A stretch of DNA of 64,000 nucleotides, from NCBI GenBank assembly GCA_903859215.1, contig CAIOLW010000059.1, positions 937 through 64,936 of the forward strand. Reading direction: 5' to 3'. Positions 1 through 64,000 of the stretch are shown here, piece after piece. The notes below the pieces were generated by a model, which was given only the letters and a program-made list of their open reading frames with translations, was not told where the DNA came from and did no database searches. Origin of the DNA: an uncultured bacterium. GTDB lineage: Bacteria > Krumholzibacteriota > Krumholzibacteriia > LZORAL124-64-63. The position numbers and the translations under genes were made by a program. Numbering within the stretch: the stretch's first letter is position 1; the number at the start of each line of letters is the position of its first letter.

Positions 1-61
1 CATGGACGTCGTCGATCGCCTGCAACTGGGTGACACGTTCCGATTCTCGCTGGTGCCGTAG
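1..61 (+). CDS. 3' end of a CDS entering from upstream; tail resembles a cyclophilin-type peptidyl-prolyl isomerase (partial)
   Basis: Frame 2 is open from the window edge to TAG at 59-61. Visible tail is MDVVDRLQLGDTFRFSLVP. Only 19 aa are visible, so the family call is weak. Confidence 0.3.
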   Translation, partial: MDVVDRLQLGDTFRFSLVP

Positions 62-88
62 GCGCCGCGGCCAGGCGCGCTGAAACGA

Positions 89-128
89 GGGACCCCGGCA
101 GCCTCGCGGCGGCCGGGGTCCTTTGCTT
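89..128. terminator. GC-rich hairpin between convergent genes (candidate bidirectional intrinsic terminator)
   Basis: GGACCCCGGC (90-99) pairs with GCCGGGGTCC (112-121). An inner GCC/GGC pair is present. Followed by CTTTGCTTGG. Confidence 0.5.
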
Positions 129-146
129 GGGCAGTGACGCCGACGA

Positions 147-1400
147 TCAGGAGCGCAGCGCGCGCCCGATGGTGGCCCAGGTCGGCGACTGCCCGTACAT
201 GAGGATGCCGACCCGGAACAGCTTGCCCGCGGCCCGGGCCGACAGCCAGATCGACACGATCATCAGCCCCCACGACAGCAGGATCTGCCAGAGCGGCGGC
301 GTCTCGACGCAGACGCGCATGAACATCAGCACCGGCGAGAACAGCGGCACCAGGCTGAGCACGGTCGCCATGGTCGAGTTCGGCTCCCGCAGCACGGCGG
401 AGAGCATCATCATCGGGATGACCAGGCCCATCGTCAGCGGCATGTGGAACTGCTGGCTGTCCTGGATGGTGTTGCACATGGAACCCACGCCGGCATAGAG
501 CGTCGCGTAGAGGAAGAAGCCCAGCAGGAAGAACATCACGAACGACACGAGGATGGTGGGTGTCAGGAAGCTCACGTCCAGGGTCGTGCCGCCGATGGTC
601 AGGCCGTGTTGCGAGATCAGGAAGAACGCCAGCGCCCAGATGCCGAACTGCGTCAGGCCGGCCAGGCCGATGCCGAGCACCTTGCCCAGCATCAGGTTGC
701 CGGGCGAGACGCTCGACAGCAGGATCTCGACCATGCGACTGCTCTTCTCCTCGATCACGGCCGTCAGCGTGTGGTTCCCGTACATCAGGACCATCATGTA
801 GATGATCATGATCAGCACGAAGGCCATCGCGAACGGGATGGCATCGTCCTGCTTGGACTCGCCGTCGGCGGTGACCGCGACGCTGCTCCACTCCGTGCGC
901 GCCGAGAGGTACTTGAACAGGGAGTCGGGCACGGCCGCGCCCGCGAACCGCCGCTCGCGCATCACGCGGTCGAGCGCCGGCTTGAGCATGTCGTCGCGCA
1001 CGACCAGCGAACTGACCGACTTGTTGTAGAACGCAACCTTGCCGGTGCGCGTGAAGTCGGGCGGCACGACCAGGCAGCTGTGCACGTTGCCGGCCAGGAT
1101 CTCGCGCTTGACGCCCGCCACGGCCGCGTCGAGGCCGCCGGGCCCCACCTCCACCGGCCGCAGGGTCAGGTTCTTGTGGCCATCCTCCACGAGGATCGCC
1201 GCCAGCGGGCCGCGCACGTCGCCGGCCTGGTCGATGACGGCGATCGTGCGCTGGTCCTTGGCGCCATGGCCGGCCGTCAGCATGGGGATGACGATGAACA
1301 TCGACATCAGCGCCGGGCCGAGGATCGTGCCGATCAGGAAGCTCTTGGAACGCACCCGCTCGAGGTACTCGCGGGAAATGACGGTCAACACCTTGCTCAT
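147..1400 (-). CDS. ABC-2 type exporter permease (NatB-like)
   Basis: C-terminal 417 aa of track ORF 147..2285, starting at ATG 1400 (MSKVLTVISREYLERVRSKSF). N-terminal TM, large extracytoplasmic loop, then 5 C-terminal TMs. ATGA overlap with the upstream ATPase. The upstream part of the ORF is Arg/Pro-rich junk. Confidence 0.85.
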   Translation of the reverse strand: MSKVLTVISREYLERVRSKSFLIGTILGPALMSMFIVIPMLTAGHGAKDQRTIAVIDQAGDVRGPLAAILVEDGHKNLTLRPVEVGPGGLDAAVAGVKREILAGNVHSCLVVPPDFTRTGKVAFYNKSVSSLVVRDDMLKPALDRVMRERRFAGAAVPDSLFKYLSARTEWSSVAVTADGESKQDDAIPFAMAFVLIMIIYMMVLMYGNHTLTAVIEEKSSRMVEILLSSVSPGNLMLGKVLGIGLAGLTQFGIWALAFFLISQHGLTIGGTTLDVSFLTPTILVSFVMFFLLGFFLYATLYAGVGSMCNTIQDSQQFHMPLTMGLVIPMMMLSAVLREPNSTMATVLSLVPLFSPVLMFMRVCVETPPLWQILLSWGLMIVSIWLSARAAGKLFRVGILMYGQSPTWATIGRALRS

Positions 1401-2347
1401 GCCGCCACCTCCTGCCGCCTGCGCAGGACGGCCGTCAGGAAGATCTCGTTGAGGCTCGGCCGGTTGGCCGAGAACAGCGTCAGCTTGCCGACCGCCTGCA
1501 GGCGCGGCAGCAGCGACAGGGGCTCGACGCCCTCGGCGAGCGTCAGGCGCCACGAGCCTTCGTTCAGCTCGCGGTGCAGTACGCCGGGAAGGTCGTCGGG
1601 CGGCGACAGCTCGCCCTCCCAGGCGACGCGCACCGAGTGCAGCGGGAACTCGGCCCGGATCCGCGGCAGCGGACCGTCGAGGATCACTTCGCCGCCCTCG
1701 ATCAGGCAGATGGCGTCGCAGATGCGCTCGGCCTCGGCGAGCATGTGCGTGGAGAACAGGATCGTCGTGCCGCGGTCGCGCTGCTCGACGATCATCCCGC
1801 GCAGCAGCTCGATGTTCAGCGGGTCCAGCCCGCTGAAGACCTCGTCGAGGATGACCAGGTCGGGCTCGCAGATGAACGTCGCGGCGAACTGGATCTTCTG
1901 CTGCATGCCCTTGCTCAGGGCGTCGACCTTGCGGTCGGCGTATTCGCTGAGGCCCATCCGCGCGATCCACTCGCGCGCGCGCGTCCGCGCCACGGCGCGC
2001 GGCACGCCCTTCAGGCGCGCGAGGTACACGAGCTGGTCCAGGCACTTCATCTTGCGGTAGAGCCCGCGCTCTTCCGGCAGGTAGCCGATGCGGTCGCGCA
2101 GCGCCATGTCGAGCGGCTTGCCGGCCAGCAGGACCTCGCCGGAGTCCGGCAGGATGATGTTCATGATGGTGCGGATGGTCGTTGTCTTGCCCGCGCCGTT
2201 GGGCCCGAGGAACCCGTAGATGCTGCCGCGCGGGATCTCCAGGCTGACGTCGTTCACGGCGCGCTTCTCGCCGTAGGACTTGCACACGTGGCGCAGTGAG
2301 AGCAGCGGCGCGCCGACAGGCGGCAGCGCGAGGGATGGTGCTGACAT
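1397..2347 (-). CDS. ABC transporter ATP-binding protein (NatA-like)
   Basis: Walker A GPNGAGKTT, signature LSKGMQQK, Walker B LVILDE. Start trimmed to ATG 2347 (MSAPSLALPP..LLSLRHVCKSYG). Confidence 0.9.
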   Translation of the reverse strand: MSAPSLALPPVGAPLLSLRHVCKSYGEKRAVNDVSLEIPRGSIYGFLGPNGAGKTTTIRTIMNIILPDSGEVLLAGKPLDMALRDRIGYLPEERGLYRKMKCLDQLVYLARLKGVPRAVARTRAREWIARMGLSEYADRKVDALSKGMQQKIQFAATFICEPDLVILDEVFSGLDPLNIELLRGMIVEQRDRGTTILFSTHMLAEAERICDAICLIEGGEVILDGPLPRIRAEFPLHSVRVAWEGELSPPDDLPGVLHRELNEGSWRLTLAEGVEPLSLLPRLQAVGKLTLFSANRPSLNEIFLTAVLRRRQEVAA

Positions 2348-2574
2348 GGGCCCTCCGTCAGGTGCTCGGCGGCAAGGGATCGTCGGGGGGACGAGGGACG
2401 GAGTATCGCGGGGCAACCGGTCGTTGGCAACCGGGAGAGTCCGCGGCGCCCGGCGCCACCTGACCGAAACCCGGAACATCCGGATTTCGTCACGTTACGT
2501 CGCCGGGCACGTGACTGTTTCGCCACAAACGGGCCATTCGCCTCCGAAATCCGCTGCTGCGGGCACGTCCCACC

Positions 2575-2603
2575 TTGATGCCGATCTATGGCCGTGATAC
2601 CAT
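2575..2603 (+). promoter_or_regulatory. Candidate sigma70-type promoter for the two-component operon
   Basis: TTGATG (2575-2580), 17-nt spacer, TACCAT (2598-2603). About 85 nt upstream of ATG 2691. Confidence 0.3.
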
Positions 2604-2690
2604 TAATCTTATGGGATCGGGTCTTGCCCTGGGGGAGCTGCGGCCACGCAGCCGGGTGCCCGGTCCTCCCCACGGAAGGAAGTCGCCGAC

Positions 2691-3419
2691 ATGCCCGCAC
2701 CCACAGGCGCGTCCCGCCGCATCCTCCTGATCGAGGATGACGGCGAACTGATCGACCTGCTGTCCATGCACCTGACCGCGGAGGGCTTCCAGGTGGATGC
2801 CGCCGCCGACGGCGAAGCCGGCCTGCGCGCGTTCCAAGCCGGCCAGTACGGCCTGGTCCTGCTCGACTGGATGCTGCCGAGCACCACCGGCATCGACGTG
2901 CTGCGCGAGATCCGCACCACCGACACACGCACGCCCGTGCTCATGCTGACCGCGCGCGGCGAGGAAGCCGACAAGGTGCTCGGCCTCGAACTCGGTTGTG
3001 ACGACTACCTGACCAAGCCGTTCTCGATCCGCGAACTCGTGGCCCGCATCAGGGTCGTGCACCGGCGCATCGAGCGCGCCGAGGAACTGGCCCGCATTTC
3101 GTCCGGCGACCGCATCCTGGACCTCGGGCCGCTCAAGATCGACCACGGCAAGCGCAAGGTGCAGGTGGGCGGCGAGCAGATCCAGCTGACGGTCAAGGAG
3201 TACGACCTCCTCTACACGCTGGCCAGCCAGCCCGGACGCACGTTCAGCCGCCGCCAGCTGCTCGACCTGATCTGGGAGCAGGACGCCGAGGTCTACGAAC
3301 ACACCGTGAACTCGCACGTCAACCGCCTGCGGAACAAGGTCGAGACCGACCCCAACCACCCGCAGCTCATCCTGACCGTCTGGGGCGTCGGCTACCGGTT
3401 CACCGAGGAGTTCAATTGA
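2691..3419 (+). CDS. OmpR/PhoB-family response regulator
   Basis: Receiver motifs (ILLIEDD, LVLLDWMLP, DDYLTKPF) plus a winged-helix C-terminus (LTVKEYDLLYTLA..VWGVGYRF). SD GGAAGGAAG upstream. Confidence 0.9.
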   Translation: MPAPTGASRRILLIEDDGELIDLLSMHLTAEGFQVDAAADGEAGLRAFQAGQYGLVLLDWMLPSTTGIDVLREIRTTDTRTPVLMLTARGEEADKVLGLELGCDDYLTKPFSIRELVARIRVVHRRIERAEELARISSGDRILDLGPLKIDHGKRKVQVGGEQIQLTVKEYDLLYTLASQPGRTFSRRQLLDLIWEQDAEVYEHTVNSHVNRLRNKVETDPNHPQLILTVWGVGYRFTEEFN

Positions 3420-4978
3420 CCTCGGCTTACGCACCGCGTTTCACGAAGACGCTGCTGTTCCGGCTGTCGGCCGTGTTCCTGGTCGTCGTGGCGCTCTGCC
3501 TGGGCGGTTACGTGCTGTGGATCCAGGCGACCGTCTTCTCCCCCTATTCCAACAACGACGAGAAGAAGTGGTTCGAGGACAAGGCCGACCGCGAATTGGA
3601 CGGCCTGGCGCTCAAGCTGGACCCCGACGGGGCGCCGGAGACGAACCAGGCAACGCTCGCCGCGTTCCGCAAGCGAGTCGCCCACTTCGGCGTGGAGTTG
3701 ATGATCTTCGGGCCGGACGGGAAGGCCGTCGCCAGTGCGCCGGGCGACAGCCTGCTGGCCGCGGTGCCGACGCTCGACACTACACTGCTGGCAGCGATGA
3801 CGGGCAAGCAGTGGGACTTCGACAGCTACCCCGACAAGTCCAACGTCGAAGCCTACCAGAACCGCATCTTCGACGTGGACCCGATCGGCGACCACGCGTC
3901 GCCGCGCGGCTACCTGGTCGCGTCGTATGAGCCGGTCCGGGTGCGCGCCGACGTGCTCGAGGTCCACAACTCGCTGATCGACACGCAGCGCCTGCTGGAA
4001 AAGGTCCTGACCGTGATGTTGATCCTGGCGGCCATCACGCTGTTCCTGTTGATCGGCTGGACCAGCAACCGCGTCTCGCGGCTCTCGGTGGCGATGGAGG
4101 CGTTCACGGGCGGCGACCTCGAACGACGCGTGCGCGAGAGGGGCTCGGACGAGATCGCCGACCTCGGCCGCCACTTCAACCACATGGCGAGCCACGTCGC
4201 CTCGCTGGTCGATTCACTGCGCCAGAAGGAGCAGTTCCAGCGCCAGTTGATCGCCAACCTCAGCCACGACCTGCGCACGCCGATGGCCAGCCTGCGTGGA
4301 CACGTCGAAACGCTCAGCCTGCGTTTCGACCAGCTCGAGCCCGCCCAGCGCGCGCGGGCCCTCGACACGATCACCGGCAACCTCGAGCATCTCGACCGCC
4401 TGGTCGAGCGCATGCTCGTGCTGTCGCGCCTGGACGCAGGGCAGGCGGCGATTCGTCCGGAGGAATTCTCGATCGTGGAGCTGGCCGATTCGGTGGTCCG
4501 GCGCTGTGAACACCTGGCGCTGCCGGGCGGCATCTCGCTGGCGACGCGGGCCGAGCCGGGGCTGCCGCTGGTCATGGCGGACCCGCTGCAACTGGCCCTC
4601 GTGCTGCAGAACCTGGTCGAGAACGGCATCAAGTTCAACCGGCCGCGCGGCAGCGTCACGCTGTCGCTGGCCGCCACGCCCGACCGCCGGCGCGTGGTGG
4701 TCACGGTATCCGACACCGGACAGGGCATCGCCGAAGCCGACCTGCCCCACATCTTCGACCGCTTCTTCACCGGGGATGCGAGCCGCACGCGGCACGAGGA
4801 CGCGCCGGCGCACCTGAAGTACAGCTCCGGCCTGGGGCTGGCGATCGCCGCCAAGGTGGTGGCTGCCCACGGCGACGAGTTGAAGGTGGAGAGCCGCCAG
4901 GGCGAGGGCGCCACGTTCCGGTTCCACCTGCAGGCCACCGCCACCGAGACGCGCAAGGCGCTCGCCGCCGAGGGCTGA
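3416..4978 (+). CDS. Sensor histidine kinase (2 TM, periplasmic domain, HAMP, HisKA, HATPase_c)
   Basis: H-box LSHDLRTPM, N-box LVENGIKFN, G-boxes DTGQGI and GLGLAI. TTG start 3416 preceded by GAGGAG with 5 nt spacing. TTGA overlap with the regulator stop. Confidence 0.9.
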   Translation: MTSAYAPRFTKTLLFRLSAVFLVVVALCLGGYVLWIQATVFSPYSNNDEKKWFEDKADRELDGLALKLDPDGAPETNQATLAAFRKRVAHFGVELMIFGPDGKAVASAPGDSLLAAVPTLDTTLLAAMTGKQWDFDSYPDKSNVEAYQNRIFDVDPIGDHASPRGYLVASYEPVRVRADVLEVHNSLIDTQRLLEKVLTVMLILAAITLFLLIGWTSNRVSRLSVAMEAFTGGDLERRVRERGSDEIADLGRHFNHMASHVASLVDSLRQKEQFQRQLIANLSHDLRTPMASLRGHVETLSLRFDQLEPAQRARALDTITGNLEHLDRLVERMLVLSRLDAGQAAIRPEEFSIVELADSVVRRCEHLALPGGISLATRAEPGLPLVMADPLQLALVLQNLVENGIKFNRPRGSVTLSLAATPDRRRVVVTVSDTGQGIAEADLPHIFDRFFTGDASRTRHEDAPAHLKYSSGLGLAIAAKVVAAHGDELKVESRQGEGATFRFHLQATATETRKALAAEG

Positions 4979-4995
4979 ACACGCAGCGCCGACGC

Positions 4996-5889
4996 TCAGG
5001 CCTGCCGACCGCCGCCCGCGCGCTCGACTTCCTTCCAGCGACGATGCACCCAGAACCACTGCTCGGGCGCCAGCCGGATGAAGACCTCGACGGCCGCCGA
5101 GATCTCCGCCGTGTAGGCGCGGATACCGTCCTCGTCCGCCGGCCGGCCGACGGGCGAGAGCGCCGGCCCGACGTGCAGCACGTGGCGGCCGTCGGCCCCG
5201 CGCACGATCCCCATCGGGACGACCGGGCAGCCGGTCTGCAGCGAGAAACGCGCAGCGCCGGGCCACGCCGAGGCTTCGCGGCCGAGGAACGGCACGCGCA
5301 CACCGCCGGCGCCGGCATCCTGGTCCAGCAGCAGCGAGACCAGTCCACCGGCGCGCAGGTGGGCCAGCACCGCGGGCGCCGCGCCGTCGACCCCGACGGT
5401 GCCGATGCCGTGACGGCGGCGCTCCTGCTCCAGCCAGTCCCCGAACCTCCGGTTGCGCATCGGCTTGACGACGTCCAGCAGGCGGTACCGCGCGGCCAGC
5501 ACGCGCCCCCCCAGTTCGAAGTTGCCCAGGTGCGCGGACGCGATGATCGCGCCCCGGCCGCCGGCCAGCGCAGATTCGACCGGGGCCCACCCGGGTTCGA
5601 CGCCGACGGCTGCCGGCCTCGCCCGCGGGTCGTCGGCCAGGATCTCCGCCAGCGAAGTAGCCAGGTGCCGGTACACGCCGCGGGCCAGGCGCGCGCGCTC
5701 ATGCGGCGGTAATTCAGGGTAGCAGGCGGCCAGCTGACGATCGACGACGCCGCGCCGGATGCGCGCGACATCGCCCGCCAGCCAGCCGAGGCCGCGCCAC
5801 ATGCCGCGCGCGGACGCGACCGGCAGGGCGCGGCTCAGGCGCCCAAGGGCGCCGAAAGCGCCAAAGGCGATGTCGTCGAGGAAGGTCAT
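4996..5889 (-). CDS. Lipid A biosynthesis (LpxL/HtrB-family) lysophospholipid acyltransferase
   Basis: C-terminal 297 aa of track ORF 4996..6786, from ATG 5889 (MTFLDDIAFG). Acyltransferase motif SAHLGNFELGG. Family-typical length. Confidence 0.8.
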   Translation of the reverse strand: MTFLDDIAFGAFGALGRLSRALPVASARGMWRGLGWLAGDVARIRRGVVDRQLAACYPELPPHERARLARGVYRHLATSLAEILADDPRARPAAVGVEPGWAPVESALAGGRGAIIASAHLGNFELGGRVLAARYRLLDVVKPMRNRRFGDWLEQERRRHGIGTVGVDGAAPAVLAHLRAGGLVSLLLDQDAGAGGVRVPFLGREASAWPGAARFSLQTGCPVVPMGIVRGADGRHVLHVGPALSPVGRPADEDGIRAYTAEISAAVEVFIRLAPEQWFWVHRRWKEVERAGGGRQA

Positions 5890-6022
5890 GCCCTGACGAT
5901 AGGGCCAACCGGGGCGTATTTCCAGTCGCGGGGCGGGGCGCCGGGATTGGCTCGCGACACGACCCGCGCTAACATGGCGACGGCGTCCCGCATCGCGCAC
6001 CCGTTCCCCGGAGGCATTTCCG

Positions 6023-6607
6023 ATGACTGCAACCGCCCGCCCCTGCGCCCTGGTGCCGATCGCCGACGGCACAGAAGAGATCGAGGCCGTCTGCGTCATC
6101 GACGTGCTCCGGCGCGCCGGCGTCGAGGTGGTCGTGGCCTGCGTCGGCCCCGGCGGGGTCCCGGCGACATCGCCGGCCGTCGTCGCCTCGCGCGGCGTGC
6201 GGCTCACGGCCGACGTCCTGCTCGAGGACGTGGCCGCGCGCGACTTCGACGCCATCGTCCTGCCGGGCGGACTGCCGGGCGCCCGCCACCTGCGGGGCAG
6301 CGCCACGCTGGCCGCGATGCTCACCGCCCAGGACCGGTCCGGCCGCCTGCTGGCTGCCATCTGCGCGGCGCCGGTGGTGGTCCTGCAGGCGCACGGCCTG
6401 CTGCGCGGGCGCGGCGCGACCTGCTTCCCGGGCCTGGCCGCGGAGATGGACCCGGTCTCGCGCCGCGACGACACCGTCGTGCAGGACGGCAACCTGCTCA
6501 CCAGCCAGGGCCCGGGCACGGCGCTGGTGTTCGCGCTGGCGATCGTCGGGCACCTGTGCGGAAAGCAACGGCGCGACGAGGTCGCGGCCCAGCTGCTGCT
6601 CGACTGA
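6023..6607 (+). CDS. DJ-1/PfpI (ThiJ/YajL-like) family protein
   Basis: EEIEAV..DVLRRAG, DAIVLPGG, nucleophile elbow AAICAAP. 194 aa. SD GGAGG. Confidence 0.85.
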   Translation: MTATARPCALVPIADGTEEIEAVCVIDVLRRAGVEVVVACVGPGGVPATSPAVVASRGVRLTADVLLEDVAARDFDAIVLPGGLPGARHLRGSATLAAMLTAQDRSGRLLAAICAAPVVVLQAHGLLRGRGATCFPGLAAEMDPVSRRDDTVVQDGNLLTSQGPGTALVFALAIVGHLCGKQRRDEVAAQLLLD

Positions 6608-6626
6608 GTGACCGTTCCGGCAACAC

Positions 6627-6662
6627 GAAGGCCGCGCTGCCCAGGGGGGCGGCGCGGCCTTC
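6627..6662. terminator. Hairpin between convergent DJ-1 and alaS genes
   Basis: GAAGGCCGCGC (6627-6637) pairs with GCGCGGCCTTC (6652-6662). 14-nt loop. No clear U-tract. Confidence 0.35.
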
Positions 6663-6682
6663 GCTTCACGACCGGGGCGTGG

Positions 6683-9445
<2,763 letters not shown>

Positions 9446-9606
9446 CCGGCCGCCCTCCGGCCGAAGAACAATGTTGACAGCGGGTTGCCCTCAGCTGGCT
9501 TCCCACCGGACAGGACAGTGTAAGCCGCGCGCGGAACCGGGTCAACCGGCTGCGGGCGCGCGCCGTAGCGGGGACCGCCCTCCCGCGCGGAAGGCGAGGC
9601 CGGCCC

Positions 9607-9972
9607 ATGCGCCATGCGCTCCACCTGGTGGCGTCGATCCTGATGTGGATCCTCTTCGGCTGGTATTGGTACCTGGTCATGCAGCGCGAGGTCAGCCCGT
9701 CCTCGCTCCGTGCCGTCGGCCTGCTGCTGCTGCTCTCGCTGCTCGGCCTGCTGGGCACCATGGCCTGGGTCGCGCACAACAAGCGCCTGGCGGCGCGCAA
9801 CCGCCGCCGCGGCTCGCCGATCCCGGTCTCCGAGGTCCTGACCGCCGATCACATCGGTCGCCCCCTGGCCGGCATCGACGCCGCCGCACTGAAGGGCGCG
9901 AAGGTCGTCGTCGTCAGCATCGACGCGCAGGGCCGCAAGGTGCTGGCCGAGGCGGAGGGGGTGCGCGACTGA
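9607..9972 (+). CDS. Small 2-TM membrane protein, PgaD-like
   Basis: 121 aa. Two hydrophobic helices (LVASILMWILFGWYWYLVM and LLLLLSLLGLLGTMAWVA) followed by the basic stretch KRLAARNRRRG. TGATG-type overlap into the PgaC-like gene. Confidence 0.5.
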   Translation: MRHALHLVASILMWILFGWYWYLVMQREVSPSSLRAVGLLLLLSLLGLLGTMAWVAHNKRLAARNRRRGSPIPVSEVLTADHIGRPLAGIDAAALKGAKVVVVSIDAQGRKVLAEAEGVRD

Positions 9973-11240
9973 TGTCCCTCTACGACCTGATCGTCATCTT
10001 CGAGGACACGACGTTCTACTGGGTGCTCCTGGTGTACTTCGCGTGGTACCCGCTGACGACGAGCGCGATGTGGATCTTCACGTCTCTGGTTTTCTACCGT
10101 CGCCGCGAGGCGGGCGATTCGCAGCAGACCGACGGCTTCTACGACTGGGATTCGACGCCGCCGGTCTCGTTCGTGATCCCGGCGTTCAACGAGGAGCGCA
10201 ACATCGCCCGCACGCTGGCGGGCGTGCTCGCGGTCGACTACCCCGACTTCGAGGTCGTCGTTGTGGACGACTGCTCGACCGACGGCACACTGGCGGCCGT
10301 CGAGCCCTTCCTGGCCGACCCGCGCGTGCGACTGGTCCGCAAGACGATCAACGAGGGCAAGGCCATGGCCCTGAACGACGCCATTCCCGTGACGCGCGGC
10401 GAGCTGCTGCTGGTGCAGGACGCCGACGCCGTGCCGGCGCCGAACATCCTGCGCGTGCTGGTGCCCCACTTCCGGTTCCCGCGCTGCGCCGCCGTCACCG
10501 GCAACCCGCGTGTCGTCAACCGCGACAGCTTCCTGGCCAAGCTGCAGTCGATCGAGTTCGCCTCCATCATCTCGATGCTGCGGCGCGCCCAGCGCGTGTG
10601 GGGCCGCATCATGACGATGAGCGGCGTGGTCGGCATCTTCCGCCGCTCGGCGCTCTACGACGTCGGCCTCTACAGCCCCGAGATGGCCACCGAGGACATC
10701 GACCTGACCTGGCGCCTGCAGCTTCGCCACTGGGACGTGCGTTACGAGTCGCGCGCGGTGATGTGGATGCGCGTGCCGCAGTCGTTCTCCGGGCTGGTCC
10801 GCCAGCGCCGGCGCTGGGCGCTGGGGCTCAGCCAGGTGATGTGCCGCCACTGGCGCCAGCTGCTGCACTGGAAGCATCGTCGTTTCTGGCCGGTGCTCAT
10901 CGAGGCCAACCTGTCGGTCATCTGGGCCTATACCTACGTCGTGTTGACGCTCGTGTGGCTCGTCAGCTACATGGTGGGCTATCCTCCGGTGGGTGTCTCG
11001 CCGATCCCCAACTTCTGGGGCATGCTGGTGGCGACGATGTGCCTGTGCCAGCTGGCCACCGGTGTCATGCTGGACAACGCCTACGACAAGGACCTGAAGA
11101 AGTACTTCTTCGTGGCGGTCTTCTACCCGCTGGTTTACTGGATCCTGATGGCCGTCATCACGGTCGTGACCGCGCCGCAGGGACTGTCCGTCAACCGCCA
11201 GAAGCGGAAGATCACGCTCTGGAAACCCGTGCGGGAGTGA
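9972..11240 (+). CDS. pgaC: Poly-beta-1,6-N-acetylglucosamine synthase (GT2, PgaC/IcaA-like)
   Basis: Real start is ATG 9972 inside track ORF 9471..11240 (MSLYDLIVIFEDTTFYWVLL). GT2 motifs VIPAFNEE, VVVDDCSTDGT, QDADA. QxxRW-type motif QRRRWALG. C-terminal TMs. Confidence 0.9.
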   Translation: MSLYDLIVIFEDTTFYWVLLVYFAWYPLTTSAMWIFTSLVFYRRREAGDSQQTDGFYDWDSTPPVSFVIPAFNEERNIARTLAGVLAVDYPDFEVVVVDDCSTDGTLAAVEPFLADPRVRLVRKTINEGKAMALNDAIPVTRGELLLVQDADAVPAPNILRVLVPHFRFPRCAAVTGNPRVVNRDSFLAKLQSIEFASIISMLRRAQRVWGRIMTMSGVVGIFRRSALYDVGLYSPEMATEDIDLTWRLQLRHWDVRYESRAVMWMRVPQSFSGLVRQRRRWALGLSQVMCRHWRQLLHWKHRRFWPVLIEANLSVIWAYTYVVLTLVWLVSYMVGYPPVGVSPIPNFWGMLVATMCLCQLATGVMLDNAYDKDLKKYFFVAVFYPLVYWILMAVITVVTAPQGLSVNRQKRKITLWKPVRE

Positions 11241-11242
11241 CC

Positions 11243-12595
11243 ATGCGCGCCTGCCCCCACATCACCGTCGGTCGCGCGCCGCTGATCCTGGCGCTCCTGC
11301 TGGCGTTCCTGCCGCCCGCCGCCCCGGCTCGTGCCGGCGGCGATGACGCGGCGCCCGCCCCGCTGCGTGAACGGGCCTTCGCCGCGCTCTGGAGCGAGGA
11401 CACGCCTGCGGCCATCACGCTGTTCCGCGCCTACCTGGCCACCCCGGCGGGTGCGGCCGACCGCGAGGCGCAGCGCGGCCTGGCCCTGGCCTTCAGCTGG
11501 GACGGCCGGCAGGGCGAGGCGATGGCGCTGTACCGCTCGCTGCTGGCGACCGACCGCGGCGACGGCGACTCGCGGATCGGCCTGGGACGCGCGCAACTGT
11601 GGGACAACCGCCTGCGCGACGGCTGGCACACGCTGCGCGACGCGAGCGTGGACAGCACGTCCGCCACCGCCGACGGCGCCCGCGACGTGATGCTGACCGC
11701 GCTCGACGAGTACGCGCCGCCGCTGGCGCTGACGGCGACCGGCACCTGGGACTCCGACGACCTGCATGTCTCGCGCGTGGCCCTGGCGAGCGCCACCAAT
11801 TGCGGCGGCAGCCTGTTCCAGGTCATGCCCGCGCACACGTGGTACCGGCAGCCCGGGCAGCCCGAGGCAACCGCGCTGCGGCTCGGCGCCGGGCTCGTCG
11901 GCGGCCTGGGCGCGCGCACCACGCTGCACGCCTACGGCTGGCTCGACCGTTTCGCCAGCGCGGGCGACCTGCCGGCCACGGGCGCGCCGCTGGACTGGTT
12001 CCAGGTCGGGTGCGACACCTGGCTGACGTGGCTGCCCGCCGCGCGCTGGCGCGTGGACCTCGGCGCCGGCTCGCAGCCGGTCGAGACCTACGTGGCCCTC
12101 GGGAATCACCTCGTGCGCCGCCAGGGCAGCCTGTCGGTCGAACACCGGTTCGCCGGGCACTGGTCGGCCGGCGTGGCCGGCGTCAGCGGCGACTACACCG
12201 ACCACAACCGCAGCGACCGCGTGACCGTGCGCCTGGACTGGCGACGCGACGGCCGCTGGCGCTGGCAGGTGGGCCCGGTCGCCAACTACCTCGACTTCCG
12301 CGTGCCCTACCCGGGCGGCTACTGGGCGCCGGCGGACGTGCGCAGCGCCGGGCTCGAAGCCTCGGTCCGCACGCGCGGCCGCAGCGTCACACTGAAGCTG
12401 TCGGGGTCGCTCGCGCAGGAGAAGGAAGCCGGGGCGGCCGCCCTGACTGTCGGCGGCGCCAGCGCCCGCGTGGGTTGGCGCCTCTCGCGCGACTGGCTGC
12501 TCGCGATCGAGGGCGGCAAGTCGCAGAGTTCGTTCGGCAGCGCCAGCGGCTACCGGCGCACATCGCTGGGCGTGGACGTGCGGGCGTTCTTCTGA
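11243..12595 (+). CDS. Outer-membrane protein with short N-terminal TPR region and C-terminal beta-barrel (PgaA-like, truncated architecture)
   Basis: Signal peptide MRACPHITVGRAPLILALLLAFLPPAAPARA. TPR-like repeats (AITLFRAYL, EAMALYRSLL). Alternating beta-strand pattern ending in the terminal Phe (VDVRAFF). ATG 11243 lies 3 nt after the pgaC stop. Confidence 0.55.
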   Translation: MRACPHITVGRAPLILALLLAFLPPAAPARAGGDDAAPAPLRERAFAALWSEDTPAAITLFRAYLATPAGAADREAQRGLALAFSWDGRQGEAMALYRSLLATDRGDGDSRIGLGRAQLWDNRLRDGWHTLRDASVDSTSATADGARDVMLTALDEYAPPLALTATGTWDSDDLHVSRVALASATNCGGSLFQVMPAHTWYRQPGQPEATALRLGAGLVGGLGARTTLHAYGWLDRFASAGDLPATGAPLDWFQVGCDTWLTWLPAARWRVDLGAGSQPVETYVALGNHLVRRQGSLSVEHRFAGHWSAGVAGVSGDYTDHNRSDRVTVRLDWRRDGRWRWQVGPVANYLDFRVPYPGGYWAPADVRSAGLEASVRTRGRSVTLKLSGSLAQEKEAGAAALTVGGASARVGWRLSRDWLLAIEGGKSQSSFGSASGYRRTSLGVDVRAFF

Positions 12596-13650
12596 TGCGC
12601 CTGCCCGGGCGCCATCGCGTGGCCGCGCGCGCGGCGGCGACGGTCGCGGCGCTGCTGGCGGCGACCGTTGCCGTGACAGCCGGCTGCGGCCGGCCCGGTC
12701 GCGACAGCGTGGGCGCCACGACGGCCGAGGCCCACACCACGGCGATGTCCCCGGGCAACCACCTCGATCCCCCTGCCCTGGCGGGCCCCGGCGAGGCGAC
12801 GTCCGCGACCGGCGCCACCGGCGGCGTGCCGGTCCTGTGCTACCACTACTTTCGCGGCCGCTTCGCGCCGGGCTACGCGCTGCGGGTCCTGGGCTCGGTC
12901 CTGTTCGGCCTGCCGGCGCTGGGCCCCCGCGAATTCTGGACGACGCCCGCCGCCGAGTTCGAACGCCACCTGCGGTGGCTGAAGGACACGGGCTGCCCGG
13001 TGATGACGCTCGACGAGGTGGCCGACCTGGTCGCCACGGGCGCGCCGCTGCCGGCCCGGGCCGTGGTGCTGACGATCGACGACGCCGACCGCAGCGTCTA
13101 CGACCAGGCGTTCCCGCTGCTGCGCAAGTACGGCCTGAAGGCGCACCTCTTCGTCCCCACGGCGCACATCGGCCGCTCGTGGAGCGGGCTGCGCGTGTGC
13201 ACCGCGGCGCAATTGAAGGAGATGTCTGACTCGGGCCTGGTGCTCGTGGAGTCCCACACCGACGACCTGCACTACAAGGTGTCGGTCGGCGGAAGCCTCT
13301 CGCCGGTGTTCCTGCACCCCGAGCGCATCACCGCGGCCCGTCGCCACGAGGCGGCGGCGCTCGGCGGCATCGCCGAACCGCTGGCCGCCGTCGCGGACGA
13401 CCTGCTGGCCAGTCGCGAGGAGATTGCGCGCGTGACGGGCCGCCCGGCGCACTGGCTGGCGTGGCCGTACGGCTTCGCCTCGCCCCAGCTGGACGGCGTC
13501 GCCCGCGGCGTCGGCTTCCGCGGCACCGCGAGCCTGTCGCCCCAGGACTTCAAGAGCGGCAACCGGTCGATGCGCGTCGGGCGTTACACGCTGACCGCCC
13601 ACACGACGATGGCGCAACTGGCAGCCGTCATTCCCGCGCCGGCGCGCTGA
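12595..13650 (+). CDS. Polysaccharide deacetylase (CE4) lipoprotein, PgaB N-domain/IcaB-like
   Basis: Lipobox VTAGC. CE4 motifs LTIDDAD and ESHTDDLH. TGATG overlap with the preceding gene. 351 aa, so it lacks the C-terminal domain of E. coli PgaB. Confidence 0.8.
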   Translation: MRLPGRHRVAARAAATVAALLAATVAVTAGCGRPGRDSVGATTAEAHTTAMSPGNHLDPPALAGPGEATSATGATGGVPVLCYHYFRGRFAPGYALRVLGSVLFGLPALGPREFWTTPAAEFERHLRWLKDTGCPVMTLDEVADLVATGAPLPARAVVLTIDDADRSVYDQAFPLLRKYGLKAHLFVPTAHIGRSWSGLRVCTAAQLKEMSDSGLVLVESHTDDLHYKVSVGGSLSPVFLHPERITAARRHEAAALGGIAEPLAAVADDLLASREEIARVTGRPAHWLAWPYGFASPQLDGVARGVGFRGTASLSPQDFKSGNRSMRVGRYTLTAHTTMAQLAAVIPAPAR

Positions 13651-13673
13651 CCGGCGTCCCGGGGCCGGGCGGG

Positions 13674-13720
13674 AAAAAACGGCGGCCGCACCCCTGCCGG
13701 GCACGGCCGCCATCGTCTTC
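13674..13720 (-). terminator. Intrinsic terminator for glnA (may also act for the pga operon)
   Basis: GGCGGCCG (13681-13688) pairs with CGGCCGCC (13704-13711). On the minus strand the stem is followed by G plus U6 (A6 at 13674-13679). Confidence 0.6.
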
Positions 13721-13736
13721 CGGTCGCGAAACCGTC

Positions 13737-15107
13737 CTAGAAATCGAAGTACATCGTGTACTCGTACGGGTGCGGCCGCTTGTTGATCGCCGCGATCTCG
13801 TCGCGCTTGATGGTCAGCCACCGCGCGATGAGGTCCTCGTCGAAGACGCCGCCGCGCAGCAGGAACGCATGGTCCTGCTCGAGCGCGTCCAGGGCATCGG
13901 CCAGCGAGCGCGGCAGGTAATCGATCGGCTTGCGCTGGGCCTCGGGCACGGCTTCCGGCGCGAAGCCCAGGGCCACCGGGTCGATGCCCTTCTCGATCCC
14001 GTCCAGCCCCGCCAGCATGATCGCCGCGCAGCACAGGTACGGGTTGGCCGTCAGGTCGGGAGGCCGGTACTCGATGCGCCGCAGGCTCGCGTCCTTCACG
14101 TAGCTCGGGATGCGGATCGCGGCGCCGCGGTTGCTGCGCCCGAACGTGCGCACCGTCGGCGCCTCGAAGCCGGGCACCAGTCGCTTGTAGCTGTTGGTGC
14201 TCGGGTTGGTCAGCGCGCACAGGGCGTCGGCGTGCGTGAGGATGCCGCCGACGTAGCCGAGCGCGGCGCGCGACAGCCCGGCGTAGCCGTTCACGTCATC
14301 GAAGATGTTGAGGCCGCTCTTCGTCAGGAACTGGTGCAGGTGCCAGCCGCTGCCCGCGTTGTCCATCAGCGGCTTGGGCATGAACGTGACCTTCAGCCCG
14401 TGGCGTTCGGCCTGGTTGAACAGGATGTACTTGGTCAGCACGGCATGGTCGCCGGTCGTCACCAGGTCGGCGAACCAACCTTCGATCTCCTGCTGGCCCT
14501 GCGCCCCCACCTCGTGGTGGTGGTAGCGCACGGGGATGCCGAAGTCGCCCATGCAGGCGCAGACCTCGTCGCGGAAATCATCATAGCGGTCGTGCGGGTT
14601 GCAGGCGTGGTACGCGTTCTGGAAGAAGGCCTCGCCGCTCTGCAGCCGGAACGCGGCGTCGTTCGTCCCCGACGCGTGCGCAGCCTCGGCGAAGATGTGG
14701 AACTCGTACTCCGGGCCCCATTGCGAGAGGTCGGCGAACCCCGAGTCGCGCAGTGCCTGCTCGGCGCGGCGCGCAAGGTGGCGGCTGTCCTGGCTGAACG
14801 GCGTGCGCGCATCGTCGGTCAGGTGCGCCTGCGCGAACATCGTCAGCGTGGGCCGCGTGCGGAAAGGGTCCAGGCACGCGGTGTCGAGGTCCGGGATCAT
14901 CACCATGTCGCTGTTGTCGACCTTGCGGAAACCGTAGCTCGAACCGTCGAAGCCGATGCCCGCGCTGCAGACGTCCTCGGTGAAGCGCGACAGGGGGAAC
15001 GACAGGTGGTGCAGGCGCCCGGACAGGTCGAGCATCTTCAGGTCGATGAACTGGATGCCGCGGGCCTCGGCGTCCTGGCGGACCTCTTGGAACGTCTTCC
15101 GGGTCAT
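13737..15107 (-). CDS. glnA: Glutamine synthetase, type I
   Basis: 456 aa. GPEYEFHIF, HHHEVGAQGQQEI, MPKPLMDNAGSGWHLH, NSYKRLVPGFEAP. SD GAAAGG. Confidence 0.95.
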   Translation of the reverse strand: MTRKTFQEVRQDAEARGIQFIDLKMLDLSGRLHHLSFPLSRFTEDVCSAGIGFDGSSYGFRKVDNSDMVMIPDLDTACLDPFRTRPTLTMFAQAHLTDDARTPFSQDSRHLARRAEQALRDSGFADLSQWGPEYEFHIFAEAAHASGTNDAAFRLQSGEAFFQNAYHACNPHDRYDDFRDEVCACMGDFGIPVRYHHHEVGAQGQQEIEGWFADLVTTGDHAVLTKYILFNQAERHGLKVTFMPKPLMDNAGSGWHLHQFLTKSGLNIFDDVNGYAGLSRAALGYVGGILTHADALCALTNPSTNSYKRLVPGFEAPTVRTFGRSNRGAAIRIPSYVKDASLRRIEYRPPDLTANPYLCCAAIMLAGLDGIEKGIDPVALGFAPEAVPEAQRKPIDYLPRSLADALDALEQDHAFLLRGGVFDEDLIARWLTIKRDEIAAINKRPHPYEYTMYFDF

Positions 15108-15197
15108 GTTGCGCCTTTCGGGTGATGTCGGGCTGGGCCGAAGCCAGCGCGGGGCGCAGGATCGCCATGTCGCGCTTCAGCCCGGCGCTGGTGCACG

Positions 15198-15226
15198 AAT
15201 ATAGGCGCCAGGGCGCCGGCGGACAA
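15198..15226 (-). promoter_or_regulatory. Candidate sigma70 promoter of glnA
   Basis: Minus strand reads TTGTCC (15226-15221), 17 nt, TATATT (15203-15198). It is embedded in the imperfect dyad TGGTGC..GCGCCA. Confidence 0.35.
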
Positions 15227-15282
15227 ACCGGGCGCCGACTTCTGGAAAGGGAGGGAAACCGAGGGGTGACCCGGGACGGGGC

Positions 15283-16194
15283 TCAGGCCCGGAGGAGGTC
15301 GGCCAGCGCCGCGTCGAGGTCGCCGTGCTCGAACCGGAAGCCGGCCGCCCGCAGGGCCGACGGGACCGCCCGTTGGCTGGACAGGACGATCTCGGACTTG
15401 CGGCCCAGCAGCATCCGCAGCGCGAAGGCGGGCACCGCCAGCGACGCCCGCTTGCCCAGGCGCCGGGCCAGGATGGCGGTGAACGCCGCCTGCGTCGGGG
15501 GATCGGGAACGACCGCGTTGACCGGCCCCGCGATGGCGGGATGGTCCAGGACGAACAGGATGGCGCGGGCCAGGTCGCCGGTATGGATCCAGGGCACGTA
15601 CTGGCGCCCGCTGCCGAGGCGCCCGCCGAAGCCGGACCGGAGCGGACCGACCAGCTTCGGCAGCATGCCGCCGGCCGGGTCCAGCACGGCGCCGATGCGC
15701 AGCAGGACCACACGCACCGACTCGCGCTCCGCTTCGCGGGCGGCGTTCTCCCACTCGACGGCCAGGCGCGCCAGGAAGCCTTCGCCCGGGGGCGCGTTCT
15801 CGGCAAGGGCGCGGTCGCCCTGGTCCCCGTAATAGCCGGCGGCCGACGCGCTCACCAGGGTGACGGGCTGCGCCGCCTGCGAGATCGCCGTCACCAGGTT
15901 GCGGGTGCCGGCCAGGCGTGAACGACGGATGCGCCGGAGCTTGCCGCGGGTCCACAGGCCCTCGCCGACGGATTCCCCCGCCAGGTTGAGCACCGCATCG
16001 ACCTCGCCGACCCGTTCCTGCCAGGTCCCGCCCACGGCCGGGTCACCCGCGCAGGTCTCCACCCCGGCGGGCAGTTTCGCGCGCGCGGCGTCCGGATCGC
16101 GGGTCAGGCAGGTGACCTGGTCGCCCCGGGCGGCCAGCTGGCCCACCACGCGGCGGCCCACCAGCCCCGTCCCGCCTGTCACGAAGATCCGCAT
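15283..16194 (-). CDS. TIGR01777/YfcH-family NAD-dependent epimerase (SDR39U1-like, DUF1731 C-terminus)
   Basis: Start ATG 16194 (MRIFVTGGTGLVGRRV) inside track ORF 15283..16977. 303 aa. C-terminal ..LRAAGFRFEHGDLDAAL. Confidence 0.85.
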   Translation of the reverse strand: MRIFVTGGTGLVGRRVVGQLAARGDQVTCLTRDPDAARAKLPAGVETCAGDPAVGGTWQERVGEVDAVLNLAGESVGEGLWTRGKLRRIRRSRLAGTRNLVTAISQAAQPVTLVSASAAGYYGDQGDRALAENAPPGEGFLARLAVEWENAAREAERESVRVVLLRIGAVLDPAGGMLPKLVGPLRSGFGGRLGSGRQYVPWIHTGDLARAILFVLDHPAIAGPVNAVVPDPPTQAAFTAILARRLGKRASLAVPAFALRMLLGRKSEIVLSSQRAVPSALRAAGFRFEHGDLDAALADLLRA

Positions 16195-16280
16195 GCCCGC
16201 TCCCCGGTTGCCCGCGGCGATGTGCCGAAGGCGATCGGCCCGCACGATAAGCCAAGCCCCCCGCAGTGTCCACCTGACGG

Positions 16281-16309
16281 TTGCCGAGCCCCGGCAAGGG
16301 GGCGATAAT
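16281..16309 (+). promoter_or_regulatory. Candidate sigma70 promoter for the enoyl-CoA hydratase gene
   Basis: TTGCCG (16281-16286), 17 nt, GATAAT (16304-16309). 31 nt upstream of ATG 16340. Confidence 0.35.
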
Positions 16310-16339
16310 GGGCGGCACGGCCCCAACCGGGAGAAGACG

Positions 16340-17146
16340 ATGCAGTACGACAATTTCGACGTCGAGGTCGCCGACGGATGCGCCACCGTCCGGCTGACCG
16401 GACCCGGCGCGCCCGACCTCGGCGCGCTCTGCGACGAATTCACGGACCTCATCCTGCGGCTGCAGGAAGACCGTGCCGCGCGCGTCATCCTGCTGACCGA
16501 CGGCGACCACTCCTTCGACCTGCACCGCGACCTCGAGGGCCTGGCCGAGGCGCGGCGCGGCGGCGGCGGCTTCGAACAGCTCGCGGCCGGCGACGAGATC
16601 GCGCGCCGCATGGTCACCCTGGTCTCCGAGTGCCCCAAGCCCGTGCTCGCGGCGACGCGCGGCGAGATCCGCAACATCGGGCTGGGCCTGTACCTGGCCG
16701 CGGACATCCGGCTGGCCGGCGAATCGGCCACGTTCGCGGCGCCCGACATGTCCAGCGGCCTGGTCACCGGGTGGGGCCTGTCCCTGACGTTGCCGCGCCT
16801 GGTGGGTCCCGGACGCGCCATGGAATTCCTGTGGACGAACCGTACGGTCACCGCGCCCGAGGCCCTCACGATGGGCCTGATCGATCGCCTGCTGCCCGAG
16901 GACCAGTGGGAGCAGGAACTGTTCGCGATCACGCGGCGCCTGGGCCAGGTCCCGCAGCCGGCGGTGCACCTGACCAAGCTGGCCGTGCAGCAGGCGCCCG
17001 TGCTGGACCTGACGTCGATGCTCGCGCTGGAGTGGGAGTCGCAGCAGCAGTGCTGGGACTCGGACGAAACGACTGAGGGACTGCGGGCCTGGCAGGAAGG
17101 ACGTCCCCCCCGGCTGGAAGCCTCGACGGGGCCGGACGAGGATTAG
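16340..17146 (+). CDS. Enoyl-CoA hydratase/isomerase (crotonase) family protein
   Basis: ATG 16340 (MQYDNFDVEVADGCATVRLTGP). Crotonase fold motifs (PVLAATRGEIRNIGLGLYLAADIRLA, LPRLVGPGRAMEFLWT). Confidence 0.85.
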   Translation: MQYDNFDVEVADGCATVRLTGPGAPDLGALCDEFTDLILRLQEDRAARVILLTDGDHSFDLHRDLEGLAEARRGGGGFEQLAAGDEIARRMVTLVSECPKPVLAATRGEIRNIGLGLYLAADIRLAGESATFAAPDMSSGLVTGWGLSLTLPRLVGPGRAMEFLWTNRTVTAPEALTMGLIDRLLPEDQWEQELFAITRRLGQVPQPAVHLTKLAVQQAPVLDLTSMLALEWESQQQCWDSDETTEGLRAWQEGRPPRLEASTGPDED

Positions 17147-17186
17147 GCAGCGCGGCGGCCCCGCCGGCGACCGCGGCATGACCAAC

Positions 17187-17226
17187 ATGAACAGGGGCCC
17201 GGGCAATAGCCCGGGCCCCTGTTCAT
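17187..17226. terminator. Perfect 18-bp GC-rich hairpin between convergent genes
   Basis: ATGAACAGGGGCCCGGGC, loop AATA, GCCCGGGCCCCTGTTCAT. No clear U-tract on either side. Confidence 0.45.
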
Positions 17227-17255
17227 ACCGAATCAAACCGTGACCGCTGTCCGGA

Positions 17256-17828
17256 CTAACGGAACAGACCCTTCACGCTGCCGAAGCTGCTGGTCTCGGA
17301 ACCAACAACGCAACCGTTGTTGATCGTGATGACCGGGCTGCCGGGAGCCGAGATCTGGTGCAGTTCACGAATCGGGGTCGCCGAGCCCTGGTAGGCAGGA
17401 ACCTTGCCGGGCAGCGAATGGAAGAACGTGTTGCTGAGCTTGATGCCCGCAGCGTTGGTGTTCATCACCATCAGCGACATGTCCGCGATGACCACGGTGC
17501 CACCGGAGACCGTCAGGGGCGAGGCCAGGCCGACGATATGCTCGCCGGGGTTGATGGCGGCGTCGATGGCCGAGCCACGGGGCGCGAAGCTCAGCGAGGT
17601 CACGTTGGTGTAGGTCAGGGCGAGTTCCCACGCATTGATGTCCGAGGAAGTCAGCTGCGTGCAGACCAGATAGGCAGGGATCGGAGTGTACGGCGCCGCG
17701 GTGATGCAATTGTTGGTTCCGGCTTCGTCGACGTAGATACCGACGTTGTCCGAGAACCAGTCCGAAGCGAACGCACTGCCAGCGAAGGCAGTCAGGGTCA
17801 GCGCGAGGACGAGAGCCAGCTTCTTCAT
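17256..17828 (-). CDS. Secreted protein of unknown function (190 aa)
   Basis: Sec signal MKKLALVLALTLTAFAGSAFA followed by SDW. SD AAGGAG at 7 nt spacing. Visibly lower GC than its neighbours. C-terminus SFGSVKGLFR. I recognise no family. Confidence 0.75.
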   Translation of the reverse strand: MKKLALVLALTLTAFAGSAFASDWFSDNVGIYVDEAGTNNCITAAPYTPIPAYLVCTQLTSSDINAWELALTYTNVTSLSFAPRGSAIDAAINPGEHIVGLASPLTVSGGTVVIADMSLMVMNTNAAGIKLSNTFFHSLPGKVPAYQGSATPIRELHQISAPGSPVITINNGCVVGSETSSFGSVKGLFR

Positions 17829-17926
17829 TTTGTCGCTCCTTGAGGATGATCACGGTGAAACAGGGGCTTCACGCTTGCAAGGTTTGCGGTTTCTCTCGGA
17901 CACAGTTAGGTCCTGGAAATCGATCA

Positions 17927-17983
17927 CCTGTGACAGGATTATAGCATATAGGGGTGTTCAATACACAAGAAATATGTCACAGG
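17927..17983. promoter_or_regulatory. Pair of palindromic operator-like sites
   Basis: CCTGTGACAGG (17927-17937) and TGTCACAGG (17975-17983), 48 bp apart. They bracket the extended -10. Confidence 0.3.
17938..17946 (-). promoter_or_regulatory. Extended -10 promoter (TGCTATAAT) for the secreted-protein gene
   Basis: Minus strand reads TGC TATAAT. This is the only perfect TATAAT I saw in an intergenic region of this window. It is flanked by two TGT(G/C)ACAGG dyads. Confidence 0.45.
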
Positions 17984-18164
17984 CGGCAATGGATACGGAA
18001 AAGGATCATCGGAAAGGTGATAATTTCGTATCTGTTTCGGGGATGGCGGCATACGGCGCCAAGAACGGACCGGACGCGGTTCCGGCTCGCCCTTCCCCGG
18101 CCCCGGGTGCTATCCTCCGGACAACGCACGACCTGGGAATCCACGACCGGAGGAACCTGTTGCG

Positions 18165-20207
18165 ATGAGCAAACTTACCATCACGATCGGCGCCTTGCTG
18201 CTGGCGTTCGCGGGCGCCGCCGGCGCCGCCACGCCCGCGCGCACCCACGACATCCAGCCGGAAGACTGCTTCACCCTGACCGCCGTCGAGAACCTGGCGG
18301 TGTCGCCGGACGGCGCGACGGTGGCCTACACGGAGAACCGCTGGGCCGACGGCAAGAAGGGCAGGACCAGCGACCTGTGGGTGGTGACGGCGGCCGGCGG
18401 GCCGGCCCGGCGGCTGACCTTCGACGGTTTCGGCGGCGGCGGTTGCACCTGGTCTCCGGACGGGCGCTGGCTCTACTTCGCAGGCAGGGACAAGGCGGGG
18501 CGGGACGCCCCCCCCCGCGACGGCACGACCCAGGTCTGGCGCCTGGCTCCGGAAGGCGGGACGCCGACGCCGGTGACGCGCTTCGCCGACGGCATCGATG
18601 CCTTCGCGCTGGCCCCCGATGGGAAGACCCTCTACTACACGGTCGACCGCGAGAAGACCGACGAGGAATTCGGCGACCTGCTGGGCAAATACGATGACCT
18701 GCACTACGGGCACGGCGTCACCGACCTGACCGAGGTCCGCAGGCTGGATCTCGAGACCTGGCGCGACGAGGTCGCGGTGGCCGCGACGCGGGTCATCCAC
18801 GACCTGGCGGTGTCGCCGGACGGCAGCCGGCTGGCCCTGATCACGACCGCCGACAACGAGCAGATCTTCAGCGAGGGCTGGTCGCGGGTCGAGATCGTGG
18901 ACCTGACGGACGGCAAGGTCACCGAGGTGACGAACCAGGCCTGGCGCGACGGGCACAAGTCGCCGTACGGCTGGCTCGAGGACCTGGCCTGGGCGCCCGA
19001 CGGCAAGGCGCTCGCGTTCGCCATCTCGTACGATGGCTACGCGTCGGACATCTGGCTGAGTGAGGAGACCGGAGGCGCATGGGCGCTGCGGAAGATCGCG
19101 CGGCCTGACCCGGTCAACTACGACGGCGGCCTGGAGTGGCGCGGCGCCGGCCGCACGCTGTGCTATCGCGGCGAGGCCATGGCGCGCGTGCAGGTGCTGG
19201 CCGTGGAGAACGTGGCGGGCGGGACGCAGGGCCGCACCGTGGAACTGACGAAGGGCGACCTCGTCGTGGCCGCCTTCGACTTCGACCGCAAGGGCGCAAC
19301 GCTGGCGTCCGTGTGGGAGACAACGACCGATGCGAACGACGTCTACGTCGTGGCCACGCCGGAGAAGGTGCGCCGCCTGACGCACACCAATCCCCAGGTC
19401 GACGCCTGGAAGCTCCCGCAGATCAGCCATGTCAGCTGGACCGGCGAGGGCGGGCGCACCGTCTGGGGCATCCTCGAACTGCCGTCCGACTACGTGAAGG
19501 GCAGCGGTCCCCTGCCGGCCATCGTCGAACTGCACGGCGGCCCGACGGCGTCCACGCGCATCGGGTTCCGCCTGTGGATGTACGGCCGCGGCCTGATGCC
19601 CGCGCGCGGCTACGCGCTGCTGAGCCCGAACTACCGCGGCTCGACCGGCTACGGCGATGCGTTCCTGGAGGAACTGGTCGGGCGCGAGAACGACATCGAG
19701 GTGAAGGACATCAGCGCCGGCGTGCACTGGCTGGTCGACCAGGGCCTGGTCGACGCGAAGAAGATCGGCGTGATGGGCTGGAGCAACGGCGGCTTCCTGA
19801 CCGACTGCATGATCACCGCGGAACCCGACATGTTCGCCGCCGCCAGCAGCGGCGCGGGCGTGCTCGACCAGGTGATCCAGTGGGGCACCGAGGACACGCC
19901 CGGCCACGTCATCAACTTCATGCGCGGGCTGCCATGGCAGAACCCGGACGCGTACCGTGCCGGCTCGCCGCTGTACCGCCTCGACCGCGTGAAGACGCCG
20001 ACGATCATCCATGTCGGCGGCAACGACCCCCGCGTGCCGGTGGCGCACAGCCGCGCGCTGTACCGCGCGCTGAAGCACTACCTGAACGTGCCGGTGCAGC
20101 TGGTCGAGTACCCCGGCGAGCCGCACGGCCTGACCACGCAGCGCAACCGCATGGCCAAGATGCAGTGGGACCTGGCCTGGTTCGACAAGTACCTGCTCGG
20201 GAAGTAG
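18165..20207 (+). CDS. S9-family serine peptidase (prolyl oligopeptidase / acylaminoacyl-peptidase-like), secreted
   Basis: Signal peptide. N-terminal beta-propeller repeats (SPDG..). Catalytic GWSNGG. C-terminal GGNDPRVP..HG. 680 aa. Confidence 0.9.
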   Translation: MSKLTITIGALLLAFAGAAGAATPARTHDIQPEDCFTLTAVENLAVSPDGATVAYTENRWADGKKGRTSDLWVVTAAGGPARRLTFDGFGGGGCTWSPDGRWLYFAGRDKAGRDAPPRDGTTQVWRLAPEGGTPTPVTRFADGIDAFALAPDGKTLYYTVDREKTDEEFGDLLGKYDDLHYGHGVTDLTEVRRLDLETWRDEVAVAATRVIHDLAVSPDGSRLALITTADNEQIFSEGWSRVEIVDLTDGKVTEVTNQAWRDGHKSPYGWLEDLAWAPDGKALAFAISYDGYASDIWLSEETGGAWALRKIARPDPVNYDGGLEWRGAGRTLCYRGEAMARVQVLAVENVAGGTQGRTVELTKGDLVVAAFDFDRKGATLASVWETTTDANDVYVVATPEKVRRLTHTNPQVDAWKLPQISHVSWTGEGGRTVWGILELPSDYVKGSGPLPAIVELHGGPTASTRIGFRLWMYGRGLMPARGYALLSPNYRGSTGYGDAFLEELVGRENDIEVKDISAGVHWLVDQGLVDAKKIGVMGWSNGGFLTDCMITAEPDMFAAASSGAGVLDQVIQWGTEDTPGHVINFMRGLPWQNPDAYRAGSPLYRLDRVKTPTIIHVGGNDPRVPVAHSRALYRALKHYLNVPVQLVEYPGEPHGLTTQRNRMAKMQWDLAWFDKYLLGK

Positions 20208-20220
20208 CCCGCAGCCGGAA

Positions 20221-21375
20221 CTAGACGGCGGCGCTGGCCGCGGCGGCGAGACGATCGCAGGCCGCGGCCAGCGTCGTTCGCGGGCACCCGAAGTTCAGGC
20301 GCAGGTAGCCGGGCGCGCCGAAGTCGGCGCCGTCGCTCAGGCCCAGGCCGTGGGCCAGGACGTGCGCGGCGGGATCGGGCAGCCCCCACCCCCGCGCGTC
20401 GATCCAGGCCAGGTACGTGGCCTCGACCGGCGCCATCGTCAGCGTCGGCAGCTCGGCCACGCGGCCGGCGAGGTAATCGCGGTTGCCGCGCAGGTAGTCG
20501 CAGAGCTCCGCCCGCCACGGTCCGCCCTCGGTCCACGCCACCTTCGCCGCGAGCAGGCCCAGCACGTTGACATGCGGCACGATGCCGGCCATCGCCCGCT
20601 GGAACCGCGCGCGCAGCGCGGGGTCGCTGATGATCGCGACGGCCGCCCCGAGGCCCGGCACGTTGTAGGTCTTGCTCGGCGCGACCAGCGTGATGGTGCG
20701 CGCGGCGGCCGCATCCGAGAGCGTGGCCAGCGGCACGTGCGGCCGGCCCGGTTCCAGCAGCAGTTCGCTGTGGATCTCGTCGCTGCAGACGACCAGGTCG
20801 CGGCGCTCGGCGAAGTCGAGCACCTCCTCCAGTTCATCGCGACGCCAGGCCCTTCCGACCGGGTTGTGCGGATGGCACAGCAACAGCAGGCGCGTGCGCG
20901 CGTCCGCCACCGTGTCCAGCGCACCGATGTCCAGCCGCCAGCCTGACACGTTGTCGCCCGACAGGGACGCCACCTGCAGGCGCCGGTCGACGAGCGACGG
21001 CACGCGACGGAAGGGCGGGTACACCGGCGGGGTCACGAGCACGCCGTCGCCCGGGTCGCCCACGGCGCGGCAGGCCACGGTCAGGCCACAGACCAGGCCC
21101 GGCAGCCAGACCAGCCAGTCGGGCTCGACCTGCCAGCCGCACGAGCGCTCGAGCGCGCCGATGACGGCGCGGCCGTGACCCGCATCCGGCAGCGCATAGC
21201 CGAAGACGCCGTGCTCCACGCGCTCGCGCAGCGCGGCGACCACCGCCGGCGGCGCGGCGAAATCCATGTCGGCCACCCACAGCGGCAGCACGTCGCGGTC
21301 GGCCCAGCGCAGCCACTTTTCGCTGTCGGTGCCGCGGCGCTCGACCGGCGCGTCGAAGTCGAATGCGCGGCTCAC
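20221..21375 (-). CDS. MalY/PatB-family PLP-dependent cystathionine beta-lyase/aminotransferase
   Basis: GTG start 21375 (VSRAFDFDAPVERRGTDSEKW). PLP lysine context APSKTYNVPG. GTGA overlap with the upstream gene. Confidence 0.85.
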   Translation of the reverse strand: MSRAFDFDAPVERRGTDSEKWLRWADRDVLPLWVADMDFAAPPAVVAALRERVEHGVFGYALPDAGHGRAVIGALERSCGWQVEPDWLVWLPGLVCGLTVACRAVGDPGDGVLVTPPVYPPFRRVPSLVDRRLQVASLSGDNVSGWRLDIGALDTVADARTRLLLLCHPHNPVGRAWRRDELEEVLDFAERRDLVVCSDEIHSELLLEPGRPHVPLATLSDAAAARTITLVAPSKTYNVPGLGAAVAIISDPALRARFQRAMAGIVPHVNVLGLLAAKVAWTEGGPWRAELCDYLRGNRDYLAGRVAELPTLTMAPVEATYLAWIDARGWGLPDPAAHVLAHGLGLSDGADFGAPGYLRLNFGCPRTTLAAACDRLAAAASAAV

Positions 21376-21872
21376 GTGCGGCCCGCCTCGCGGAGGAAGT
21401 CCGCAACCTGCGCCACTGCCGCCGCCGGGTCCGCGGCCAGCGACCAGCGCGCGCCGGCGGCGCACTGGTCCAGGAACGCGGCGCCGGGATCGAAGTCCAG
21501 CAGCACCACCGGCCGGCCGAAGCGGAGCGCCAGCGCGATCTCGCTGAGCGTGCCGCCGGTGCCGCGGCAGGCGACCACGACGTCCGAAGCCAGGATGTTG
21601 ATGACGTTGCGCGCGGCGCCCATGCCGGTCGGGATCACGATGTCCAGGCCCTCGGCCGCGTCGTCGATGTCGTCGCCGTAGAGGACGCCGATGGTCAGCC
21701 CGCCCGCCTTGCGCGCGCCGGCGACCGACGCCTGCATGACGCCGCCCGGCCGGCCGCCCGACAGCAGCGCCCAGCCGTTCTCGGCGATGAGCCGGCCCAC
21801 GGCGAACGCCTGTGCGGCGGTTGCCTCGTCCGCCTCGGTGCCGCCCATCACCCCGACCACGGTCCTGCGCAT
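21372..21872 (-). CDS. TIGR00725 / LOG-like (lysine-decarboxylase-like Rossmann) family protein
   Basis: ATG 21872 (MRRTVVGVMGG). LOG-type motif GTGGTLSE. 166 aa. Confidence 0.75.
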   Translation of the reverse strand: MRRTVVGVMGGTEADEATAAQAFAVGRLIAENGWALLSGGRPGGVMQASVAGARKAGGLTIGVLYGDDIDDAAEGLDIVIPTGMGAARNVINILASDVVVACRGTGGTLSEIALALRFGRPVVLLDFDPGAAFLDQCAAGARWSLAADPAAAVAQVADFLREAGRT

Positions 21873-21993
21873 GTCGCCCTCCGCGGCGCCGAGCGGCGCC
21901 GGCCGATGGAATCCGGATCCACACAATCGGCACACGATGGCAGAACGGGCCACGGGCGGCAAGGCGGTTCAGGGCGGCGGCGGGGTACGGGAA

Positions 21994-23214
21994 TCAGGCG
22001 GGCTGCGGCACGAGCACGGACTCGAGGTGCGTGCGGCTGAAGACGATCGGGATCGTCGGCAGGTGCAGGGTGCCCTGCGGGGCGTGAGAGCCCCGGTCGA
22101 GCAGCAGCGCCGTCGGCGCAGCGACGTCGCGCAGGAACGGCATCAACTGGTCGATCTGCTGGCGCGTCAGGCACTGCGCGTCCAGGAGCACCAGCCCGAC
22201 GTCCTGGCTGCCGGGGTCCTGGTTGAAGAACGACTGCATGTCGAGGGTGCGGTGCCCCAGTTGGCCGAGCACAAGTTCGGTCCAGTCGCGCCGCTCGTCC
22301 TCGGTCGTGATCACGACGCAGACCGTGCCGCGCTCCTGCCCGGCGGCATCTTCCAGCCCGAGGCCGGGCAGCGCGATCTGCATGAACTCGGCGGTCTCGG
22401 CGATCTTGCTGCGCATGCCGTCAAGAGCCACGCGCAGGCGCGCCGGATCAGGGCAGTGCGCCGACATCAGCGAGCGCAGTTCGGACTCGGTGGGCATCGG
22501 CTCGTGGTTCCGGCCCCAGACGGTGGCCATCACGTCGGCCAGGGCCACCAGGCCGGTCAGCGGCTGCTGGCCGTCGACCGCGCGCACGTAGTCGTGGTGG
22601 TAGCGCGCGGAGTTGCTGAAGGCCTCGGGCAGCTCCCAGAACTGCATCAGGCCCTGGCCGACCTGCGCGTGGGTCATGCCGATGGCTTCCTGCTCGGCGG
22701 CCAGGCGGTCGCCGGAGCTGTCCTGGAGGATGGGTCCGTAGATGTCGGGCACCGCGGCGGCCAGCACGTAGGCGCCGATGTCGTGCATCAGCCCGGCCAG
22801 GAAGGCCTCTTCCGGGTCGATGCGCCGCTTCCCGAGCAGCGCCATGTTCTGCGCGGCGGCGCCGGTGGCCAACGCATGCGACCAGAACGAGCGCATGTCG
22901 ATGGTGGTCTCCAGCGAGCGCAGCATCTCGATCGAACCGAAGCCCATCGCCAGGTTGCGCACGCCGGTGAACCCGAGCACGACCACCGCGCGGCTGATCG
23001 TGGTCACCTCGGTGGGCAGTCCGTAGAAGGACGAGTTGACGAGCTTGAGCACCTTGCCGGCCAGCGTCTGGTCGCTTGAGAGGATGCGCGCCACATCGCC
23101 CGCCGTCGCGTCCTCGTTGCCGAGCACGGTCATGAGCTGGCGCGTCACCGCCGGCAGCGGCGGCAGGTTCCGCATGACGGACATGATGCGGGCTTTGACG
23201 CGATCGACGCTCAC
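21994..23214 (-). CDS. HDOD-domain signalling protein with C-terminal receiver-like domain
   Basis: HDOD core (LPPLPAVTRQLMTVL, AGLMHDIGAYVL, ARYHHD). GTG 23214 has GGGGGAG 8 nt upstream; the alternative is ATG 23184. The last ~110 aa show a beta-alpha pattern with LVLLD. Confidence 0.8.
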   Translation of the reverse strand: MSVDRVKARIMSVMRNLPPLPAVTRQLMTVLGNEDATAGDVARILSSDQTLAGKVLKLVNSSFYGLPTEVTTISRAVVVLGFTGVRNLAMGFGSIEMLRSLETTIDMRSFWSHALATGAAAQNMALLGKRRIDPEEAFLAGLMHDIGAYVLAAAVPDIYGPILQDSSGDRLAAEQEAIGMTHAQVGQGLMQFWELPEAFSNSARYHHDYVRAVDGQQPLTGLVALADVMATVWGRNHEPMPTESELRSLMSAHCPDPARLRVALDGMRSKIAETAEFMQIALPGLGLEDAAGQERGTVCVVITTEDERRDWTELVLGQLGHRTLDMQSFFNQDPGSQDVGLVLLDAQCLTRQQIDQLMPFLRDVAAPTALLLDRGSHAPQGTLHLPTIPIVFSRTHLESVLVPQPA

Positions 23215-23332
23215 GTGGACGGCTCCCCCGGGGACCAGACAATGCCCGGGGCCGACCGCTGGCCGGCCCCCTGTCGCCAAGGGATCGGATCGCTAAGGGT
23301 TTCCTTGAGTGATGGTTTGGCGACCGAAGCGG

Positions 23333-24547
23333 TCAGTCCGCGTCCGGATCGCGCCCGGCCCGGGCGCCCCGCCGCAGCAGGGGCCCGAAGCGGCCGGCGA
23401 CCTGGTCCAGCACCCGGTCCACCGCCTGGTTACGCTCCCGGGCAGGTTCGCCGAACAGGCTGCCCTGCGCGGGAGCGCCGTCACCGGGCTGGACGAGGTT
23501 GGCCGCCGTGACCCCGAGCAGGCGCAGCGGGCGGCGACCGCGCCCGAGGCGATGCTCGAGCAGCTCGCGCGCCGCATCGCGGAACTCGACGCCGCCGTCG
23601 GTCGCCGCCGGCAGCGTGACCGACCGCGTCAGGGTGGTGAAGTCCGGGTAGCGCGCCTTCAGGACGACAGTACGCGCGCGCAACCCGTCGCTGCGCAGGC
23701 GGCGGGCGACCTTGTCGGCCAGTTCGTCGCCGATGGCGCGCAGCTGCGCGGCGTCGGCGATGTCCTCGGCGAAGGTGATCTCGTTGCCGACCGACTTCGC
23801 CTCGTGCGTGGGCACGACGGGCCGGTCGTCGAGTCCGGCCGCCAGGGCGCGCAGGTGGTGCACATGCGGGCCGAAGCGCGCCTCCAGGGCGATCGGGTCG
23901 TGGCACAGGAGGTCGCCGATGCGCTCGACGCCGCCCTCGCGGAACTGCACCGACGCCACCTTGCCGACGCCCCACAGACGCTCGATGGGCAGTTCGGCGA
24001 TGCGGGCGCGGCCCTGCGACGGCTCGATGACGACCAGGCCGTCGGGCTTCTCGAGGTCGGAGCCAAGCTTGGCCAGGAACTTGTTCCCCGCGACCCCGAC
24101 CGACGCCGTCAGCCCCGTCTCGGCCTTGATGCGCCGCTTGATGTCGGCGGCGATGACCGGCGGCGCGCCGAGCAGGCGGCGGCAGCCGCTGACGTCCAGG
24201 AACGCCTCGTCGATGGACAGGGGCTCGACCAGCGGCGTGTAGCCGCGCAGGATCGCCATGATGGCGGCCGAGAGCTCGCAGTAGCGGTCCATGCGCGGGC
24301 GCAGGAAGACGCCGTCCGGGCACAGCTGGCGCGCGCGGCCCGCGCCCATCGCGCTGTGGACGCCGAATTTCCGCGCCTCGTAGCTGGCGGCAGCCACCAC
24401 GCCACGGCCTTCGGGCGTGCCACCGACGATGACCGGCCGGCCGCGCAGGGACGGGTCGTCCAGCACCTCGACCGACGCGTAGAACGCGTCCATGTCGACG
24501 TGCAGGACGGCGCGCGGATGGCCGCAGTCCCAGGGCGGTGGCGTCAC
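23333..24547 (-). CDS. dinB: DNA polymerase IV (Y-family)
   Basis: LHVDMDAFYASVE, SIDEAFLDV, little-finger region. I prefer GTG 24547 (GGAG 8 nt upstream). The track start TTG 24634 coincides with a -35 box. Confidence 0.9.
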   Translation of the reverse strand: MTPPPWDCGHPRAVLHVDMDAFYASVEVLDDPSLRGRPVIVGGTPEGRGVVAAASYEARKFGVHSAMGAGRARQLCPDGVFLRPRMDRYCELSAAIMAILRGYTPLVEPLSIDEAFLDVSGCRRLLGAPPVIAADIKRRIKAETGLTASVGVAGNKFLAKLGSDLEKPDGLVVIEPSQGRARIAELPIERLWGVGKVASVQFREGGVERIGDLLCHDPIALEARFGPHVHHLRALAAGLDDRPVVPTHEAKSVGNEITFAEDIADAAQLRAIGDELADKVARRLRSDGLRARTVVLKARYPDFTTLTRSVTLPAATDGGVEFRDAARELLEHRLGRGRRPLRLLGVTAANLVQPGDGAPAQGSLFGEPARERNQAVDRVLDQVAGRFGPLLRRGARAGRDPDAD

Positions 24548-24605
24548 GGCGAGGTCTCCGGGAGCTCGAGGATCCGGCCGGCGGCCGGGTGGTCGTCGCA
24601 GGGAG

Positions 24606-24634
24606 AAAATATCACGAAAACCACGGCTTTTCAA
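24606..24634 (-). promoter_or_regulatory. Candidate sigma70 promoter of dinB
   Basis: Minus strand reads TTGAAA (24634-24629), 17 nt, TATTTT (24611-24606). The spacer holds a GAAAA-N7-TTTTC dyad. Confidence 0.45.
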
Positions 24635-24684
24635 CCCCGCCGAAAAGCCGGCGCAACCTGCGCGCTCGTGTGGACGGGGCGCTG

Positions 24685-24713
24685 TTTGACAGCGCCCGCC
24701 GCAGCGCCTAACC
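24685..24713 (+). promoter_or_regulatory. Candidate sigma70 promoter of the pirin gene
   Basis: TTGACA (24685-24690), 17 nt, TAACCT (24708-24713). The -35 sits in the centre of a 9-bp-arm palindrome. Confidence 0.4.
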
Positions 24714-24789
24714 TCGTCGCCGGCGGCCCGGTGGCGCGGCGCGGGATGTCCCTGCGCGCGCCTGGCCGCCGCGAAAGGGGCCCGGGCCC

Positions 24790-25488
24790 ATGGTAACGGT
24801 GCGTCCGTCCGGCGAGCGCGGTCATGTCCACCACGGGTGGCTCGACACCCGCCACACCTTCTCGTTCGCCGACTACCACGACCCGGCCCACATGGGCTTC
24901 GGCCCGCTGCGCGTCATCAACGAGGACATCGTCGCGCCCGGCGCCGGCTTCGGCACGCACCCGCACCACGACATGGAGATCGTGACCTGGGTGCTCGAGG
25001 GCGAGCTCGAGCACCGCGACAGCCTCGGCCATGCGTCGATCATCCGCCGCGGCCTGCTCCAGCGCATGACCGCGGGCACCGGCATCGAGCACAGCGAAGC
25101 GAACGCCTCGGACAAGTTGCCCGTGCACCTGCTGCAGATCTGGATGCGCCCGGACCGCCCGGGCCACACCCCCGAATACGAACAGCGCCACATGCCGCTG
25201 CCCGAACGCTCGAACAGGCTGAAGCTGGTCGTGTCCGGGGACGGCGCCGACGGCTCGCTGCGCTGGCACCAGGACGCGCGCCTGTGGGTGGCCGAACTGG
25301 GCGCCGACGTGACGGTCGAGCATGTGCTGGCCCCGGGGCGCCGCGCCTGGATCCAGGTCACCGGCGGTCGCGTCGCGGTCAACGCTGTCGGACTGGTGGC
25401 CGGCGACGGCGCCGCCATCGAGGACGTCACGCGCATCGATCTGGCGGCCGACGGCGAGTGTGCTTTGCTTTTGTTCGACCTGCCCTGA
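24790..25488 (+). CDS. Pirin-family cupin (quercetin 2,3-dioxygenase-like)
   Basis: FGTHPHHDMEIVTWVLEGELEHRDS. 232 aa. Confidence 0.9.
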   Translation: MVTVRPSGERGHVHHGWLDTRHTFSFADYHDPAHMGFGPLRVINEDIVAPGAGFGTHPHHDMEIVTWVLEGELEHRDSLGHASIIRRGLLQRMTAGTGIEHSEANASDKLPVHLLQIWMRPDRPGHTPEYEQRHMPLPERSNRLKLVVSGDGADGSLRWHQDARLWVAELGADVTVEHVLAPGRRAWIQVTGGRVAVNAVGLVAGDGAAIEDVTRIDLAADGECALLLFDLP

Positions 25489-25537
25489 CCGCCGCCGGCG
25501 GTCTTGAACACGCAAACATGCGCGGGGAACGCTGATC

Positions 25538-26242
25538 ATGTGCGGCCGCATCGTCCTGAGTTCCGCCCCCCACGTCCTGGCCGAGGCGTTCTACCTGGAC
25601 GTGGTGCCCGAACTGGGCCCGCGCTGGAACATCGCGCCGGGACAGGACATCGCCGCAGTGTTGCCCAACCCCCACAGCCCCGGCAACCTGGTGCGCATGC
25701 TGCGCTGGGGCCTGGTGCCGCCCTGGGACCGCGGCGACGGCGGCAACCCGCAGTTGATCAACGCGCGCGCCGAGACCGTGCTGGACAAGCCCGCCTTCCG
25801 CGAGGCGTTCCGCCACCGGCGCTGCCTGGTGCCCGCCGACGGCTTCTACGAGTGGCAGAAGCGCGACGGCGGCAGCCAGCCCTTCTACTTCCGCGCCCGC
25901 GACCACCGGCCCGTGGCGCTGGCCGGGCTGTGGGAACCGCGCGAGCAGCCGGGCGACCGGCACTTCGACACCTGCGCCATCGTCACGACGACCGCCAACG
26001 CGACGCTGCGCCCGGTGCACCACCGCATGCCGGTCATCCTGCCGGCCACCGCGTGGAAGGCCTGGCTGGGCGCGGGCCCGGACGAGGCCGAGGGCCTGCT
26101 GCGCCTGCTGGTGCCGGCGCCGGTCGAGCTGCTGCTGTCGCACCCGGTCACGCGCAAGGTGGGCAATACGTCGTTCGACGGACCCGAGTGCGTGGAACCG
26201 GTCGAGGACGAACGCCGCGGCCAACTGAACCTGTTCGGCTGA
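25538..26242 (+). CDS. SOS response-associated peptidase (SRAP/YedK family; abasic-site DNA-protein crosslink)
   Basis: Starts MCGR (catalytic Cys2). RWNIAPGQ, RWGLVP, NARAET, FYEW motifs. Confidence 0.9.
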   Translation: MCGRIVLSSAPHVLAEAFYLDVVPELGPRWNIAPGQDIAAVLPNPHSPGNLVRMLRWGLVPPWDRGDGGNPQLINARAETVLDKPAFREAFRHRRCLVPADGFYEWQKRDGGSQPFYFRARDHRPVALAGLWEPREQPGDRHFDTCAIVTTTANATLRPVHHRMPVILPATAWKAWLGAGPDEAEGLLRLLVPAPVELLLSHPVTRKVGNTSFDGPECVEPVEDERRGQLNLFG

Positions 26243-26259
26243 CCAACCGAAGGACGACG

Positions 26260-26973
26260 ATGCGCAACGAATCCACTGCGAAGCCGAAGCCCGGCGGCCC
26301 GCGCCTGTTCCTCGACAGCGCCGATACCGCGACCTGGGAACGCCTGCTGCCGACGGGCATCTTCCACGGCGTGACCACCAACCCGCTGCTGCTCGAGCGC
26401 GCCGGCGTGCGCTGCGACGTGGCGACGCTCGGCGGACTCGCGCGCCGCGCCGCCGTGCTCGGCGCGCGCGAGATCCACCTGCAGGCCTGGGGCGACGACG
26501 AGGACGCACTGGTGCGCACGGGCGAGGCGCTGGCCGCCACCGCCCCGGGCGCCACGGCGGTGCTGGTGAAGGTGCCGGCCACGGTGGAAGGGTTCCGCGC
26601 CGCGGCGCGCCTGAAGGCGACCGGCTGCGCGATCACGCTGACGGCGGTGTACAACCCGGGGCAACTGCTGGCCGCCGCCGCCCTGGGCGCGGCCTACGCG
26701 GCGCCGTACCTCGGCAGGCTGGACGATGCGGGACGCGACGGCCACGCCACGATCGGGGCGATGCACGAGATCCTGAAGGGAACGGGAGCGGCGACACGGC
26801 TTCTGGTGGCCAGCCTGCGGGGCGTCGAGCCCATCACCGAACTGGCGCGGCGCGGCCTCGACACGTTCACGTTCGGGCCCGAGGTGGCCGCCGCGCTGGT
26901 CAGCGACGACCTGTCGGATGAGGCGGCAGCCGCGTTCCTGGCGGCGGCCCGGCGAGCCGGCGCCACCGGCTGA
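26260..26973 (+). CDS. Transaldolase / fructose-6-phosphate aldolase family protein
   Basis: ATG 26260 with AGGA SD. LFLDSADTATWE, GVTTNPLLL, VKVPAT, TLTAVYN. Confidence 0.85.
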   Translation: MRNESTAKPKPGGPRLFLDSADTATWERLLPTGIFHGVTTNPLLLERAGVRCDVATLGGLARRAAVLGAREIHLQAWGDDEDALVRTGEALAATAPGATAVLVKVPATVEGFRAAARLKATGCAITLTAVYNPGQLLAAAALGAAYAAPYLGRLDDAGRDGHATIGAMHEILKGTGAATRLLVASLRGVEPITELARRGLDTFTFGPEVAAALVSDDLSDEAAAAFLAAARRAGATG

Positions 26974-26995
26974 ACAGGCGACCGGCAGCGGGTCG

Positions 26996-28312
26996 TCAGC
27001 CGCGCGGCAACGCCAGGTAGTCCGCCAGCAGCCGCGCCAGCAGGCCGGGCGCCAGCTTCATCTGGTCGGGCGGCAGCACGTAGGCCAGACGCAACTGCGT
27101 GCGCCCCGGGTTGGGACTGCCGGCCGGCACGCTGTAGAACCCGGCCATCGGCGCGGTCAGCAGCGTCAGCGCGCGCCCGTCCACGTCGCAACGCCCCACG
27201 CTCGCGCACCAGCGCACGAACTCGACGCCGTCGAACGACGCCGGCACCACGTTCCTGAGGTCCACCACCGAATAGATGCTCGCGTCGGGGCTCGAGACGA
27301 TGGCCCCCGGGATGAGCGCGCGCGTGCGCGTCGTGAAGTCCTGCAGCATCGCGCCGTAGTAGGCGCGCTGGCTCGCGAACCACTCCCGCAGTTCGGCGTG
27401 CGGCACGTGGGCCATCGCCCCGAAGATGTGCTGGCCGATCGCGTTCGAACACAGGCCGGCGGTGTTCTCGGCCACCGCGCGCTGGTGGAACTCGGCGCTG
27501 TCGGTCACCAGCGCGCCGATGCGCAGCCCGCACGCGTTCCACACCTTCGACGTGGTGTCGATGCCGATGCGCCGGCCGGTGATGCCGGGCGCTTCAATCT
27601 CGCCGATCCCCCACACGCTGACCGGCGGGCCCTCGCGGTAGTAGAGTTCGCGGTAGGCCTCGTCCGACACGAACCAGGCGTCGTGTTCGGCGCAGAGCTG
27701 CGCCAGGCCCACCAAAGAGGCGTGGTCGTAGAGGTGGCCGGTCGGGTTGTCGTACGGGATGACCACGACGGCGCCGGGCTTCTCACTCGCCATCACGCGG
27801 CCGATCTCGTCCTTCGGCGGCAGGCTGAAGCGGCCATCGTCGCCCATCGCGCGCGTGATCGACACCGTGCGGCGCCCGAGGCGCTCGGCGAAGGCCTTGT
27901 AGTTGGTGTAGGCGGCGTCGATCAGCAGCAGCGGCCGCTCGCTGGAGCCGGCCGGCCCGCAGCAGCCGACGATGACCAGCTCCATCGCCTGGCTGCCGCC
28001 GTCGGTGACCTGGCTGCAGAGCCCCTCGGTGGGAAAGCCGCTCGCGGCGATCACGCTGAGGAAGGCGGCATTGGTCTCGGCCAGCCCGACGGTCGCGGTG
28101 TAGCCCACCACGCCCTTGGCGAACGGCGAACCGGCGTCGCCGAGCGTGCGCAACCGCGCCTGCATGGCCGGGTGCATCGGCAGCGACACGTTGCCGATGG
28201 CGGCGTTGAGCGCCTGGGCGCCGTCGGTGCGCGCGGCGAACTCGATCTGGGCCATGCGGATGACCGAGGGGGTGCGCGAGGCGAAATGGGCGGACAGCGT
28301 CGGGCCGGGCAT
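26996..28312 (-). CDS. Class I/II PLP-dependent aminotransferase
   Basis: ATG 28312 (MPGPTLSAHFASRTPSVIRMAQ). PYDNPTG, SDEAYREL, and lysine context TSKVWNACGLRIG. Confidence 0.85.
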   Translation of the reverse strand: MPGPTLSAHFASRTPSVIRMAQIEFAARTDGAQALNAAIGNVSLPMHPAMQARLRTLGDAGSPFAKGVVGYTATVGLAETNAAFLSVIAASGFPTEGLCSQVTDGGSQAMELVIVGCCGPAGSSERPLLLIDAAYTNYKAFAERLGRRTVSITRAMGDDGRFSLPPKDEIGRVMASEKPGAVVVIPYDNPTGHLYDHASLVGLAQLCAEHDAWFVSDEAYRELYYREGPPVSVWGIGEIEAPGITGRRIGIDTTSKVWNACGLRIGALVTDSAEFHQRAVAENTAGLCSNAIGQHIFGAMAHVPHAELREWFASQRAYYGAMLQDFTTRTRALIPGAIVSSPDASIYSVVDLRNVVPASFDGVEFVRWCASVGRCDVDGRALTLLTAPMAGFYSVPAGSPNPGRTQLRLAYVLPPDQMKLAPGLLARLLADYLALPRG

Positions 28313-28404
28313 GCTGCACCCTTCGTCGGGCGGCGCGGTGCCCCGTCTGGCGGAACGGAACCGACGCTCGCTCAAGTGGTTGGCGTGGCCGCCGGCCAGG
28401 GGGC

Positions 28405-28464
28405 GGCGACGGGAACGGCGACGGGCGCGAAGACGGGCACGAAGACGGGCACGAAGACGCGCGC
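28405..28464. repeat. Degenerate 12-bp tandem repeat, 5 units
   Basis: Units are ggcgacgggaac, ggcgacgggcgc, gaagacgggcac, gaagacgggcac, gaagacgcgcgc. Intergenic, about 95-150 nt upstream of the aminotransferase start. Confidence 0.8.
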
Positions 28465-28537
28465 GGCAGGCCACCGCCGGCCCGCGCCGTCCCGGAAATG
28501 TTGCGCCCGCCGGCGGGGCGCGCAACCGATAAACGAC

Positions 28538-28565
28538 AGGCGCCCCCCGGAAGAGGGGGGCGCCT
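28538..28565 (-). terminator. Intrinsic terminator downstream of the FKBP gene
   Basis: AGGCGCCCCCC, 6-nt loop, GGGGGGCGCCT (11-bp stem). On the minus strand it is followed by GUCGUUUAUCGGUUG. Confidence 0.6.
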
Positions 28566-28596
28566 GCACTGTCTCGTTGCGCTCAGCCAGGCCCGG

Positions 28597-29358
28597 CTAC
28601 TTGCCGGCGATCTCGACCAGTTCCACGTCGAACGCCAGCACGGAATTCGGCGGAATCGTGCCGTCGGGCGTGCCCGTGCGACCGTAGGCCAGCATGGGCG
28701 GGATGATGAGCCGCGCCTTGGTCCCGACCTTCAGGCCCTCGAAGCCGGCGTCCCAGCCGGGGATGACCTGGTTCGCGCCGAGGCGGAAGCGGATGGGCTG
28801 GCCGCGGTCCAGCGAGGAGTCGAACTTCTTGCCGAGCGCGCCGTTCTCCCACAGGTACCCGGTGTACTGGACCGCGATCTGGTCGCCGGCCGCCGCGATC
28901 GCGCCCGTGCCCTCCTGCGTGACCTGGACGTCGACCTTGACGATGTCCAGCGCCTTGACCTCGAAGAAAATGGTCGCGTTGGCGGGGACCAGGGGCGGCC
29001 GGCCGTCGGCGCCGAAAGCGTGCTCAGGCGCTACCGTCAGTTCGCGCGTGCCCCCGATCTTCATGCCGAGGACGCCCTTCTCCAGACCGGGGATCGCCAT
29101 CTTGCTGCCGATCCGGATCGTGATGGTGTCGCCGCTGGCCGACGACAACTGCTTGCCCTTGACGCCCTTGTCCAGCAACCAGCCCGTGGTGTGGACGATC
29201 ACGAAATCGCCGCTGGCCACGACCGCGCCGTTGCCGCCGACCTTGTCCACGTAAGTGAGGCCGGGCTCGATCGTCTTGACCTTGGGGCCGAAGCAGCCGG
29301 CCAACGCGACCACCAGGACCGCGGTCAACGTCGCCGCCGTCATCTTAGCTCTGGACAT
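28597..29358 (-). CDS. FKBP-type peptidyl-prolyl isomerase lipoprotein (two FKBP domains)
   Basis: Lipobox LAGC. Two copies of the FKBP core (GxxVxVHYTGxL..FDSS..P..F.LG...VIPGW..G...M..G). 253 aa. Confidence 0.9.
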   Translation of the reverse strand: MSRAKMTAATLTAVLVVALAGCFGPKVKTIEPGLTYVDKVGGNGAVVASGDFVIVHTTGWLLDKGVKGKQLSSASGDTITIRIGSKMAIPGLEKGVLGMKIGGTRELTVAPEHAFGADGRPPLVPANATIFFEVKALDIVKVDVQVTQEGTGAIAAAGDQIAVQYTGYLWENGALGKKFDSSLDRGQPIRFRLGANQVIPGWDAGFEGLKVGTKARLIIPPMLAYGRTGTPDGTIPPNSVLAFDVELVEIAGK

Positions 29359-29489
29359 GGTCTTCCTTTCCGGTCAGGTAAGGGCCCCGCAGGGCGGGGC
29401 CGGGACTTCCAACGCAATGTGACACAACGCCGACCGCGGCGCAATCCGGCAAGACCGGAACCGGGCCCGGGCCGTCCGCGGCGCGGTGC

Positions 29490-30800
29490 TCAGCGCGCGG
29501 CCGTGATGACCTCGCGGTTGTTCTCGAGATACTCCCAGCCCAGCGCCAGCGCCATGCCGCCGAACAGGCCCAGGACGGTCAGGATGCCCGCGGCCCGCGC
29601 GCGCCGCGGACGAACCGGCTTCTCGGTGGCCGTCACGACGCCCACGCGCTGCAGGGGCGACGCCAGGTCCAGCTTGGTCTTCTCGCCGTCCCGGTCGGCC
29701 TGCAGCAGGGCGCGCTCGCGCGGCAGGTCACGGTCGATGACGATCTGCAGGTCGTTGATCTTCTGCTCGATGTCGGCGGTCTTCTTGGCCAGTTCGATCT
29801 CGAGGACCAGGCGCAGCCGCCGCATCGCCAGGTCGTTGGCCGTGATGACGGCGGCCAGACTGTCGGCCCGCACGTTGGCGTTGATGACGCCCAGGGACAT
29901 GGCATTGACCGTCCCGAGCAGCTCGCCGGCGCGACCGGCCTGTTCGCGGCTGGCGGTCTGCAGCAGGACCTCGCTGACGGCCCCGGCGCCCTCGCCCGCG
30001 GCGACGCCGCCGCCGGTCTCGTTCTCGGTCTGCAGCGTCCGGGCCAGGAGCTTGTCCGCCTCGGTCACGCGCACCCGGCCCGCCACGGCTTCCTTGCGGA
30101 GTTCCCCCACCGCGCGCCCGCGCCAGGCGTTCTCCTCGCGCAGGCGCTGCAGGTCCAGTTCCACGCTCTGCCGCTGCATCCCGACCATCGTGAGTTCGCG
30201 CTTCTGCTCGTCGATCTTCAGCAGCGTGCGCTCCTTCTCGGCGTCGAGCTTGGCCATGTCCTGCGTCAGGCGCTCCATCTTCAGGCGCGCGTTGCGGCGG
30301 GTCAGGTGCAGGCTGCTGCCGAGCGAGTCGAGCGCCGACTGGCTGTTGTACGATTCCATGCAGCGGACCAGGATGTCCTTCGCCTGGTCGGGGTCACGTG
30401 ACAGGTTCGTCAGCGTGATGACGTCGCCGCCGGCCACGAAGTTGAGCGTCGGCACGAACTCGGCCACGACGATGGGCGCCACCTTAAGCTTCGCGTAGCC
30501 GTCCTGCTTTTGCAGGTCGCGCCAGTAGAGCTTCTTGTCGAACCAGCCGACGAGGTCCTCGAGAGCCGTCTCGCGGATGGGCCCGCCTTCGGCGTTGTAG
30601 GCGACGATGCCCGGCCGCACCTGGGCCGTGGCCTTGTAGAGCGGCTTGACGATGATCCCGTAGGCGATGCCCGCAGCCAGCCCCAGGACCGTCGCCACCA
30701 GCACCACCACGCGGCGCCGATAAAGGATGTTGAGAACGCCGCCGACCGAAAGGACGGCGGCGCGGTTCGTGGGTTCCACGGCGTTGGGTTCCATGTACAA
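29490..30800 (-). CDS. Polysaccharide co-polymerase (Wzz/GumC-like chain-length determinant)
   Basis: N-terminal and C-terminal TM helices flank a long coiled-coil region. Wzz-type N-terminus (YRRRVVVLVATVLGLAAGIAYGIIVKPLYKA). TTG 30800 has GGGAG 7 nt upstream; the alternative is ATG 30794. Confidence 0.7.
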   Translation of the reverse strand: MYMEPNAVEPTNRAAVLSVGGVLNILYRRRVVVLVATVLGLAAGIAYGIIVKPLYKATAQVRPGIVAYNAEGGPIRETALEDLVGWFDKKLYWRDLQKQDGYAKLKVAPIVVAEFVPTLNFVAGGDVITLTNLSRDPDQAKDILVRCMESYNSQSALDSLGSSLHLTRRNARLKMERLTQDMAKLDAEKERTLLKIDEQKRELTMVGMQRQSVELDLQRLREENAWRGRAVGELRKEAVAGRVRVTEADKLLARTLQTENETGGGVAAGEGAGAVSEVLLQTASREQAGRAGELLGTVNAMSLGVINANVRADSLAAVITANDLAMRRLRLVLEIELAKKTADIEQKINDLQIVIDRDLPRERALLQADRDGEKTKLDLASPLQRVGVVTATEKPVRPRRARAAGILTVLGLFGGMALALGWEYLENNREVITAAR

Positions 30801-30834
30801 CGGACTACTCCCGTCTGCCCGGCGTCCGGCGGCG

Positions 30835-31401
30835 TCAGCCGAGCAGGCTCTTGAACTTCTCTGTGGAATCCGCCAGCACCTGCGCGTGCAGGGACTGGCC
30901 GTGCGAATCCATCGTCACCACCGCCGGGAACCGGTCGACCTGGAACTCCCAGATCGCCTCGGGCGAACCGAACTTCTCGGCCAGGTGCACACCCTTGACC
31001 GCGATCACGCGCTCGGCAAGCACCTGCGCGGCGCCGCCGATCGCGTGCAGGTAGACGCCGCCCACCTTCTGGCAGTACTGCAGCGTCTTGGGGCCCATGC
31101 CGCCCTTGCCGATGACCGCGCGGATGCCGTACTGCTCCATCAGCGGTCCCTGGTAGGGCTCCTCGCGCGCGCTGGTCGTCGGGCCGGCGGCCTTGACGAC
31201 CCACTTGCCGTTTTCCTTCACCACGACCGGGCCGCAGTGGTAGATGATGCTGTCCTTCAGGTCGACCGGCGGCTTGCCGCCGTCGTGCAGGTACTTGTGG
31301 ACCGCGTCGCGGCCCGTGAAGATCACGCCGGTGATCTCGACCAGGTCGCCGACATGCAGCGCCCGGATCTTCTCTTCGGTGAACGGGGCTTCCAGCAGCA
31401 T
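30835..31401 (-). CDS. Class I (Fe-S) fumarate/tartrate hydro-lyase, beta subunit
   Basis: GRDAVHKYL, IYHCGP, GPTTSAREEPY, IGKGGMG. SD AGGAGG. Confidence 0.9.
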   Translation of the reverse strand: MLLEAPFTEEKIRALHVGDLVEITGVIFTGRDAVHKYLHDGGKPPVDLKDSIIYHCGPVVVKENGKWVVKAAGPTTSAREEPYQGPLMEQYGIRAVIGKGGMGPKTLQYCQKVGGVYLHAIGGAAQVLAERVIAVKGVHLAEKFGSPEAIWEFQVDRFPAVVTMDSHGQSLHAQVLADSTEKFKSLLG

Positions 31402-31413
31402 GACAGCAGCCTC

Positions 31414-32304
31414 CTAGGACGGGTAGAGCCAGCGCGAGATGCGCCCGCCCTCCGAAAGCACGAACCCGTTGCGCCGGAAGGCCCAGCACATGTAGGCAAC
31501 GGAGACGAAGAACGACGCGGGCACGCGGTTGCGGTGCGTGATCTTCACGCCCAGCAGCGTCGTGGCGCCGCCGAAGCCCATCGGCCCGACGCCCAGCCCG
31601 TTCGCTTCCTTGACGATCCGCTTCTCCAGCTTGGCCAGCCGAGCATCCTCGTTCACGTCATCCAGTTCGCGGAACAGCGTTTCCTTGGCCGCGATGTAGC
31701 CCGTGCCGCGGTCGCCGCCCACGCAGACGCCCAGGATGCCGGGGCCGCAGCCCTTGCCCTGCGCCTGCAGCGCGCTGTCGAGGATGCAGCGCCTGACGCC
31801 CTCGAGGTCGCGGCCCGCGCCGAGGCGCGAATCGGGCAGGCTGTACTGCGTGCTGACGTTCTCGCAGCCGCCGCCCTTGAGCATCATGCGCACCGTCAGC
31901 GCCTTGCCCGACGCCTGGTGGAAATGGAACGACGGCGAGCCGGGCCCGAGGTTGTCGCCCGAGTTGGCGCCGGTGATCGCGTCGACCGAGTTCTGCCTGA
32001 GGTAGCCCACCTTCGTGGCCTCGGCGGTCGCCTTCTCGTAGGCCTTGCGGAACGTCTTCTCGTCGCACCACGACGGCAGGTCGGCGTAGACGATGATCGT
32101 CCCGGTGTCCTGGCACAGCGGCTGGGACTTCACCTTCGCCATCCCGATGTTCTCGCGGATCACGTCGAACGCGTACTTCGCGTTCGAGCCCGCCGCTTCC
32201 TTGCGGGCGCCCGCCTCGATCGAGCGCACGACATCGCTCGGCAATTCGACCGACGTGCGGCGGATCAGTTCGAGCAGGTTCTTCTGCAGCACCTTGGCGT
32301 CCAT
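31414..32304 (-). CDS. Class I (Fe-S) fumarate/tartrate hydro-lyase, alpha subunit
   Basis: ATG 32304 with AAGGAG 5 nt upstream (MDAKVLQKNLLELIR). PLCQDTG, KGGGCEN, and the Cys ligand pattern. Confidence 0.9.
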   Translation of the reverse strand: MDAKVLQKNLLELIRRTSVELPSDVVRSIEAGARKEAAGSNAKYAFDVIRENIGMAKVKSQPLCQDTGTIIVYADLPSWCDEKTFRKAYEKATAEATKVGYLRQNSVDAITGANSGDNLGPGSPSFHFHQASGKALTVRMMLKGGGCENVSTQYSLPDSRLGAGRDLEGVRRCILDSALQAQGKGCGPGILGVCVGGDRGTGYIAAKETLFRELDDVNEDARLAKLEKRIVKEANGLGVGPMGFGGATTLLGVKITHRNRVPASFFVSVAYMCWAFRRNGFVLSEGGRISRWLYPS

Positions 32305-32500
32305 GGGCGCTCCTTGGCGGTGATGGCACGGATGGGGACCGGGGCCCGCGGGCCCGGGCCCGATAGTAGCCCCGGCCGCCGGGACGGTCAACCGCCCGGG
32401 CGCGGGCCCGCCGGATCGGGCGTGACCGCCGGCGCAGGCGCCCTTATCATGTCGGCAGACGATGTGATCCCCCCATTCCAGACGAGCCCCGGAGAACACG

Positions 32501-33670
32501 ATGAAATACCTGCTGCTCGGGGCCGGCCTGCAGGGCACGGCCATCGCCCACGACCTGCTGCGGCACGCCCCGGACACCGCGGCCGTCTGCGCGGTCGACT
32601 CGGACGCCGACTCCCTCGAGCGCCTGGCATCGCGGTTCGGCGACCCGCGCCTGCGCTGCTGCCCGGGCTACGTCCAGGACCAGGCCTTCCTGGCCCCGCT
32701 GATGAAGGATGCTGATGTCGTCATCAGCGCCGTCAACTACTGGTACAACGCGCCCCTGGCCGCGCAGGCCATCGAGAACACGGCGCACTTCCTGGACCTC
32801 GGGGGCAACAACGACGTCGTGGCGCGCGAATTCGCCCTGGACGCCCGCGCGCGCCAGATGGGTGTCGCGGTGGTGCCCGACTGCGGCCTGGCGCCGGGGC
32901 TGGCCGGCATCCTCGGTTACTGGCTGACGACGCGGCTGGCGAAGGTGTCGTCGCTGCGCCTGCGCGTGGGCGGCCTGCCGCTGCAGCCGCAGCCGCCGAT
33001 GAACTACAAGATCGTGTTCTCGGTCGAGGGCCTGATCAACGAGTACATCGAGCCGGCGGTGGTCATCCGCGGCGGCAAGCTGGACACCGTGCCTTCGCTC
33101 ACCGAGCTGGAGACCCTCACCTTCCCTGAACCGTTCGGCGAGCTCGAGGCGTTCCAGACCAGCGGCGGCACCTCGACGCTGCCGCAGACGCTGGCCGGCC
33201 GCGTGCCCGACCTCGACTACAAGACGATCCGGTACAAGGGCCACTGCGCGCAGTTCCGGCTGCTGCACGAGCTGGGCCTGACCGACGGGCGCCCGCTGGC
33301 GTTTCCCGGCGGCGAGGTGAGCCCGCGCCAGATGCTCGCCAATCGCCTGAAGGCGGCCCTGGAACTGCCCGGCCCCGACGTGGTGCTGGTGCTGGTCGTG
33401 GCCGAAGGTTGGGACGCGGCAGGTGAGCCGAAGCGGCTGGCCGTGCGGATCATCGACCGCCATGACGACGCCACCGGTTTGTCGGCGATGATGCGCATGA
33501 CCGGGTTCCCGGCGGCGATCATCGCGCGCATGCTGGCGTCGGGCCGGCTCGGCGCCGTGGGCGCCTGCTGCCAGGAACTCATCGTGCCGGGTCAGGACAT
33601 GGCCGACGAACTGCGCGCGCGCGGCATCGACCTCGTGGAAACGGAAGGGCGGCCCGGCGAGCCGATGTAG
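32501..33670 (+). CDS. Saccharopine dehydrogenase-family NAD(P)-binding protein
   Basis: MKYLLLGAGLQGTAIAHDL Rossmann motif. Family-typical C-terminal domain. SD GGAG. Confidence 0.8.
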   Translation: MKYLLLGAGLQGTAIAHDLLRHAPDTAAVCAVDSDADSLERLASRFGDPRLRCCPGYVQDQAFLAPLMKDADVVISAVNYWYNAPLAAQAIENTAHFLDLGGNNDVVAREFALDARARQMGVAVVPDCGLAPGLAGILGYWLTTRLAKVSSLRLRVGGLPLQPQPPMNYKIVFSVEGLINEYIEPAVVIRGGKLDTVPSLTELETLTFPEPFGELEAFQTSGGTSTLPQTLAGRVPDLDYKTIRYKGHCAQFRLLHELGLTDGRPLAFPGGEVSPRQMLANRLKAALELPGPDVVLVLVVAEGWDAAGEPKRLAVRIIDRHDDATGLSAMMRMTGFPAAIIARMLASGRLGAVGACCQELIVPGQDMADELRARGIDLVETEGRPGEPM

Positions 33671-33704
33671 CCCGCGGCCGCCCCTCATGGTCCCGGGCCT
33701 GGCC

Positions 33705-34397
33705 TCAGATAACGCCGCGGCAGAAGCGCGCCCAGCGCGGGCGGAAGTGCTGCTTCGTGTCCAGCGAGCCGGCCAGCCCGATGACGTGGCCGGCGATCGC
33801 CTTCCGCTCGACGAACCCGAACCAGCGCGAGTCCGCGCTCTGGTCCCGGTTGTCCCCCATCAGGAAATACTTCCCGGCCGGCACCTGGAACTCGCGCATG
33901 TCGGGATGGCGACCGCCGCCGCTGAGCGCGACGACGTGCGCGTGGCCCGGCAGGCCCTCGCTCAGGAAGGTCCACGTGGCGGCGTCGGCGCCGACCAGCC
34001 GGCGCAGCGCGGCCTCGTCGACGGGACCGTACGCGACCTCGGCGCCGTTGACGGTCAGGCGGTTCGCGCGCAGCGAGATCAGGTCGCCGGGCATCCCGAC
34101 GATGCGCTTGACCAGGCGGCGCCCGTCGGACGGCGACTTGCAGGTGATGATGTCACCGCGCGCCGGTTGTCCGCGCGTCGCCAGCACCACGCCGGTGAAC
34201 GGGAGCTTCACGTCGTAGGCCAGCTTGTCGACCACGATGCGGTCGCCGATCAGCAGCGTCGGGATCATCGAGCCGCTCGGCACGTCGTGCCAGTCGGCCA
34301 CCGCCGAGCGGAAGCCCATCAGCCCCGTCAGCATCAGGACCAGCGACAGGGCGCCGCTGCGGCGGAGCCAGGCGGCGAAGCGTCGGAGCTTGGACAT
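33705..34397 (-). CDS. lepB: Signal peptidase I
   Basis: ATG 34397. SGSMIPTL (catalytic Ser), KRIVGMPGD (catalytic Lys), GDNRDQSADSR. Confidence 0.9.
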   Translation of the reverse strand: MSKLRRFAAWLRRSGALSLVLMLTGLMGFRSAVADWHDVPSGSMIPTLLIGDRIVVDKLAYDVKLPFTGVVLATRGQPARGDIITCKSPSDGRRLVKRIVGMPGDLISLRANRLTVNGAEVAYGPVDEAALRRLVGADAATWTFLSEGLPGHAHVVALSGGGRHPDMREFQVPAGKYFLMGDNRDQSADSRWFGFVERKAIAGHVIGLAGSLDTKQHFRPRWARFCRGVI

Positions 34398-34506
34398 GGC
34401 GGGCGTCCTTTCGGCGAGGCGCCGGGACCGGGAAGGCAGCGGGAAACGCGAAACGGTTCTACGCCGGGCGGGCGCCGCAGGTTCCCCGATCAACTGGGTT
34501 CCCCGG

Positions 34507-35394
34507 TCAGGCGGCTTCCCCACCGCCCCGCTGCCACCACAGCCCGGCGATGATCAGCGCCAGCCCGCCGATCGTCGCCAGGCGGACCGGCTCGTGCAGC
34601 ACGAAGTTGATCAGGACCAGTGACAGCAGCGGCGACAGGAAGATGAGGTTGGCGATGCGGGCGGCGCTCGGCGCCAGGCGCAGGGCGCTCAGCCACAGGA
34701 TGAACGTGAAGCCCATCTCGAAGGCGCCGACGTAGGCGCCGCCCAGGAGCCCGCGAGCGGGCATCACGAACGACGAGCGCAGGGCCACCACCGCCGCACA
34801 CAGGGGCAGCGCGCCCGCGAAGTTCCACCACAGGCCGACCACCGGGTCCAGCCGCGAGCGCGCGTTGACCAGCCAGTACAGCGCCCACAACACGGTGCTG
34901 CCGAGCGCCAGCCCCACGCCCAGCGGGTCGGCCGTGCCGTGCCCGGGCGCCCGTCCCCCGGTGGCGATCAGCACGACGCCGGCGTAGCACACGACGCCGG
35001 CCACCAGGACGCGCGGGCTGGGCTTCTGTTTCAGCAGGGGAATCGCCAGCCAGGACAGCGTCAGGGCCCACGTGTAGTTGAGGGGCTGCGCCACCTGGGC
35101 GGGCAGGCGGTCGTAGGCGGCGAACAGGACCAGGTAGTAGGCGAACGGGTTGAGCACGCCCAGCAGCAGGGCGCGCCGGCGCTCCTTCGCCGGGATCGCG
35201 AACGGCGCTCCGGGACGCCGCTGCCAGGCCAGCACGCCGCCCAGGCAGAGCAGGGACACGGCCACAGCCACCAGCAGCAGCTGGTATGTGTCCAGGTCGC
35301 GCAGCGCCAGCTTGAACGCCGTGGCGACGGTCGACCAGATGCCGACCGCGCCGAGGGCGCACCCGGTGGCGCGGCGTCGGTTGCTCGCGTTCAT
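34507..35394 (-). CDS. EamA/DMT-superfamily transporter
   Basis: ATG 35394 with GAAAGGA SD. About 10 TM helices, internally duplicated. Confidence 0.85.
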   Translation of the reverse strand: MNASNRRRATGCALGAVGIWSTVATAFKLALRDLDTYQLLLVAVAVSLLCLGGVLAWQRRPGAPFAIPAKERRRALLLGVLNPFAYYLVLFAAYDRLPAQVAQPLNYTWALTLSWLAIPLLKQKPSPRVLVAGVVCYAGVVLIATGGRAPGHGTADPLGVGLALGSTVLWALYWLVNARSRLDPVVGLWWNFAGALPLCAAVVALRSSFVMPARGLLGGAYVGAFEMGFTFILWLSALRLAPSAARIANLIFLSPLLSLVLINFVLHEPVRLATIGGLALIIAGLWWQRGGGEAA

Positions 35395-35572
35395 GGGTCC
35401 TTTCGGGGGTCCGGGCGGGCGGGTCCGGCCGGCCCGGCCCGGCCCCGGCGGCCATAGTGGGGCACCGGCGGCCCGCCGTCCATCGTTCGGGCGTAATCGA
35501 CCCGCCCGTGCTAGATTGCGCAGGTTCGCGATGACGACCCGTTCCATCCTTCCGGCGAGAGGTTCCCGGGGC

Positions 35573-37180
35573 ATGCCCATGCACCGTCTGCGGCGACGAA
35601 ATGCCGTCCTGACCTGGTGGTTCACCGCCGGCGCGCTTCTGGCGGCAGGCAGCACCGCCGCGGCACCGTCCGGGGCGCCCGCCGCCCCCGACAGTTCGCT
35701 GGCTGCGGTCCTGGCCGCGATGCCGGGCGAACCCGTGGCCCTGACGACGCTGCTGGCCGAGGCCGGTGGCCAGGCTGTGGCTGCGCGCCTGGCCGACGCC
35801 GACTACACCGCCGCCGCCGCTGCACTGCGCAGCGAGCGCGGCGCCTTCGACCCCGAGCTGTTCGGCAGCGCAACACGCACCGGCGACGAGCAGCCCGCGG
35901 CCTCGCTGTTCGCCGGGGCGCCGATCCTGCGCAACGAGACGACCGCGATGGAAGCCGGCGCGCGGATTTCGCTGCCGATCGGGACCGAATTGTCGGCCTC
36001 GCTCGCGACGGTGCGGACGACCACGAACTCGACCTACGCCGCGCTGTCGCCGCAGTACCAGACGTTCGGTTCGCTGACCGTGCGGCAGCCGCTGCTGAAG
36101 GGCTTCGGGCCCGCTGCGGGCGCGGGCCTGCGCGCGGCCGAGAGCGGCCTGGCCGCTGCGGGCGCCCGCCGGCAGGCGGCGCGCCAGGCGGTGACCGCCG
36201 AGGTCGAGGCGCGGTACTGGGAACTGTACGCCGGCGAGCGCGACCTGGCGGTGGCGGTGCTGATCCGCGACCGCGCGCGCGTCTTCCTGGGCGAAGCCCG
36301 GCTCAGGGCGCAGGCCGGCCTGGTCGGCCCGAGCCAGGTGGCCAGCGCCGAGGTCTTCCTGGCCGAACAGGAGCAGCGCGTGCTGGACGCCGAGGACCAG
36401 CTGGACCAGCGCTCGGACGCCCTGGCCAGCCTGGTGGGCAGGCGCCCGGCGCAGGGCGCGACGCGGTTCCGGCCCGCCGACGAGCCGCCGCCGCAGCCGC
36501 GCAGCCTGCCTGTCGAGTCGCTGCTGGTCGCCGCAGCGGCCAACAACCCCGACCTCCAGGCGCTGGACGAGCAGTGCCGCGCCGCGCGCGCCCGCGCCGA
36601 CGGCGCAAAGTGGGATGCGCGTCCGCGCGTCGACCTCTTCGGCGGCATCGGCGGCAACGGCCTGTCGGGCACGCCGCGCGACATCGTCTTCCCCGGCTCG
36701 ACCGACACCCTGCGCTACGACGTGCCCGGCGGCTTCGGCCCCGGCTGGGCCCAGGTGCGCGACCGCGACTACCCGTGGTGGAACGCGGGTGTCATCGTGA
36801 GCCTGCCGCTCGGCGGCCGCGCCGGCGGCGGCGAGGCGGAACGGCGGCGCGCCGAGGTGGCGCGCGCTGAGAACCAGCTCGAGGGCGCCCGGCGCCAGCT
36901 CGAGGAACAGGTGCGCGCCCAGCAGCGCGAACTGGAACGCGGCGCGCGGCGCCTGGAACTGGCGCGGGCCGGCGTGGACGCCTCGGTCCGCCAGGTCGAG
37001 ATCGGCATGATCGAATACCGCAACGGGCGCAGCACCGCGTTCGAGGTCGTGCGCCTGACGGCCGACCTGGCCGGCGCGCAGCAACGCTATTCCCAGGCCC
37101 TGGTGCGCACGGCGCGCGCCGCGGCCGCCTTGACGCAACTGACCGGCGGCTGGTACCAGCCCGCCACGGGACGGGAGTGA
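35573..37180 (+). CDS. TolC-family outer-membrane efflux protein
   Basis: Signal peptide MPMHRLRRRNAVLTWWFTAGALLAAGSTAAA. Two OEP repeats with coiled-coil segments. The start is ambiguous (35531, 35573 or 35579). Confidence 0.85.
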   Translation: MPMHRLRRRNAVLTWWFTAGALLAAGSTAAAPSGAPAAPDSSLAAVLAAMPGEPVALTTLLAEAGGQAVAARLADADYTAAAAALRSERGAFDPELFGSATRTGDEQPAASLFAGAPILRNETTAMEAGARISLPIGTELSASLATVRTTTNSTYAALSPQYQTFGSLTVRQPLLKGFGPAAGAGLRAAESGLAAAGARRQAARQAVTAEVEARYWELYAGERDLAVAVLIRDRARVFLGEARLRAQAGLVGPSQVASAEVFLAEQEQRVLDAEDQLDQRSDALASLVGRRPAQGATRFRPADEPPPQPRSLPVESLLVAAAANNPDLQALDEQCRAARARADGAKWDARPRVDLFGGIGGNGLSGTPRDIVFPGSTDTLRYDVPGGFGPGWAQVRDRDYPWWNAGVIVSLPLGGRAGGGEAERRRAEVARAENQLEGARRQLEEQVRAQQRELERGARRLELARAGVDASVRQVEIGMIEYRNGRSTAFEVVRLTADLAGAQQRYSQALVRTARAAAALTQLTGGWYQPATGRE

Positions 37181-38346
37181 TGATGGCAGCGACGATCAAA
37201 CACGAAGCCGGGCGCGCGACGGGCCTGCGGGCATCCCTGGTGATGACAGGGCTGGCCCTGCTGGCGCTGTCCCTGGCCGCCGGCGGCTGCCGCGGCAAGA
37301 AGGCCGCCGGCGGCTTCACGCCGCCGCCGACGCCGGTCGAGACGGCGACCGTCGCGCGCGGCCCGGTGGCCGACCGCTTCACCACCGTCGGGACGCTTGA
37401 GGCGGGCGAGTCGGTCGACGTCGCCGCCGAGATCGACGGCGTGGTCCGGGCCCTGCCCTTCCCCGAAGGCGGGCAGGTGGCGGCGGGCGCGCTCATCGCG
37501 CGGCTGGACGACGTCCAGCTGGCCGCCGAGGCGCAGCGCGCCGAGGCCCTGCGCGACCAGAGCCGCGCGATGTTCGAGCGCGTGCGCTCGGTCGTCGACC
37601 AGGGCGCCGGCGCGCCGCAGGACCTCGACGACGCCACGGCCGCCCTGAAGGTGGCCGAGGCGAACCTGGACCTCGCGAAGGCGCGCCTGGCCAAGACGCG
37701 CGTCACCGCGCCGTTCGCCGGCACCGCCGGCATCCGCCGCGTCAGCCCCGGCGCCTTCGTGCGCGCGGGCACGACGCTGACCGACCTGGCGCAGATCGAC
37801 CGGCTAAGGCTGACGTTCTCGGTGCCCGAGCGGCTGCTCGGCCGCCTGGCCCTGGGCGCGCCGGTGCGCGTCGAGACGACGGCCCACGCAGGGCAGGTGC
37901 TGGAAGGGAAGATCGCCATCATCGAGCCGCAACTGGACCAGCAGTCGCGCAGCGCGCGCGTCGTCGCGCACGTCGACAACCCGGGACGGCTGCTGCGGCC
38001 GGGCATGTCGGCCTCGGTGGCCCTGGTGCTGGACGAGCGCGCCGAGGCGCTGACGGTGCCCAGCCCCGCGGTGTTCGTCACCGCCGGACAGACGTACGTG
38101 TACGTGGTGACGCCCGAGGGCGTCGTGGCGCGGACGCCGGTGCAACTGGGCACGCGGACGGCCGACGCGGTGGAAGTCGTGTCGGGCCTGGCTGAGGGCC
38201 AGCAGGTGGTGACCGCCGGCCACCAGAAGCTCTATGACGGCGCCAAGGTGGCGGCGATCGGCGCGGGTGCGCCGGGCCAAGGTGCGACGAGCCAAGGTGC
38301 GCCGGGTCAGGGCGCGCCCGCCTCCGCCCAGGGCGGGAGCCACTGA
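37180..38346 (+). CDS. RND efflux periplasmic adaptor (MFP) lipoprotein
   Basis: Lipobox AAGGC. Barrel-sandwich/hairpin motifs (VTAPFAGTAGIRRVSPGAFV). GTGATGATG overlaps the tolC stop. Low-complexity GAPGQGA tail. Confidence 0.9.
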   Translation: MMAATIKHEAGRATGLRASLVMTGLALLALSLAAGGCRGKKAAGGFTPPPTPVETATVARGPVADRFTTVGTLEAGESVDVAAEIDGVVRALPFPEGGQVAAGALIARLDDVQLAAEAQRAEALRDQSRAMFERVRSVVDQGAGAPQDLDDATAALKVAEANLDLAKARLAKTRVTAPFAGTAGIRRVSPGAFVRAGTTLTDLAQIDRLRLTFSVPERLLGRLALGAPVRVETTAHAGQVLEGKIAIIEPQLDQQSRSARVVAHVDNPGRLLRPGMSASVALVLDERAEALTVPSPAVFVTAGQTYVYVVTPEGVVARTPVQLGTRTADAVEVVSGLAEGQQVVTAGHQKLYDGAKVAAIGAGAPGQGATSQGAPGQGAPASAQGGSH

Positions 38347-41300
38347 TGAAGCTGAGCGAACTGTCCATCCGCCGGCCCGTCTTCACGATCGTGATGAGCC
38401 TGGCGATCGTGTTGCTGGGCGTCATCTCGTTCTCGCGGCTGCCGGTGCGCGAATACCCGGAAACCGACCCGCCGATCGTCTCGGTGACGACCATGTACCG
38501 CGGCGCCAGCCCGAACGTGGTCGAGACCGAGATCACCGACGTGCTCGAGGAGCAGTTCTCGACCATCGAGGCGGTCAAGACCATCACCTCGAGCAGCCGC
38601 GAGCAGGGCTCGATCATCACGATCGAGTTCGAGCAGAAGCGCGCCGTGGACGAGGCGGCCAACGACGTGCGCGACCGGGTGTCGCGTGTGCGCGGCGCCC
38701 TGCCGCGCGAGGCGGACGACCCGATCGTCGCCAAGGTCGACGTCAACGCCCAGCCGATCATGTGGATCGCCCTCGGCAGCGACAGGCATTCGACCCTGGA
38801 GCTGTCGGACGTCGCCGACCGCCTGCTCAAGGAGCGGCTGCAGCGACTGCCCGGCGTGGGCTCCATCTTCCTGGGCGGCGAGCGCCGCTATGCCATGCGC
38901 GTGTGGCTGGACCCGATCCGCATGGCCTCGCGCGGGCTGTCGGTGCAGGACGTCGAGCGCGCGATCCGCGTCGAGAACGCCGAGATCCCCAGCGGTCGCG
39001 TCGAGGGCACGGGACGCGAGTTCGCGGTGCGCACGCGCGGTGAACTGGACACGCCCGAGGGGTTCGGCGGGATCATCGTGGCCCGGCGCGGCGACGACAT
39101 CGTGCGCCTGGACGAGGTGGCCAGGATCGAGGTCGGCGCCGAGGACGAGCGCACGATGACCCGCTACAACGGCCAGCCGGCCGTCGGCATGGGCATCGTC
39201 AAGCAGAAGCAGGCCAGCACGCTCGACGTCGCTGCCGCGGTCCGCAAGGCCCTGCCCGACCTGGCGACGCTGCTGCCCGAGGGCATGCGCCTGGACATCG
39301 CCTACGATTCGTCGACGTTCGTGGCCGAGTCTGTGCACGAGGTGCGCAGCACGATCCTGATCGCCATCGCGCTGGTCGTGCTCGTGGTGCTGGTGTTCCT
39401 CAAGAGCGTGCGGGCGACGATCGTGCCCGTGGTCGCCATCCCCATCTCGATCGTGGGCGCGTTCATCCTGGCCTACGCGCTGGGCTTCACGATCAACATC
39501 CTGACGCTGCTGGCGCTGGTGCTGGCCATCGGACTGGTCGTCGACGACGCCATCGTGGTGCTGGAGAACGTCTACCGGCACCTTGAGATGGGCAAGTCCC
39601 GGCGACAGGCCGCGATCGACGGCGTGCGCGAGATCGGGTTCGCCGTCATCGCCACCACCGTGGCGCTGGTGGCCGTGTTCATCCCCGTGGCCTTCCTGAC
39701 CGGCAGCGTGGGCCGGCTGTTCCGCGAGTTCGGCCTGACGCTGGCCTTTGCCGTCGCACTGTCGGCCTTCGTGGCGCTGACGCTGACGCCGATGATGTGC
39801 TCGCGCATGCTGCGCCCGCTGCACGGCGGCTCGACCAGCTGGGCCAGCCGCACGTTCGACGCGTTCTTCGGCGGCCTCGACCGCATCTACGCCCGGACGC
39901 TGGGCCTGGCCCTGCGGCAGCGCGTGGCGGTCATCTGCATCGGCCTGGCGCTTGTCGGCGGCATCGTGGTGCTGTTCCGCGGGCTGCCCGAGGAACTGGT
40001 GCCCACCGAGGACCGCGGCACCGCCTTCGGCATCATCACCGCGCCCGAGGGCGCGACGCTGGAATACACCGACCGCTACATGAAGATGGTCGAGGCGCAA
40101 CTGCTGCCGATCCCCGAGCGGAAGGGCCTCTTTTCGGCCACGGGCCTCGGCTTCGGCGGCCCCGGCCGCGTCACGAACGGCTTCGTCTTCCTGGCGCTCA
40201 AGCCGCGCGGCGAGCGCGAGCGGTCGCAGCAGGAGATCGTCGGGCAGATGTTCCCGCGGCTGCTGGGCATCCCCGGCGTGCTGGCCTTCCTGGTCAACCC
40301 GCCCAGCCTGGGCGCCTCGGGCTCGTCGTCGGACATCTCGTACGTGCTGCAGGCGGACACCTACGAGGAACTGGGCGCGGCCGTCGGGACGATGATGGCG
40401 TCGGCCTCGAAGCTCGGCTACCTGGTGAACCTGAACACCGACCTGCAGCTGAACAAGCCGGAGCTGCAGATCGCCATCGACCGCGAGCGCGCGGCCGGGC
40501 TGGGCGTCTCGGTGACCGACATCGGCTCGACGCTGGAGGCCTACCTGGGCGGCCGCGTGGCGGGCGACTTCAAGCGCGGCGCCAAGCAGTACGATGTCAT
40601 CCTGCAGCTGGACGCGGCCGGCCGCGCGACGCCCGACGTGATCGAGCAGATGTACGTGCGCGGCGCCGGGGGGCAGCTGGTGCAGATGGCCAACGTCGTG
40701 AAGGTGCAGGAAGCGGCCTCGGCCAAGGAGCTGAACCACTTCAACCGCGTGCGCTCGGCCACGATCACCGCCAGCCTGGCGCCGGGCACGGGCCTGGGCA
40801 AGGCGCTGGACGACCTGGACACCATCTGGCGGCAGGAGCTGCCCAAGACGGTCAAGCGCGACCTGTCGGGGGCCTCGCGCGAGTTCCGCGACTCGAAGAA
40901 CACGCTCTTCTTCATGTTCGGCCTGGCGCTGGTCTTCATCTTCCTGGTGCTGGCCGCCCAGTTCGAGAGCTTCGTCGACCCGCTGACGATCCTGCTGTCG
41001 GTGCCGCTGGCCGTGTTCGGGGCGCTGCTGGCGCTGACGATCTTCGGGCAGTCGCTCAACATCTTCTCGCGCATCGGCCTGATCATGCTGGTCGGCCTGG
41101 TGACGAAGAACGCCATCCTGATCGTCGAGTTCGCCAACCAGCTGCGCGCGCAGGGCCGGACGGTGGTCCAGGCGGTGACCGAGGCGTCGGTGATCCGGCT
41201 GCGGCCCATCCTGATGACCTCGTTCGCGACGGTCTTCGGCATCCTGCCCATCGCCATCGGGCTGGGCGCGGGCGCCGAGTCGAGGCGGCCGCTGGGCATC

Positions 41301-41462
41301 GCGGTGGTGGGCGGCGTGCTGTTCTCGACGTTCCTGACCCTGCTGGTGGTGCCGGTGGTGTATTCGCTGCTGGCCAGGTTCACGAGCGCGGTGCGCGGCG
41401 CGGAGATCGGCGCGGACGGCGATCCCGGGGCGAACCCGGCGGAGTTGGCGGGCGGGCGCTAA
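38346..41462 (+). CDS. RND transporter permease (HAE1/AcrB-like)
   Basis: 1038 aa. MKLSELSIRRPVFT. TM4 motif GLVVDDAIVVLEN. 12-TM topology with two large loops. TGATG overlap with the MFP gene. Confidence 0.95.
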   Translation: MKLSELSIRRPVFTIVMSLAIVLLGVISFSRLPVREYPETDPPIVSVTTMYRGASPNVVETEITDVLEEQFSTIEAVKTITSSSREQGSIITIEFEQKRAVDEAANDVRDRVSRVRGALPREADDPIVAKVDVNAQPIMWIALGSDRHSTLELSDVADRLLKERLQRLPGVGSIFLGGERRYAMRVWLDPIRMASRGLSVQDVERAIRVENAEIPSGRVEGTGREFAVRTRGELDTPEGFGGIIVARRGDDIVRLDEVARIEVGAEDERTMTRYNGQPAVGMGIVKQKQASTLDVAAAVRKALPDLATLLPEGMRLDIAYDSSTFVAESVHEVRSTILIAIALVVLVVLVFLKSVRATIVPVVAIPISIVGAFILAYALGFTINILTLLALVLAIGLVVDDAIVVLENVYRHLEMGKSRRQAAIDGVREIGFAVIATTVALVAVFIPVAFLTGSVGRLFREFGLTLAFAVALSAFVALTLTPMMCSRMLRPLHGGSTSWASRTFDAFFGGLDRIYARTLGLALRQRVAVICIGLALVGGIVVLFRGLPEELVPTEDRGTAFGIITAPEGATLEYTDRYMKMVEAQLLPIPERKGLFSATGLGFGGPGRVTNGFVFLALKPRGERERSQQEIVGQMFPRLLGIPGVLAFLVNPPSLGASGSSSDISYVLQADTYEELGAAVGTMMASASKLGYLVNLNTDLQLNKPELQIAIDRERAAGLGVSVTDIGSTLEAYLGGRVAGDFKRGAKQYDVILQLDAAGRATPDVIEQMYVRGAGGQLVQMANVVKVQEAASAKELNHFNRVRSATITASLAPGTGLGKALDDLDTIWRQELPKTVKRDLSGASREFRDSKNTLFFMFGLALVFIFLVLAAQFESFVDPLTILLSVPLAVFGALLALTIFGQSLNIFSRIGLIMLVGLVTKNAILIVEFANQLRAQGRTVVQAVTEASVIRLRPILMTSFATVFGILPIAIGLGAGAESRRPLGIAVVGGVLFSTFLTLLVVPVVYSLLARFTSAVRGAEIGADGDPGANPAELAGGR

Positions 41463-41534
41463 CTCGGGTTTCGTCGGCGGCGGCGGTGTGCTAGTTTTCC
41501 CGGGATAGGGAGACGCCCACACCGGAGGTGCGCC

Positions 41535-43592
41535 GTGAGCCCCGAGACGACCGCTGCCCGCATGGCCGAGTTCCAGCAGCAGCTGCGAGCCGGCATTCCC
41601 GACGCCTTGCCGCCGCGGCCGGCGGAGGACCCGGCCATCAGCCGGGCCCCCCGCCGGCCGCTGGCGCTCGACGACCGGCAGAAGCGCCTGGCCGTCCGTA
41701 ACGCCCTGCGCTACTTCCCCGAGCGCCTGCACGCCGAACTGGCCCCCGAGTTCGCCGCCGAGTTGGCCCAGTGGGGCCATATCTACATGCACCGCTTCCG
41801 GCCTGCGTACGCCATGCAGGCGCGGCCCCTGTCCTGGTACCCTGCCGCCTGCCCGCAGGCCGCCGCGATCATGCTGATGATCCAGAACAACCTGGACCCG
41901 GCCGTGGCGCAGCACCCCTACGAACTGGTCACCTACGGCGGCAACGGAGCCGTCTTCCAGAACTGGGCGCAGTACCTGCTGACGATGCGGTACCTCTCGC
42001 AGATGACCGACGAGCAGACCCTGCCCATGTACTCCGGCCACCCGCTCGGCCTGTTCCCCAGCCACCCCGATGCGCCGCGCGTGGTCGTGACCAACGGCAT
42101 GGTCATCCCCAGCCATTCCCGCGTCGAGGACTACACGACGATGTACGCCCTCGGCGTCTCGAACTACGGGCAGATGACCGCCGGCAGCTACATGTACATC
42201 GGGCCGCAGGGCATCGTGCACGGCACCACCATCGCGATCCTGGGCGCCGGGCGCCTGTACCTGGGCCTGCCTCCCGACGCGCCGTCGCTGGCCGGCCGCG
42301 TCTACCTGAGCAGCGGGCTGGGCGGCATGAGCGGCGCCCAGGGCAAGGCCGCGGTCATCGCCGGCTGCGTGGGCGTCATCGCCGAGATCAATCCCGCGGC
42401 CGTCGCCAAGCGGAAGGCGCAGGGCTGGGTGGACGAGGTCTACACCTCGCTGCCGGAGCTCCTGGAACGGGTGACGCGCGCGCGCTGCGGCGGCGAGGCT
42501 GTCGCCATCGCCTACCAGGGCAACATCGTCGACCTGTGGGAGGCGCTGGCCGACAGCGACGTCACGGTCGACCTGGCCAGCGACCAGACCAGCCTGCACA
42601 TCCCCTACACCGGCGGCTACTACCCGGCGGGGCTGACGTTCGAGGAAAGCAACGCGATGATGGCGAGCGACCCGGAGGGCTTCCGCGCCCGGGTGCAGGC
42701 TTCGCTGCGTCGCCACCTGGCGGCCATCGACCGCTGCGCCGCGCGCGGCACGCGGTTCTGGGACTACGGCAACGCGTTCCTGCTCGAGTGCGACCGCGCC
42801 GGCTGCGCCGTGGCGCGCGGCGACGGCGGCTTCCGCTACCCCAGCTACGTCGAGGACGTGATGGGGCCGTCGTGCTTCGACTACGGCTTCTGCCCGTTCC
42901 GCTGGGTCTGCACCAGCTGCGACCCGGCCGACCTGGCCATGAGCGACCGCATCGCCGAGGAGGTCATGGAGATCATGACCGCCAAGGCGCCGGCGCAGAC
43001 CTCGCAGCAGTACCTCGACAACCTGCGCTGGATCCGGCAGGCGGGCGTCAACAACCTGGTGGTCGGCTCGCAGGCACGCATCCTCTACTCGGACGCCGAG
43101 GGCCGGCGCGCCATCGCAGCGGCGTTCAACCGGGCGATCATGCGCGGGCAGATCTCGGCCCCGATCGTCATCGGCCGCGACCACCACGACGTGTCGGGCA
43201 CCGACAGCCCCTACCGCGAGACGGCCAACATCCGCGACGGGTCGATGTTCTGCGCCGACATGGCCGTGCAGAACTTCCTGGGCGACGGCTGCCGCGGCGC
43301 CACCTGGGTGTCGCTGCACAACGGCGGCGGCGTCGGCTGGGGCGAAGTGATCAACGGCGGCTTCGGGCTGGTGCTCGACGGCAGCGCCGACGCCGACCGC
43401 CGGCTGCACCAGATGCTGCACTGGGACGTGAACAACGGCGTCGCGCGCCGGGCGTGGGCGCGCAACGAGGGCGCCGAGTTCGCGATCCGGCGCGCCATGG
43501 ACCAGGAACCCGGCCTGACGGTGACGATGCCCGCGCACGCGGACGACGATGTCATCGACCGGGCCGTCGCCGATGCCTTCAAGGCGGAGTGA
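41535..43592 (+). CDS. hutU: Urocanate hydratase, long (~685 aa) form
   Basis: YGGNGAVFQNWAQY, GQMTAGSYMYIGPQGIVHGT, GLGGMSGAQ. GTG start with GGAGG 6 nt upstream. Confidence 0.9.
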   Translation: MSPETTAARMAEFQQQLRAGIPDALPPRPAEDPAISRAPRRPLALDDRQKRLAVRNALRYFPERLHAELAPEFAAELAQWGHIYMHRFRPAYAMQARPLSWYPAACPQAAAIMLMIQNNLDPAVAQHPYELVTYGGNGAVFQNWAQYLLTMRYLSQMTDEQTLPMYSGHPLGLFPSHPDAPRVVVTNGMVIPSHSRVEDYTTMYALGVSNYGQMTAGSYMYIGPQGIVHGTTIAILGAGRLYLGLPPDAPSLAGRVYLSSGLGGMSGAQGKAAVIAGCVGVIAEINPAAVAKRKAQGWVDEVYTSLPELLERVTRARCGGEAVAIAYQGNIVDLWEALADSDVTVDLASDQTSLHIPYTGGYYPAGLTFEESNAMMASDPEGFRARVQASLRRHLAAIDRCAARGTRFWDYGNAFLLECDRAGCAVARGDGGFRYPSYVEDVMGPSCFDYGFCPFRWVCTSCDPADLAMSDRIAEEVMEIMTAKAPAQTSQQYLDNLRWIRQAGVNNLVVGSQARILYSDAEGRRAIAAAFNRAIMRGQISAPIVIGRDHHDVSGTDSPYRETANIRDGSMFCADMAVQNFLGDGCRGATWVSLHNGGGVGWGEVINGGFGLVLDGSADADRRLHQMLHWDVNNGVARRAWARNEGAEFAIRRAMDQEPGLTVTMPAHADDDVIDRAVADAFKAE

Positions 43593-43597
43593 GGACG

Positions 43598-44521
43598 ATG
43601 GACGCGCAGCCCGAGAAACTTCCCCGCCCCCGCGTCGCCGCCCTGGACGACATCCTTGGCATGCCGTTCAAGGTGCTCGACGACGGTCTCGTGCGCGTGG
43701 TCGACTACATGGGCGACGACGCGGCCGTCGTGCAGGCGGCGCGCGTCAGCTACGGGGCCGGCACGAAGGCCGTCTCGGACGACCGCGGCCTGATCCGCTA
43801 CCTGCTGCAGCACCGCCACACCACGCCGTTCGAGATGTGCGAACTGAAGCTGCACGTGCGCGTGCCCATGGACGCGTGGCGGCAGTGGATACGCCATCGC
43901 ACGGCCTCGGTGAACGAGACCAGTTCACGCTATTCGGTGGTCACCGACGCGGCGCAGCACACGGCCCCGGACGCCTGGCGCGGCCAGAGCAGCGACAACA
44001 AGCAGGGCAGCCTGGGCTTCCTCGACGAGGTGACGGGCGCGGGCTTCACCGCCTCCGAGCGCGAACTGCAGGCCCATGCGCGGCGCGTCTACGACGAACG
44101 CCTGGCCGCCGGCGTCGCGCGCGAGCAGGCCCGCAAGGACCTGCCCCTGTGCACGTACACCGAGGCCTACTGGAAGGTGGACCTCCACAACCTGCTGCAT
44201 TTTTTGGCCCTGCGCATGGACCCGCACGCGCAGAAGGAGATCCGCGACTACGCGACGGTGATCGGCCGCGAGATCGTCGCGCGCTGGGTGCCCCTGACGT
44301 GGGAGGCCTTCGCGGACTTCCGGCTGGGCGCCGTGGCGTACTCGCGGATCGAGAATGCCGTCATGGCCGCGGTCGGCGCGGGCGACATTGAGCGGGCCTG
44401 CGCGGTCGCGCGCGAAGCCGGCTGGCTGAAGCCGGCGTCGGCGGGCGGCTATGTCCGCAACCGCGAGCGCCTTGAATGCGAGCAGAAGCTGAACGACCTG
44501 AACCTGTCCATCCCCTGGTGA
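43598..44521 (+). CDS. thyX: FAD-dependent thymidylate synthase
   Basis: ATG 43598 inside track ORF 41771..44521. ThyX signature RHRTASVNETSSRYS. Confidence 0.95.
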   Translation: MDAQPEKLPRPRVAALDDILGMPFKVLDDGLVRVVDYMGDDAAVVQAARVSYGAGTKAVSDDRGLIRYLLQHRHTTPFEMCELKLHVRVPMDAWRQWIRHRTASVNETSSRYSVVTDAAQHTAPDAWRGQSSDNKQGSLGFLDEVTGAGFTASERELQAHARRVYDERLAAGVAREQARKDLPLCTYTEAYWKVDLHNLLHFLALRMDPHAQKEIRDYATVIGREIVARWVPLTWEAFADFRLGAVAYSRIENAVMAAVGAGDIERACAVAREAGWLKPASAGGYVRNRERLECEQKLNDLNLSIPW

Positions 44522-44545
44522 TCCCCGCCTCGAGGAGGTTGCCCC

Positions 44546-44893
44546 GTGCCCAAGCGCATCGACTGGTACTACCACCGCAACGGCTGAACGAGCTGCACCA
44601 GGTCGCAGGGGTTCCTTGCGAATCATGGCCTCGACATCGCCGAATCCGTCAGCGCCGCGAAGAAGCTGGGCGCCGACGACGCCCGCAAGCTGGTGAAGAA
44701 CGCCAAACGGCTGCTCGTGATGAAGGGCAGCAAGGTCGCGGTGTTCGACCTGACGAAGGACAAGCCCGCGGATGCCGAACTGATGGAGCTGATGCTGGGT
44801 TCGACCGGCAACCTGCGCGCGCCGGTGATCGTGCGCGGCACGACGGTGCTCGTGGGGTTCAACGGGGACGTCTACGGGGACGAGCTGGGCTGA
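44546..44893 (+). CDS. ArsC/Spx/YffB-fold redox protein with in-frame TGA (candidate selenocysteine, UxxC motif)
   Basis: AGGAGG (44533-44538), 7 nt, then GTG 44546. 13 sense codons, TGA at 44585-44587, then open to TGA 44891-44893. Product is MPKRIDWYYHRNG-U-TSCTRSQGFLANHGLDI...NLRAPVIVRGTTVLVGFNGDVY. The track shows only the 66-aa tail (44693..44893). Confidence 0.6.
44598..44628 (+). promoter_or_regulatory. Candidate bacterial SECIS hairpin
   Basis: Upper stem UCGCAGGG / CCUUGCGA (44603-44610 with 44614-44621; 8 bp including one G-U). Loop GUU. Lower stem CCA/UGG (44598-44600 with 44626-44628). The apical loop starts 23 nt after the UGA. Confidence 0.45.
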
Positions 44894-44897
44894 CGGC

Positions 44898-46097
44898 CTA
44901 CTCCACCCGGCAGACGAGACCCTTGAGATAGGCGCCCTCGGGGAAGCTCATGAGCACCGGGTGGTCGTCGGACTGCTGCAGGCGGTCGACCAGCTGCAGG
45001 TTGCGGCCCGCGTCCAGCGCGGCATCGGCCACGATCTTCTGGAACAGGTCGGCCTCCAGCAGCCCCGAGCACGAGAACGTCACCAGCAGGCCGCCCGGGC
45101 GCAGCAGCTTCAGCGCCTGCATGTTGATGTCCTTGTAGCCGCGGCAGCCGCGCGGCAGGTGCTGGCGACTCTCGATGAACTTCGGCGGGTCCAGCACGAT
45201 CAGGTCGAAGGTGCGTTCTTCCTGATGCCACTGGCGCAGGCGCGTGAAGGCGTCGGCCTCGACGGACGTCCAGCGCGAGGCCTCGAAACCGTTCAACTCG
45301 GCGTGGCGCGCGGCCATTTCCAAAGCGCCCGCCGACGACTCGAGGTGCGTCACGCGGGCGGCCCCGCCCGCCAGCGCGGCCAGGCCGAAGCCGCCGGTGT
45401 AGGCGAAGCAGTTGAGCATGTCGCGCCCGGCCGCCAGTTGCCCCACGCGGGCGCGCGCGGCGCGCTGGTCCAGGTAGAACCCGGTCTTGTGGCCGTGCCG
45501 CACGTCGACCAGCAGGCGCACGCCGTTCTCGTGGAACTCGACGACCTCGGGCGCCTCGCGCCCGCGCCAGTGGCCGGCGCGCACGGGCAGGCCCTCCTTG
45601 ATGCGCACTTCGGCATCCGAGCGCTCGTACAGGCCGGCGCAGCCGGTCGCCGCCAGCAGCGCGTCGGCGATCTCTTCCTTCCAGCGCTCGCAACCCGCCG
45701 ACAGCACCTGCGCCACCAGCTGGTCGCCGTAGCGGTCGACGATCAGCCCGGGCAATCCGTCGTTCTCGGCGTTGATGAGCCGCCGGGCCCAGGGCCCGCC
45801 CTCGTCCGGGGCGCCCCGGCGGGCGACCGCGGCCTCGACCTGCGCGGCGAAGAAGGCGGCGTCGATCTCCTGGTAGGGATCGAAGGTCCACAGGCGGGCG
45901 CGGATCTGCGAGTGCGGCGAGTAGGCGCCCATGCCCATGGGCGTGCCGTTGGACGCCGTCACGGTGACGGTGTCGCCCGCGTTGGGCGTGCCCTCGACGC
46001 GGGCGATGGCGCCCGAGAAGACCCACGGGTGCCAGCGCCGCAGCGACTTGTCGCGGCCGGGCTTCAGGTGGACGATGGGGCCGGTGCGCGCGCTCAT
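44898..46097 (-). CDS. rlmI: PUA-domain SAM-dependent 23S rRNA m5C methyltransferase (RlmI/YccW-like)
   Basis: 399 aa. HPWVFSGAI, GLIVDRYGD, KTGFYLDQR, NCFAYTGGF, LDPPKF. Confidence 0.85.
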   Translation of the reverse strand: MSARTGPIVHLKPGRDKSLRRWHPWVFSGAIARVEGTPNAGDTVTVTASNGTPMGMGAYSPHSQIRARLWTFDPYQEIDAAFFAAQVEAAVARRGAPDEGGPWARRLINAENDGLPGLIVDRYGDQLVAQVLSAGCERWKEEIADALLAATGCAGLYERSDAEVRIKEGLPVRAGHWRGREAPEVVEFHENGVRLLVDVRHGHKTGFYLDQRAARARVGQLAAGRDMLNCFAYTGGFGLAALAGGAARVTHLESSAGALEMAARHAELNGFEASRWTSVEADAFTRLRQWHQEERTFDLIVLDPPKFIESRQHLPRGCRGYKDINMQALKLLRPGGLLVTFSCSGLLEADLFQKIVADAALDAGRNLQLVDRLQQSDDHPVLMSFPEGAYLKGLVCRVE

Positions 46098-47026
46098 GGC
46101 TTGATCCGCGTGATGACGGGCAGGTGGTCGCTGACCTGGGCGAAGTAGGTGCCCGGGCCGGACGGGAACACGGACTGCAGGTGGACGACCGTCGTCAGGG
46201 CGCCGGGCGCATCCAGCGCGGCGAACAGCGGCGCGGTCACCAGGATGTGGTCCAGGTGGCTGGGCCGCGGGGGGTACGACCAGTCGCCGCTCGGCCCGAG
46301 CGCGACGGCCATGTCCGCGAACCGGAAGGTGTCGGGCGCGTCCAGGAAGTTCCGGAAGACGTTGTTCGGCGGCGCGTCGGTGATGGCGTCGTTCATGTCG
46401 CCGACGATGAACACGCGCTTGCCCGCCAGTTCGGTGGCCGCGTACTGCCCGAGCAGGATGCAGGCGTCGCGGCGCCGTGTTTCCTCGTCGTTCGGGTCCG
46501 CGGGATCCATCACGCCGTCGCCCATGGCTTTCAGGTGGTTGGCGATCACCACGATCGGCGTGCCGTTCCAGGTGGCTTCGAGCACGTACGGCGAACGCGG
46601 GAATTCCCGCCAGTAGTCGCCGTAGATCTCGTAGATGGAAGTGACCTCGAGCCCGCCGTCGGTGCGGTACAGGAAGGCCAGGTTCTGTTGCGCGGGCGCG
46701 CCGGTCGCGGCGGAACCGGTCCAGCCAACGAGCGCATTATCAAGTTGGCTGAACGTCGTCGGGTTCGTCATCTCCATGATCGCCAGCACGTCAGGCTGCA
46801 CGCCCTCGACGACCTGCGCGACCCAACCTGCGGTGGCGGTGGACTTCGGGAAGTTCTCGAGGTTCCAGGTCATGACCTCGAGCGTGCTGTCGGCGCCCAC
46901 CTTGGCCGCGTCGAACGGGTTGCCCACCGGATCCGGCGTCGACGTGTCCGTCTTGCCGCACCCCGACAACGCGAGCGCGGCCCACAGGCCCACCGGCAGC
47001 ACCAGCCAACGTCGATTCTCGAACAT
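46094..47026 (-). CDS. Endonuclease/exonuclease/phosphatase (EEP) family lipoprotein
   Basis: ATG 47026 with GGAGG 7 nt upstream. Lipobox LSGC. MTWNLENF, GDMND, SDHLPV. ATGA overlap with rlmI. Confidence 0.8.
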   Translation of the reverse strand: MFENRRWLVLPVGLWAALALSGCGKTDTSTPDPVGNPFDAAKVGADSTLEVMTWNLENFPKSTATAGWVAQVVEGVQPDVLAIMEMTNPTTFSQLDNALVGWTGSAATGAPAQQNLAFLYRTDGGLEVTSIYEIYGDYWREFPRSPYVLEATWNGTPIVVIANHLKAMGDGVMDPADPNDEETRRRDACILLGQYAATELAGKRVFIVGDMNDAITDAPPNNVFRNFLDAPDTFRFADMAVALGPSGDWSYPPRPSHLDHILVTAPLFAALDAPGALTTVVHLQSVFPSGPGTYFAQVSDHLPVITRIKP

Positions 47027-47063
47027 GCAGGGGCCTCCCGGACCGCTGGGTTTCAGGCGGGTA

Positions 47064-48293
47064 TTATGCACCGCCGGCGCCGGCCGCGCCAGCCGCCGGG
47101 ACCGGAAGCGGGCGTTCGGGCACCCGGATCCGCAGGCAGACGAAGAATCCGGCCAAAGCGAGCGCCCCGGCCAGCAGGAAAACCCATTGGTGGCCGTAGC
47201 GTTCCCAGAGCCAGCCCGAGAGGATGGGCAGGGTCATCGCGACGGCGTGGTCGATGCTCACGCCCAGCGAGATCGTCGGCGTGATGTCGGCCGGGTCCAG
47301 GGCGATCTTCTTCAGGTAGGTCGTGCGCGCCACGCGCAGGGCGAACAGGACGTTGTCCAGGATGTAGGCGCCGAAGAGCACCCACAGGTCCCACGGCGCC
47401 GGCAGCAAATCCGACGCGAAGGCGTAGACCAGGCAGACGCCCAGCAGCAGCAGCTCGTCGGCCGCCAGCACGATGCGCTCGCCCAGCCAGTCGATGACGT
47501 CGCCCAGCAGCGGCCGCATCAGCACGCCGAGCGCCGAGGCGATGAAGTACAGCAACGCGATGGTCGAGACCGACACATGGTGCAGCGAGACCAGCACCCA
47601 GGTGCCGAAGACCAGGAAGATCTGCTTGCGGATGCCGAACAGCGCGCTGATCGCGTAGAAGATGCCGTACTCGCGACGGAAGACCAGGCGACGCGACGGC
47701 ACATCCTGCTTGCCGATCTGCACCCGCAGGTAGAAGAACCCCGCCACCGCGGCGCAGAGCGCGCCGCCCAGGTAGAAGATGTCGTAGCGATCGCCGAGCA
47801 GACGGGAGGTCACCCAGACGCCGGACACGCCGAGAATGACGCCCAGGTTGCGGGCACCGCCGAGCTGGCCAAGGCGTCGGCCTTCGGCGCCGGGCTTTGC
47901 CAGCTTCAGGCCCAGCGGGCCTTCCACCGCGAAGATGATGTGGTCACCCAGCGACCAGATGATCGTCCACAGGACCAGGAGCGCCGGCCCGCGGGCCAGC
48001 CAGCCCAGGCCAAGCGAACCAATGACCGTCGCGATCATCGCCAGCGCGGCGATGCGGCTCTCGCGCATGCGGATCAGCAACAGCCCGACGACCGCGAGGA
48101 TGATGAATCCCGGGGCCTCGCGCGGCAGTTCGAGCCAGCCGCGGCTGCTGGCGTCGAAACCGTGGACATCGGCGAGGTAGTTGTTGAACGTCGAGGAGAT
48201 GATGCCCGACACGGCGCCGAAGAACATGGTCGCCAGCACCACGCGCCGGAAGTCGCCTTGCACCTGCCCGGACAGTTCGCGCCACGTCCTCAA
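47064..48293 (-). CDS. MFS transporter
   Basis: About 12 TM helices in the C-terminal 409 aa of track ORF 47064..49529. TTG 48293 overlaps the malQ stop (TTGA). Alternative starts are GTG or ATG a few codons downstream. Confidence 0.75.
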   Translation of the reverse strand: MRTWRELSGQVQGDFRRVVLATMFFGAVSGIISSTFNNYLADVHGFDASSRGWLELPREAPGFIILAVVGLLLIRMRESRIAALAMIATVIGSLGLGWLARGPALLVLWTIIWSLGDHIIFAVEGPLGLKLAKPGAEGRRLGQLGGARNLGVILGVSGVWVTSRLLGDRYDIFYLGGALCAAVAGFFYLRVQIGKQDVPSRRLVFRREYGIFYAISALFGIRKQIFLVFGTWVLVSLHHVSVSTIALLYFIASALGVLMRPLLGDVIDWLGERIVLAADELLLLGVCLVYAFASDLLPAPWDLWVLFGAYILDNVLFALRVARTTYLKKIALDPADITPTISLGVSIDHAVAMTLPILSGWLWERYGHQWVFLLAGALALAGFFVCLRIRVPERPLPVPAAGAAGAGGA

Positions 48294-49858
48294 GCAAAAC
48301 TCCCGGACGCGGGCGCTTCGGGTTCCTGGCGCGCAGGCGCCTTCTGGCCCGGCGCCCGGCGGTACAGCCAGGCCAGGTGCGCCAGGCGGTCGCCGGCCGG
48401 ATCGTCGAAGGCGCCTTCCGGCAGCCGCCAGCTCCAGTTGCCGCTGTCGGCGCCAGGCAGGTTGAAGCGCGCCTCGCGGCCGAGGCCCAGGACGTCCGGC
48501 ATCGTCGTGATGAAGGTGTGCGCGCACGACTGCAGGCCCAACCGGATGAGCGTCCAGTTCGGCTCGGTGATCGGCGCACCGCAATAGTCCGCAACCATCG
48601 CCTTCTCGGCGACCGAGGCCAGGTGGTCCCACCAGCCGAGCACCGGGTCGTTGTCGTGCGTTCCCGTGTACACGACGGCGTGCGGCGCGTGCTCGTGCGG
48701 CAGGAAGGCGTTGTCCGGTCCGCTGAAGGCGAACTGCAGCACCTTCATGCCGGGCAGGTCGAACGCCTCGCGCAACGCGTCGACCGCAGGCGTGATGACG
48801 CCCAGGTCCTCGGCGATGAGCGGCAGCGCGCCGCCGCCGAAGTCCGCGCGCAACGCCGCAAACAGGTCCGCCCCCGGCCCGGGCATCCAGCGCCCGTCGA
48901 CGGCGGTCAACGCGCCCGCAGGCACGCGCCAACAAGCATCGAAGCCGCGGAAGTGGTCCAGGCGCACCAGGTCGACCTGGCCCAGGCATGCGCGCAGGCG
49001 GTCCTTCCACCAGCGGTAACCGTCGGCCCGGGCGGCCTCCCAGTCGTACAGGGGATTGCCCCACAACTGGCCCGTGGCGCTGAAATAGTCGGGCGGCACT
49101 CCGGCGACCGCCAAGGGGGCACCCTTGGCATCCAGTTGGAACAGGTGCGGCTGCAGCCACACGTCGCTGCTGTCGTAGGCGACGAAGATGGGAACGTCGC
49201 CCATCAACCGCACGCCCCGTGCGCGCGCGTGGTCGCGCAGCGCCTGCCATTGCGTGGCGAAGAGCCACTGGCGGAAACGGTGCGCATCGATCCGCTTGGC
49301 CAGGCGGTCGCGGGCGGCGGCCAGGGCGGCTTCCTCGCGCGCGACGAGCGCCGGCGCCCACTGCGGCCACGGCCGGCCTTCGTGGTCCTCCTTCAGGGCC
49401 AGGAACAGCGCCAGCGGGTCCAGCCACGCAGCCTGCGCCGCGCACCAGCCCGCGAACTCGCCCCACGGGCCCTTGCCCCCGTGCGCGCAGAAGGCAGCAA
49501 ACGCGCGGTCGAGCATCGCGCACTTCCACGTGATGACCGGGCCGTAGTCGACGTGGTCCCGCGGCAGCAGCGGCCGCTCCGCCAGGTCGGCGTCGACCAG
49601 CCAGCCTTCGTCGCGCAGGCGCTCGAAGCTGACCAGCAGCGGGTTGCCGCCGAACGCGGACAACGTCTGGTACGGCGAGTCGCCGTAGCTGGTCGGGCCC
49701 AGCGGCAGCACCTGCCAGACGGATTGGTTGTGGTCGGCCAGCCAGTCGACGAACCGGTGGGCGCCGGGACCGAGGTCGCCGATGCCGTCGGGACCGGGCA
49801 GGCAGGTCGGGTGCAGCAGGATGCCGCTTGCGCGCGGGAAGAGCGGACGTTCACTCAT
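48290..49858 (-). CDS. malQ: 4-alpha-glucanotransferase (amylomaltase, GH77)
   Basis: ATG 49858 (MSERPLFPRASGILLHPTCLPGPDGIGDLG). VRLDHFRGF, IAEDLG, YTGTHDND. Confidence 0.9.
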   Translation of the reverse strand: MSERPLFPRASGILLHPTCLPGPDGIGDLGPGAHRFVDWLADHNQSVWQVLPLGPTSYGDSPYQTLSAFGGNPLLVSFERLRDEGWLVDADLAERPLLPRDHVDYGPVITWKCAMLDRAFAAFCAHGGKGPWGEFAGWCAAQAAWLDPLALFLALKEDHEGRPWPQWAPALVAREEAALAAARDRLAKRIDAHRFRQWLFATQWQALRDHARARGVRLMGDVPIFVAYDSSDVWLQPHLFQLDAKGAPLAVAGVPPDYFSATGQLWGNPLYDWEAARADGYRWWKDRLRACLGQVDLVRLDHFRGFDACWRVPAGALTAVDGRWMPGPGADLFAALRADFGGGALPLIAEDLGVITPAVDALREAFDLPGMKVLQFAFSGPDNAFLPHEHAPHAVVYTGTHDNDPVLGWWDHLASVAEKAMVADYCGAPITEPNWTLIRLGLQSCAHTFITTMPDVLGLGREARFNLPGADSGNWSWRLPEGAFDDPAGDRLAHLAWLYRRAPGQKAPARQEPEAPASGSFA

Positions 49859-51089
49859 CGACGGACCTCTGTGGCGGAACACCTTCGACCCTGTCGTCCA
49901 GCGTCCGCGCCGCAAGCGCGCCCACGATGAACGCCAACTGGTAGCCTTCGGCCAGCGAGCGGAAATGCGAGTTGCACAGGCTGCTGATGGCGACCGTCGT
50001 CAGGAAGCCGGCGGCGACCAGGCCGGCCGGTCCGAGCCCCAACCCCTGCCGCACCCCGACCACGATGAGCCCCAGCAGCAGCAAGAGGCCCACGATCCCG
50101 TTCTCCATCCAGACATACAGGTACTGGCAGTGCGCATCGGTCATCGGCTGCCCCTGCCAGCTGCCCGATCTCGCCGCCGCGTAGGGCGTATAGACGGCGC
50201 CGAACGACGACGTGCCGTAGCCCAGGACCGGGTTCCGCAGGATCAGGCCCCAGGTGTTGGCGTAAAGCACCATGCGCATGCCGATGGACGTTTCGACCGG
50301 GCTCGTCCGGTACGTGTGGAATTCCGCCGCGGCCTCACCGAAGCGCTTCTGGATAATCGAGGACGTCGACACGAAGACCAGCATCAGCAGGCCGGCGGCC
50401 GCCAGGACCATCAGTCGCCTGCCCGGCCGCAACCGGAGGCTACCGATGACGACGACGGCCGCCGCCAGCGCCACGAGCCCGGTTCGCGACGAACTGACAT
50501 AAGCGATGTTGAACACCAGCAGGGCGATGCCCGCCCAGGCGACCGGCCGCAGCGCCCGGTGCCAGCTGCGGTCCGTCGCCAGCCAGACGCAGGCGAAGAC
50601 GGCCGCGACGAAGGCGATGCTCTGGGCCGTGTAGGTGATCATCACGATGCCGTTGCCCTGCCCCCGCGGATTCCGGTGCGCCACCCACAGCCACAGGGAG
50701 ACGAGCGCCCACGCAATCATGGCCAGGGCGTAGCCGCACGCGAAGCGCCTTTGGGCGGCGACGCGGTCGTACAGGCCCAGGACGACGAAGGCCAGGGGCA
50801 GCACCAGCCACGCTTCCAGCGCATGGATGCGCACGGGCCAGAGAGTGGGCGCGTGGAAGAGGCCGACGACGAGCCAGGCCGTCAGGGCCAGCAGCATCTT
50901 GCCCAGCGGCTGACGGTACGCGACCTGCAGGATCCGGGTGAGGCGACCGGACGCCAGCACAGCCAGGAGCATCGCCACCAAAAAGACGCTCTTGGCGCCG
51001 GTGGACACAGGCGCCGCGACCGCGGACAGCAGTGCGAGCCACTGCGCCGCCGCCAACATGATCGTCGCCTGGCGTCCGTCCCGGTTCAT
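49851..51089 (-). CDS. O-antigen ligase/polymerase-family (Wzy_C) membrane protein
   Basis: ATG 51089. About 10-12 TM helices with a Wzy_C-type loop (SSRTGLVALAAA). 8-nt overlap with the malQ start. Confidence 0.7.
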   Translation of the reverse strand: MNRDGRQATIMLAAAQWLALLSAVAAPVSTGAKSVFLVAMLLAVLASGRLTRILQVAYRQPLGKMLLALTAWLVVGLFHAPTLWPVRIHALEAWLVLPLAFVVLGLYDRVAAQRRFACGYALAMIAWALVSLWLWVAHRNPRGQGNGIVMITYTAQSIAFVAAVFACVWLATDRSWHRALRPVAWAGIALLVFNIAYVSSSRTGLVALAAAVVVIGSLRLRPGRRLMVLAAAGLLMLVFVSTSSIIQKRFGEAAAEFHTYRTSPVETSIGMRMVLYANTWGLILRNPVLGYGTSSFGAVYTPYAAARSGSWQGQPMTDAHCQYLYVWMENGIVGLLLLLGLIVVGVRQGLGLGPAGLVAAGFLTTVAISSLCNSHFRSLAEGYQLAFIVGALAARTLDDRVEGVPPQRSVDE

Positions 51090-51124
51090 CGGAGTCCCTG
51101 CCCCTTCGCTGCGGCCCGCTGCCA

Positions 51125-52898
51125 TCAGAGGTTCCCATCCGGACCGGCGGCGGTCGACAGCTTTCCAACCGGGGGCCCGTCGCCGGCGCGCGCCAAGGCC
51201 GCCGCCAGCAACGGCAGCGGCGGCGGCAGCCAGCGGGCCGCCTGGTGGTCGGCGCGCGCGGCGGCAGCCAGCGCCATCACCTGCCGCAGGTGCTCCAGGC
51301 CGCGCGGCACGTGGGCCAGGAAACCGCGCCGACCCTTGACCAGGCCCAGGAAGCCGTACGCTCCCAGCGCCTGCATCAGCCGCTGGTGCGCGGCGGCCAG
51401 CACCATCGCCCGGACGGCGGCGGGTTCCAGCGACGGCTCGAGGCGCGCGCACACCGCGTCGGCATACCGTTGGAGCATCGCCTCGCGCCGGGCCGGGCGC
51501 AAGGACACGTACGGGTCCCACAGCAGCGAGGCGGCGTCGTAGCCGAGCGGCCCCGGGCGCACGCCCTGGAGGTCGACCACGCGCAGGCGGCCGGCCTTCA
51601 CGAGCAGGTTCTGGGACTGGTAGTCGCGGTGCAGCAGGTACGCCGGCTGCGCCGCGACCACGGCATTGAGGGCGGCGCACTCGCCGTCCAGCGCAGCCAC
51701 GACATCCGGCGCCAGGCCCAGCAGCCCCAGCAGGAAGCGCTCGCGGAAGTAGTCGGTCTCCCAGCGCAGGCCCGCCTCGTCCAGCGTGAGGTTGAACGCC
51801 ACCGGACATTCGGCGCGCGCCGCGTCCGTCGCCGACTGCAGGCGCACGATATGGTCGACGGCCGACTCCCACGCGGCCACGGCGCCCGCCTCGTCGGCGG
51901 CGATGCCGGCGGCTTGCGAGAAGAGGCTGGCGCGGCCGAGATCCTCCATGACGACCGTCTTCTGTTCGGCGTCCTCGCGCAGGATCGCCGCCGGCCCGAG
52001 GTCATGGCGCGCCAGGAAGCGCGACAGGGCGATGAAGCGGTCGTGCTCCGGATCGCCGGGCACGCCGACCATCGCCACGGCCGCCCAGTCGCCGCAAGCC
52101 AGGCGCCAGAATCGCCGGTCCGAACCGTGCCCGCGGATGCGCTCGACCGCCACAGTCGGCGCGGCCGACCCCGTCGCGCCCACGTCGGCGTCGGGTTGCG
52201 CACCGAGCCAGCGCGCGAACGTGCCCACGTCGTCCCAGGTGATGCCCGCGGGCATCCAGGCACGCACGGCCCCCGGCTCGCGCGCGATCAGGGTCGCCAG
52301 GACGTCGACCAGCGACGACGGGCCGCGCGGCACGTCATCCAGGATCCCCCGCCGGAAAGTCGCGACACCGCTGTACGTCAGGCGGCGGACGGCCGCCGGC
52401 TCGTCACAGGCCGGCGCCGGCCGGCCGGCCAGCCGCAGCACACGGCCGTCGGCAGCCACCTCGACCGTGTTGACGGCCGGGTGGTCGACCAGCAGCAGCG
52501 TGGCCACCGCGCCCGTGGCGCGATGCGCGGCCAGCAGGGCCGCGACATCCGCGTCGGTCAGCACATCGCCGTTGTGCAGCAGGAAATCGTCCGCCTGCGC
52601 CAGGAACGCGCGGGCGCCGTCCAGCGCCCCGCCGGTGCCGAGGATCTCCGCCTCGGGGCTCAACGTGAAACGTGCCGCGTCCGCGCGCGCCGCCAGGTGC
52701 GCCGCTACCTGGCCGCCCAGGTGGTGCGTGTTGACGACGATGGGCCCCACGCCGGCGCGGTCGAGGTTCGCCACGGCCAGGTCCAGCAGCGCGCGGCCGC
52801 CCACCGGCAGCAGCGGCTTGGGCACCAGGTCGGTCAGCGGCCGCAGCCGCGTGCCGTACCCGGCGCACAGGACCATCCCGCGCAGGCTGCCGCCGGCC

Positions 52899-52906
<8 letters not shown>
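51125..52906 (-). CDS. Fusion protein: sugar-1-phosphate nucleotidyltransferase (MurU-like) plus APH-fold sugar kinase (AmgK-like)
   Basis: N-terminus MVLCAGYGTRLRPLTDLVPKPLLPV. C-terminal kinase fold (GSDRRFWRL, HRDYQSQNLLV, VVDLQG). ATG 52906 overlaps the NamZ-like stop by 8 nt. Confidence 0.7.
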
Positions 52907-54077
<1,171 letters not shown>

Positions 54078-54117
54078 GTCCGACTCCCGGTCGGGTTCCG
54101 TCGTTCGGTGCCTGCGG

Positions 54118-55269
54118 TCAGCGCGTGGCGAGCGACTCGATCGCCTCGGCCATGCGCGCCCACGAATACTTCTTCTTCTCGGCCGTGACCGCCGCCGCGA
54201 ACTCGCCGGCCTTGCCTTCGTCGAAGAACCGCACGATGGCGCCTGCCAGCGCCGCCGGGTCGCCGGGCGGCACCAGGAACCCGGTGCGGCCGTCGAGCAC
54301 GACCTCCGGCAGGCCACCGACGTTCGTTGTCACGACAGGCCGGTCGTAGTTGTAGGCGATCTGCACGATGCCGCTTTGCGTGGCCGACACGTAGGGCAAC
54401 ACGACGAGGTCGGCCGCCACGAAGTAGCTCTCCACCAGTTCGTCCGGCACGAAGCCGTCGACCAGGCGGATGACGTCGGCCGCGCCCGAGTCGTCGATGC
54501 GGTCGAGGTACGGCTGCTTGTCGCCGTAGACGTCTCCCACGAGCAGCACGCGCACGTCGTCGCCGTAGCGTTCCTTCAGCAGCGGCGCCGCGTCAATCAG
54601 GTGCAGCACGCCCTTGTACGGCTTGATGAAGCCGAAGAACAACACCAGGCGCGCCGCCCGGGGCAGGTCGAGCCGCGCGCGGGCCGCCTCGCGCGTCGGC
54701 CGCGGCCGGCCGGGCGCGCCGAAATCGTACACGGGATGCGGCGCATCCACCACGCAGCGGTCGTCGACGTCCGGCAGCACGATCTTCAGGTCCTGCCGGA
54801 CCTGCGCGCTCTGCGCGATGAACCCGTGGCCCTGCCCGAGCGCCCGCCGCGTCAGGAACAGGCCGAACGGGTACTTCTCGTGCGGAATCACGTTGTCCAG
54901 CAGGTAGATCACGCGCACCTGGGTGCGCCGCCGCAGCAGCCAGGTCACGGCCCAGAAGCCCGGGGCGAAGAACGGGATCCAGTACTTGATGACGAGCGCC
55001 CGCGGCGCCGCGCGCCGGATGTCGCGGTACGTCCGCCACCAGCTGAGCGGCGACCACGGCACGAAGCGCGGCAGGTTCGGGTGGTCGAGCCAGGCGGCCG
55101 ACTCGCCCTCCTGGGCGCTGCCGGGGAACATGAACCCGGGGTACTGCCGCCGGAACGAGGCCCAGAACACCTCGTGGCCGCGCGTCCCCAGTTCCCGCGC
55201 CAGCAGGCCGTAGTAGGTGACGATGCCCCCGCGCAGCGGCGGCGCCGGGCCGAGGAAGGCCAGCTTCAC
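54118..55269 (-). CDS. Glycosyltransferase family 4 (GT-B, Glycos_transf_1)
   Basis: GTG 55269 (VKLAFLGPAPP) in a GTGA overlap with the upstream gene. NVGGLPEVVLDGRTGFLVPPGD. Confidence 0.85.
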   Translation of the reverse strand: MKLAFLGPAPPLRGGIVTYYGLLARELGTRGHEVFWASFRRQYPGFMFPGSAQEGESAAWLDHPNLPRFVPWSPLSWWRTYRDIRRAAPRALVIKYWIPFFAPGFWAVTWLLRRRTQVRVIYLLDNVIPHEKYPFGLFLTRRALGQGHGFIAQSAQVRQDLKIVLPDVDDRCVVDAPHPVYDFGAPGRPRPTREAARARLDLPRAARLVLFFGFIKPYKGVLHLIDAAPLLKERYGDDVRVLLVGDVYGDKQPYLDRIDDSGAADVIRLVDGFVPDELVESYFVAADLVVLPYVSATQSGIVQIAYNYDRPVVTTNVGGLPEVVLDGRTGFLVPPGDPAALAGAIVRFFDEGKAGEFAAAVTAEKKKYSWARMAEAIESLATR

Positions 55270-56369
55270 GGACGCCCCAGCAGGTCGACCGCGGCCGCCT
55301 GCACCGCCATCGCGTCGAGTGACTCGAGGCAGAACGAGGGCGCCGTGCAGCGGGGCTGGAAGTAGCACCCGCAGGGCTGCGGCGGCTGCACGATGGTGCC
55401 GCGGCCGTAAAGCTCGAACTCGTGCGGGTTGAAGATGTTGTTGATGAGCACGAGTCGCTTGCCGAGGCCCAGCGCGATGTGCATGGCCATCGTGACGGCC
55501 GAGACGACGACGTCGCAGCGGTCGACCAGGCCGATGAAGGTGCGCAGGTCGAAGTGGCCCGGGTAGCAGGCGCCCGAAGCCGCGGCCAGGCGGGCGTTCT
55601 TGTCGTTCTCGTCGGGGCCGCCCAGCAACACGACGCCCAGGCCGGCCGCGCGCAGGCCGCGCGCCAGTTCGAGCCAGTGCGACTCGGGCCACAGGCGACT
55701 GGTCCAGCGCCCGCCGCAACCGGTGTTCAGGCCGACCAGCGGCGCGCCGGTCGGCAGGTCGAACGCCGGCGCCGGCTCGGGCCGGTCCAGCACGTACGGC
55801 TCGCCGGCGAAACTGTAGCCGCAGATCGCGAAGATCTCCTGCAGGTAGCTCAGCCGGCAGTCACGGTTGACGTCGTCGAACAGGCCGGTCTGGAACTTCG
55901 CGCGAACGGCGTCGGCCATGTCGGCGCGCACACCTTCGACCAGCGGCCGGCACAGGCCGTGGTCGCCGAGCGTGAAGCCGACCTTGCGGATCGCCGTCAC
56001 CTCGCGCATCAGCGCACAGGCCTGGCGGTCCTTGTCCAGGTTGATCGCCAGGTCGAACCGCGTGTGGCGCAGCCACAGCAGCGTGCTGGTATCCAGCGCG
56101 CGCACGTCATCGACGGCGCGCGGCACCAGCGCCGGGAAGTCCGTCACCCAGGTGATCACTTGGTCGGGGTGCTCGCGGCGCAGCGGCGCCAGCAGCGGCG
56201 TCGTGCGGATGACATCGCCGGCGGCGCCGAGCTTCACCAGCAGGATGCGGCCGGTGCGCGCGCGGAACTCGGGGCAACCGTCGCAGTGCACGCCGGCGCG
56301 CTTGTGCGGCGCGCAGGGCACGTCGCCGCGGAAGTGGAAGCAGTCGGCGCGGTAGTCCACCCGTTCCAT
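55266..56369 (-). CDS. Glycosyltransferase family 9 (heptosyltransferase-like) with Cys-rich termini
   Basis: GT9 core (ILLVKLGAAGDVIRTTPLL, LNTGCGGRW, VSAVTMAMHIA). Four Cys in the first 32 aa and four in the last 35 aa. Confidence 0.8.
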   Translation of the reverse strand: MERVDYRADCFHFRGDVPCAPHKRAGVHCDGCPEFRARTGRILLVKLGAAGDVIRTTPLLAPLRREHPDQVITWVTDFPALVPRAVDDVRALDTSTLLWLRHTRFDLAINLDKDRQACALMREVTAIRKVGFTLGDHGLCRPLVEGVRADMADAVRAKFQTGLFDDVNRDCRLSYLQEIFAICGYSFAGEPYVLDRPEPAPAFDLPTGAPLVGLNTGCGGRWTSRLWPESHWLELARGLRAAGLGVVLLGGPDENDKNARLAAASGACYPGHFDLRTFIGLVDRCDVVVSAVTMAMHIALGLGKRLVLINNIFNPHEFELYGRGTIVQPPQPCGCYFQPRCTAPSFCLESLDAMAVQAAAVDLLGRP

Positions 56370-56381
56370 CCTTGCGGCCGG

Positions 56382-57482
56382 TCAGCGCCCGGCCGGCGTC
56401 TCGTGTGCGCGGATCTGCTTCATCGCTTCGCGGGCCTGCACGTTGAGCCCGCTGGGCAGGCCGTCCTGGATGGCCTTGCCGTAGGCGCTCTCGGCCTGTG
56501 TCCAGTTGTCCATCGCGACGTAGAGGCGTCCCATGTAGAAGTAGACGACGGCGGCGTCGCCCTTGTCGCGGAACAGCGCCAGGGCCTGCGTGAAGGCGTC
56601 GATCGCCTCGAAGTTCCGCTCCAGCACCGCCAGTGCGCGGCCCTTCATCGTCAGCAGCGCCGCGCGCGCGCTGGAGTCGAACTCCAGCCCGCTGTCGAGC
56701 ACCTTCGTGGTCGTCGCCAGCGCCTCGGCGGCCTGGCCGGCGCCCAGTTCCTTCTCGGCCTGGTCCATGCCCTGGTGCACCGGGGCCGGCAGCGGCGCCC
56801 GCAGGCGGCGCAGGTCCGCGCGCAGGTCCAGCGCCAGCGATCGCATGTCGCCGGGCAGTTCGCCGGCCAGCGCCTCCTCCACCAGGGCGGCGGCGCGATC
56901 GAGGTACTGCCCGTCGCGCATGAAGCCGGCCAGAAGGACCTTGGCCACGCCGTCCTCGGGATTCTCCAGGAGCGCCGAGCGGCAGTGGTCCTGGGCCTCG
57001 AGCCGGCGACCGGCGGCGAAGTCCTCGAGCGCGCGGTTGACGTGGTAGCCGTAGGCGGCGTGCACCTGGTTGCGCGGCGGCCCCTGGAGCGTGACGGTGA
57101 AGGCCGCCTCGTGGGCGCCGTTGGTCAGGACGACGATGACCTCTTCGCCCGTGCCCCACGGGACCAGCACCTCGTGGCGCGCCTCGTCGGTCTTGTAGTA
57201 GAGCAGCGACTCGCCCTTCATCCGCAGCACGTTCACGTCGCACTGGGACTGGCCGCCGTCGACGATCAACCGCCAGGCGCGGACCGGGATCTGGTCGAAC
57301 GACACGCGGAACTGGAACGACTCGCCCGGCTGCAGGAAGTAGCTGTCCGACTTGTAGGTCTCCCACGAGTTCCCGGCGGGCGCGGGAGCCGGCGCGGGCG
57401 GCATCGCCCAAGCGGCCGGCGCCAGCAGCGCGAGCGCCAGCAACCACGGCGCGATCCGGCGCGGAAGATGCAGCAGGTGCAT
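56382..57482 (-). CDS. Secreted protein: N-terminal beta-rich domain plus C-terminal TPR repeats
   Basis: ATG 57482. Signal MHLLHLPRRIAPWLLALALLAPAAWA. TPR-like helices in the C-terminal half (AIDAFTQALALF, AESAYGKAI). Confidence 0.7.
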   Translation of the reverse strand: MHLLHLPRRIAPWLLALALLAPAAWAMPPAPAPAPAGNSWETYKSDSYFLQPGESFQFRVSFDQIPVRAWRLIVDGGQSQCDVNVLRMKGESLLYYKTDEARHEVLVPWGTGEEVIVVLTNGAHEAAFTVTLQGPPRNQVHAAYGYHVNRALEDFAAGRRLEAQDHCRSALLENPEDGVAKVLLAGFMRDGQYLDRAAALVEEALAGELPGDMRSLALDLRADLRRLRAPLPAPVHQGMDQAEKELGAGQAAEALATTTKVLDSGLEFDSSARAALLTMKGRALAVLERNFEAIDAFTQALALFRDKGDAAVVYFYMGRLYVAMDNWTQAESAYGKAIQDGLPSGLNVQAREAMKQIRAHETPAGR

Positions 57483-57498
57483 GATCGTCACCCTCAGG

Positions 57499-57527
57499 TT
57501 GAACCGCGTGGCAAGTTGACCGATACT
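57499..57527 (+). promoter_or_regulatory. Candidate sigma70 promoter for the 57661 gene
   Basis: TTGAAC (57499-57504), 17 nt, GATACT (57522-57527). Confidence 0.35.
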
Positions 57528-57660
57528 GGGGCCGAATGTACCGGATGGGCGCAGGGAACTCAAGATGACAGGCGGTTTTCCGCCGCTGCCCGGCCCCCGG
57601 GACCGGGATGGAACCCACCGCCGGCCGCCCCCCGCGTCGCCGGCAGGAAAGGAAACCGGG

Positions 57661-58758
57661 ATGACCTTCGACACCCTCCCCGTGACCGGCCCCCGCCGGG
57701 CGCGCCGCCGCCCCGCGGCCGGCCTGCCCGCCGCGCTGCTGCCCGGGCTGCTGTGCCTGCTGCTGGCCGCCTGGGGCGCGACGGACGCCGCCGCCCAGGC
57801 CACCCAGGGCACGCCCTCGGACCTGCGCCTGGTCGTCCACGACGCCACGACCGGCCTGGCGGGCACCCCCGACCGCGTCGTCATCGACTATGTCCTGGGG
57901 ACGCCCAACACCATCCTGGACATGAAGCCGGCGGCCGGCGAGTTCACGGCCCCCGGGGTCCCGGTCAAGGACATCGGGACGTACATCGTGACGGTGTGGT
58001 ACCAGGGCGTGCCCTACTGGTGGCAGAAGCGCGGCTCGGACCTGACCGGCGGCCCGGTCACGCTGGACGTCTTCAGCGTGACCACGGCGCGCGGAAATCT
58101 CGCCATCAAGGGCCTGAACTTCGTGGTCCAGCACCGCGAGACCACGGCCGAGATCGAGATGCTGGCCGAGGTCACGAACCTGGCCACGCCGCAGGCCACC
58201 GTCTTCGGCCCCGGCGCCACCCTGGAACTGCCCCTGCCCGCCGGATCCACCGAAGTGAAGGCCAGTTACCTGCGCGGGGCCGAGCCGACGCCGGTGGACG
58301 TCTCGGTGTCCGGCACGCGGGCCGTGCTGAAGGTGCCGCTGACGCCCGGTTCGACGCGCGTGCGCGTGACGGCGGTCGCACCGTGGCGGGACACGCTGGA
58401 AATCCCGATCGGCAGCGACCTGGCGATCGAGGCGTGGAGCCTGCTGACGACCCCGGTGTCGGTCGGCGTGGAAGCCGAGGGCCTGCAGGCGCCGGACGAG
58501 AAGACGGTGCCGAACTATGCGCGCCGCCCCGGACCGGCGATCGCCGCCGGCGGCAGCCTGGTCGTGCGGCTCAGCACCGGCACCGCCGCCGGCAAGCCGG
58601 AGCCGCTGTTCAGCGCGCCCGCGGCCACCGGGGAGCCCGCAGCGGCCGCCCCGGCGGCGAAGGACACCAGGGCCAACCGTTTCCCGCTGCCCTTGGCCGC
58701 GGCGCTCGTGGTGGTTATCATCGGCGCCCTGGTCCTGGTGCGTCGCGGCCGCTCGTAG
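57661..58758 (+). CDS. Hypothetical exported protein with C-terminal TM anchor
   Basis: ATG 57661 with AGGAAAGGAA SD. Arg-rich N-region plus signal (LLPGLLCLLLAAWGATDAAAQA). Beta-rich body, Ala/Pro linker, then TM LPLAAALVVVIIGALVLV followed by RRGRS. Confidence 0.65.
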   Translation: MTFDTLPVTGPRRARRRPAAGLPAALLPGLLCLLLAAWGATDAAAQATQGTPSDLRLVVHDATTGLAGTPDRVVIDYVLGTPNTILDMKPAAGEFTAPGVPVKDIGTYIVTVWYQGVPYWWQKRGSDLTGGPVTLDVFSVTTARGNLAIKGLNFVVQHRETTAEIEMLAEVTNLATPQATVFGPGATLELPLPAGSTEVKASYLRGAEPTPVDVSVSGTRAVLKVPLTPGSTRVRVTAVAPWRDTLEIPIGSDLAIEAWSLLTTPVSVGVEAEGLQAPDEKTVPNYARRPGPAIAAGGSLVVRLSTGTAAGKPEPLFSAPAATGEPAAAAPAAKDTRANRFPLPLAAALVVVIIGALVLVRRGRS

Positions 58759-58814
58759 GCGCCGCGTCCGTCGATCCCCCAGTGCCCGGCCCGCGGGCCG
58801 GTTAAGGAGAGTCC

Positions 58815-59675
58815 ATGTCCGGCATCATCGAACTGACGCTCGGCCACAGCCCCGACCCGGACGATGCCTTCATGTTCTACGGGCTGGCCCGCGACAAGCT
58901 CGAGACGGGGCCGTACCGCTTCAAGCACGTGCTGCAGGACATCCAGACGCTGAACGAGCGCGCCACGCGCGGCGAACTGGACATCACCGCCATCAGCATC
59001 CACGCCTACGCCTACGTGCTGGACAAGTACGCGCTGCTGCCGGCGGGCGCGAGCATGGGCTTCGGCTACGGGCCGATGGTGGTCGCGAAGCAGGCCATCG
59101 CGCCGGCCGACCTGGCGGGCATGACCATCGCCATCCCGGGGAAAATGACCTCGGCGTGGCTGGAACTGCAGCTGGCTGTCGACCAACTGGGCGGCGGCAA
59201 GGTCAATCCGGTGGTCGTGCCCTTCGACGAGATCATCGAGCGGGTCGTCTCGGGCGAGTTCCCCGCCGGCCTGATCATCCACGAAGGCCAGCTCACCTAC
59301 CAGGAAGCCGGCCTGGCCGAGTGCCTGAACCTGGGCAAGTGGTGGTGGGAAACGACCGGCCGCACGGACTGGCCGCTGCCTTTGGGCGGCAACGCCATCC
59401 ACAAGAAGCACGGCGCGGCGATGAAGGACATCAGCGACATCCTGACCGCGTCGATCCGCTACAGCCTGGACAACCGGGCCGCGGCGCTGGACTACGCGCT
59501 GGGCTGGGCGCGCGACATGGGTGTCGAGCTGGCGGACGAGTTCGTCGGGATGTACGTCAACGACTGGACGCTGGACTACGGCGACCGCGGCCGGGCCGCG
59601 ATCACCGAGCTGCTGCGGCGCGGCCACGCCGCGGGGCTCATCCCGAAGGTGGACCAGCTGGAGTTCGTGGGCTGA
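58815..59675 (+). CDS. MqnA/MqnD-family (PF02621, futalosine-pathway menaquinone biosynthesis) protein
   Basis: LGHSPDPDDAFMFYGL N-terminus. Periplasmic-binding-protein-like fold. SD TAAGGAG. Confidence 0.8.
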   Translation: MSGIIELTLGHSPDPDDAFMFYGLARDKLETGPYRFKHVLQDIQTLNERATRGELDITAISIHAYAYVLDKYALLPAGASMGFGYGPMVVAKQAIAPADLAGMTIAIPGKMTSAWLELQLAVDQLGGGKVNPVVVPFDEIIERVVSGEFPAGLIIHEGQLTYQEAGLAECLNLGKWWWETTGRTDWPLPLGGNAIHKKHGAAMKDISDILTASIRYSLDNRAAALDYALGWARDMGVELADEFVGMYVNDWTLDYGDRGRAAITELLRRGHAAGLIPKVDQLEFVG

Positions 59676-59711
59676 CCCGGGCCATGGGCCATTGGACATG
59701 GGACATGGGAA

Positions 59712-59737
59712 AAGGGGCGGCCACCGGGCCGCCCCTT
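59712..59737. terminator. Hairpin between convergent genes
   Basis: AAGGGGCGGCC, loop ACCG, GGCCGCCCCTT (11 bp). Followed by CGCGTTCTTC. Confidence 0.55.
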
Positions 59738-59765
59738 CGCGTTCTTCGGGGACCGGGCAGGCCGG

Positions 59766-60290
59766 TCAGGCGCTCGCGGCGTCGGCAAAGCCGCCGGCCG
59801 CCTCGGATCGCTGCCGGTACTGGCGGGCGATGAAGCCCTGGACGATGCCCATGGCCAGGTACCGGGCGCGCAGGCGCTCGGGCAGGTGCCGGAAGTCCCG
59901 GACGACGCCGCGGCACTCGTGGTGCCCGCAGCGGCACTCGAGCGTCCAGATGCCGTCATCCATCGTGGTCGAGTAGTCGAAGGTCACCTGCTCGCCGGGC
60001 TGGATGTCCGCAATCGCGACCAGGAGCCGGTTCTCGACCAGGCCGGCGTTGGGCGCGCACGAGTGGTTGACGAGCACCGCCGGACTGTCGGGCAGGATGT
60101 ACGTCCGCGCGCCCGTCTGCAGCAGCATGGCGGCCCGCTCGGTGTGGTGGATGGGGTCCTCGCGCTCGAAGCGCGGCCCCCGGTAGCGCAGGATGGATTC
60201 ACCCTTGCGGATGGCCCGGGCGGCAAACACGCCCCGCCCGAACTCGCAGTCCGCGATGTAGATGCTGTCGGCCACCCGGTGGACCTCCAT
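59766..60290 (-). CDS. SET-domain protein-lysine methyltransferase
   Basis: GRGVFAARAIRKGESI, VNHSCAPN, FDYS, post-SET CRCGHHEC. ATG 60290; an alternative GTG 60356 would add 22 aa. Confidence 0.8.
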   Translation of the reverse strand: MEVHRVADSIYIADCEFGRGVFAARAIRKGESILRYRGPRFEREDPIHHTERAAMLLQTGARTYILPDSPAVLVNHSCAPNAGLVENRLLVAIADIQPGEQVTFDYSTTMDDGIWTLECRCGHHECRGVVRDFRHLPERLRARYLAMGIVQGFIARQYRQRSEAAGGFADAASA

Positions 60291-60357
60291 CGCCGCCTGG
60301 GACCCCGCCCGAACCTCCGGAACGCCCTTTCCCCGGGGCGCCGCCGCCTCCTCCACC

Positions 60358-60386
60358 CGGATTTGGCGTCAGGTACGGATTTGGCG
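60358..60386. repeat. 11-bp direct repeat in the SET leader/promoter-proximal region
   Basis: CGGATTTGGCG at 60358-60368 and again at 60376-60386 (18-bp phasing). Confidence 0.7.
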
Positions 60387-60390
60387 CGAG

Positions 60391-60420
60391 AACATAGACC
60401 AAGGCCCCCGGCAGGTGCAA
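60391..60420 (-). promoter_or_regulatory. Candidate sigma70 promoter of the SET gene
   Basis: Minus strand reads TTGCAC (60420-60415), 18 nt, TATGTT (60396-60391). Confidence 0.35.
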
Positions 60421-60463
60421 CACGGACCTTTTCCGGGGAGGTAAAAAATCCGCCGATACCCTC

Positions 60464-60493
60464 TTGACACCGCCTTTCCACTCCCTCTACCTT
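60464..60493 (+). promoter_or_regulatory. Candidate sigma70 promoter of the acidic-tail protein gene
   Basis: TTGACA (60464-60469), 18 nt, TACCTT (60488-60493). Confidence 0.4.
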
Positions 60494-60590
60494 TTGCCCG
60501 CTCCTCATCCGGGCGGGCGTTTCCCGTGACGCCGGCTTTACCCGGTTGTGTTTCCCGGTCCGACCAGCCCGGCCTTAGGAGGTCCGAGCG

Positions 60591-60890
60591 ATGTTGGTGA
60601 CGCAGAGCTTGCGCGGCGATGGCAAGGGCGAATCGAAGCCCCGCAACAAGCGTAAGTACGACGAGGGTTCCCGCGAGAAGCACCGCCGTGACGACCTCGG
60701 CGGTCGCCCGGGCCAGAAACTGCCCAAGCGCGCCCACGGTGGCGATGACGACGACCCGGACGACGCCGAACTCGAGGACGACGACGACTTCGACGACGAC
60801 GACGACTTTGATATGGATGAGGACGACTTCGACATCGACGAAGACGATGACTTCGAAGCCGGAGACGATTGGGACAAGGACGACGAGTAG
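60591..60890 (+). CDS. Small protein with basic N-terminal half and poly-Asp/Glu C-terminal tail (99 aa), unknown function
   Basis: AGGAGG 8 nt upstream of ATG 60591. GC-rich third positions match the genome bias. Product is MLVTQSLRGDGKGESKPRNKRKYDEGSREKHRR...GGDDDDPDDAELEDDDDFDDDDDFDMDEDDFDIDEDDDFEAGDDWDKDDE. Confidence 0.7.
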   Translation: MLVTQSLRGDGKGESKPRNKRKYDEGSREKHRRDDLGGRPGQKLPKRAHGGDDDDPDDAELEDDDDFDDDDDFDMDEDDFDIDEDDDFEAGDDWDKDDE

Positions 60891-60952
60891 GACAAGGCGA
60901 CGAGTAGCCCCCTCCACAGATCCGCGTTTCCACGCCGAAAGTTGGTTTGCCC

Positions 60953-61852
60953 ATGACCCGGGATCTTCACGAAGATCCCGGGGCTTTCGGCGGTTTGCCG
61001 GAAGCCCCGGACTACGCATCGGCGCGCTTTGCCGTGCTGCCCATCCCCTACGACGGGACGTCGACCTGGCAGAAGGGCGCCGACAAGGGCCCCGAGGCCC
61101 TGCTCCACGCCTCGGCGAACATGGAGCTCTACGACATCGAGACCGACTCGGAGCCCTGGCGCGCCGGGATCGTGACGATGGCCCCCCAGCGCGGGTTCGA
61201 CTCGCCCGAGGCCATGGTCGCCTCGGTACGGGCCGAGGCTGACGCCCTGCTGGCGGACGGCCGCACCATCGTCGGGCTCGGCGGCGAGCACTCGGTGTCG
61301 ATCGGCCTGATCCAGGCCCACGCGGCGAAGTACCCGGGGCTGACGGTGCTGCAGTTCGACGCCCACGGCGACAGCCGGGACGAGTACGAGCACTCCAAGT
61401 GCAACCACGCCTGCGTCATGGCGCGGGCGGCCGAATGCGCCGATTATGTGGCCGTCGGCATCCGGAGCATGGACGTCGAGGAGAAGGCCCGGCTGGTGCC
61501 CGGCCGGACCATCTTCGCGCACGAGATCGAGGACATCGACACGACGGCCCGTCGCATCCTCGACCGCATCACCGGGCCCGTCTACATCACTATCGACCTG
61601 GATGTGCTCGACCCGTCGGAAATGCCGTCGACGGGCACGCCGGAGCCGGGCGGGCTGACCTACCGTCAACTCAAGGGGCTGCTCAGGGCCGTGTGCCGTG
61701 AGCGGCAGGTGGTCGGGTTCGACGTCGTGGAACTGATGCCGCGCGTGGAGAACCGGGCCCCCGATTTCCTGGCCGCGAGGCTGACCTACCAGCTGATGGC
61801 CTTCGTCCTGTCCTTCGACCATTCGGCCCTCGGCAAAGGAGAGTCCCGGTGA
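60953..61852 (+). CDS. speB: Agmatinase (arginase/ureohydrolase family)
   Basis: Mn-site motifs GGEHSVS, FDAHGDSRD, ITIDLDVLDPSEMPSTGTPEPGGLT. ATG 60953 (the track start TTG 60947 is 2 codons earlier). Confidence 0.9.
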   Translation: MTRDLHEDPGAFGGLPEAPDYASARFAVLPIPYDGTSTWQKGADKGPEALLHASANMELYDIETDSEPWRAGIVTMAPQRGFDSPEAMVASVRAEADALLADGRTIVGLGGEHSVSIGLIQAHAAKYPGLTVLQFDAHGDSRDEYEHSKCNHACVMARAAECADYVAVGIRSMDVEEKARLVPGRTIFAHEIEDIDTTARRILDRITGPVYITIDLDVLDPSEMPSTGTPEPGGLTYRQLKGLLRAVCRERQVVGFDVVELMPRVENRAPDFLAARLTYQLMAFVLSFDHSALGKGESR

Positions 61853-62886
61853 ACAAGAAAGAGATCCTGTCCGACGTCCTCAAGCACGTCGACGTCAAGA
61901 GCTTCGACGCCCGGCCGCTGATCGCGGCCTACGGCGACATGGCCTTCCAGGCCCGCAACCTGTCGCGCGCGACCGGCATCCTCAACCAGATGCTGGCCGA
62001 CCGCGAGTGCAGCGTCATCCTGACGCTGGCCGGCTCTCTGTGCAGCGCCGGCCTGAAGGACGCGCTGGCCCTGATGGTCGAGAACAACATGGTCGACGCC
62101 ATCGTCTCGACCGGCGCCAACATCGTCGACCAGGACTTCTTCGAGGGCATGGGCTTCCGCCACTACAAGGGCGCCCCCCACGCCGTCGACGACCAGAAGC
62201 TGCGCGAGCTGGGCATCGACCGCATCTACGACACGTACATCGACGAGGACGAACTGCGTGAATGCGACATGGCGATCGCCGAGATCGCCGGCACGCTTGC
62301 GCCCCGCGCCTACTCGTCGCGCGAGTTCATCCACGCCATGGGCGCCTGGCTGGACAAGCGCGGCCTGGGCTGCGAGCACTCGATCGTGCACGCGGCGTAC
62401 AAGAAGGACGTGCCCATCTTCTGCCCCGCGTTCAGCGACTGCTCGGCGGGCTTCGGCCTGGTGCACCACCAGTGGCACAACGAGAAGTACCTGACCATCG
62501 ACTCGGTGGCGGACTTCCGCGAGCTGACGCGCATCAAGATCGAAGCGGGCGAGACGGGCATCTTCATGATCGGCGGCGGCGTGCCGAAGAACTTCACCCA
62601 GGACGTGGTGGTGGCCACCGACATCCTGGGCGAGGAGAAGCCCATGCACAAGTACGCGCTGCAGATCACCGTGGCCGACGAGCGCGACGGCGCCCTGTCG
62701 GGTTCGACGCTGCAGGAGGCCTGCTCGTGGGGCAAGGTCGACACCGCCTTCGAGCAGATGGTGTGGGCCGAGGCCACGCTGGTGCTGCCGCTGATGGTCA
62801 GCGACGCCTGGCACCGCGGCCTGTGGAAGGAACGCACGGCACGGCAGTTCAACAAGCTGCTGGCCAATTCGGGCGCCACGGCCTAG
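61849..62886 (+). CDS. Deoxyhypusine synthase-like protein
   Basis: GTG 61849 in a GTGA overlap with the speB stop; SD AAGGAG. STGANIVDQD, MIGGGVPKN, and the catalytic-lysine context CSWGK are conserved. Confidence 0.9.
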   Translation: MNKKEILSDVLKHVDVKSFDARPLIAAYGDMAFQARNLSRATGILNQMLADRECSVILTLAGSLCSAGLKDALALMVENNMVDAIVSTGANIVDQDFFEGMGFRHYKGAPHAVDDQKLRELGIDRIYDTYIDEDELRECDMAIAEIAGTLAPRAYSSREFIHAMGAWLDKRGLGCEHSIVHAAYKKDVPIFCPAFSDCSAGFGLVHHQWHNEKYLTIDSVADFRELTRIKIEAGETGIFMIGGGVPKNFTQDVVVATDILGEEKPMHKYALQITVADERDGALSGSTLQEACSWGKVDTAFEQMVWAEATLVLPLMVSDAWHRGLWKERTARQFNKLLANSGATA

Positions 62887-62911
62887 CGCCGCGACCGACC
62901 GCAAGGGGATG

Positions 62912-62947
62912 GGGGCCGCGCCCGGTGCGCGGCCCCTTCCATTTCCC
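62912..62947 (+). terminator. Intrinsic terminator after the speB/DHS-like operon
   Basis: GGGGCCGCGC, loop CCGGT, GCGCGGCCCC (10 bp). Followed by TTCCATTTCCC. Confidence 0.65.
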
Positions 62948-63111
62948 GGGCGGCGCCCCCTCTCGACGCTTCCCTCCTTGCGCCCCCTGTGGCACAGTGG
63001 GTTCCGCGCCGCGGCTGTCCGGCGCCGGCGCCTGCCGCGGCGGGTTCCGGGCGCACCGGCCGACACGCCCGACCCGTGGGTGGCGCCCACTTCGCCAAAG
63101 GATTTCACCCG

Positions 63112-64000
63112 ATGCATCCGCGCACCCTAGCCGGCCTCGGCATGGCCATGCTGGCGGCCGGCATCATGTCCGCCTGGTACCTGACGCGGGACTCGCGGGC
63201 CGCCAAGCCCGCCGACGCGCACAGCGTCGCGGAGGCCCCGCCCCTGGTGCCCGGACTGCAGGTCGAACCGGCCGGCCCCCAGGACGTCGCCGTCTTCCTC
63301 GAGCAGTACAACACCCAGTACCGCCGCCTGTGGGCGGCCGCCGAAGGCGCCAAGTTCACGGCCGAGTCCGACATCACCGACGCCAACTCGACCGCGCGCG
63401 TCGAGGCCGGGCGCGCGCTGGGCGACTACGTGGGCAGCACCGAGGTTATCGACAAAGTGCGCCAGATGCGCGGCCGCCCCGACGTGACGCCCCTGCAGGA
63501 GCGGCAACTGAACGCCGCCTGGCGCCTGGCCGCCCACTACCCCGCGCCCGTCGGCGAGCGCGTGCGCTACCTGATCTCGACCGAGGCCCAGGCCACCGAC
63601 AGCCTGTACGCCACCACCTGGATGCTGAAGGTCCCGGGCCGCCCCGAGCGCGCCGTGACGCCCAACGGGCTGGACGAGATGGTCGCCGGCAGCCGGGACC
63701 TGAAGCTGCGGCAGGCCGCCTGGGAGTGCAGCAAGGACGTGGGCCCGCGCCTGCGCGACCTGCTGGTCGACCTGCAGGGCCTGCGCAACGGCGTCGCGCG
63801 CGAGATGGGCTTCTCGTCGTACTTCGGGCTCGAGACCGACAACTACGGCATGAGCGCGGACGAGATGATGACGTTGATGGACGACCTGGTCGTGGGCATC
63901 ATGCCGCTGTACCAGCAACTGCACTGCTGGACGCGCTACGAGCTGGCCCGCCGCTACAACCAGCCGGTGCCCGACCGCATCCCCGCGCACTGGCTGGACA
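63112..64000 (+). CDS. M2-family (angiotensin-converting-enzyme-like) peptidyl-dipeptidase, 5' part (runs off window)
   Basis: Not in the ORF track because there is no stop before the edge. ATG 63112 with AAGGA SD. Translation by eye gives MHPRTLAGLGMAMLAAGIMSAWYL..FLEQYNTQYRRLWAAAEGAKFTAESDITDANS..LYQQLHCWTRYELARRYN..IPAHWL. The HExxH motif would lie beyond the window. Confidence 0.75.
   Translation, partial: MHPRTLAGLGMAMLAAGIMSAWYLTRDSRAAKPADAHSVAEAPPLVPGLQVEPAGPQDVAVFLEQYNTQYRRLWAAAEGAKFTAESDITDANSTARVEAGRALGDYVGSTEVIDKVRQMRGRPDVTPLQERQLNAAWRLAAHYPAPVGERVRYLISTEAQATDSLYATTWMLKVPGRPERAVTPNGLDEMVAGSRDLKLRQAAWECSKDVGPRLRDLLVDLQGLRNGVAREMGFSSYFGLETDNYGMSADEMMTLMDDLVVGIMPLYQQLHCWTRYELARRYNQPVPDRIPAHWLD

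Follow-up and report, generated by a model that had tools for sequence, protein, structure and literature searches.

A UGA-containing ArsC-like gene behind thyX in an uncultured Krumholzibacteriia-like bacterium is probably a selenoprotein gene of the NF041106 family

The DNA analysed here is a stretch of 64,000 nucleotides (hereafter the window) with a GC content of 71% and about 40 annotated genes. By means of GC3 phasing and family searches an RND adaptor (37177-38346), an RND permease (38346-41462) and a urocanate-hydratase-like gene (hutU-like, 41535-43592) were delineated, all on the plus strand. They are followed on the same strand by thyX, encoding an FAD-dependent thymidylate synthase (43598-44521; TIGR02170, 176.9 bits with a cutoff of 87.9). 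The thyX stop lies 24 nt before a GTG at 44546, which opens a short frame that runs to 44893, and rlmI on the minus strand (44898-46097) is convergent and ends 4 nt past the stop of this frame. From this arrangement the short gene is predicted to be the last of a plus strand operon that comprises the RND pump, the hutU-like gene, thyX and the gene itself; given the 24 nt spacing, it is probably on the same transcript as thyX.

The frame 44546-44893 (plus strand) consists of 115 codons and a stop (TGA, 44891-44893), and is interrupted by a sole internal stop, the TGA at 44585-44587, which is codon 14. Its translation reads VPKRIDWYYHRNG*TSCTRSQGFLANHGLDI...GDELG*, or in full VPKRIDWYYHRNG*TSCTRSQGFLANHGLDIAESVSAAKKLGADDARKLVKNAKRLLVMKGSKVAVFDLTKDKPADAELMELMLGSTGNLRAPVIVRGTTVLVGFNGDVYGDELG*. 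With the internal TGA as the proposed selenocysteine (Sec) U14, positions 44585-44596 encode a U-T-S-C (UxxC) redox motif at the beta1/alpha1 junction. A Shine-Dalgarno (SD) sequence, AGGAGG (44533-44538), can be read 7 nt upstream of the GTG at 44546; upon inspection, no SD-like motif was found before the GTG at 44693 or before other internal in-frame starts. GC3 amounts to 0.86-0.90 and its phase is unbroken from the upstream gene across the TGA to 44893. The ORF listing of the region gives only a 66-aa ORF with a GTG start (44693-44893, plus strand), and on public contigs with 99.98% identity the annotated product likewise has 66 residues and no Pfam match; standard callers thus shorten this gene. 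Several of these features had been proposed by the sequence-only reading of the stretch: the frame with its internal TGA and its AGGAGG, the lack of a comparable signal before 44693, the 66-aa fragment as the only listed ORF, and a gene that standard callers would miss or truncate.

That the TGA results from a sequencing or assembly error, an objection foreseen when the gene was proposed, has next to no probability. Two further public assemblies (ENA and Logan), which each share 99.98% identity with the window and differ from it at a single base elsewhere, match it exactly over 44521-44893 including the TGA; the same TGA in independent assemblies addresses the objection, the TGA is also found in all close orthologs of the gene, and nothing specific speaks in favour of an error. 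TGA is the ordinary stop in 19 of the 27 window genes that have family support, and genome-wide TGA reassignment is excluded since the window genes use TGA as stop. A scan for further genes with in-frame TGA found no second convincing case in the window; a candidate on the minus strand (56382-84) was rejected as two adjacent genes that share one frame.

With the TGA read as Cys, the protein scores 120.3 bits (E = 5e-35) with the curated model NF041106, 'ArsC family (seleno)protein', whose cutoff is 85. Residues 5-110 of the protein span the entire profile (positions 1-107 of 107), and the Sec/Cys is placed first in the N-terminal xxC motif of the model. A search that spanned 5.8 billion proteins returned relatives mostly of 66, 75, 81 or 87 residues and few full-length ones, a pattern that would be expected if callers restart after the stop. 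The full-length homologs P0001 (77% identical to the window protein), P0031 and P0033 read DWYYHRNG-C-x-x-C, their first Cys aligning exactly with the TGA, and at least 15 cluster representatives also have Cys at this position. When 1.84 billion cluster representatives were searched exhaustively by HMMER with the post-TGA segment as query, 394 were identified at E <= 1e-3, 74 of them at E <= 1e-10. Among the best 150 of the 394, roughly 30 are full length and mostly CxxC; four of the full-length representatives carry W at the Sec position, which would fit a caller that applied an alternative genetic code and put Trp for TGA. In about 120 of these best 150 the sequence starts no earlier than the TGA position, often with 'MSC...' or 'MTC...', so most of the family is stored truncated.

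A scan of relatives, restricted to one genome per species, yielded at least 561, of which 80 loci were kept; 74 of the 80 could be placed by their N-terminal motif. The codon corresponding to 44585-44587 is TGA in 73 of these 74 loci and TGC in the remaining one (L034, from a Planctomycete). In the 73 loci a conserved (D/N)W(Y/S)YHRxG stands before the TGA and T-S-C after it. Taxa with relatives include Candidatus Krumholzibacteriia (the nearest named relatives), Planctomycetota, Phycisphaerae, Gammaproteobacteria, Myxococcota, Spirochaetales and Acidobacteriota. In orthologs the start is an ATG located exactly 13 codons ahead of the TGA, at the place of the GTG of the window, and this ATG is preceded by a GGAGG/AGGAG SD at the same offset as in the window. 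Third positions within the D-W-Y-Y-H-R-x-G segment vary synonymously among orthologs (GAC/GAT, TAC/TAT, CGC/CGG, GGC/GGA/GGT/GGG). From the ATG with its SD and the synonymous variation it follows that the codons ahead of the TGA are translated and kept by purifying selection, which requires decoding of the TGA. The gene hence shows an in-frame UGA aligned with Cys in homologs, within a coding sequence that is conserved on both sides, a mark of bacterial selenoprotein genes.

Two readings of the locus as something other than an intact gene with a decoded UGA bear on these comparisons. A Cys-form ArsC-like gene could have been killed by a TGC/TGT-to-TGA nonsense mutation, which would require a single base change and would agree with the fact that callers treat TGA as stop. 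The TGA is however shared by nearly all placeable loci from several phyla, the frame is intact, start and SD are conserved, and purifying selection acts on both sides of the TGA, which is followed by a covarying hairpin. Such a pseudogene is very improbable, and the comparative data effectively refute it. Alternatively the real gene might be the downstream ORF only, starting at GTG 44693 or at another internal start, with the 13 codons being leader or non-coding. This is what the ORF listing and the public gene calls report. It is nevertheless highly unlikely: no SD precedes any internal start, the internal starts chosen by callers differ among orthologs (66, 75, 81, 87 and about 102 aa), beta1, alpha1 and the redox motif of the fold would be missing from a 66-aa product, and Cys homologs are contiguous across the site. 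The sequence-only reading had placed Sec first in a UxxC motif and had named homologs that start downstream, or an unconserved WYYHRNG-x-TSC segment, as results that would speak against it; the Cys homologs that align across the TGA, the ATG at codon -13 and the conserved D-W-Y-Y-H-R-x-G bear the placement out.

Downstream of the UGA lies a SECIS-type hairpin (44603-44621, plus strand) that was characterized by folding, alignment and covariation. It has an 8-bp stem, UCGCAGGG/CCUUGCGA, and an apical loop GUU (44611-44613), thus UCGCAGGG-GUU-CCUUGCGA, with the loop beginning 23 nt after the UGA. The bSECISearch model uses a spacing of 16-37 nt, within which these 23 nt fall. The 61-nt hairpin segment folds at -17.7 kcal/mol with z = -0.34, and 71 of 200 shuffled sequences fold as well; in a sequence of 71% GC, this means that the significance of the hairpin comes only from comparative data.

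For this comparison 54 nt from the UGA onwards were aligned without gaps for the 73 loci. In nearly all of them the hairpin starts at column 19-20, and its stem comes in two versions of unrelated sequence. Class 1 (42 sequences, the window among them) has the stem (U/G)CGCA(G/A)G(G/A)-GUU-(C/U)CUUGCG(A/G/C/U) and codes for S/A-Q-G/E-F-L-A. Class 2, with 29 sequences, has GCGUCCA-AGUUCA-UGGACGC, codes for A-S-K-F-L/M-D-A and is paired one column out of register compared with class 1. A third, longer hairpin is present in the loci L051 and L079. Part of the conservation of the hairpin is confounded by conserved codons (S-Q-G-F-L-A).

Pairing was evaluated against alignments in which the 3' partners were slid. 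In class 1, 95.5% of cells are paired versus 38-66% when slid, and in class 2 the values are 94.4% versus 31-40%. Pair 26-30 of class 1 is G-C in 23 sequences and A-U in 18, and couples a non-synonymous change, GGG-to-GAG, with a synonymous one in a Phe codon, TTC-to-TTT; judging from the aligned loci, this coupled change cannot be explained by protein selection alone. Pair 19-37 of class 1 shows five standard pair types, and four of the seven pairs of class 2 have compensatory changes. RNAalifold recovered the same hairpin in both classes when no structure was supplied, and found no conserved lower stem in either class. G27 and U28 of the apical loop vary little or not at all in both classes. 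A conserved, covarying stem-loop shortly after the UGA, with a G in its apical loop, is a further mark of a bacterial selenoprotein gene. What the sequence-only reading had taken for a SECIS-like hairpin is upheld in its 8-bp stem, its GUU loop and its 23-nt spacing, but not in the 3-bp lower stem that it had added; lack of conservation at related loci, which it had listed as a refuting result, is contradicted by the 94-96% pairing and the compensatory changes.

Among the Cys forms, the hairpin is absent in L034 and P0033, and in P0001 it is weakened (-6.9 versus -11.5 kcal/mol); P0031 retains the remnant of a stem, with an altered loop. It is thus absent or degraded in three of four Cys-form loci. 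Like the E. coli fdhF-type SECIS, the window hairpin is situated a short way past the UGA within the coding sequence and has a small apical loop with a conserved G (and U), but its stem sequence is unrelated and it has no evident bulged U. No Rfam match was obtained with the whole window at gathering threshold or with 44480-44720 at E <= 10, and a usable bacterial SECIS model appears to be nonexistent in Rfam.

The machinery for Sec insertion was searched for in the window and around the related loci. No selA, selB, selD or tRNA-Sec was found among the annotated genes and by tRNA scan of the 64-kb window, which has no tRNA gene of any kind. tRNA scans of 60 related loci gave no tRNA-Sec either, and tblastn with E. 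coli queries found no SelA or SelB in the window and 80 related loci. E. coli SelD, searched by tblastn within 10 kb, identified selD in one of the 80 related loci (L080), 7 kb away. Directly after the gene in L074, ARAGORN reported a 97-nt 'tRNA-Thr(agt)' of tRNA-Sec-like length that has no Rfam support and was rejected as a false positive. The conservation of the TGA and of the SECIS, together with translation of the N-terminal segment, suggests that the source genome has the Sec machinery.

These searches bear on the possibility that the UGA is read as Cys or Trp by a near-cognate or specialised tRNA in a genome that lacks canonical Sec machinery, the hairpin aiding readthrough or pausing without binding SelB. 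The absence of sel genes and tRNA-Sec from the 64-kb window, the missing Rfam match of the hairpin and the homologs in which Cys is a functional substitute at this position would all fit. Against this, TGA serves as normal stop in the window genes, the family is curated as selenoprotein and listed in surveys of genomes with Sec machinery, the hairpin has a position and a loop G that are typical of bacterial SECIS elements and vanishes in Cys forms, and one relative has selD nearby. We consider such non-Sec readthrough unlikely. The preferred reading, to which we assign a probability of roughly 0.88, is that 44546-44893 encodes a 115-residue selenoprotein of the NF041106 family, a small thioredoxin-superfamily redox protein in which UGA is decoded as Sec via the SECIS hairpin.

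Regarding its fold, Spx proteins are closest by sequence among the solved structures (3l78, E = 7e-5). In PDB 3l78 and 7f75 the Spx redox switch, C-T-S-C, aligns exactly onto U-T-S-C, which gives the protein an N-terminal switch motif of the Spx type, and the LLRRP region of Spx aligns with the invariant GNLRAP of the NF041106 family. An AlphaFold2 model of high confidence (pLDDT 90.8, pTM 0.84) was made of the Cys homolog P0001, standing in for the window protein. The predicted elements are beta1 (7-10), alpha1 (15-26), beta2, alpha2, a beta-hairpin (55-68), alpha3, beta3-beta4 and alpha4. The best PDB fold matches of this model are Spx, YffB and "ArsC-related", with TM values of 0.50-0.57 and rmsd of 6-8 A, which indicates that the predicted fold resembles Spx/ArsC loosely.

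Profile searches give a similar picture. Cutoffs of the Spx/MgsR models are missed (TIGR01617, 33.1 versus 75.05 bits; NF002459, 25 versus 123) and TIGR00014, the equivalog of glutaredoxin-dependent arsenate reductase, does not match at E <= 1; within the ArsC/Spx/YffB superfamily the protein thus forms a branch of its own. Pfam ArsC (PF03960), a check that had been proposed along with the gene, passes marginally, with 25.0 bits and a gathering threshold of 24, over residues 13-110. Glutaredoxin (PF00462) matches with 27.2 bits versus 22.9, residues 51-96 aligning with profile positions 13-54, hence with the C-terminal half only; the UxxC region lies outside this match, which does not include the CxxC active site. 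The ArsC/Spx/YffB fold assigned by the sequence-only reading holds insofar as these proteins are the nearest PDB relatives, but the resemblance is loose and the thresholds of the Spx and ArsC equivalogs are not reached.

Spx/MgsR proteins (TIGR01617; PDB 1z3e, 3gfk, 3l78, 6ghb) are redox-sensing regulators that bind RNA polymerase, and they are the best PDB relatives by sequence and fold. They have the GxLR(R/A)P cis-Pro region and a GFN near the C-terminus in common with the window protein. They differ in that the P0001 model reaches TM values of only 0.50-0.56 with them, in an apparent 3-residue gap that the HMMER alignment places at 'EDGTDE' of Spx, the region of the Gly52 loop that contacts the RNAP alpha-CTD, in the beta-hairpin (residues 55-68 of the P0001 model) that replaces part of the helical subdomain, and in the missing C-terminal tail (115 aa versus about 131). 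R773-type glutaredoxin-coupled ArsC (PF03960, TIGR00014) belongs to the same superfamily and has its nucleophile at the same beta1-alpha1 position. Unlike ArsC and the UxxS 'Arsenate reductase 1', the window protein has UxxC rather than a single Cys or UxxS, and its gene has no ars operon context (arsR/arsB/acr3), its neighbours being thyX, the hutU-like gene, rlmI and the RND pump. Arsenate reduction by the window protein is not supported, and its function should not be read off the labels "arsenate reductase" or "Spx regulator".

In the mechanism that we propose, translation would start at GTG 44546 behind the AGGAGG and the ribosome would reach the UGA at 44585-87 after 13 codons. The hairpin at 44603-44621, located within the coding sequence of helix alpha1, would act as a bacterial SECIS and recruit SelB-GTP-Sec-tRNASec at the UGA, such that Sec is inserted as residue 14 instead of termination. 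We infer this SECIS-driven insertion from the conservation and covariation of the hairpin together with the established bacterial Sec pathway. U14-T-S-C17 would be positioned at the N-terminus of alpha1, like the nucleophilic Cys of thioredoxin-fold proteins, with U14 as the attacking nucleophile and C17 as the resolving residue, and a selenenylsulfide would be formed. The fold, the position of the motif and the analogy with the CTSC switch of Spx make a selenol/thiol redox couple the most likely chemistry, and the product would be a small selenol-thiol oxidoreductase or a redox sensor.

The gene order hutU-like/thyX/selenoprotein is kept in the closest clade (L001-L009, L012, L017 and L020), and thyX is located directly upstream in 12 related loci, including the Planctomycete L022. 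Position directly behind thyX was hence observed in the Krumholzibacteriia-like clade and, independently, in one Planctomycete. Unbiased neighbour clustering across the related loci identified no family-wide conserved neighbour; large neighbour clusters were rejected as alternative-frame artefacts of the high GC content. By analogy with NrdH for ribonucleotide reductase, the UxxC protein might serve flavin-dependent thymidylate synthesis specifically, as its redox partner or as a regulator that senses redox state, rather than being a generic oxidoreductase. We regard this as improbable; thyX is taken as context, and the linkage is a minor lead.

Selenoproteins of this kind have been described before. 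A 2005 survey of the Sargasso Sea reported an "arsenate reductase" selenoprotein with UxxS (PMC1088965). The GOS survey by Zhang and Gladyshev (2008) described "Arsenate reductase 2" (cd03032, UxxC) with 42 Sec sequences and 238 Cys homologs (PMC2398784). Reviews of 2022 (PMC9312934) and 2026 (PMC13188914) name an "Arsenate reductase-like protein, UxxC", the latter citing NF041106 and describing such families as functionally uncharacterized. NF041106 (ArsC_rel_Se_1) is the same as 'Arsenate reductase 2' and as the 'Arsenate reductase-like protein, UxxC' of both reviews. The window gene shares with this family the UxxC with Sec in first position, the mix of Sec and Cys forms, the SECIS hairpin directly after the UGA and the distribution over environmental sequences and metagenome-assembled genomes (MAGs). 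It differs from the NF041106 orthologs in its GTG start, where these have ATG, and in its setting behind thyX in a Krumholzibacteriia-like genome of 71% GC. It is thus a straightforward member of a family that has been described since 2008 and for which a curated model exists, as the sequence-only reading had anticipated in assigning it to a rare class that was already noted, and its novelty is low.

The existence of the gene itself is no discovery and its practical value lies in annotation. This gene and most relatives are present in public databases as fragments of 57-107 residues or with Trp at the Sec position, and wherever annotation does without the curated model, this makes the selenoproteome of Krumholzibacteriota, Planctomycetota and other MAG-only lineages look smaller than it is. 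The family also provides a clean example of a SECIS within the codons of an active-site helix that exists in two stem versions, which co-vary with the protein sequence (SQGFLA versus ASKFLD).

Alignments A3 and A4 of the related loci L001-L080 show that the stem of the SECIS hairpin, which lies within the coding sequence over the codons of helix alpha1 (44603-44621 in the window), comes in two unrelated versions, CGCAGG.../...CCUUGCG and GCGUCCA.../...UGGACGC, whose pairing registers are offset by one column. The stem version follows the version of the alpha1 helix, SQGFLA or ASKFLD. Since two stem versions track two helix versions, the alignments suggest that the RNA structure and the active-site helix have co-evolved in this selenoprotein family. 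A third and longer type of hairpin, with a 13-nt loop, is found in L051 and L079.

In the window thyX (43598-44521) lies directly 5' of the selenoprotein gene (44546-44893), with a gap of 24 nt. This gene order is retained in the closest clade (L001-L009, L012, L017 and L020), and thyX is also found directly upstream of the selenoprotein gene in the Planctomycete locus L022. ThyX is not known to require a thiol or selenol. Eleven loci belonging to several phyla (L022, L026, L030, L035, L052, L055, L061, L072, L073, L079 and L080) encode a sulfatase-like protein at most 5 kb away from the selenoprotein gene, an adjacency that may reflect no more than how common sulfatases are among marine Planctomycetes and their relatives.

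Further upstream in the window, the urocanate-hydratase-like protein encoded at 41535-43592 matches TIGR01228 with 394 bits (cutoff 375); the models for S-methyl-thiourocanate hydratase and thiourocanate hydratase also hit it, but under their cutoffs. Because the TIGR01228 match begins only at residue 110, the protein either carries some 110 extra residues at its N-terminus or has had its start wrongly assigned. Two further regions of the window, 9471-13650 and 60947-62886, contain PgaC-like and PgaB-like poly-N-acetylglucosamine synthesis genes and, apart from these, an agmatinase gene. The agmatinase gene adjoins one whose product strongly matches 1,9-bis(guanidino)-5-aza-nonane synthase (560 bits against a cutoff of 500), and together they represent a homospermidine-type polyamine pathway. 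At the thresholds applied, NCBIfam gave no match for several genes of considerable size, all on the minus strand, whose coding signal is clear (46094-47071, 47064 to about 48280, 21994-23280, 52899-54317 and 56382-57884). The gene calls of a near-identical public contig give the first of these regions a product of 310 residues that hits Pfam Exo_endo_phos, and the gene next to this region is called MFS_1.

The only Sec-machinery gene observed close to any family member in the 80 related loci is a selD homolog in L080, from a gammaproteobacterial MAG. The homolog sits on the minus strand of the locus at about 16968-17921, roughly 7 kb away from the selenoprotein gene, and its product is 35% identical to E. 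coli SelD (E = 1e-38). Immediately 3' of the selenoprotein gene in L074, from a Candidatus Eisenbacteria MAG, ARAGORN calls a "tRNA-Thr(agt)" (10355-10451) whose 97 nt are a tRNA-Sec-like length; the call is probably a false positive, given that Rfam reports no tRNA there at E <= 1.

The table of codons at the Sec position covers 74 of the 80 loci, the N-terminal motif regex not having placed L010, L011, L013, L014, L016 and L033. Among database representatives of the family, the full-length proteins P0038, P0048, P0052 and P0163 carry Trp exactly at the Sec position (e.g. YFRKGWTTC), most likely a TGA rendered as Trp by a gene caller under an alternative genetic code. Such Trp-for-TGA translation would be a second route by which selenoproteins of the NF041106 family get mis-recorded.

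What the first reader, a model, noticed from the sequence alone, without database searches (positions are those of the whole stretch)
60591..60890. Strongly signalled 99-aa protein with basic head and extreme poly-Asp/Glu tail at the head of the agmatinase/DHS-like operon
This small ORF has some of the best expression signals in the window. It has a consensus -35 TTGACA, AGGAGG at 8 nt spacing, and an ATG start. Its N-terminal ~50 aa are Lys/Arg-rich (KPRNKRKYDEGSREKHRR, KLPKRAHGG). The last ~45 aa are almost entirely Asp/Glu with interspersed Phe (DDDDFDDDDDFDMDEDDFDIDEDDDF). It lies 62 nt upstream of speB and the DHS-like gene with no terminator between, and it is divergent from a SET-domain lysine methyltransferase. 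I recognise no family. Three functions are possible: a polyamine- or cation-binding buffer protein, a DNA/histone-mimic or chaperone-like protein, or a lysine-bearing substrate for the neighbouring DHS-like or SET enzymes. All three are speculative. A basic/acidic bipartite protein sitting next to a polyamine-transferring enzyme and a lysine methyltransferase is an unusual, uncharacterised arrangement.
Basis: partly seen in the sequence, partly recalled or inferred. Interest (0 to 1): 0.65.

Follow-up and report, generated by a model that had tools for sequence, protein, structure and literature searches.

The report
Acidic-tailed disordered protein in homospermidine operon
The 99-aa ORF is a real, conserved, fully disordered protein with a basic head and a poly-Asp/Glu tail, found only inside the gene cluster that makes the polyamine homospermidine from agmatine in Krumholzibacteria-like bacteria; it is an undescribed accessory of that pathway, probably one that binds or senses the polycationic products.

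Summary
ORF 60591-60890 (+) has an ATG start, AGGAGG 8 nt upstream, a basic head (+8) and an acidic tail (-34). It is under purifying selection (dN/dS 0.07-0.36) and AlphaFold predicts it disordered (pLDDT 58).

The "DHS-like" neighbour is SpeY, the agmatine-coupling enzyme. It scores above cutoff on NCBIfam NF002699 and below cutoff on every true-DHS model. The "agmatinase" is most likely its partner ureohydrolase. Together they form the published agmatine -> G44G -> homospermidine pathway, so a lysine substrate for the DHS-like enzyme is unlikely.

The main new result is comparative. Similarly built small ORFs (77-107 aa, down to about 30% identity) lie directly upstream of speB/speY in at least 7 different genomic contexts. 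They usually sit between the arginine decarboxylase SpeDA and speB, and in three loci they overlap the next gene by 4 nt. All such loci form one clade in a SpeY tree. None of 80 loci outside it has the ORF or a SET gene. An orthologous SET gene lies next to the cluster in 4 of the 7 contexts.

No known family matches. My best guess, at moderate-to-low confidence, is a polyamine-binding buffer or sensor that works by charge. Rivals are a SET substrate or nucleic-acid binder, a cation-sensing leader ORF, a SpeY acceptor protein and a Mn2+ carrier.

The parts
60458..60501 (+). Conserved promoter-like block. It holds TTGACA (60464-60469), an 18-nt spacer and TACCTT (60488-60493, inside TACCTTTTG).
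   Evidence: Much of the block, including TTGACA and CTCTACCTTTTGCC, is invariant in 8 orthologous loci while the flanking intergenic sequence varies. The consensus scan finds no sigma-70 site because the -10 matches only 3 of 6 positions. Promoter function is inferred.
60577..60582 (+). Shine-Dalgarno AGGAGG, 8 nt before the ATG
   Evidence: Read directly from the sequence. An SD-like purine-rich G/A motif sits at a similar distance upstream of the homologous ORF in all 11 loci compared.
60591..60890 (+). CDS of the 99-aa disordered protein, here called X, stop codon included
   Evidence: dN/dS 0.07-0.36; pLDDT 57.8, pTM 0.11, essentially no secondary structure.
60591..60731 (+). Basic head, aa 1-47 (15 K/R, 7 D/E). 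It carries two conserved motifs: E-x-K-P-x-x-[KR]-R, with Lys16 invariant, and a second patch P40-G-Q-K-L-P-K-R.
   Evidence: Alignments A1, A3 and A4. K16, R21 and P40 are invariant across subfamilies that share only about 30% identity.
60636..60638 (+). Codon of Lys16. This is the only lysine invariant across all aligned subfamilies.
   Evidence: A lysine in a comparable acidic-x-K-P/R context is also seen by eye in the unaligned L102 and L103 proteins.
60732..60887 (+). Poly-Asp/Glu tail, aa 48-99 (35 D/E). F, M, I or W recurs every 6-8 residues. A conserved Trp lies near the C-terminus in the motif W-D-K-D-D.
   Evidence: for composition. for 18- and 21-nt tandem periodicity. W94 is nearly invariant.
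60864..60907 (+). An 18-nt tandem duplication spanning the stop codon: GACAAGGACGACGAGTAG followed by GACAAGGCGACGAGTAG
   Evidence: It may account for the longer X-to-speB spacer here, 62 nt against 43-45 nt in close relatives.
60953..61852 (+). Agmatinase-family ureohydrolase (speB-like). It is probably the G44G ureohydrolase of the SpeY pathway.
   Evidence: PF00491 at 223.9 bits. TIGR01230 at 220.4 bits against a 174.3 cutoff. The substrate is inferred from PMC13625781. No strong SD precedes it.
61849..62886 (+). SpeY, also named 1,9-bis(guanidino)-5-aza-nonane (G44G/caldomycin) synthase. It is a DHS homolog whose GTG start overlaps the speB stop (GTGA).
   Evidence: NF002699 equivalog at 560.6 bits against a 500 cutoff. 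The true-DHS models all score below their cutoffs. PF01916.
59766..60290 (-). SET-domain methyltransferase, divergent from X. The likely start is the ATG at 60290; the ORF can extend to a GTG at 60356.
   Evidence: PF00856 at 47 bits. It is 55-62% identical to the SET genes beside the cluster in L015, L016 and L018. Nearest solved relatives are BurB and the KMT2 enzymes.

Best explanation
X is a translated, intrinsically disordered accessory protein of the agmatine -> G44G -> homospermidine gene cluster (SpeDA, SpeB-like, SpeY). It was gained once, together with a SET gene, at the base of a Krumholzibacteria-like lineage.

Proposed mechanism (inferred, not shown):
- The tail is a polyanion of about 35 Asp/Glu with aromatic residues every 6-8 positions. 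It binds the pathway's polycations, homospermidine (3+) and/or the bis-guanidino intermediate G44G, through salt bridges and cation-pi contacts.
- When the tail is free it folds back on the Lys/Arg-rich head. When polyamine loads the tail, the head is released to dock on a partner. That partner could be one of the acidic pathway enzymes or a nucleic acid.
- The protein would then act as a buffer and/or feedback sensor for homospermidine.

Shown here: a real coding gene, disorder, charge segregation, strict operon membership, a single origin, and strong SD-like ribosome-binding signals in every lineage. Inferred: polyamine binding, the head-tail switch, and the identity of the head's partner.
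For: A real, translated gene:
- dN/dS is 0.07-0.36 in both halves.
- An SD-like purine-rich motif precedes the ORF in all 11 loci compared.
- 13 close orthologs and 8 further, mostly distant family members were found.

A pathway accessory:
- The ORF lies directly upstream of speB/speY in at least 7 different flank contexts. These are the window clade, L015, L016, L018, L102, L103, and the group L017/L099/L101.
- It overlaps the next gene by 4 nt in L016, L018 and L102, and is 3 nt from SpeY in L103.
- All X+ loci are monophyletic in the SpeY NJ tree. None of the 80 other SpeY loci has X.

The pathway makes polycations: SpeY scores above cutoff on NF002699, and the pathway is published (PMC10981699, PMC13625781).

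Disorder and electrostatics:
- pLDDT 57.8 and pTM 0.11.
- Head +8, tail -34.
- Tail composition and the spacing of hydrophobic residues are conserved while the sequence drifts.

Precedent: spermine binds the acidic disordered C-terminal region of alpha-synuclein and weakens its long-range contact with the N-terminal region (PMC13014203). From general knowledge, polyamine-binding sites such as PotD/PotF use Asp/Glu together with aromatic residues.
Against: - There is no direct evidence of polyamine binding.
- A true buffer for millimolar polyamine would need very high copy number, and expression level is unknown.
- Three short motifs are conserved: the one around Lys16, the P40 patch, and the Trp near the C-terminus. 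They point to specific protein partners rather than plain ion binding.
- The pathway enzymes in the X+ clade are acidic (SpeY pI about 5.1, SpeB about 4.85). Only the head could dock on them by charge.
- The whole X+ set stems from one evolutionary gain, so the co-occurrence statistics amount to a single event.
Confidence: 0.38

Rival explanations
1. X is the protein substrate of the co-acquired SET methyltransferase, and/or a histone-tail-like nucleic-acid-binding protein. Its acidic tail would auto-inhibit the basic head, as in HMGB1, the Hfq C-terminus, or RNA polymerase delta. The link to the operon would then be regulatory.
For: - SET and X appear at the same node of the SpeY tree, and neither is present in the 80 loci outside it.
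- An orthologous SET (55-62% identical) stays next to the cluster in two different arrangements: divergent upstream in the window clade and L015, and co-directional downstream in L016, L018 and L102.
- Lys16 is invariant within a disordered basic head.
- The SET has the NHSC motif and a CxCx4C post-SET motif (read from the sequence), and it matches KMT2/NSD histone methyltransferases.
Against: - X persists without an adjacent SET in L099, L101 and L103 (none within 5-8 kb), in L001/L013, and in L017, whose contig ends 323 nt after SpeY.
- The best solved match of the SET is BurB, which methylates free methionine (PMC12542666). The SET could act on a small amine.
- This reading does not explain why X is always embedded in the polyamine operon.
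Confidence: 0.17
2. What matters is the act of translating X. The poly-acidic nascent chain triggers intrinsic ribosome destabilisation (IRD). Completion of X would then depend on Mg2+ or polyamine levels, and would gate the translationally coupled speB/speY, in the manner of the MgtL leader.
For: - Poly-acidic runs cause cation-sensitive ribosome drop-off. A 20-Asp insert left more than 50% of the product as peptidyl-tRNA (PMC11162784). MgtL uses this effect to sense Mg2+ (as cited in PMC12421838).
- speB lacks a strong SD of its own, or overlaps the X stop.
- From general knowledge, polyamine genes are often controlled by upstream ORFs, for example SpeFL and the AdoMetDC uORF.
Against: - In 5 of 7 contexts X is internal to the operon, after SpeDA, not a 5' leader.
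- The acidic run starts only after about 40-50 residues. By then a filled exit tunnel counteracts IRD (Chadani 2021, as cited in PMC12421838).
- The conserved head motifs and the Trp near the C-terminus are not needed for IRD.
- There is no significant leader RNA structure (z = -0.47) and no Rfam match.
- The coupling logic would give positive rather than homeostatic feedback.
Confidence: 0.08
3. X is a protein acceptor for SpeY. The enzyme would transfer a 4-guanidinobutyl group from agmatine to Lys16, and the ureohydrolase would trim it to a deoxyhypusine-like residue. This would be a bacterial analogue of hypusination.
For: - SpeY is a DHS homolog (PF01916).
- X is always next to SpeY, even where speB is not adjacent (L103).
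- One lysine is invariant across the family.
- SpeY in the X+ clade has a few clade-specific substitutions: D30, N91, C192 and A221 in place of K/R.
Against: - SpeY scores above the equivalog cutoff for G44G synthase and below every DHS cutoff.
- SpeY homologs from diverse phyla all make G44G, and their partner ureohydrolases act on G44G (PMC13625781).
- The X-less sister clade has the same enzymes.
- The sequence around Lys16 bears no resemblance to the eIF5A hypusine loop (comparison from memory, not run).
Confidence: 0.05
4. X is a low-affinity, high-capacity carrier of divalent cations (Mn2+) that loads or buffers metal for the binuclear-Mn ureohydrolase encoded next to it.
For: - X is immediately upstream of the arginase-family gene in 6 of 7 contexts.
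- Carboxylate-rich tails bind hard divalent cations.
- A MntP manganese-efflux gene follows SpeY in L015.
Against: - In L103, X sits between SpeDA and SpeY with no arginase-family gene among the genes called within 5 kb.
- From general knowledge, no Mn chaperone is known for arginase-family enzymes.
- This reading does not explain the basic head or the aromatic residues.
Confidence: 0.04

Closest known systems
SpeDA-SpeB-SpeY (CdmS) homospermidine gene clusters (Kobayashi 2024, PMC10981699; Li et al. 2026, PMC13625781)
   Same: The downstream genes here are a SpeY equivalog and an agmatinase-family ureohydrolase. In relatives, the SpeD-derived arginine decarboxylase sits in the same cluster.
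   Different: A term search of the 2026 paper's text for SET, methyltransferase, acidic and hypothetical found no mention of a small acidic ORF or a SET gene in its clusters. The X-less sister clade has only about 120-140 nt between SpeDA and speB. X and SET are lineage-specific additions.
Acidic disordered C-terminal tail of alpha-synuclein, which binds polyamines
   Same: A disordered protein with a basic or amphipathic N-terminal part and an Asp/Glu-rich C-terminal tail. Spermine binds the tail and weakens head-tail long-range contacts (PMC13014203).
   Different: There is no homology. X is bacterial and far more acidic (net -26 in 99 aa). It has no NAC-like hydrophobic core, and it is encoded inside a polyamine-synthesis operon.
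Polyelectrolyte proteins and tails that mimic nucleic acid or auto-inhibit a basic region: RNA polymerase delta (RpoE) C-terminal region, the HMGB1 acidic tail, prothymosin alpha, the SSB acidic tip
   Same: Extreme charge segregation, disorder, and aromatic residues within or at the end of an acidic tract. These comparisons rest on general knowledge.
   Different: X has no folded domain. There is no HARE-HTH, HMG or OB match. The only PDB profile hit is a compositional match to the N-terminus of SigA at E = 0.066.
IRD-type and arrest-type regulatory ORFs (MgtL, SpeFL)
   Same: A small ORF with a strong SD lies upstream of cation- or polyamine-related genes. The poly-acidic sequence is of the kind that destabilises ribosomes (PMC11162784).
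   Different: X is 77-107 aa and usually internal to the operon. Its acidic run is in the C-terminal half. No attenuator structure was found.
Ornithine decarboxylase antizyme, a polyamine-responsive protein regulator of a polyamine enzyme
   Same: Only the proposed logic is shared: a small protein reports polyamine level back to the pathway.
   Different: There is no sequence or structural similarity. No frameshift site was looked for. A regulatory role for X is entirely inferred.

Membership tests
Any curated protein family for X (Pfam-A, NCBIfam, PDB sequences) | A significant profile match | tested here: not met
   Pfam gives no hit for X at E <= 1. Across all 21 family members there are only two single-member hits, at E = 0.05-0.09. 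NCBIfam gives none. The best PDB profile hit has E = 0.066 and is compositional. phmmer against 1.84 billion representative proteins finds only X's own cluster and one apparently chimeric protein.
SpeY / 1,9-bis(guanidino)-5-aza-nonane synthase (for the 'DHS-like' neighbour) | A score above the curated equivalog cutoff of NF002699 | tested here: met
   560.6 bits against a cutoff of 500.
SpeY / 1,9-bis(guanidino)-5-aza-nonane synthase (for the 'DHS-like' neighbour) | Clustered with an agmatinase-family ureohydrolase and an arginine decarboxylase | tested here: inconclusive
   The ureohydrolase is adjacent. No SpeDA homolog is present in the 64-kb window; other decarboxylase folds were not searched. 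SpeDA is present in the cluster in L015, L016, L018, L102 and L103.
SpeY / 1,9-bis(guanidino)-5-aza-nonane synthase (for the 'DHS-like' neighbour) | Catalyses agmatine homocoupling to G44G | not testable with these tools
   Inferred from the equivalog match and from PMC10981699 and PMC13625781.
True deoxyhypusine synthase, which modifies a lysine of eIF5A/aIF5A | A score above the cutoff of a DHS equivalog model | tested here: not met
   All five DHS models score below their cutoffs: NF002006 306.8 bits against 434, TIGR00321 240 against 304, NF002630 236.6 against 364, NF003052 171 against 380, NF002294 165.5 against 350.
MgtL-like IRD leader peptide | A short ORF in the 5' leader, with the destabilising acidic or Pro-rich motif near the N-terminus and a downstream attenuator or Rho-dependent structure | tested here: not met
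   X is 77-107 aa. The acidic run begins after residue 40-50. X is internal to the operon in 5 of 7 contexts. The 5' UTR fold is not significant, and Rfam finds nothing.
SpeFL-type ligand-sensing arrest peptide | An ORF of about 34 codons upstream of speF, with a conserved arrest motif | tested here: not met
   Length and context differ, and there is no family match. Ribosome arrest itself was not testable.
RNA polymerase delta subunit (RpoE) | An N-terminal HARE-HTH domain followed by an acidic disordered tail | tested here: not met
   No Pfam domain in any of the 21 members. No helices are predicted.
SET-domain methyltransferase (for the divergent neighbour) | A PF00856 match above the gathering score, plus the NHSC and post-SET Cys motifs | tested here: met
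   47 bits against 22.4. NHSC and CRCGHHEC are read from the translation. The substrate, protein lysine or small molecule, was not testable. The nearest solved relative is BurB, a methionine S-methyltransferase (PMC12542666).

The most novel reading that the evidence does not exclude
X is a protein acceptor for the DHS homolog SpeY. A 4-guanidinobutyl group from agmatine would be transferred to the invariant Lys16, and the adjacent ureohydrolase would trim it. The result would be a bacterial hypusine-like modification on a disordered protein, possibly read or tuned by the co-acquired SET methyltransferase. A less radical version, at about 0.2 probability, is that X is the first bacterial antizyme-like polyamine sensor working by an electrostatic head-tail switch.
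Probability: 0.05. Interest if true: 0.9.

Novelty: new variant of a known kind. Interest (0 to 1): 0.58.

Why it matters
The SpeY route to homospermidine was worked out only in 2024-2026. It is described as needing enzymes only: an arginine decarboxylase, SpeY and a ureohydrolase or iminohydrolase. This locus shows that one uncultured lineage has added two conserved genes to that operon. One is an extremely acidic disordered protein and the other is a SET methyltransferase.

If X binds or senses homospermidine or G44G, it would be a new kind of bacterial polyamine-homeostasis factor, acting as a protein buffer or as an antizyme-like sensor. It would also be a natural case of a small-molecule polycation controlling a polyelectrolyte protein.

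If the SET acts on X or on the polyamine, that would extend what bacterial SET enzymes are known to do. Both ideas can be tested directly by heterologous expression of a 3-5 gene cassette.

Tried and rejected
- Family assignment. Pfam, NCBIfam and PDB sequence and profile searches on X and on all 21 family members found nothing. phmmer against 1.84 billion representatives returned only X's own cluster and P0014, which looks like an assembly chimera: an X-like N-terminus fused to unrelated sequence.
- Close-relative synteny as evidence. The 13 close homologs all share the whole +/-8 kb neighbourhood, with SpeY 91-98% identical. Their synteny therefore says nothing about functional linkage. I moved to more distant SpeY loci instead.
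- Regulatory RNA. Rfam at E <= 1 gives only two chance miRNA hits. The 5' UTR fold has z = -0.47.
- Canonical sigma-70 promoter. The scan finds none. TTGACA is real and invariant, but the -10 is non-canonical.
- Complex prediction. I built a paired, linker-fused alignment of X, SpeB and SET for AlphaFold. No partner could be predicted.
- Enzyme charge as a clue to docking. SpeY and SpeB in the X+ clade are somewhat more acidic than in the sister clade. This is compatible with head docking but not diagnostic.
- 'Lysine substrate of the DHS-like enzyme'. Downgraded once the enzyme was identified as SpeY.
- Gene-calling artefact or degenerate fragment of a larger gene. Rejected on four grounds: dN/dS, conserved start and SD, indels in multiples of three, and no longer homolog.
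Full report
**1. The observation**

The ORF at 60591-60890 (+) is as described: 99 aa with an ATG start. AGGAGG lies at 60577-60582 and is followed by an 8-nt spacer. The first 47 residues carry 15 K/R and 7 D/E. The last 52 carry 35 D/E, one Lys and five aromatic residues. Net charge is -26.

The tail has 18- and 21-nt tandem periodicity, giving units such as DDDDFD and DEDDFDI. The stop is 62 nt before the ATG of the arginase-family gene at 60953. The simple scan finds no terminator-like site in between.

TTGACA is at 60464-60469. There is no canonical -10, and the consensus scan finds no promoter. The hexamer does sit in a 44-nt block (60458-60501), much of which, TTGACA included, is invariant in eight orthologous loci while the surrounding intergenic DNA varies. 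The best -10 candidate is TACCTT, 18 nt downstream, inside TACCTTTTG. Promoter function is inferred.

The feature is not a chance product of high G+C:
- A D/E-density test was run on 874 kb and 4007 ORFs. It flags 25 ORFs. Twenty-four are this gene at the same relative position, and it is the only hit in the window.
- dN/dS against seven orthologs is 0.07-0.32 for the head and 0.08-0.36 for the tail.

**2. What the neighbours are**

The "DHS-like" gene (61849-62886) scores 560.6 bits on NCBIfam NF002699, 1,9-bis(guanidino)-5-aza-nonane synthase, against a cutoff of 500. It falls below the cutoff of every true deoxyhypusine-synthase model. This enzyme is SpeY, also called CdmS. It couples two agmatines to G44G (caldomycin), and an agmatinase-family ureohydrolase then converts G44G to homospermidine (PMC10981699; PMC13625781).

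The gene at 60953-61852 passes the agmatinase equivalog (TIGR01230, 220.4 bits against 174.3). By analogy with the SpeY-associated homologs studied in PMC13625781, it is probably the G44G ureohydrolase.

The divergent gene at 59766-60290 (-) is a SET-domain methyltransferase. Its nearest solved relative is BurB, a SET enzyme that methylates free methionine. The KMT2 and NSD histone methyltransferases follow closely (PMC12542666).

**3. Homologs and context**

Direct searches find 13 close homologs of 98-107 aa at 73-89% identity. The head is nearly invariant among them, and the C-terminus ends in DDWDKDD. phmmer over 1.84 billion representative proteins finds nothing further, apart from one apparent chimera. 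A scan of one genome per species finds five species, one of which is labelled Candidatus Krumholzibacteriia.

These close relatives share the whole +/-8 kb neighbourhood, and their SpeY is 91-98% identical. Their synteny is therefore uninformative about function.

I next looked at SpeY homologs that are 71-80% identical and sit in otherwise unrelated neighbourhoods. Each has a small ORF with no Pfam match and a similar build at the same position:

| Locus | Gene order | X length |
|---|---|---|
| L015 | SET (divergent), SpeDA, X, SpeB, SpeY, MntP | 100 aa |
| L016 | SpeDA, X, SpeB, SpeY, SET | 83-98 aa |
| L018 | SpeDA, X, SpeB, SpeY, SET | 86 aa |
| L102 | SpeDA, X, SpeB, SpeY, SET | 90 aa |
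| L017, L099, L101 | GluDH, X, SpeB, SpeY | 82-90 aa |
| L103 | SpeDA, X, SpeY (no arginase-family gene among genes called within 5 kb) | 77 aa |

A profile search with these sequences recovered further members, annotated as Krumholzibacteriia.

Across subfamilies that share only about 30% identity, the following survive:
- the motif acidic-x-K-P-x-x-[KR]-R, with Lys16 invariant;
- a second Pro/Lys/Arg patch around P40;
- a tail of about 60-80% D/E in its densest 30-residue stretch, with regularly spaced F, Y, W, L, I or V;
- usually a Trp or other aromatic residue a few residues before the stop.

An SD-like purine-rich motif precedes X in every lineage compared. The following gene has a weak SD, or overlaps the X stop by 4 nt (L016, L018, L102), or starts 3 nt after it (L103).

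**4. Distribution**

A metagenome scan with a SpeY alignment returned 80 loci with SpeY 60-70% identical to the window. None has an acidic-tail ORF at the position of X. One unrelated 267-aa ORF, about 4 kb from SpeY in L040, just reaches the looser 50% threshold. None of the 80 has a SET gene. About a dozen have SpeDA-speB-speY, with only about 120-140 nt between SpeDA and speB.

In an NJ tree of SpeY, all X+ loci form one clade. That clade is sister to the X-less SpeDA-speB-speY group. SET is present in several of its branches, including the L102/L018 pair that branches first in the midpoint-rooted tree.

The simplest history is a single gain of X and SET into an ancestral SpeDA-SpeB-SpeY operon. 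The ancestral order was probably SpeDA-X-SpeB-SpeY-SET. Later rearrangements followed. The window's clade is a derived state: SpeDA is no longer in the locus, SET is flipped upstream, and X has its own conserved promoter-like block.

Because there was one gain, the X-SET and X-SpeY associations each count as one evolutionary event. Their persistence through rearrangement still argues for selection on the linkage.

**5. Structure**

AlphaFold with the 21-sequence family alignment gives mean pLDDT 57.8 and pTM 0.11, with only a couple of 3-residue helical turns. X is an intrinsically disordered, strongly charge-segregated polyampholyte.

**6. How it most likely works**

These points are shown: X is a real, strongly translated, disordered protein, and it has been a fixed member of the homospermidine operon since a single origin.

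The rest is inference. The operon's products are polycations: G44G has two guanidinium groups and one ammonium, and homospermidine has three ammonium groups. The tail of X combines carboxylates with aromatic residues, the chemistry that polyamine-binding sites use (general knowledge). Spermine is documented to bind the acidic disordered C-terminal region of alpha-synuclein and to weaken its contact with the N-terminal region (PMC13014203).

I therefore favour the following model, at about 0.38. The tail of X binds homospermidine and/or G44G. The basic head competes for the tail and is released when the tail is loaded. The freed head then contacts a partner, either an acidic pathway enzyme (SpeY pI about 5.1, SpeB about 4.85) or a nucleic acid. 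This would give buffering or feedback sensing.

**7. Rivals**

(a) SET substrate and/or auto-inhibited nucleic-acid binder, about 0.17. Support comes from the co-gain with SET and the invariant Lys16. Against it, X occurs without an adjacent SET, and the BurB similarity suggests the SET may act on a small molecule.

(b) Cation-sensing regulatory ORF acting through intrinsic ribosome destabilisation, about 0.08. Poly-acidic runs do cause cation-sensitive drop-off (PMC11162784; PMC12421838), and speB appears translationally coupled to X. Several points count against it:
- X is usually internal to the operon.
- The acidic run is in the C-terminal half.
- The head motifs are conserved.
- There is no leader RNA structure.
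- The feedback would have the wrong sign.

(c) Acceptor protein for SpeY, a hypusine-like modification on Lys16, about 0.05. This would be attractive. It is contradicted by the equivalog assignment and by the finding that diverse SpeY homologs make G44G (PMC13625781).

(d) Mn2+ carrier for the ureohydrolase, about 0.04. L103 lacks an adjacent arginase-family gene, which weakens this.

(e) Artefact or gene fragment, under 0.02. This is rejected.

**8. Comparison with what is known, and novelty**

The enzymatic core is a known system, the SpeY homospermidine pathway. X matches no curated family. A term search of the 2026 survey of SpeY gene clusters found no mention of a small acidic ORF or a SET gene.

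X resembles acidic-tailed disordered polyelectrolytes such as the alpha-synuclein C-terminus, the RNAP delta tail, the HMGB1 tail and prothymosin alpha. The resemblance is in physical chemistry only. It fails the membership tests for MgtL-type and SpeFL-type leaders and for RpoE.

I classify the finding as a new variant of a known kind: a SpeY operon carrying two extra conserved accessory genes. X itself is an uncharacterised, lineage-restricted protein family.

**9. Verdict**

Operon membership and recurrence are now established. The DHS-substrate idea is largely set aside. The polyamine-binding idea remains the leading hypothesis and is untested. Interest is 0.58.

Noticed in passing
window 60864-60907: An 18-nt tandem duplication spans the stop codon of X: GACAAGGACGACGAGTAG is followed by GACAAGGCGACGAGTAG, which is one base shorter. 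It may account for the 62-nt spacer to speB, against 43-45 nt in close relatives.
   Followed up: partly
window 60359-60397 (intergenic, upstream of SET on the minus strand): GGATTTGGCG occurs twice as a direct repeat, 18 nt apart (60359-60368 and 60377-60386), and is followed by CGAGAACATAG. The second copy and the following block are conserved in 7 of the 8 orthologous loci aligned, including L001, and absent from L013. This could be an operator or the SET promoter region.
   Followed up: partly
window 59766-60290 (-): The closest solved relative of the SET protein is BurB (PDB 9l4t), a SET enzyme that S-methylates free methionine, rather than a histone methyltransferase. The SET in this polyamine cluster might methylate a small amine.
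   Followed up: partly
L001 7183-7683 and L013, at the position SET occupies in the window: In two members of the window's own clade, tblastn finds no SET homolog between MqnA and X. L001 has a 166-aa ORF with no Pfam match called on the + strand there. SET has been lost or replaced while X is retained.
   Followed up: partly
L103 4352-6083: In a 6.45-Mb contig the order is SpeDA, X (77 aa), SpeY, with no arginase-family gene among the genes called within 5 kb. The ureohydrolase or iminohydrolase step must be encoded elsewhere in that genome.
   Followed up: no
L015 6111-6671: A MntP manganese-efflux gene lies directly after SpeY in one X+ locus. The adjacent ureohydrolase is expected to be Mn-dependent.
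   Followed up: no
window 63112-64000 (+): An ORF runs off the end of the window at the position where a 626-629-aa Peptidase_M2 (angiotensin-converting-enzyme-like) gene sits in syntenic loci L001, L004 and L007. It begins with a signal-peptide-like N-terminus.
   Followed up: no
P0014 (83 aa, from the representative library): This protein has an X-like N-terminus (MLVLQSVRDEGKGDGKGESKPRNKRRYDE) fused to unrelated non-acidic sequence. It is probably an assembly or gene-call chimera.
   Followed up: no
window 55266-59675: The upstream neighbours are conserved in synteny across the close clade but unrelated to the SpeY cluster in more distant relatives. They are a GT9 heptosyltransferase, a TPR protein, a 397-aa hypothetical protein and a MqnA-like protein (VitK2_biosynth).
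   Followed up: no
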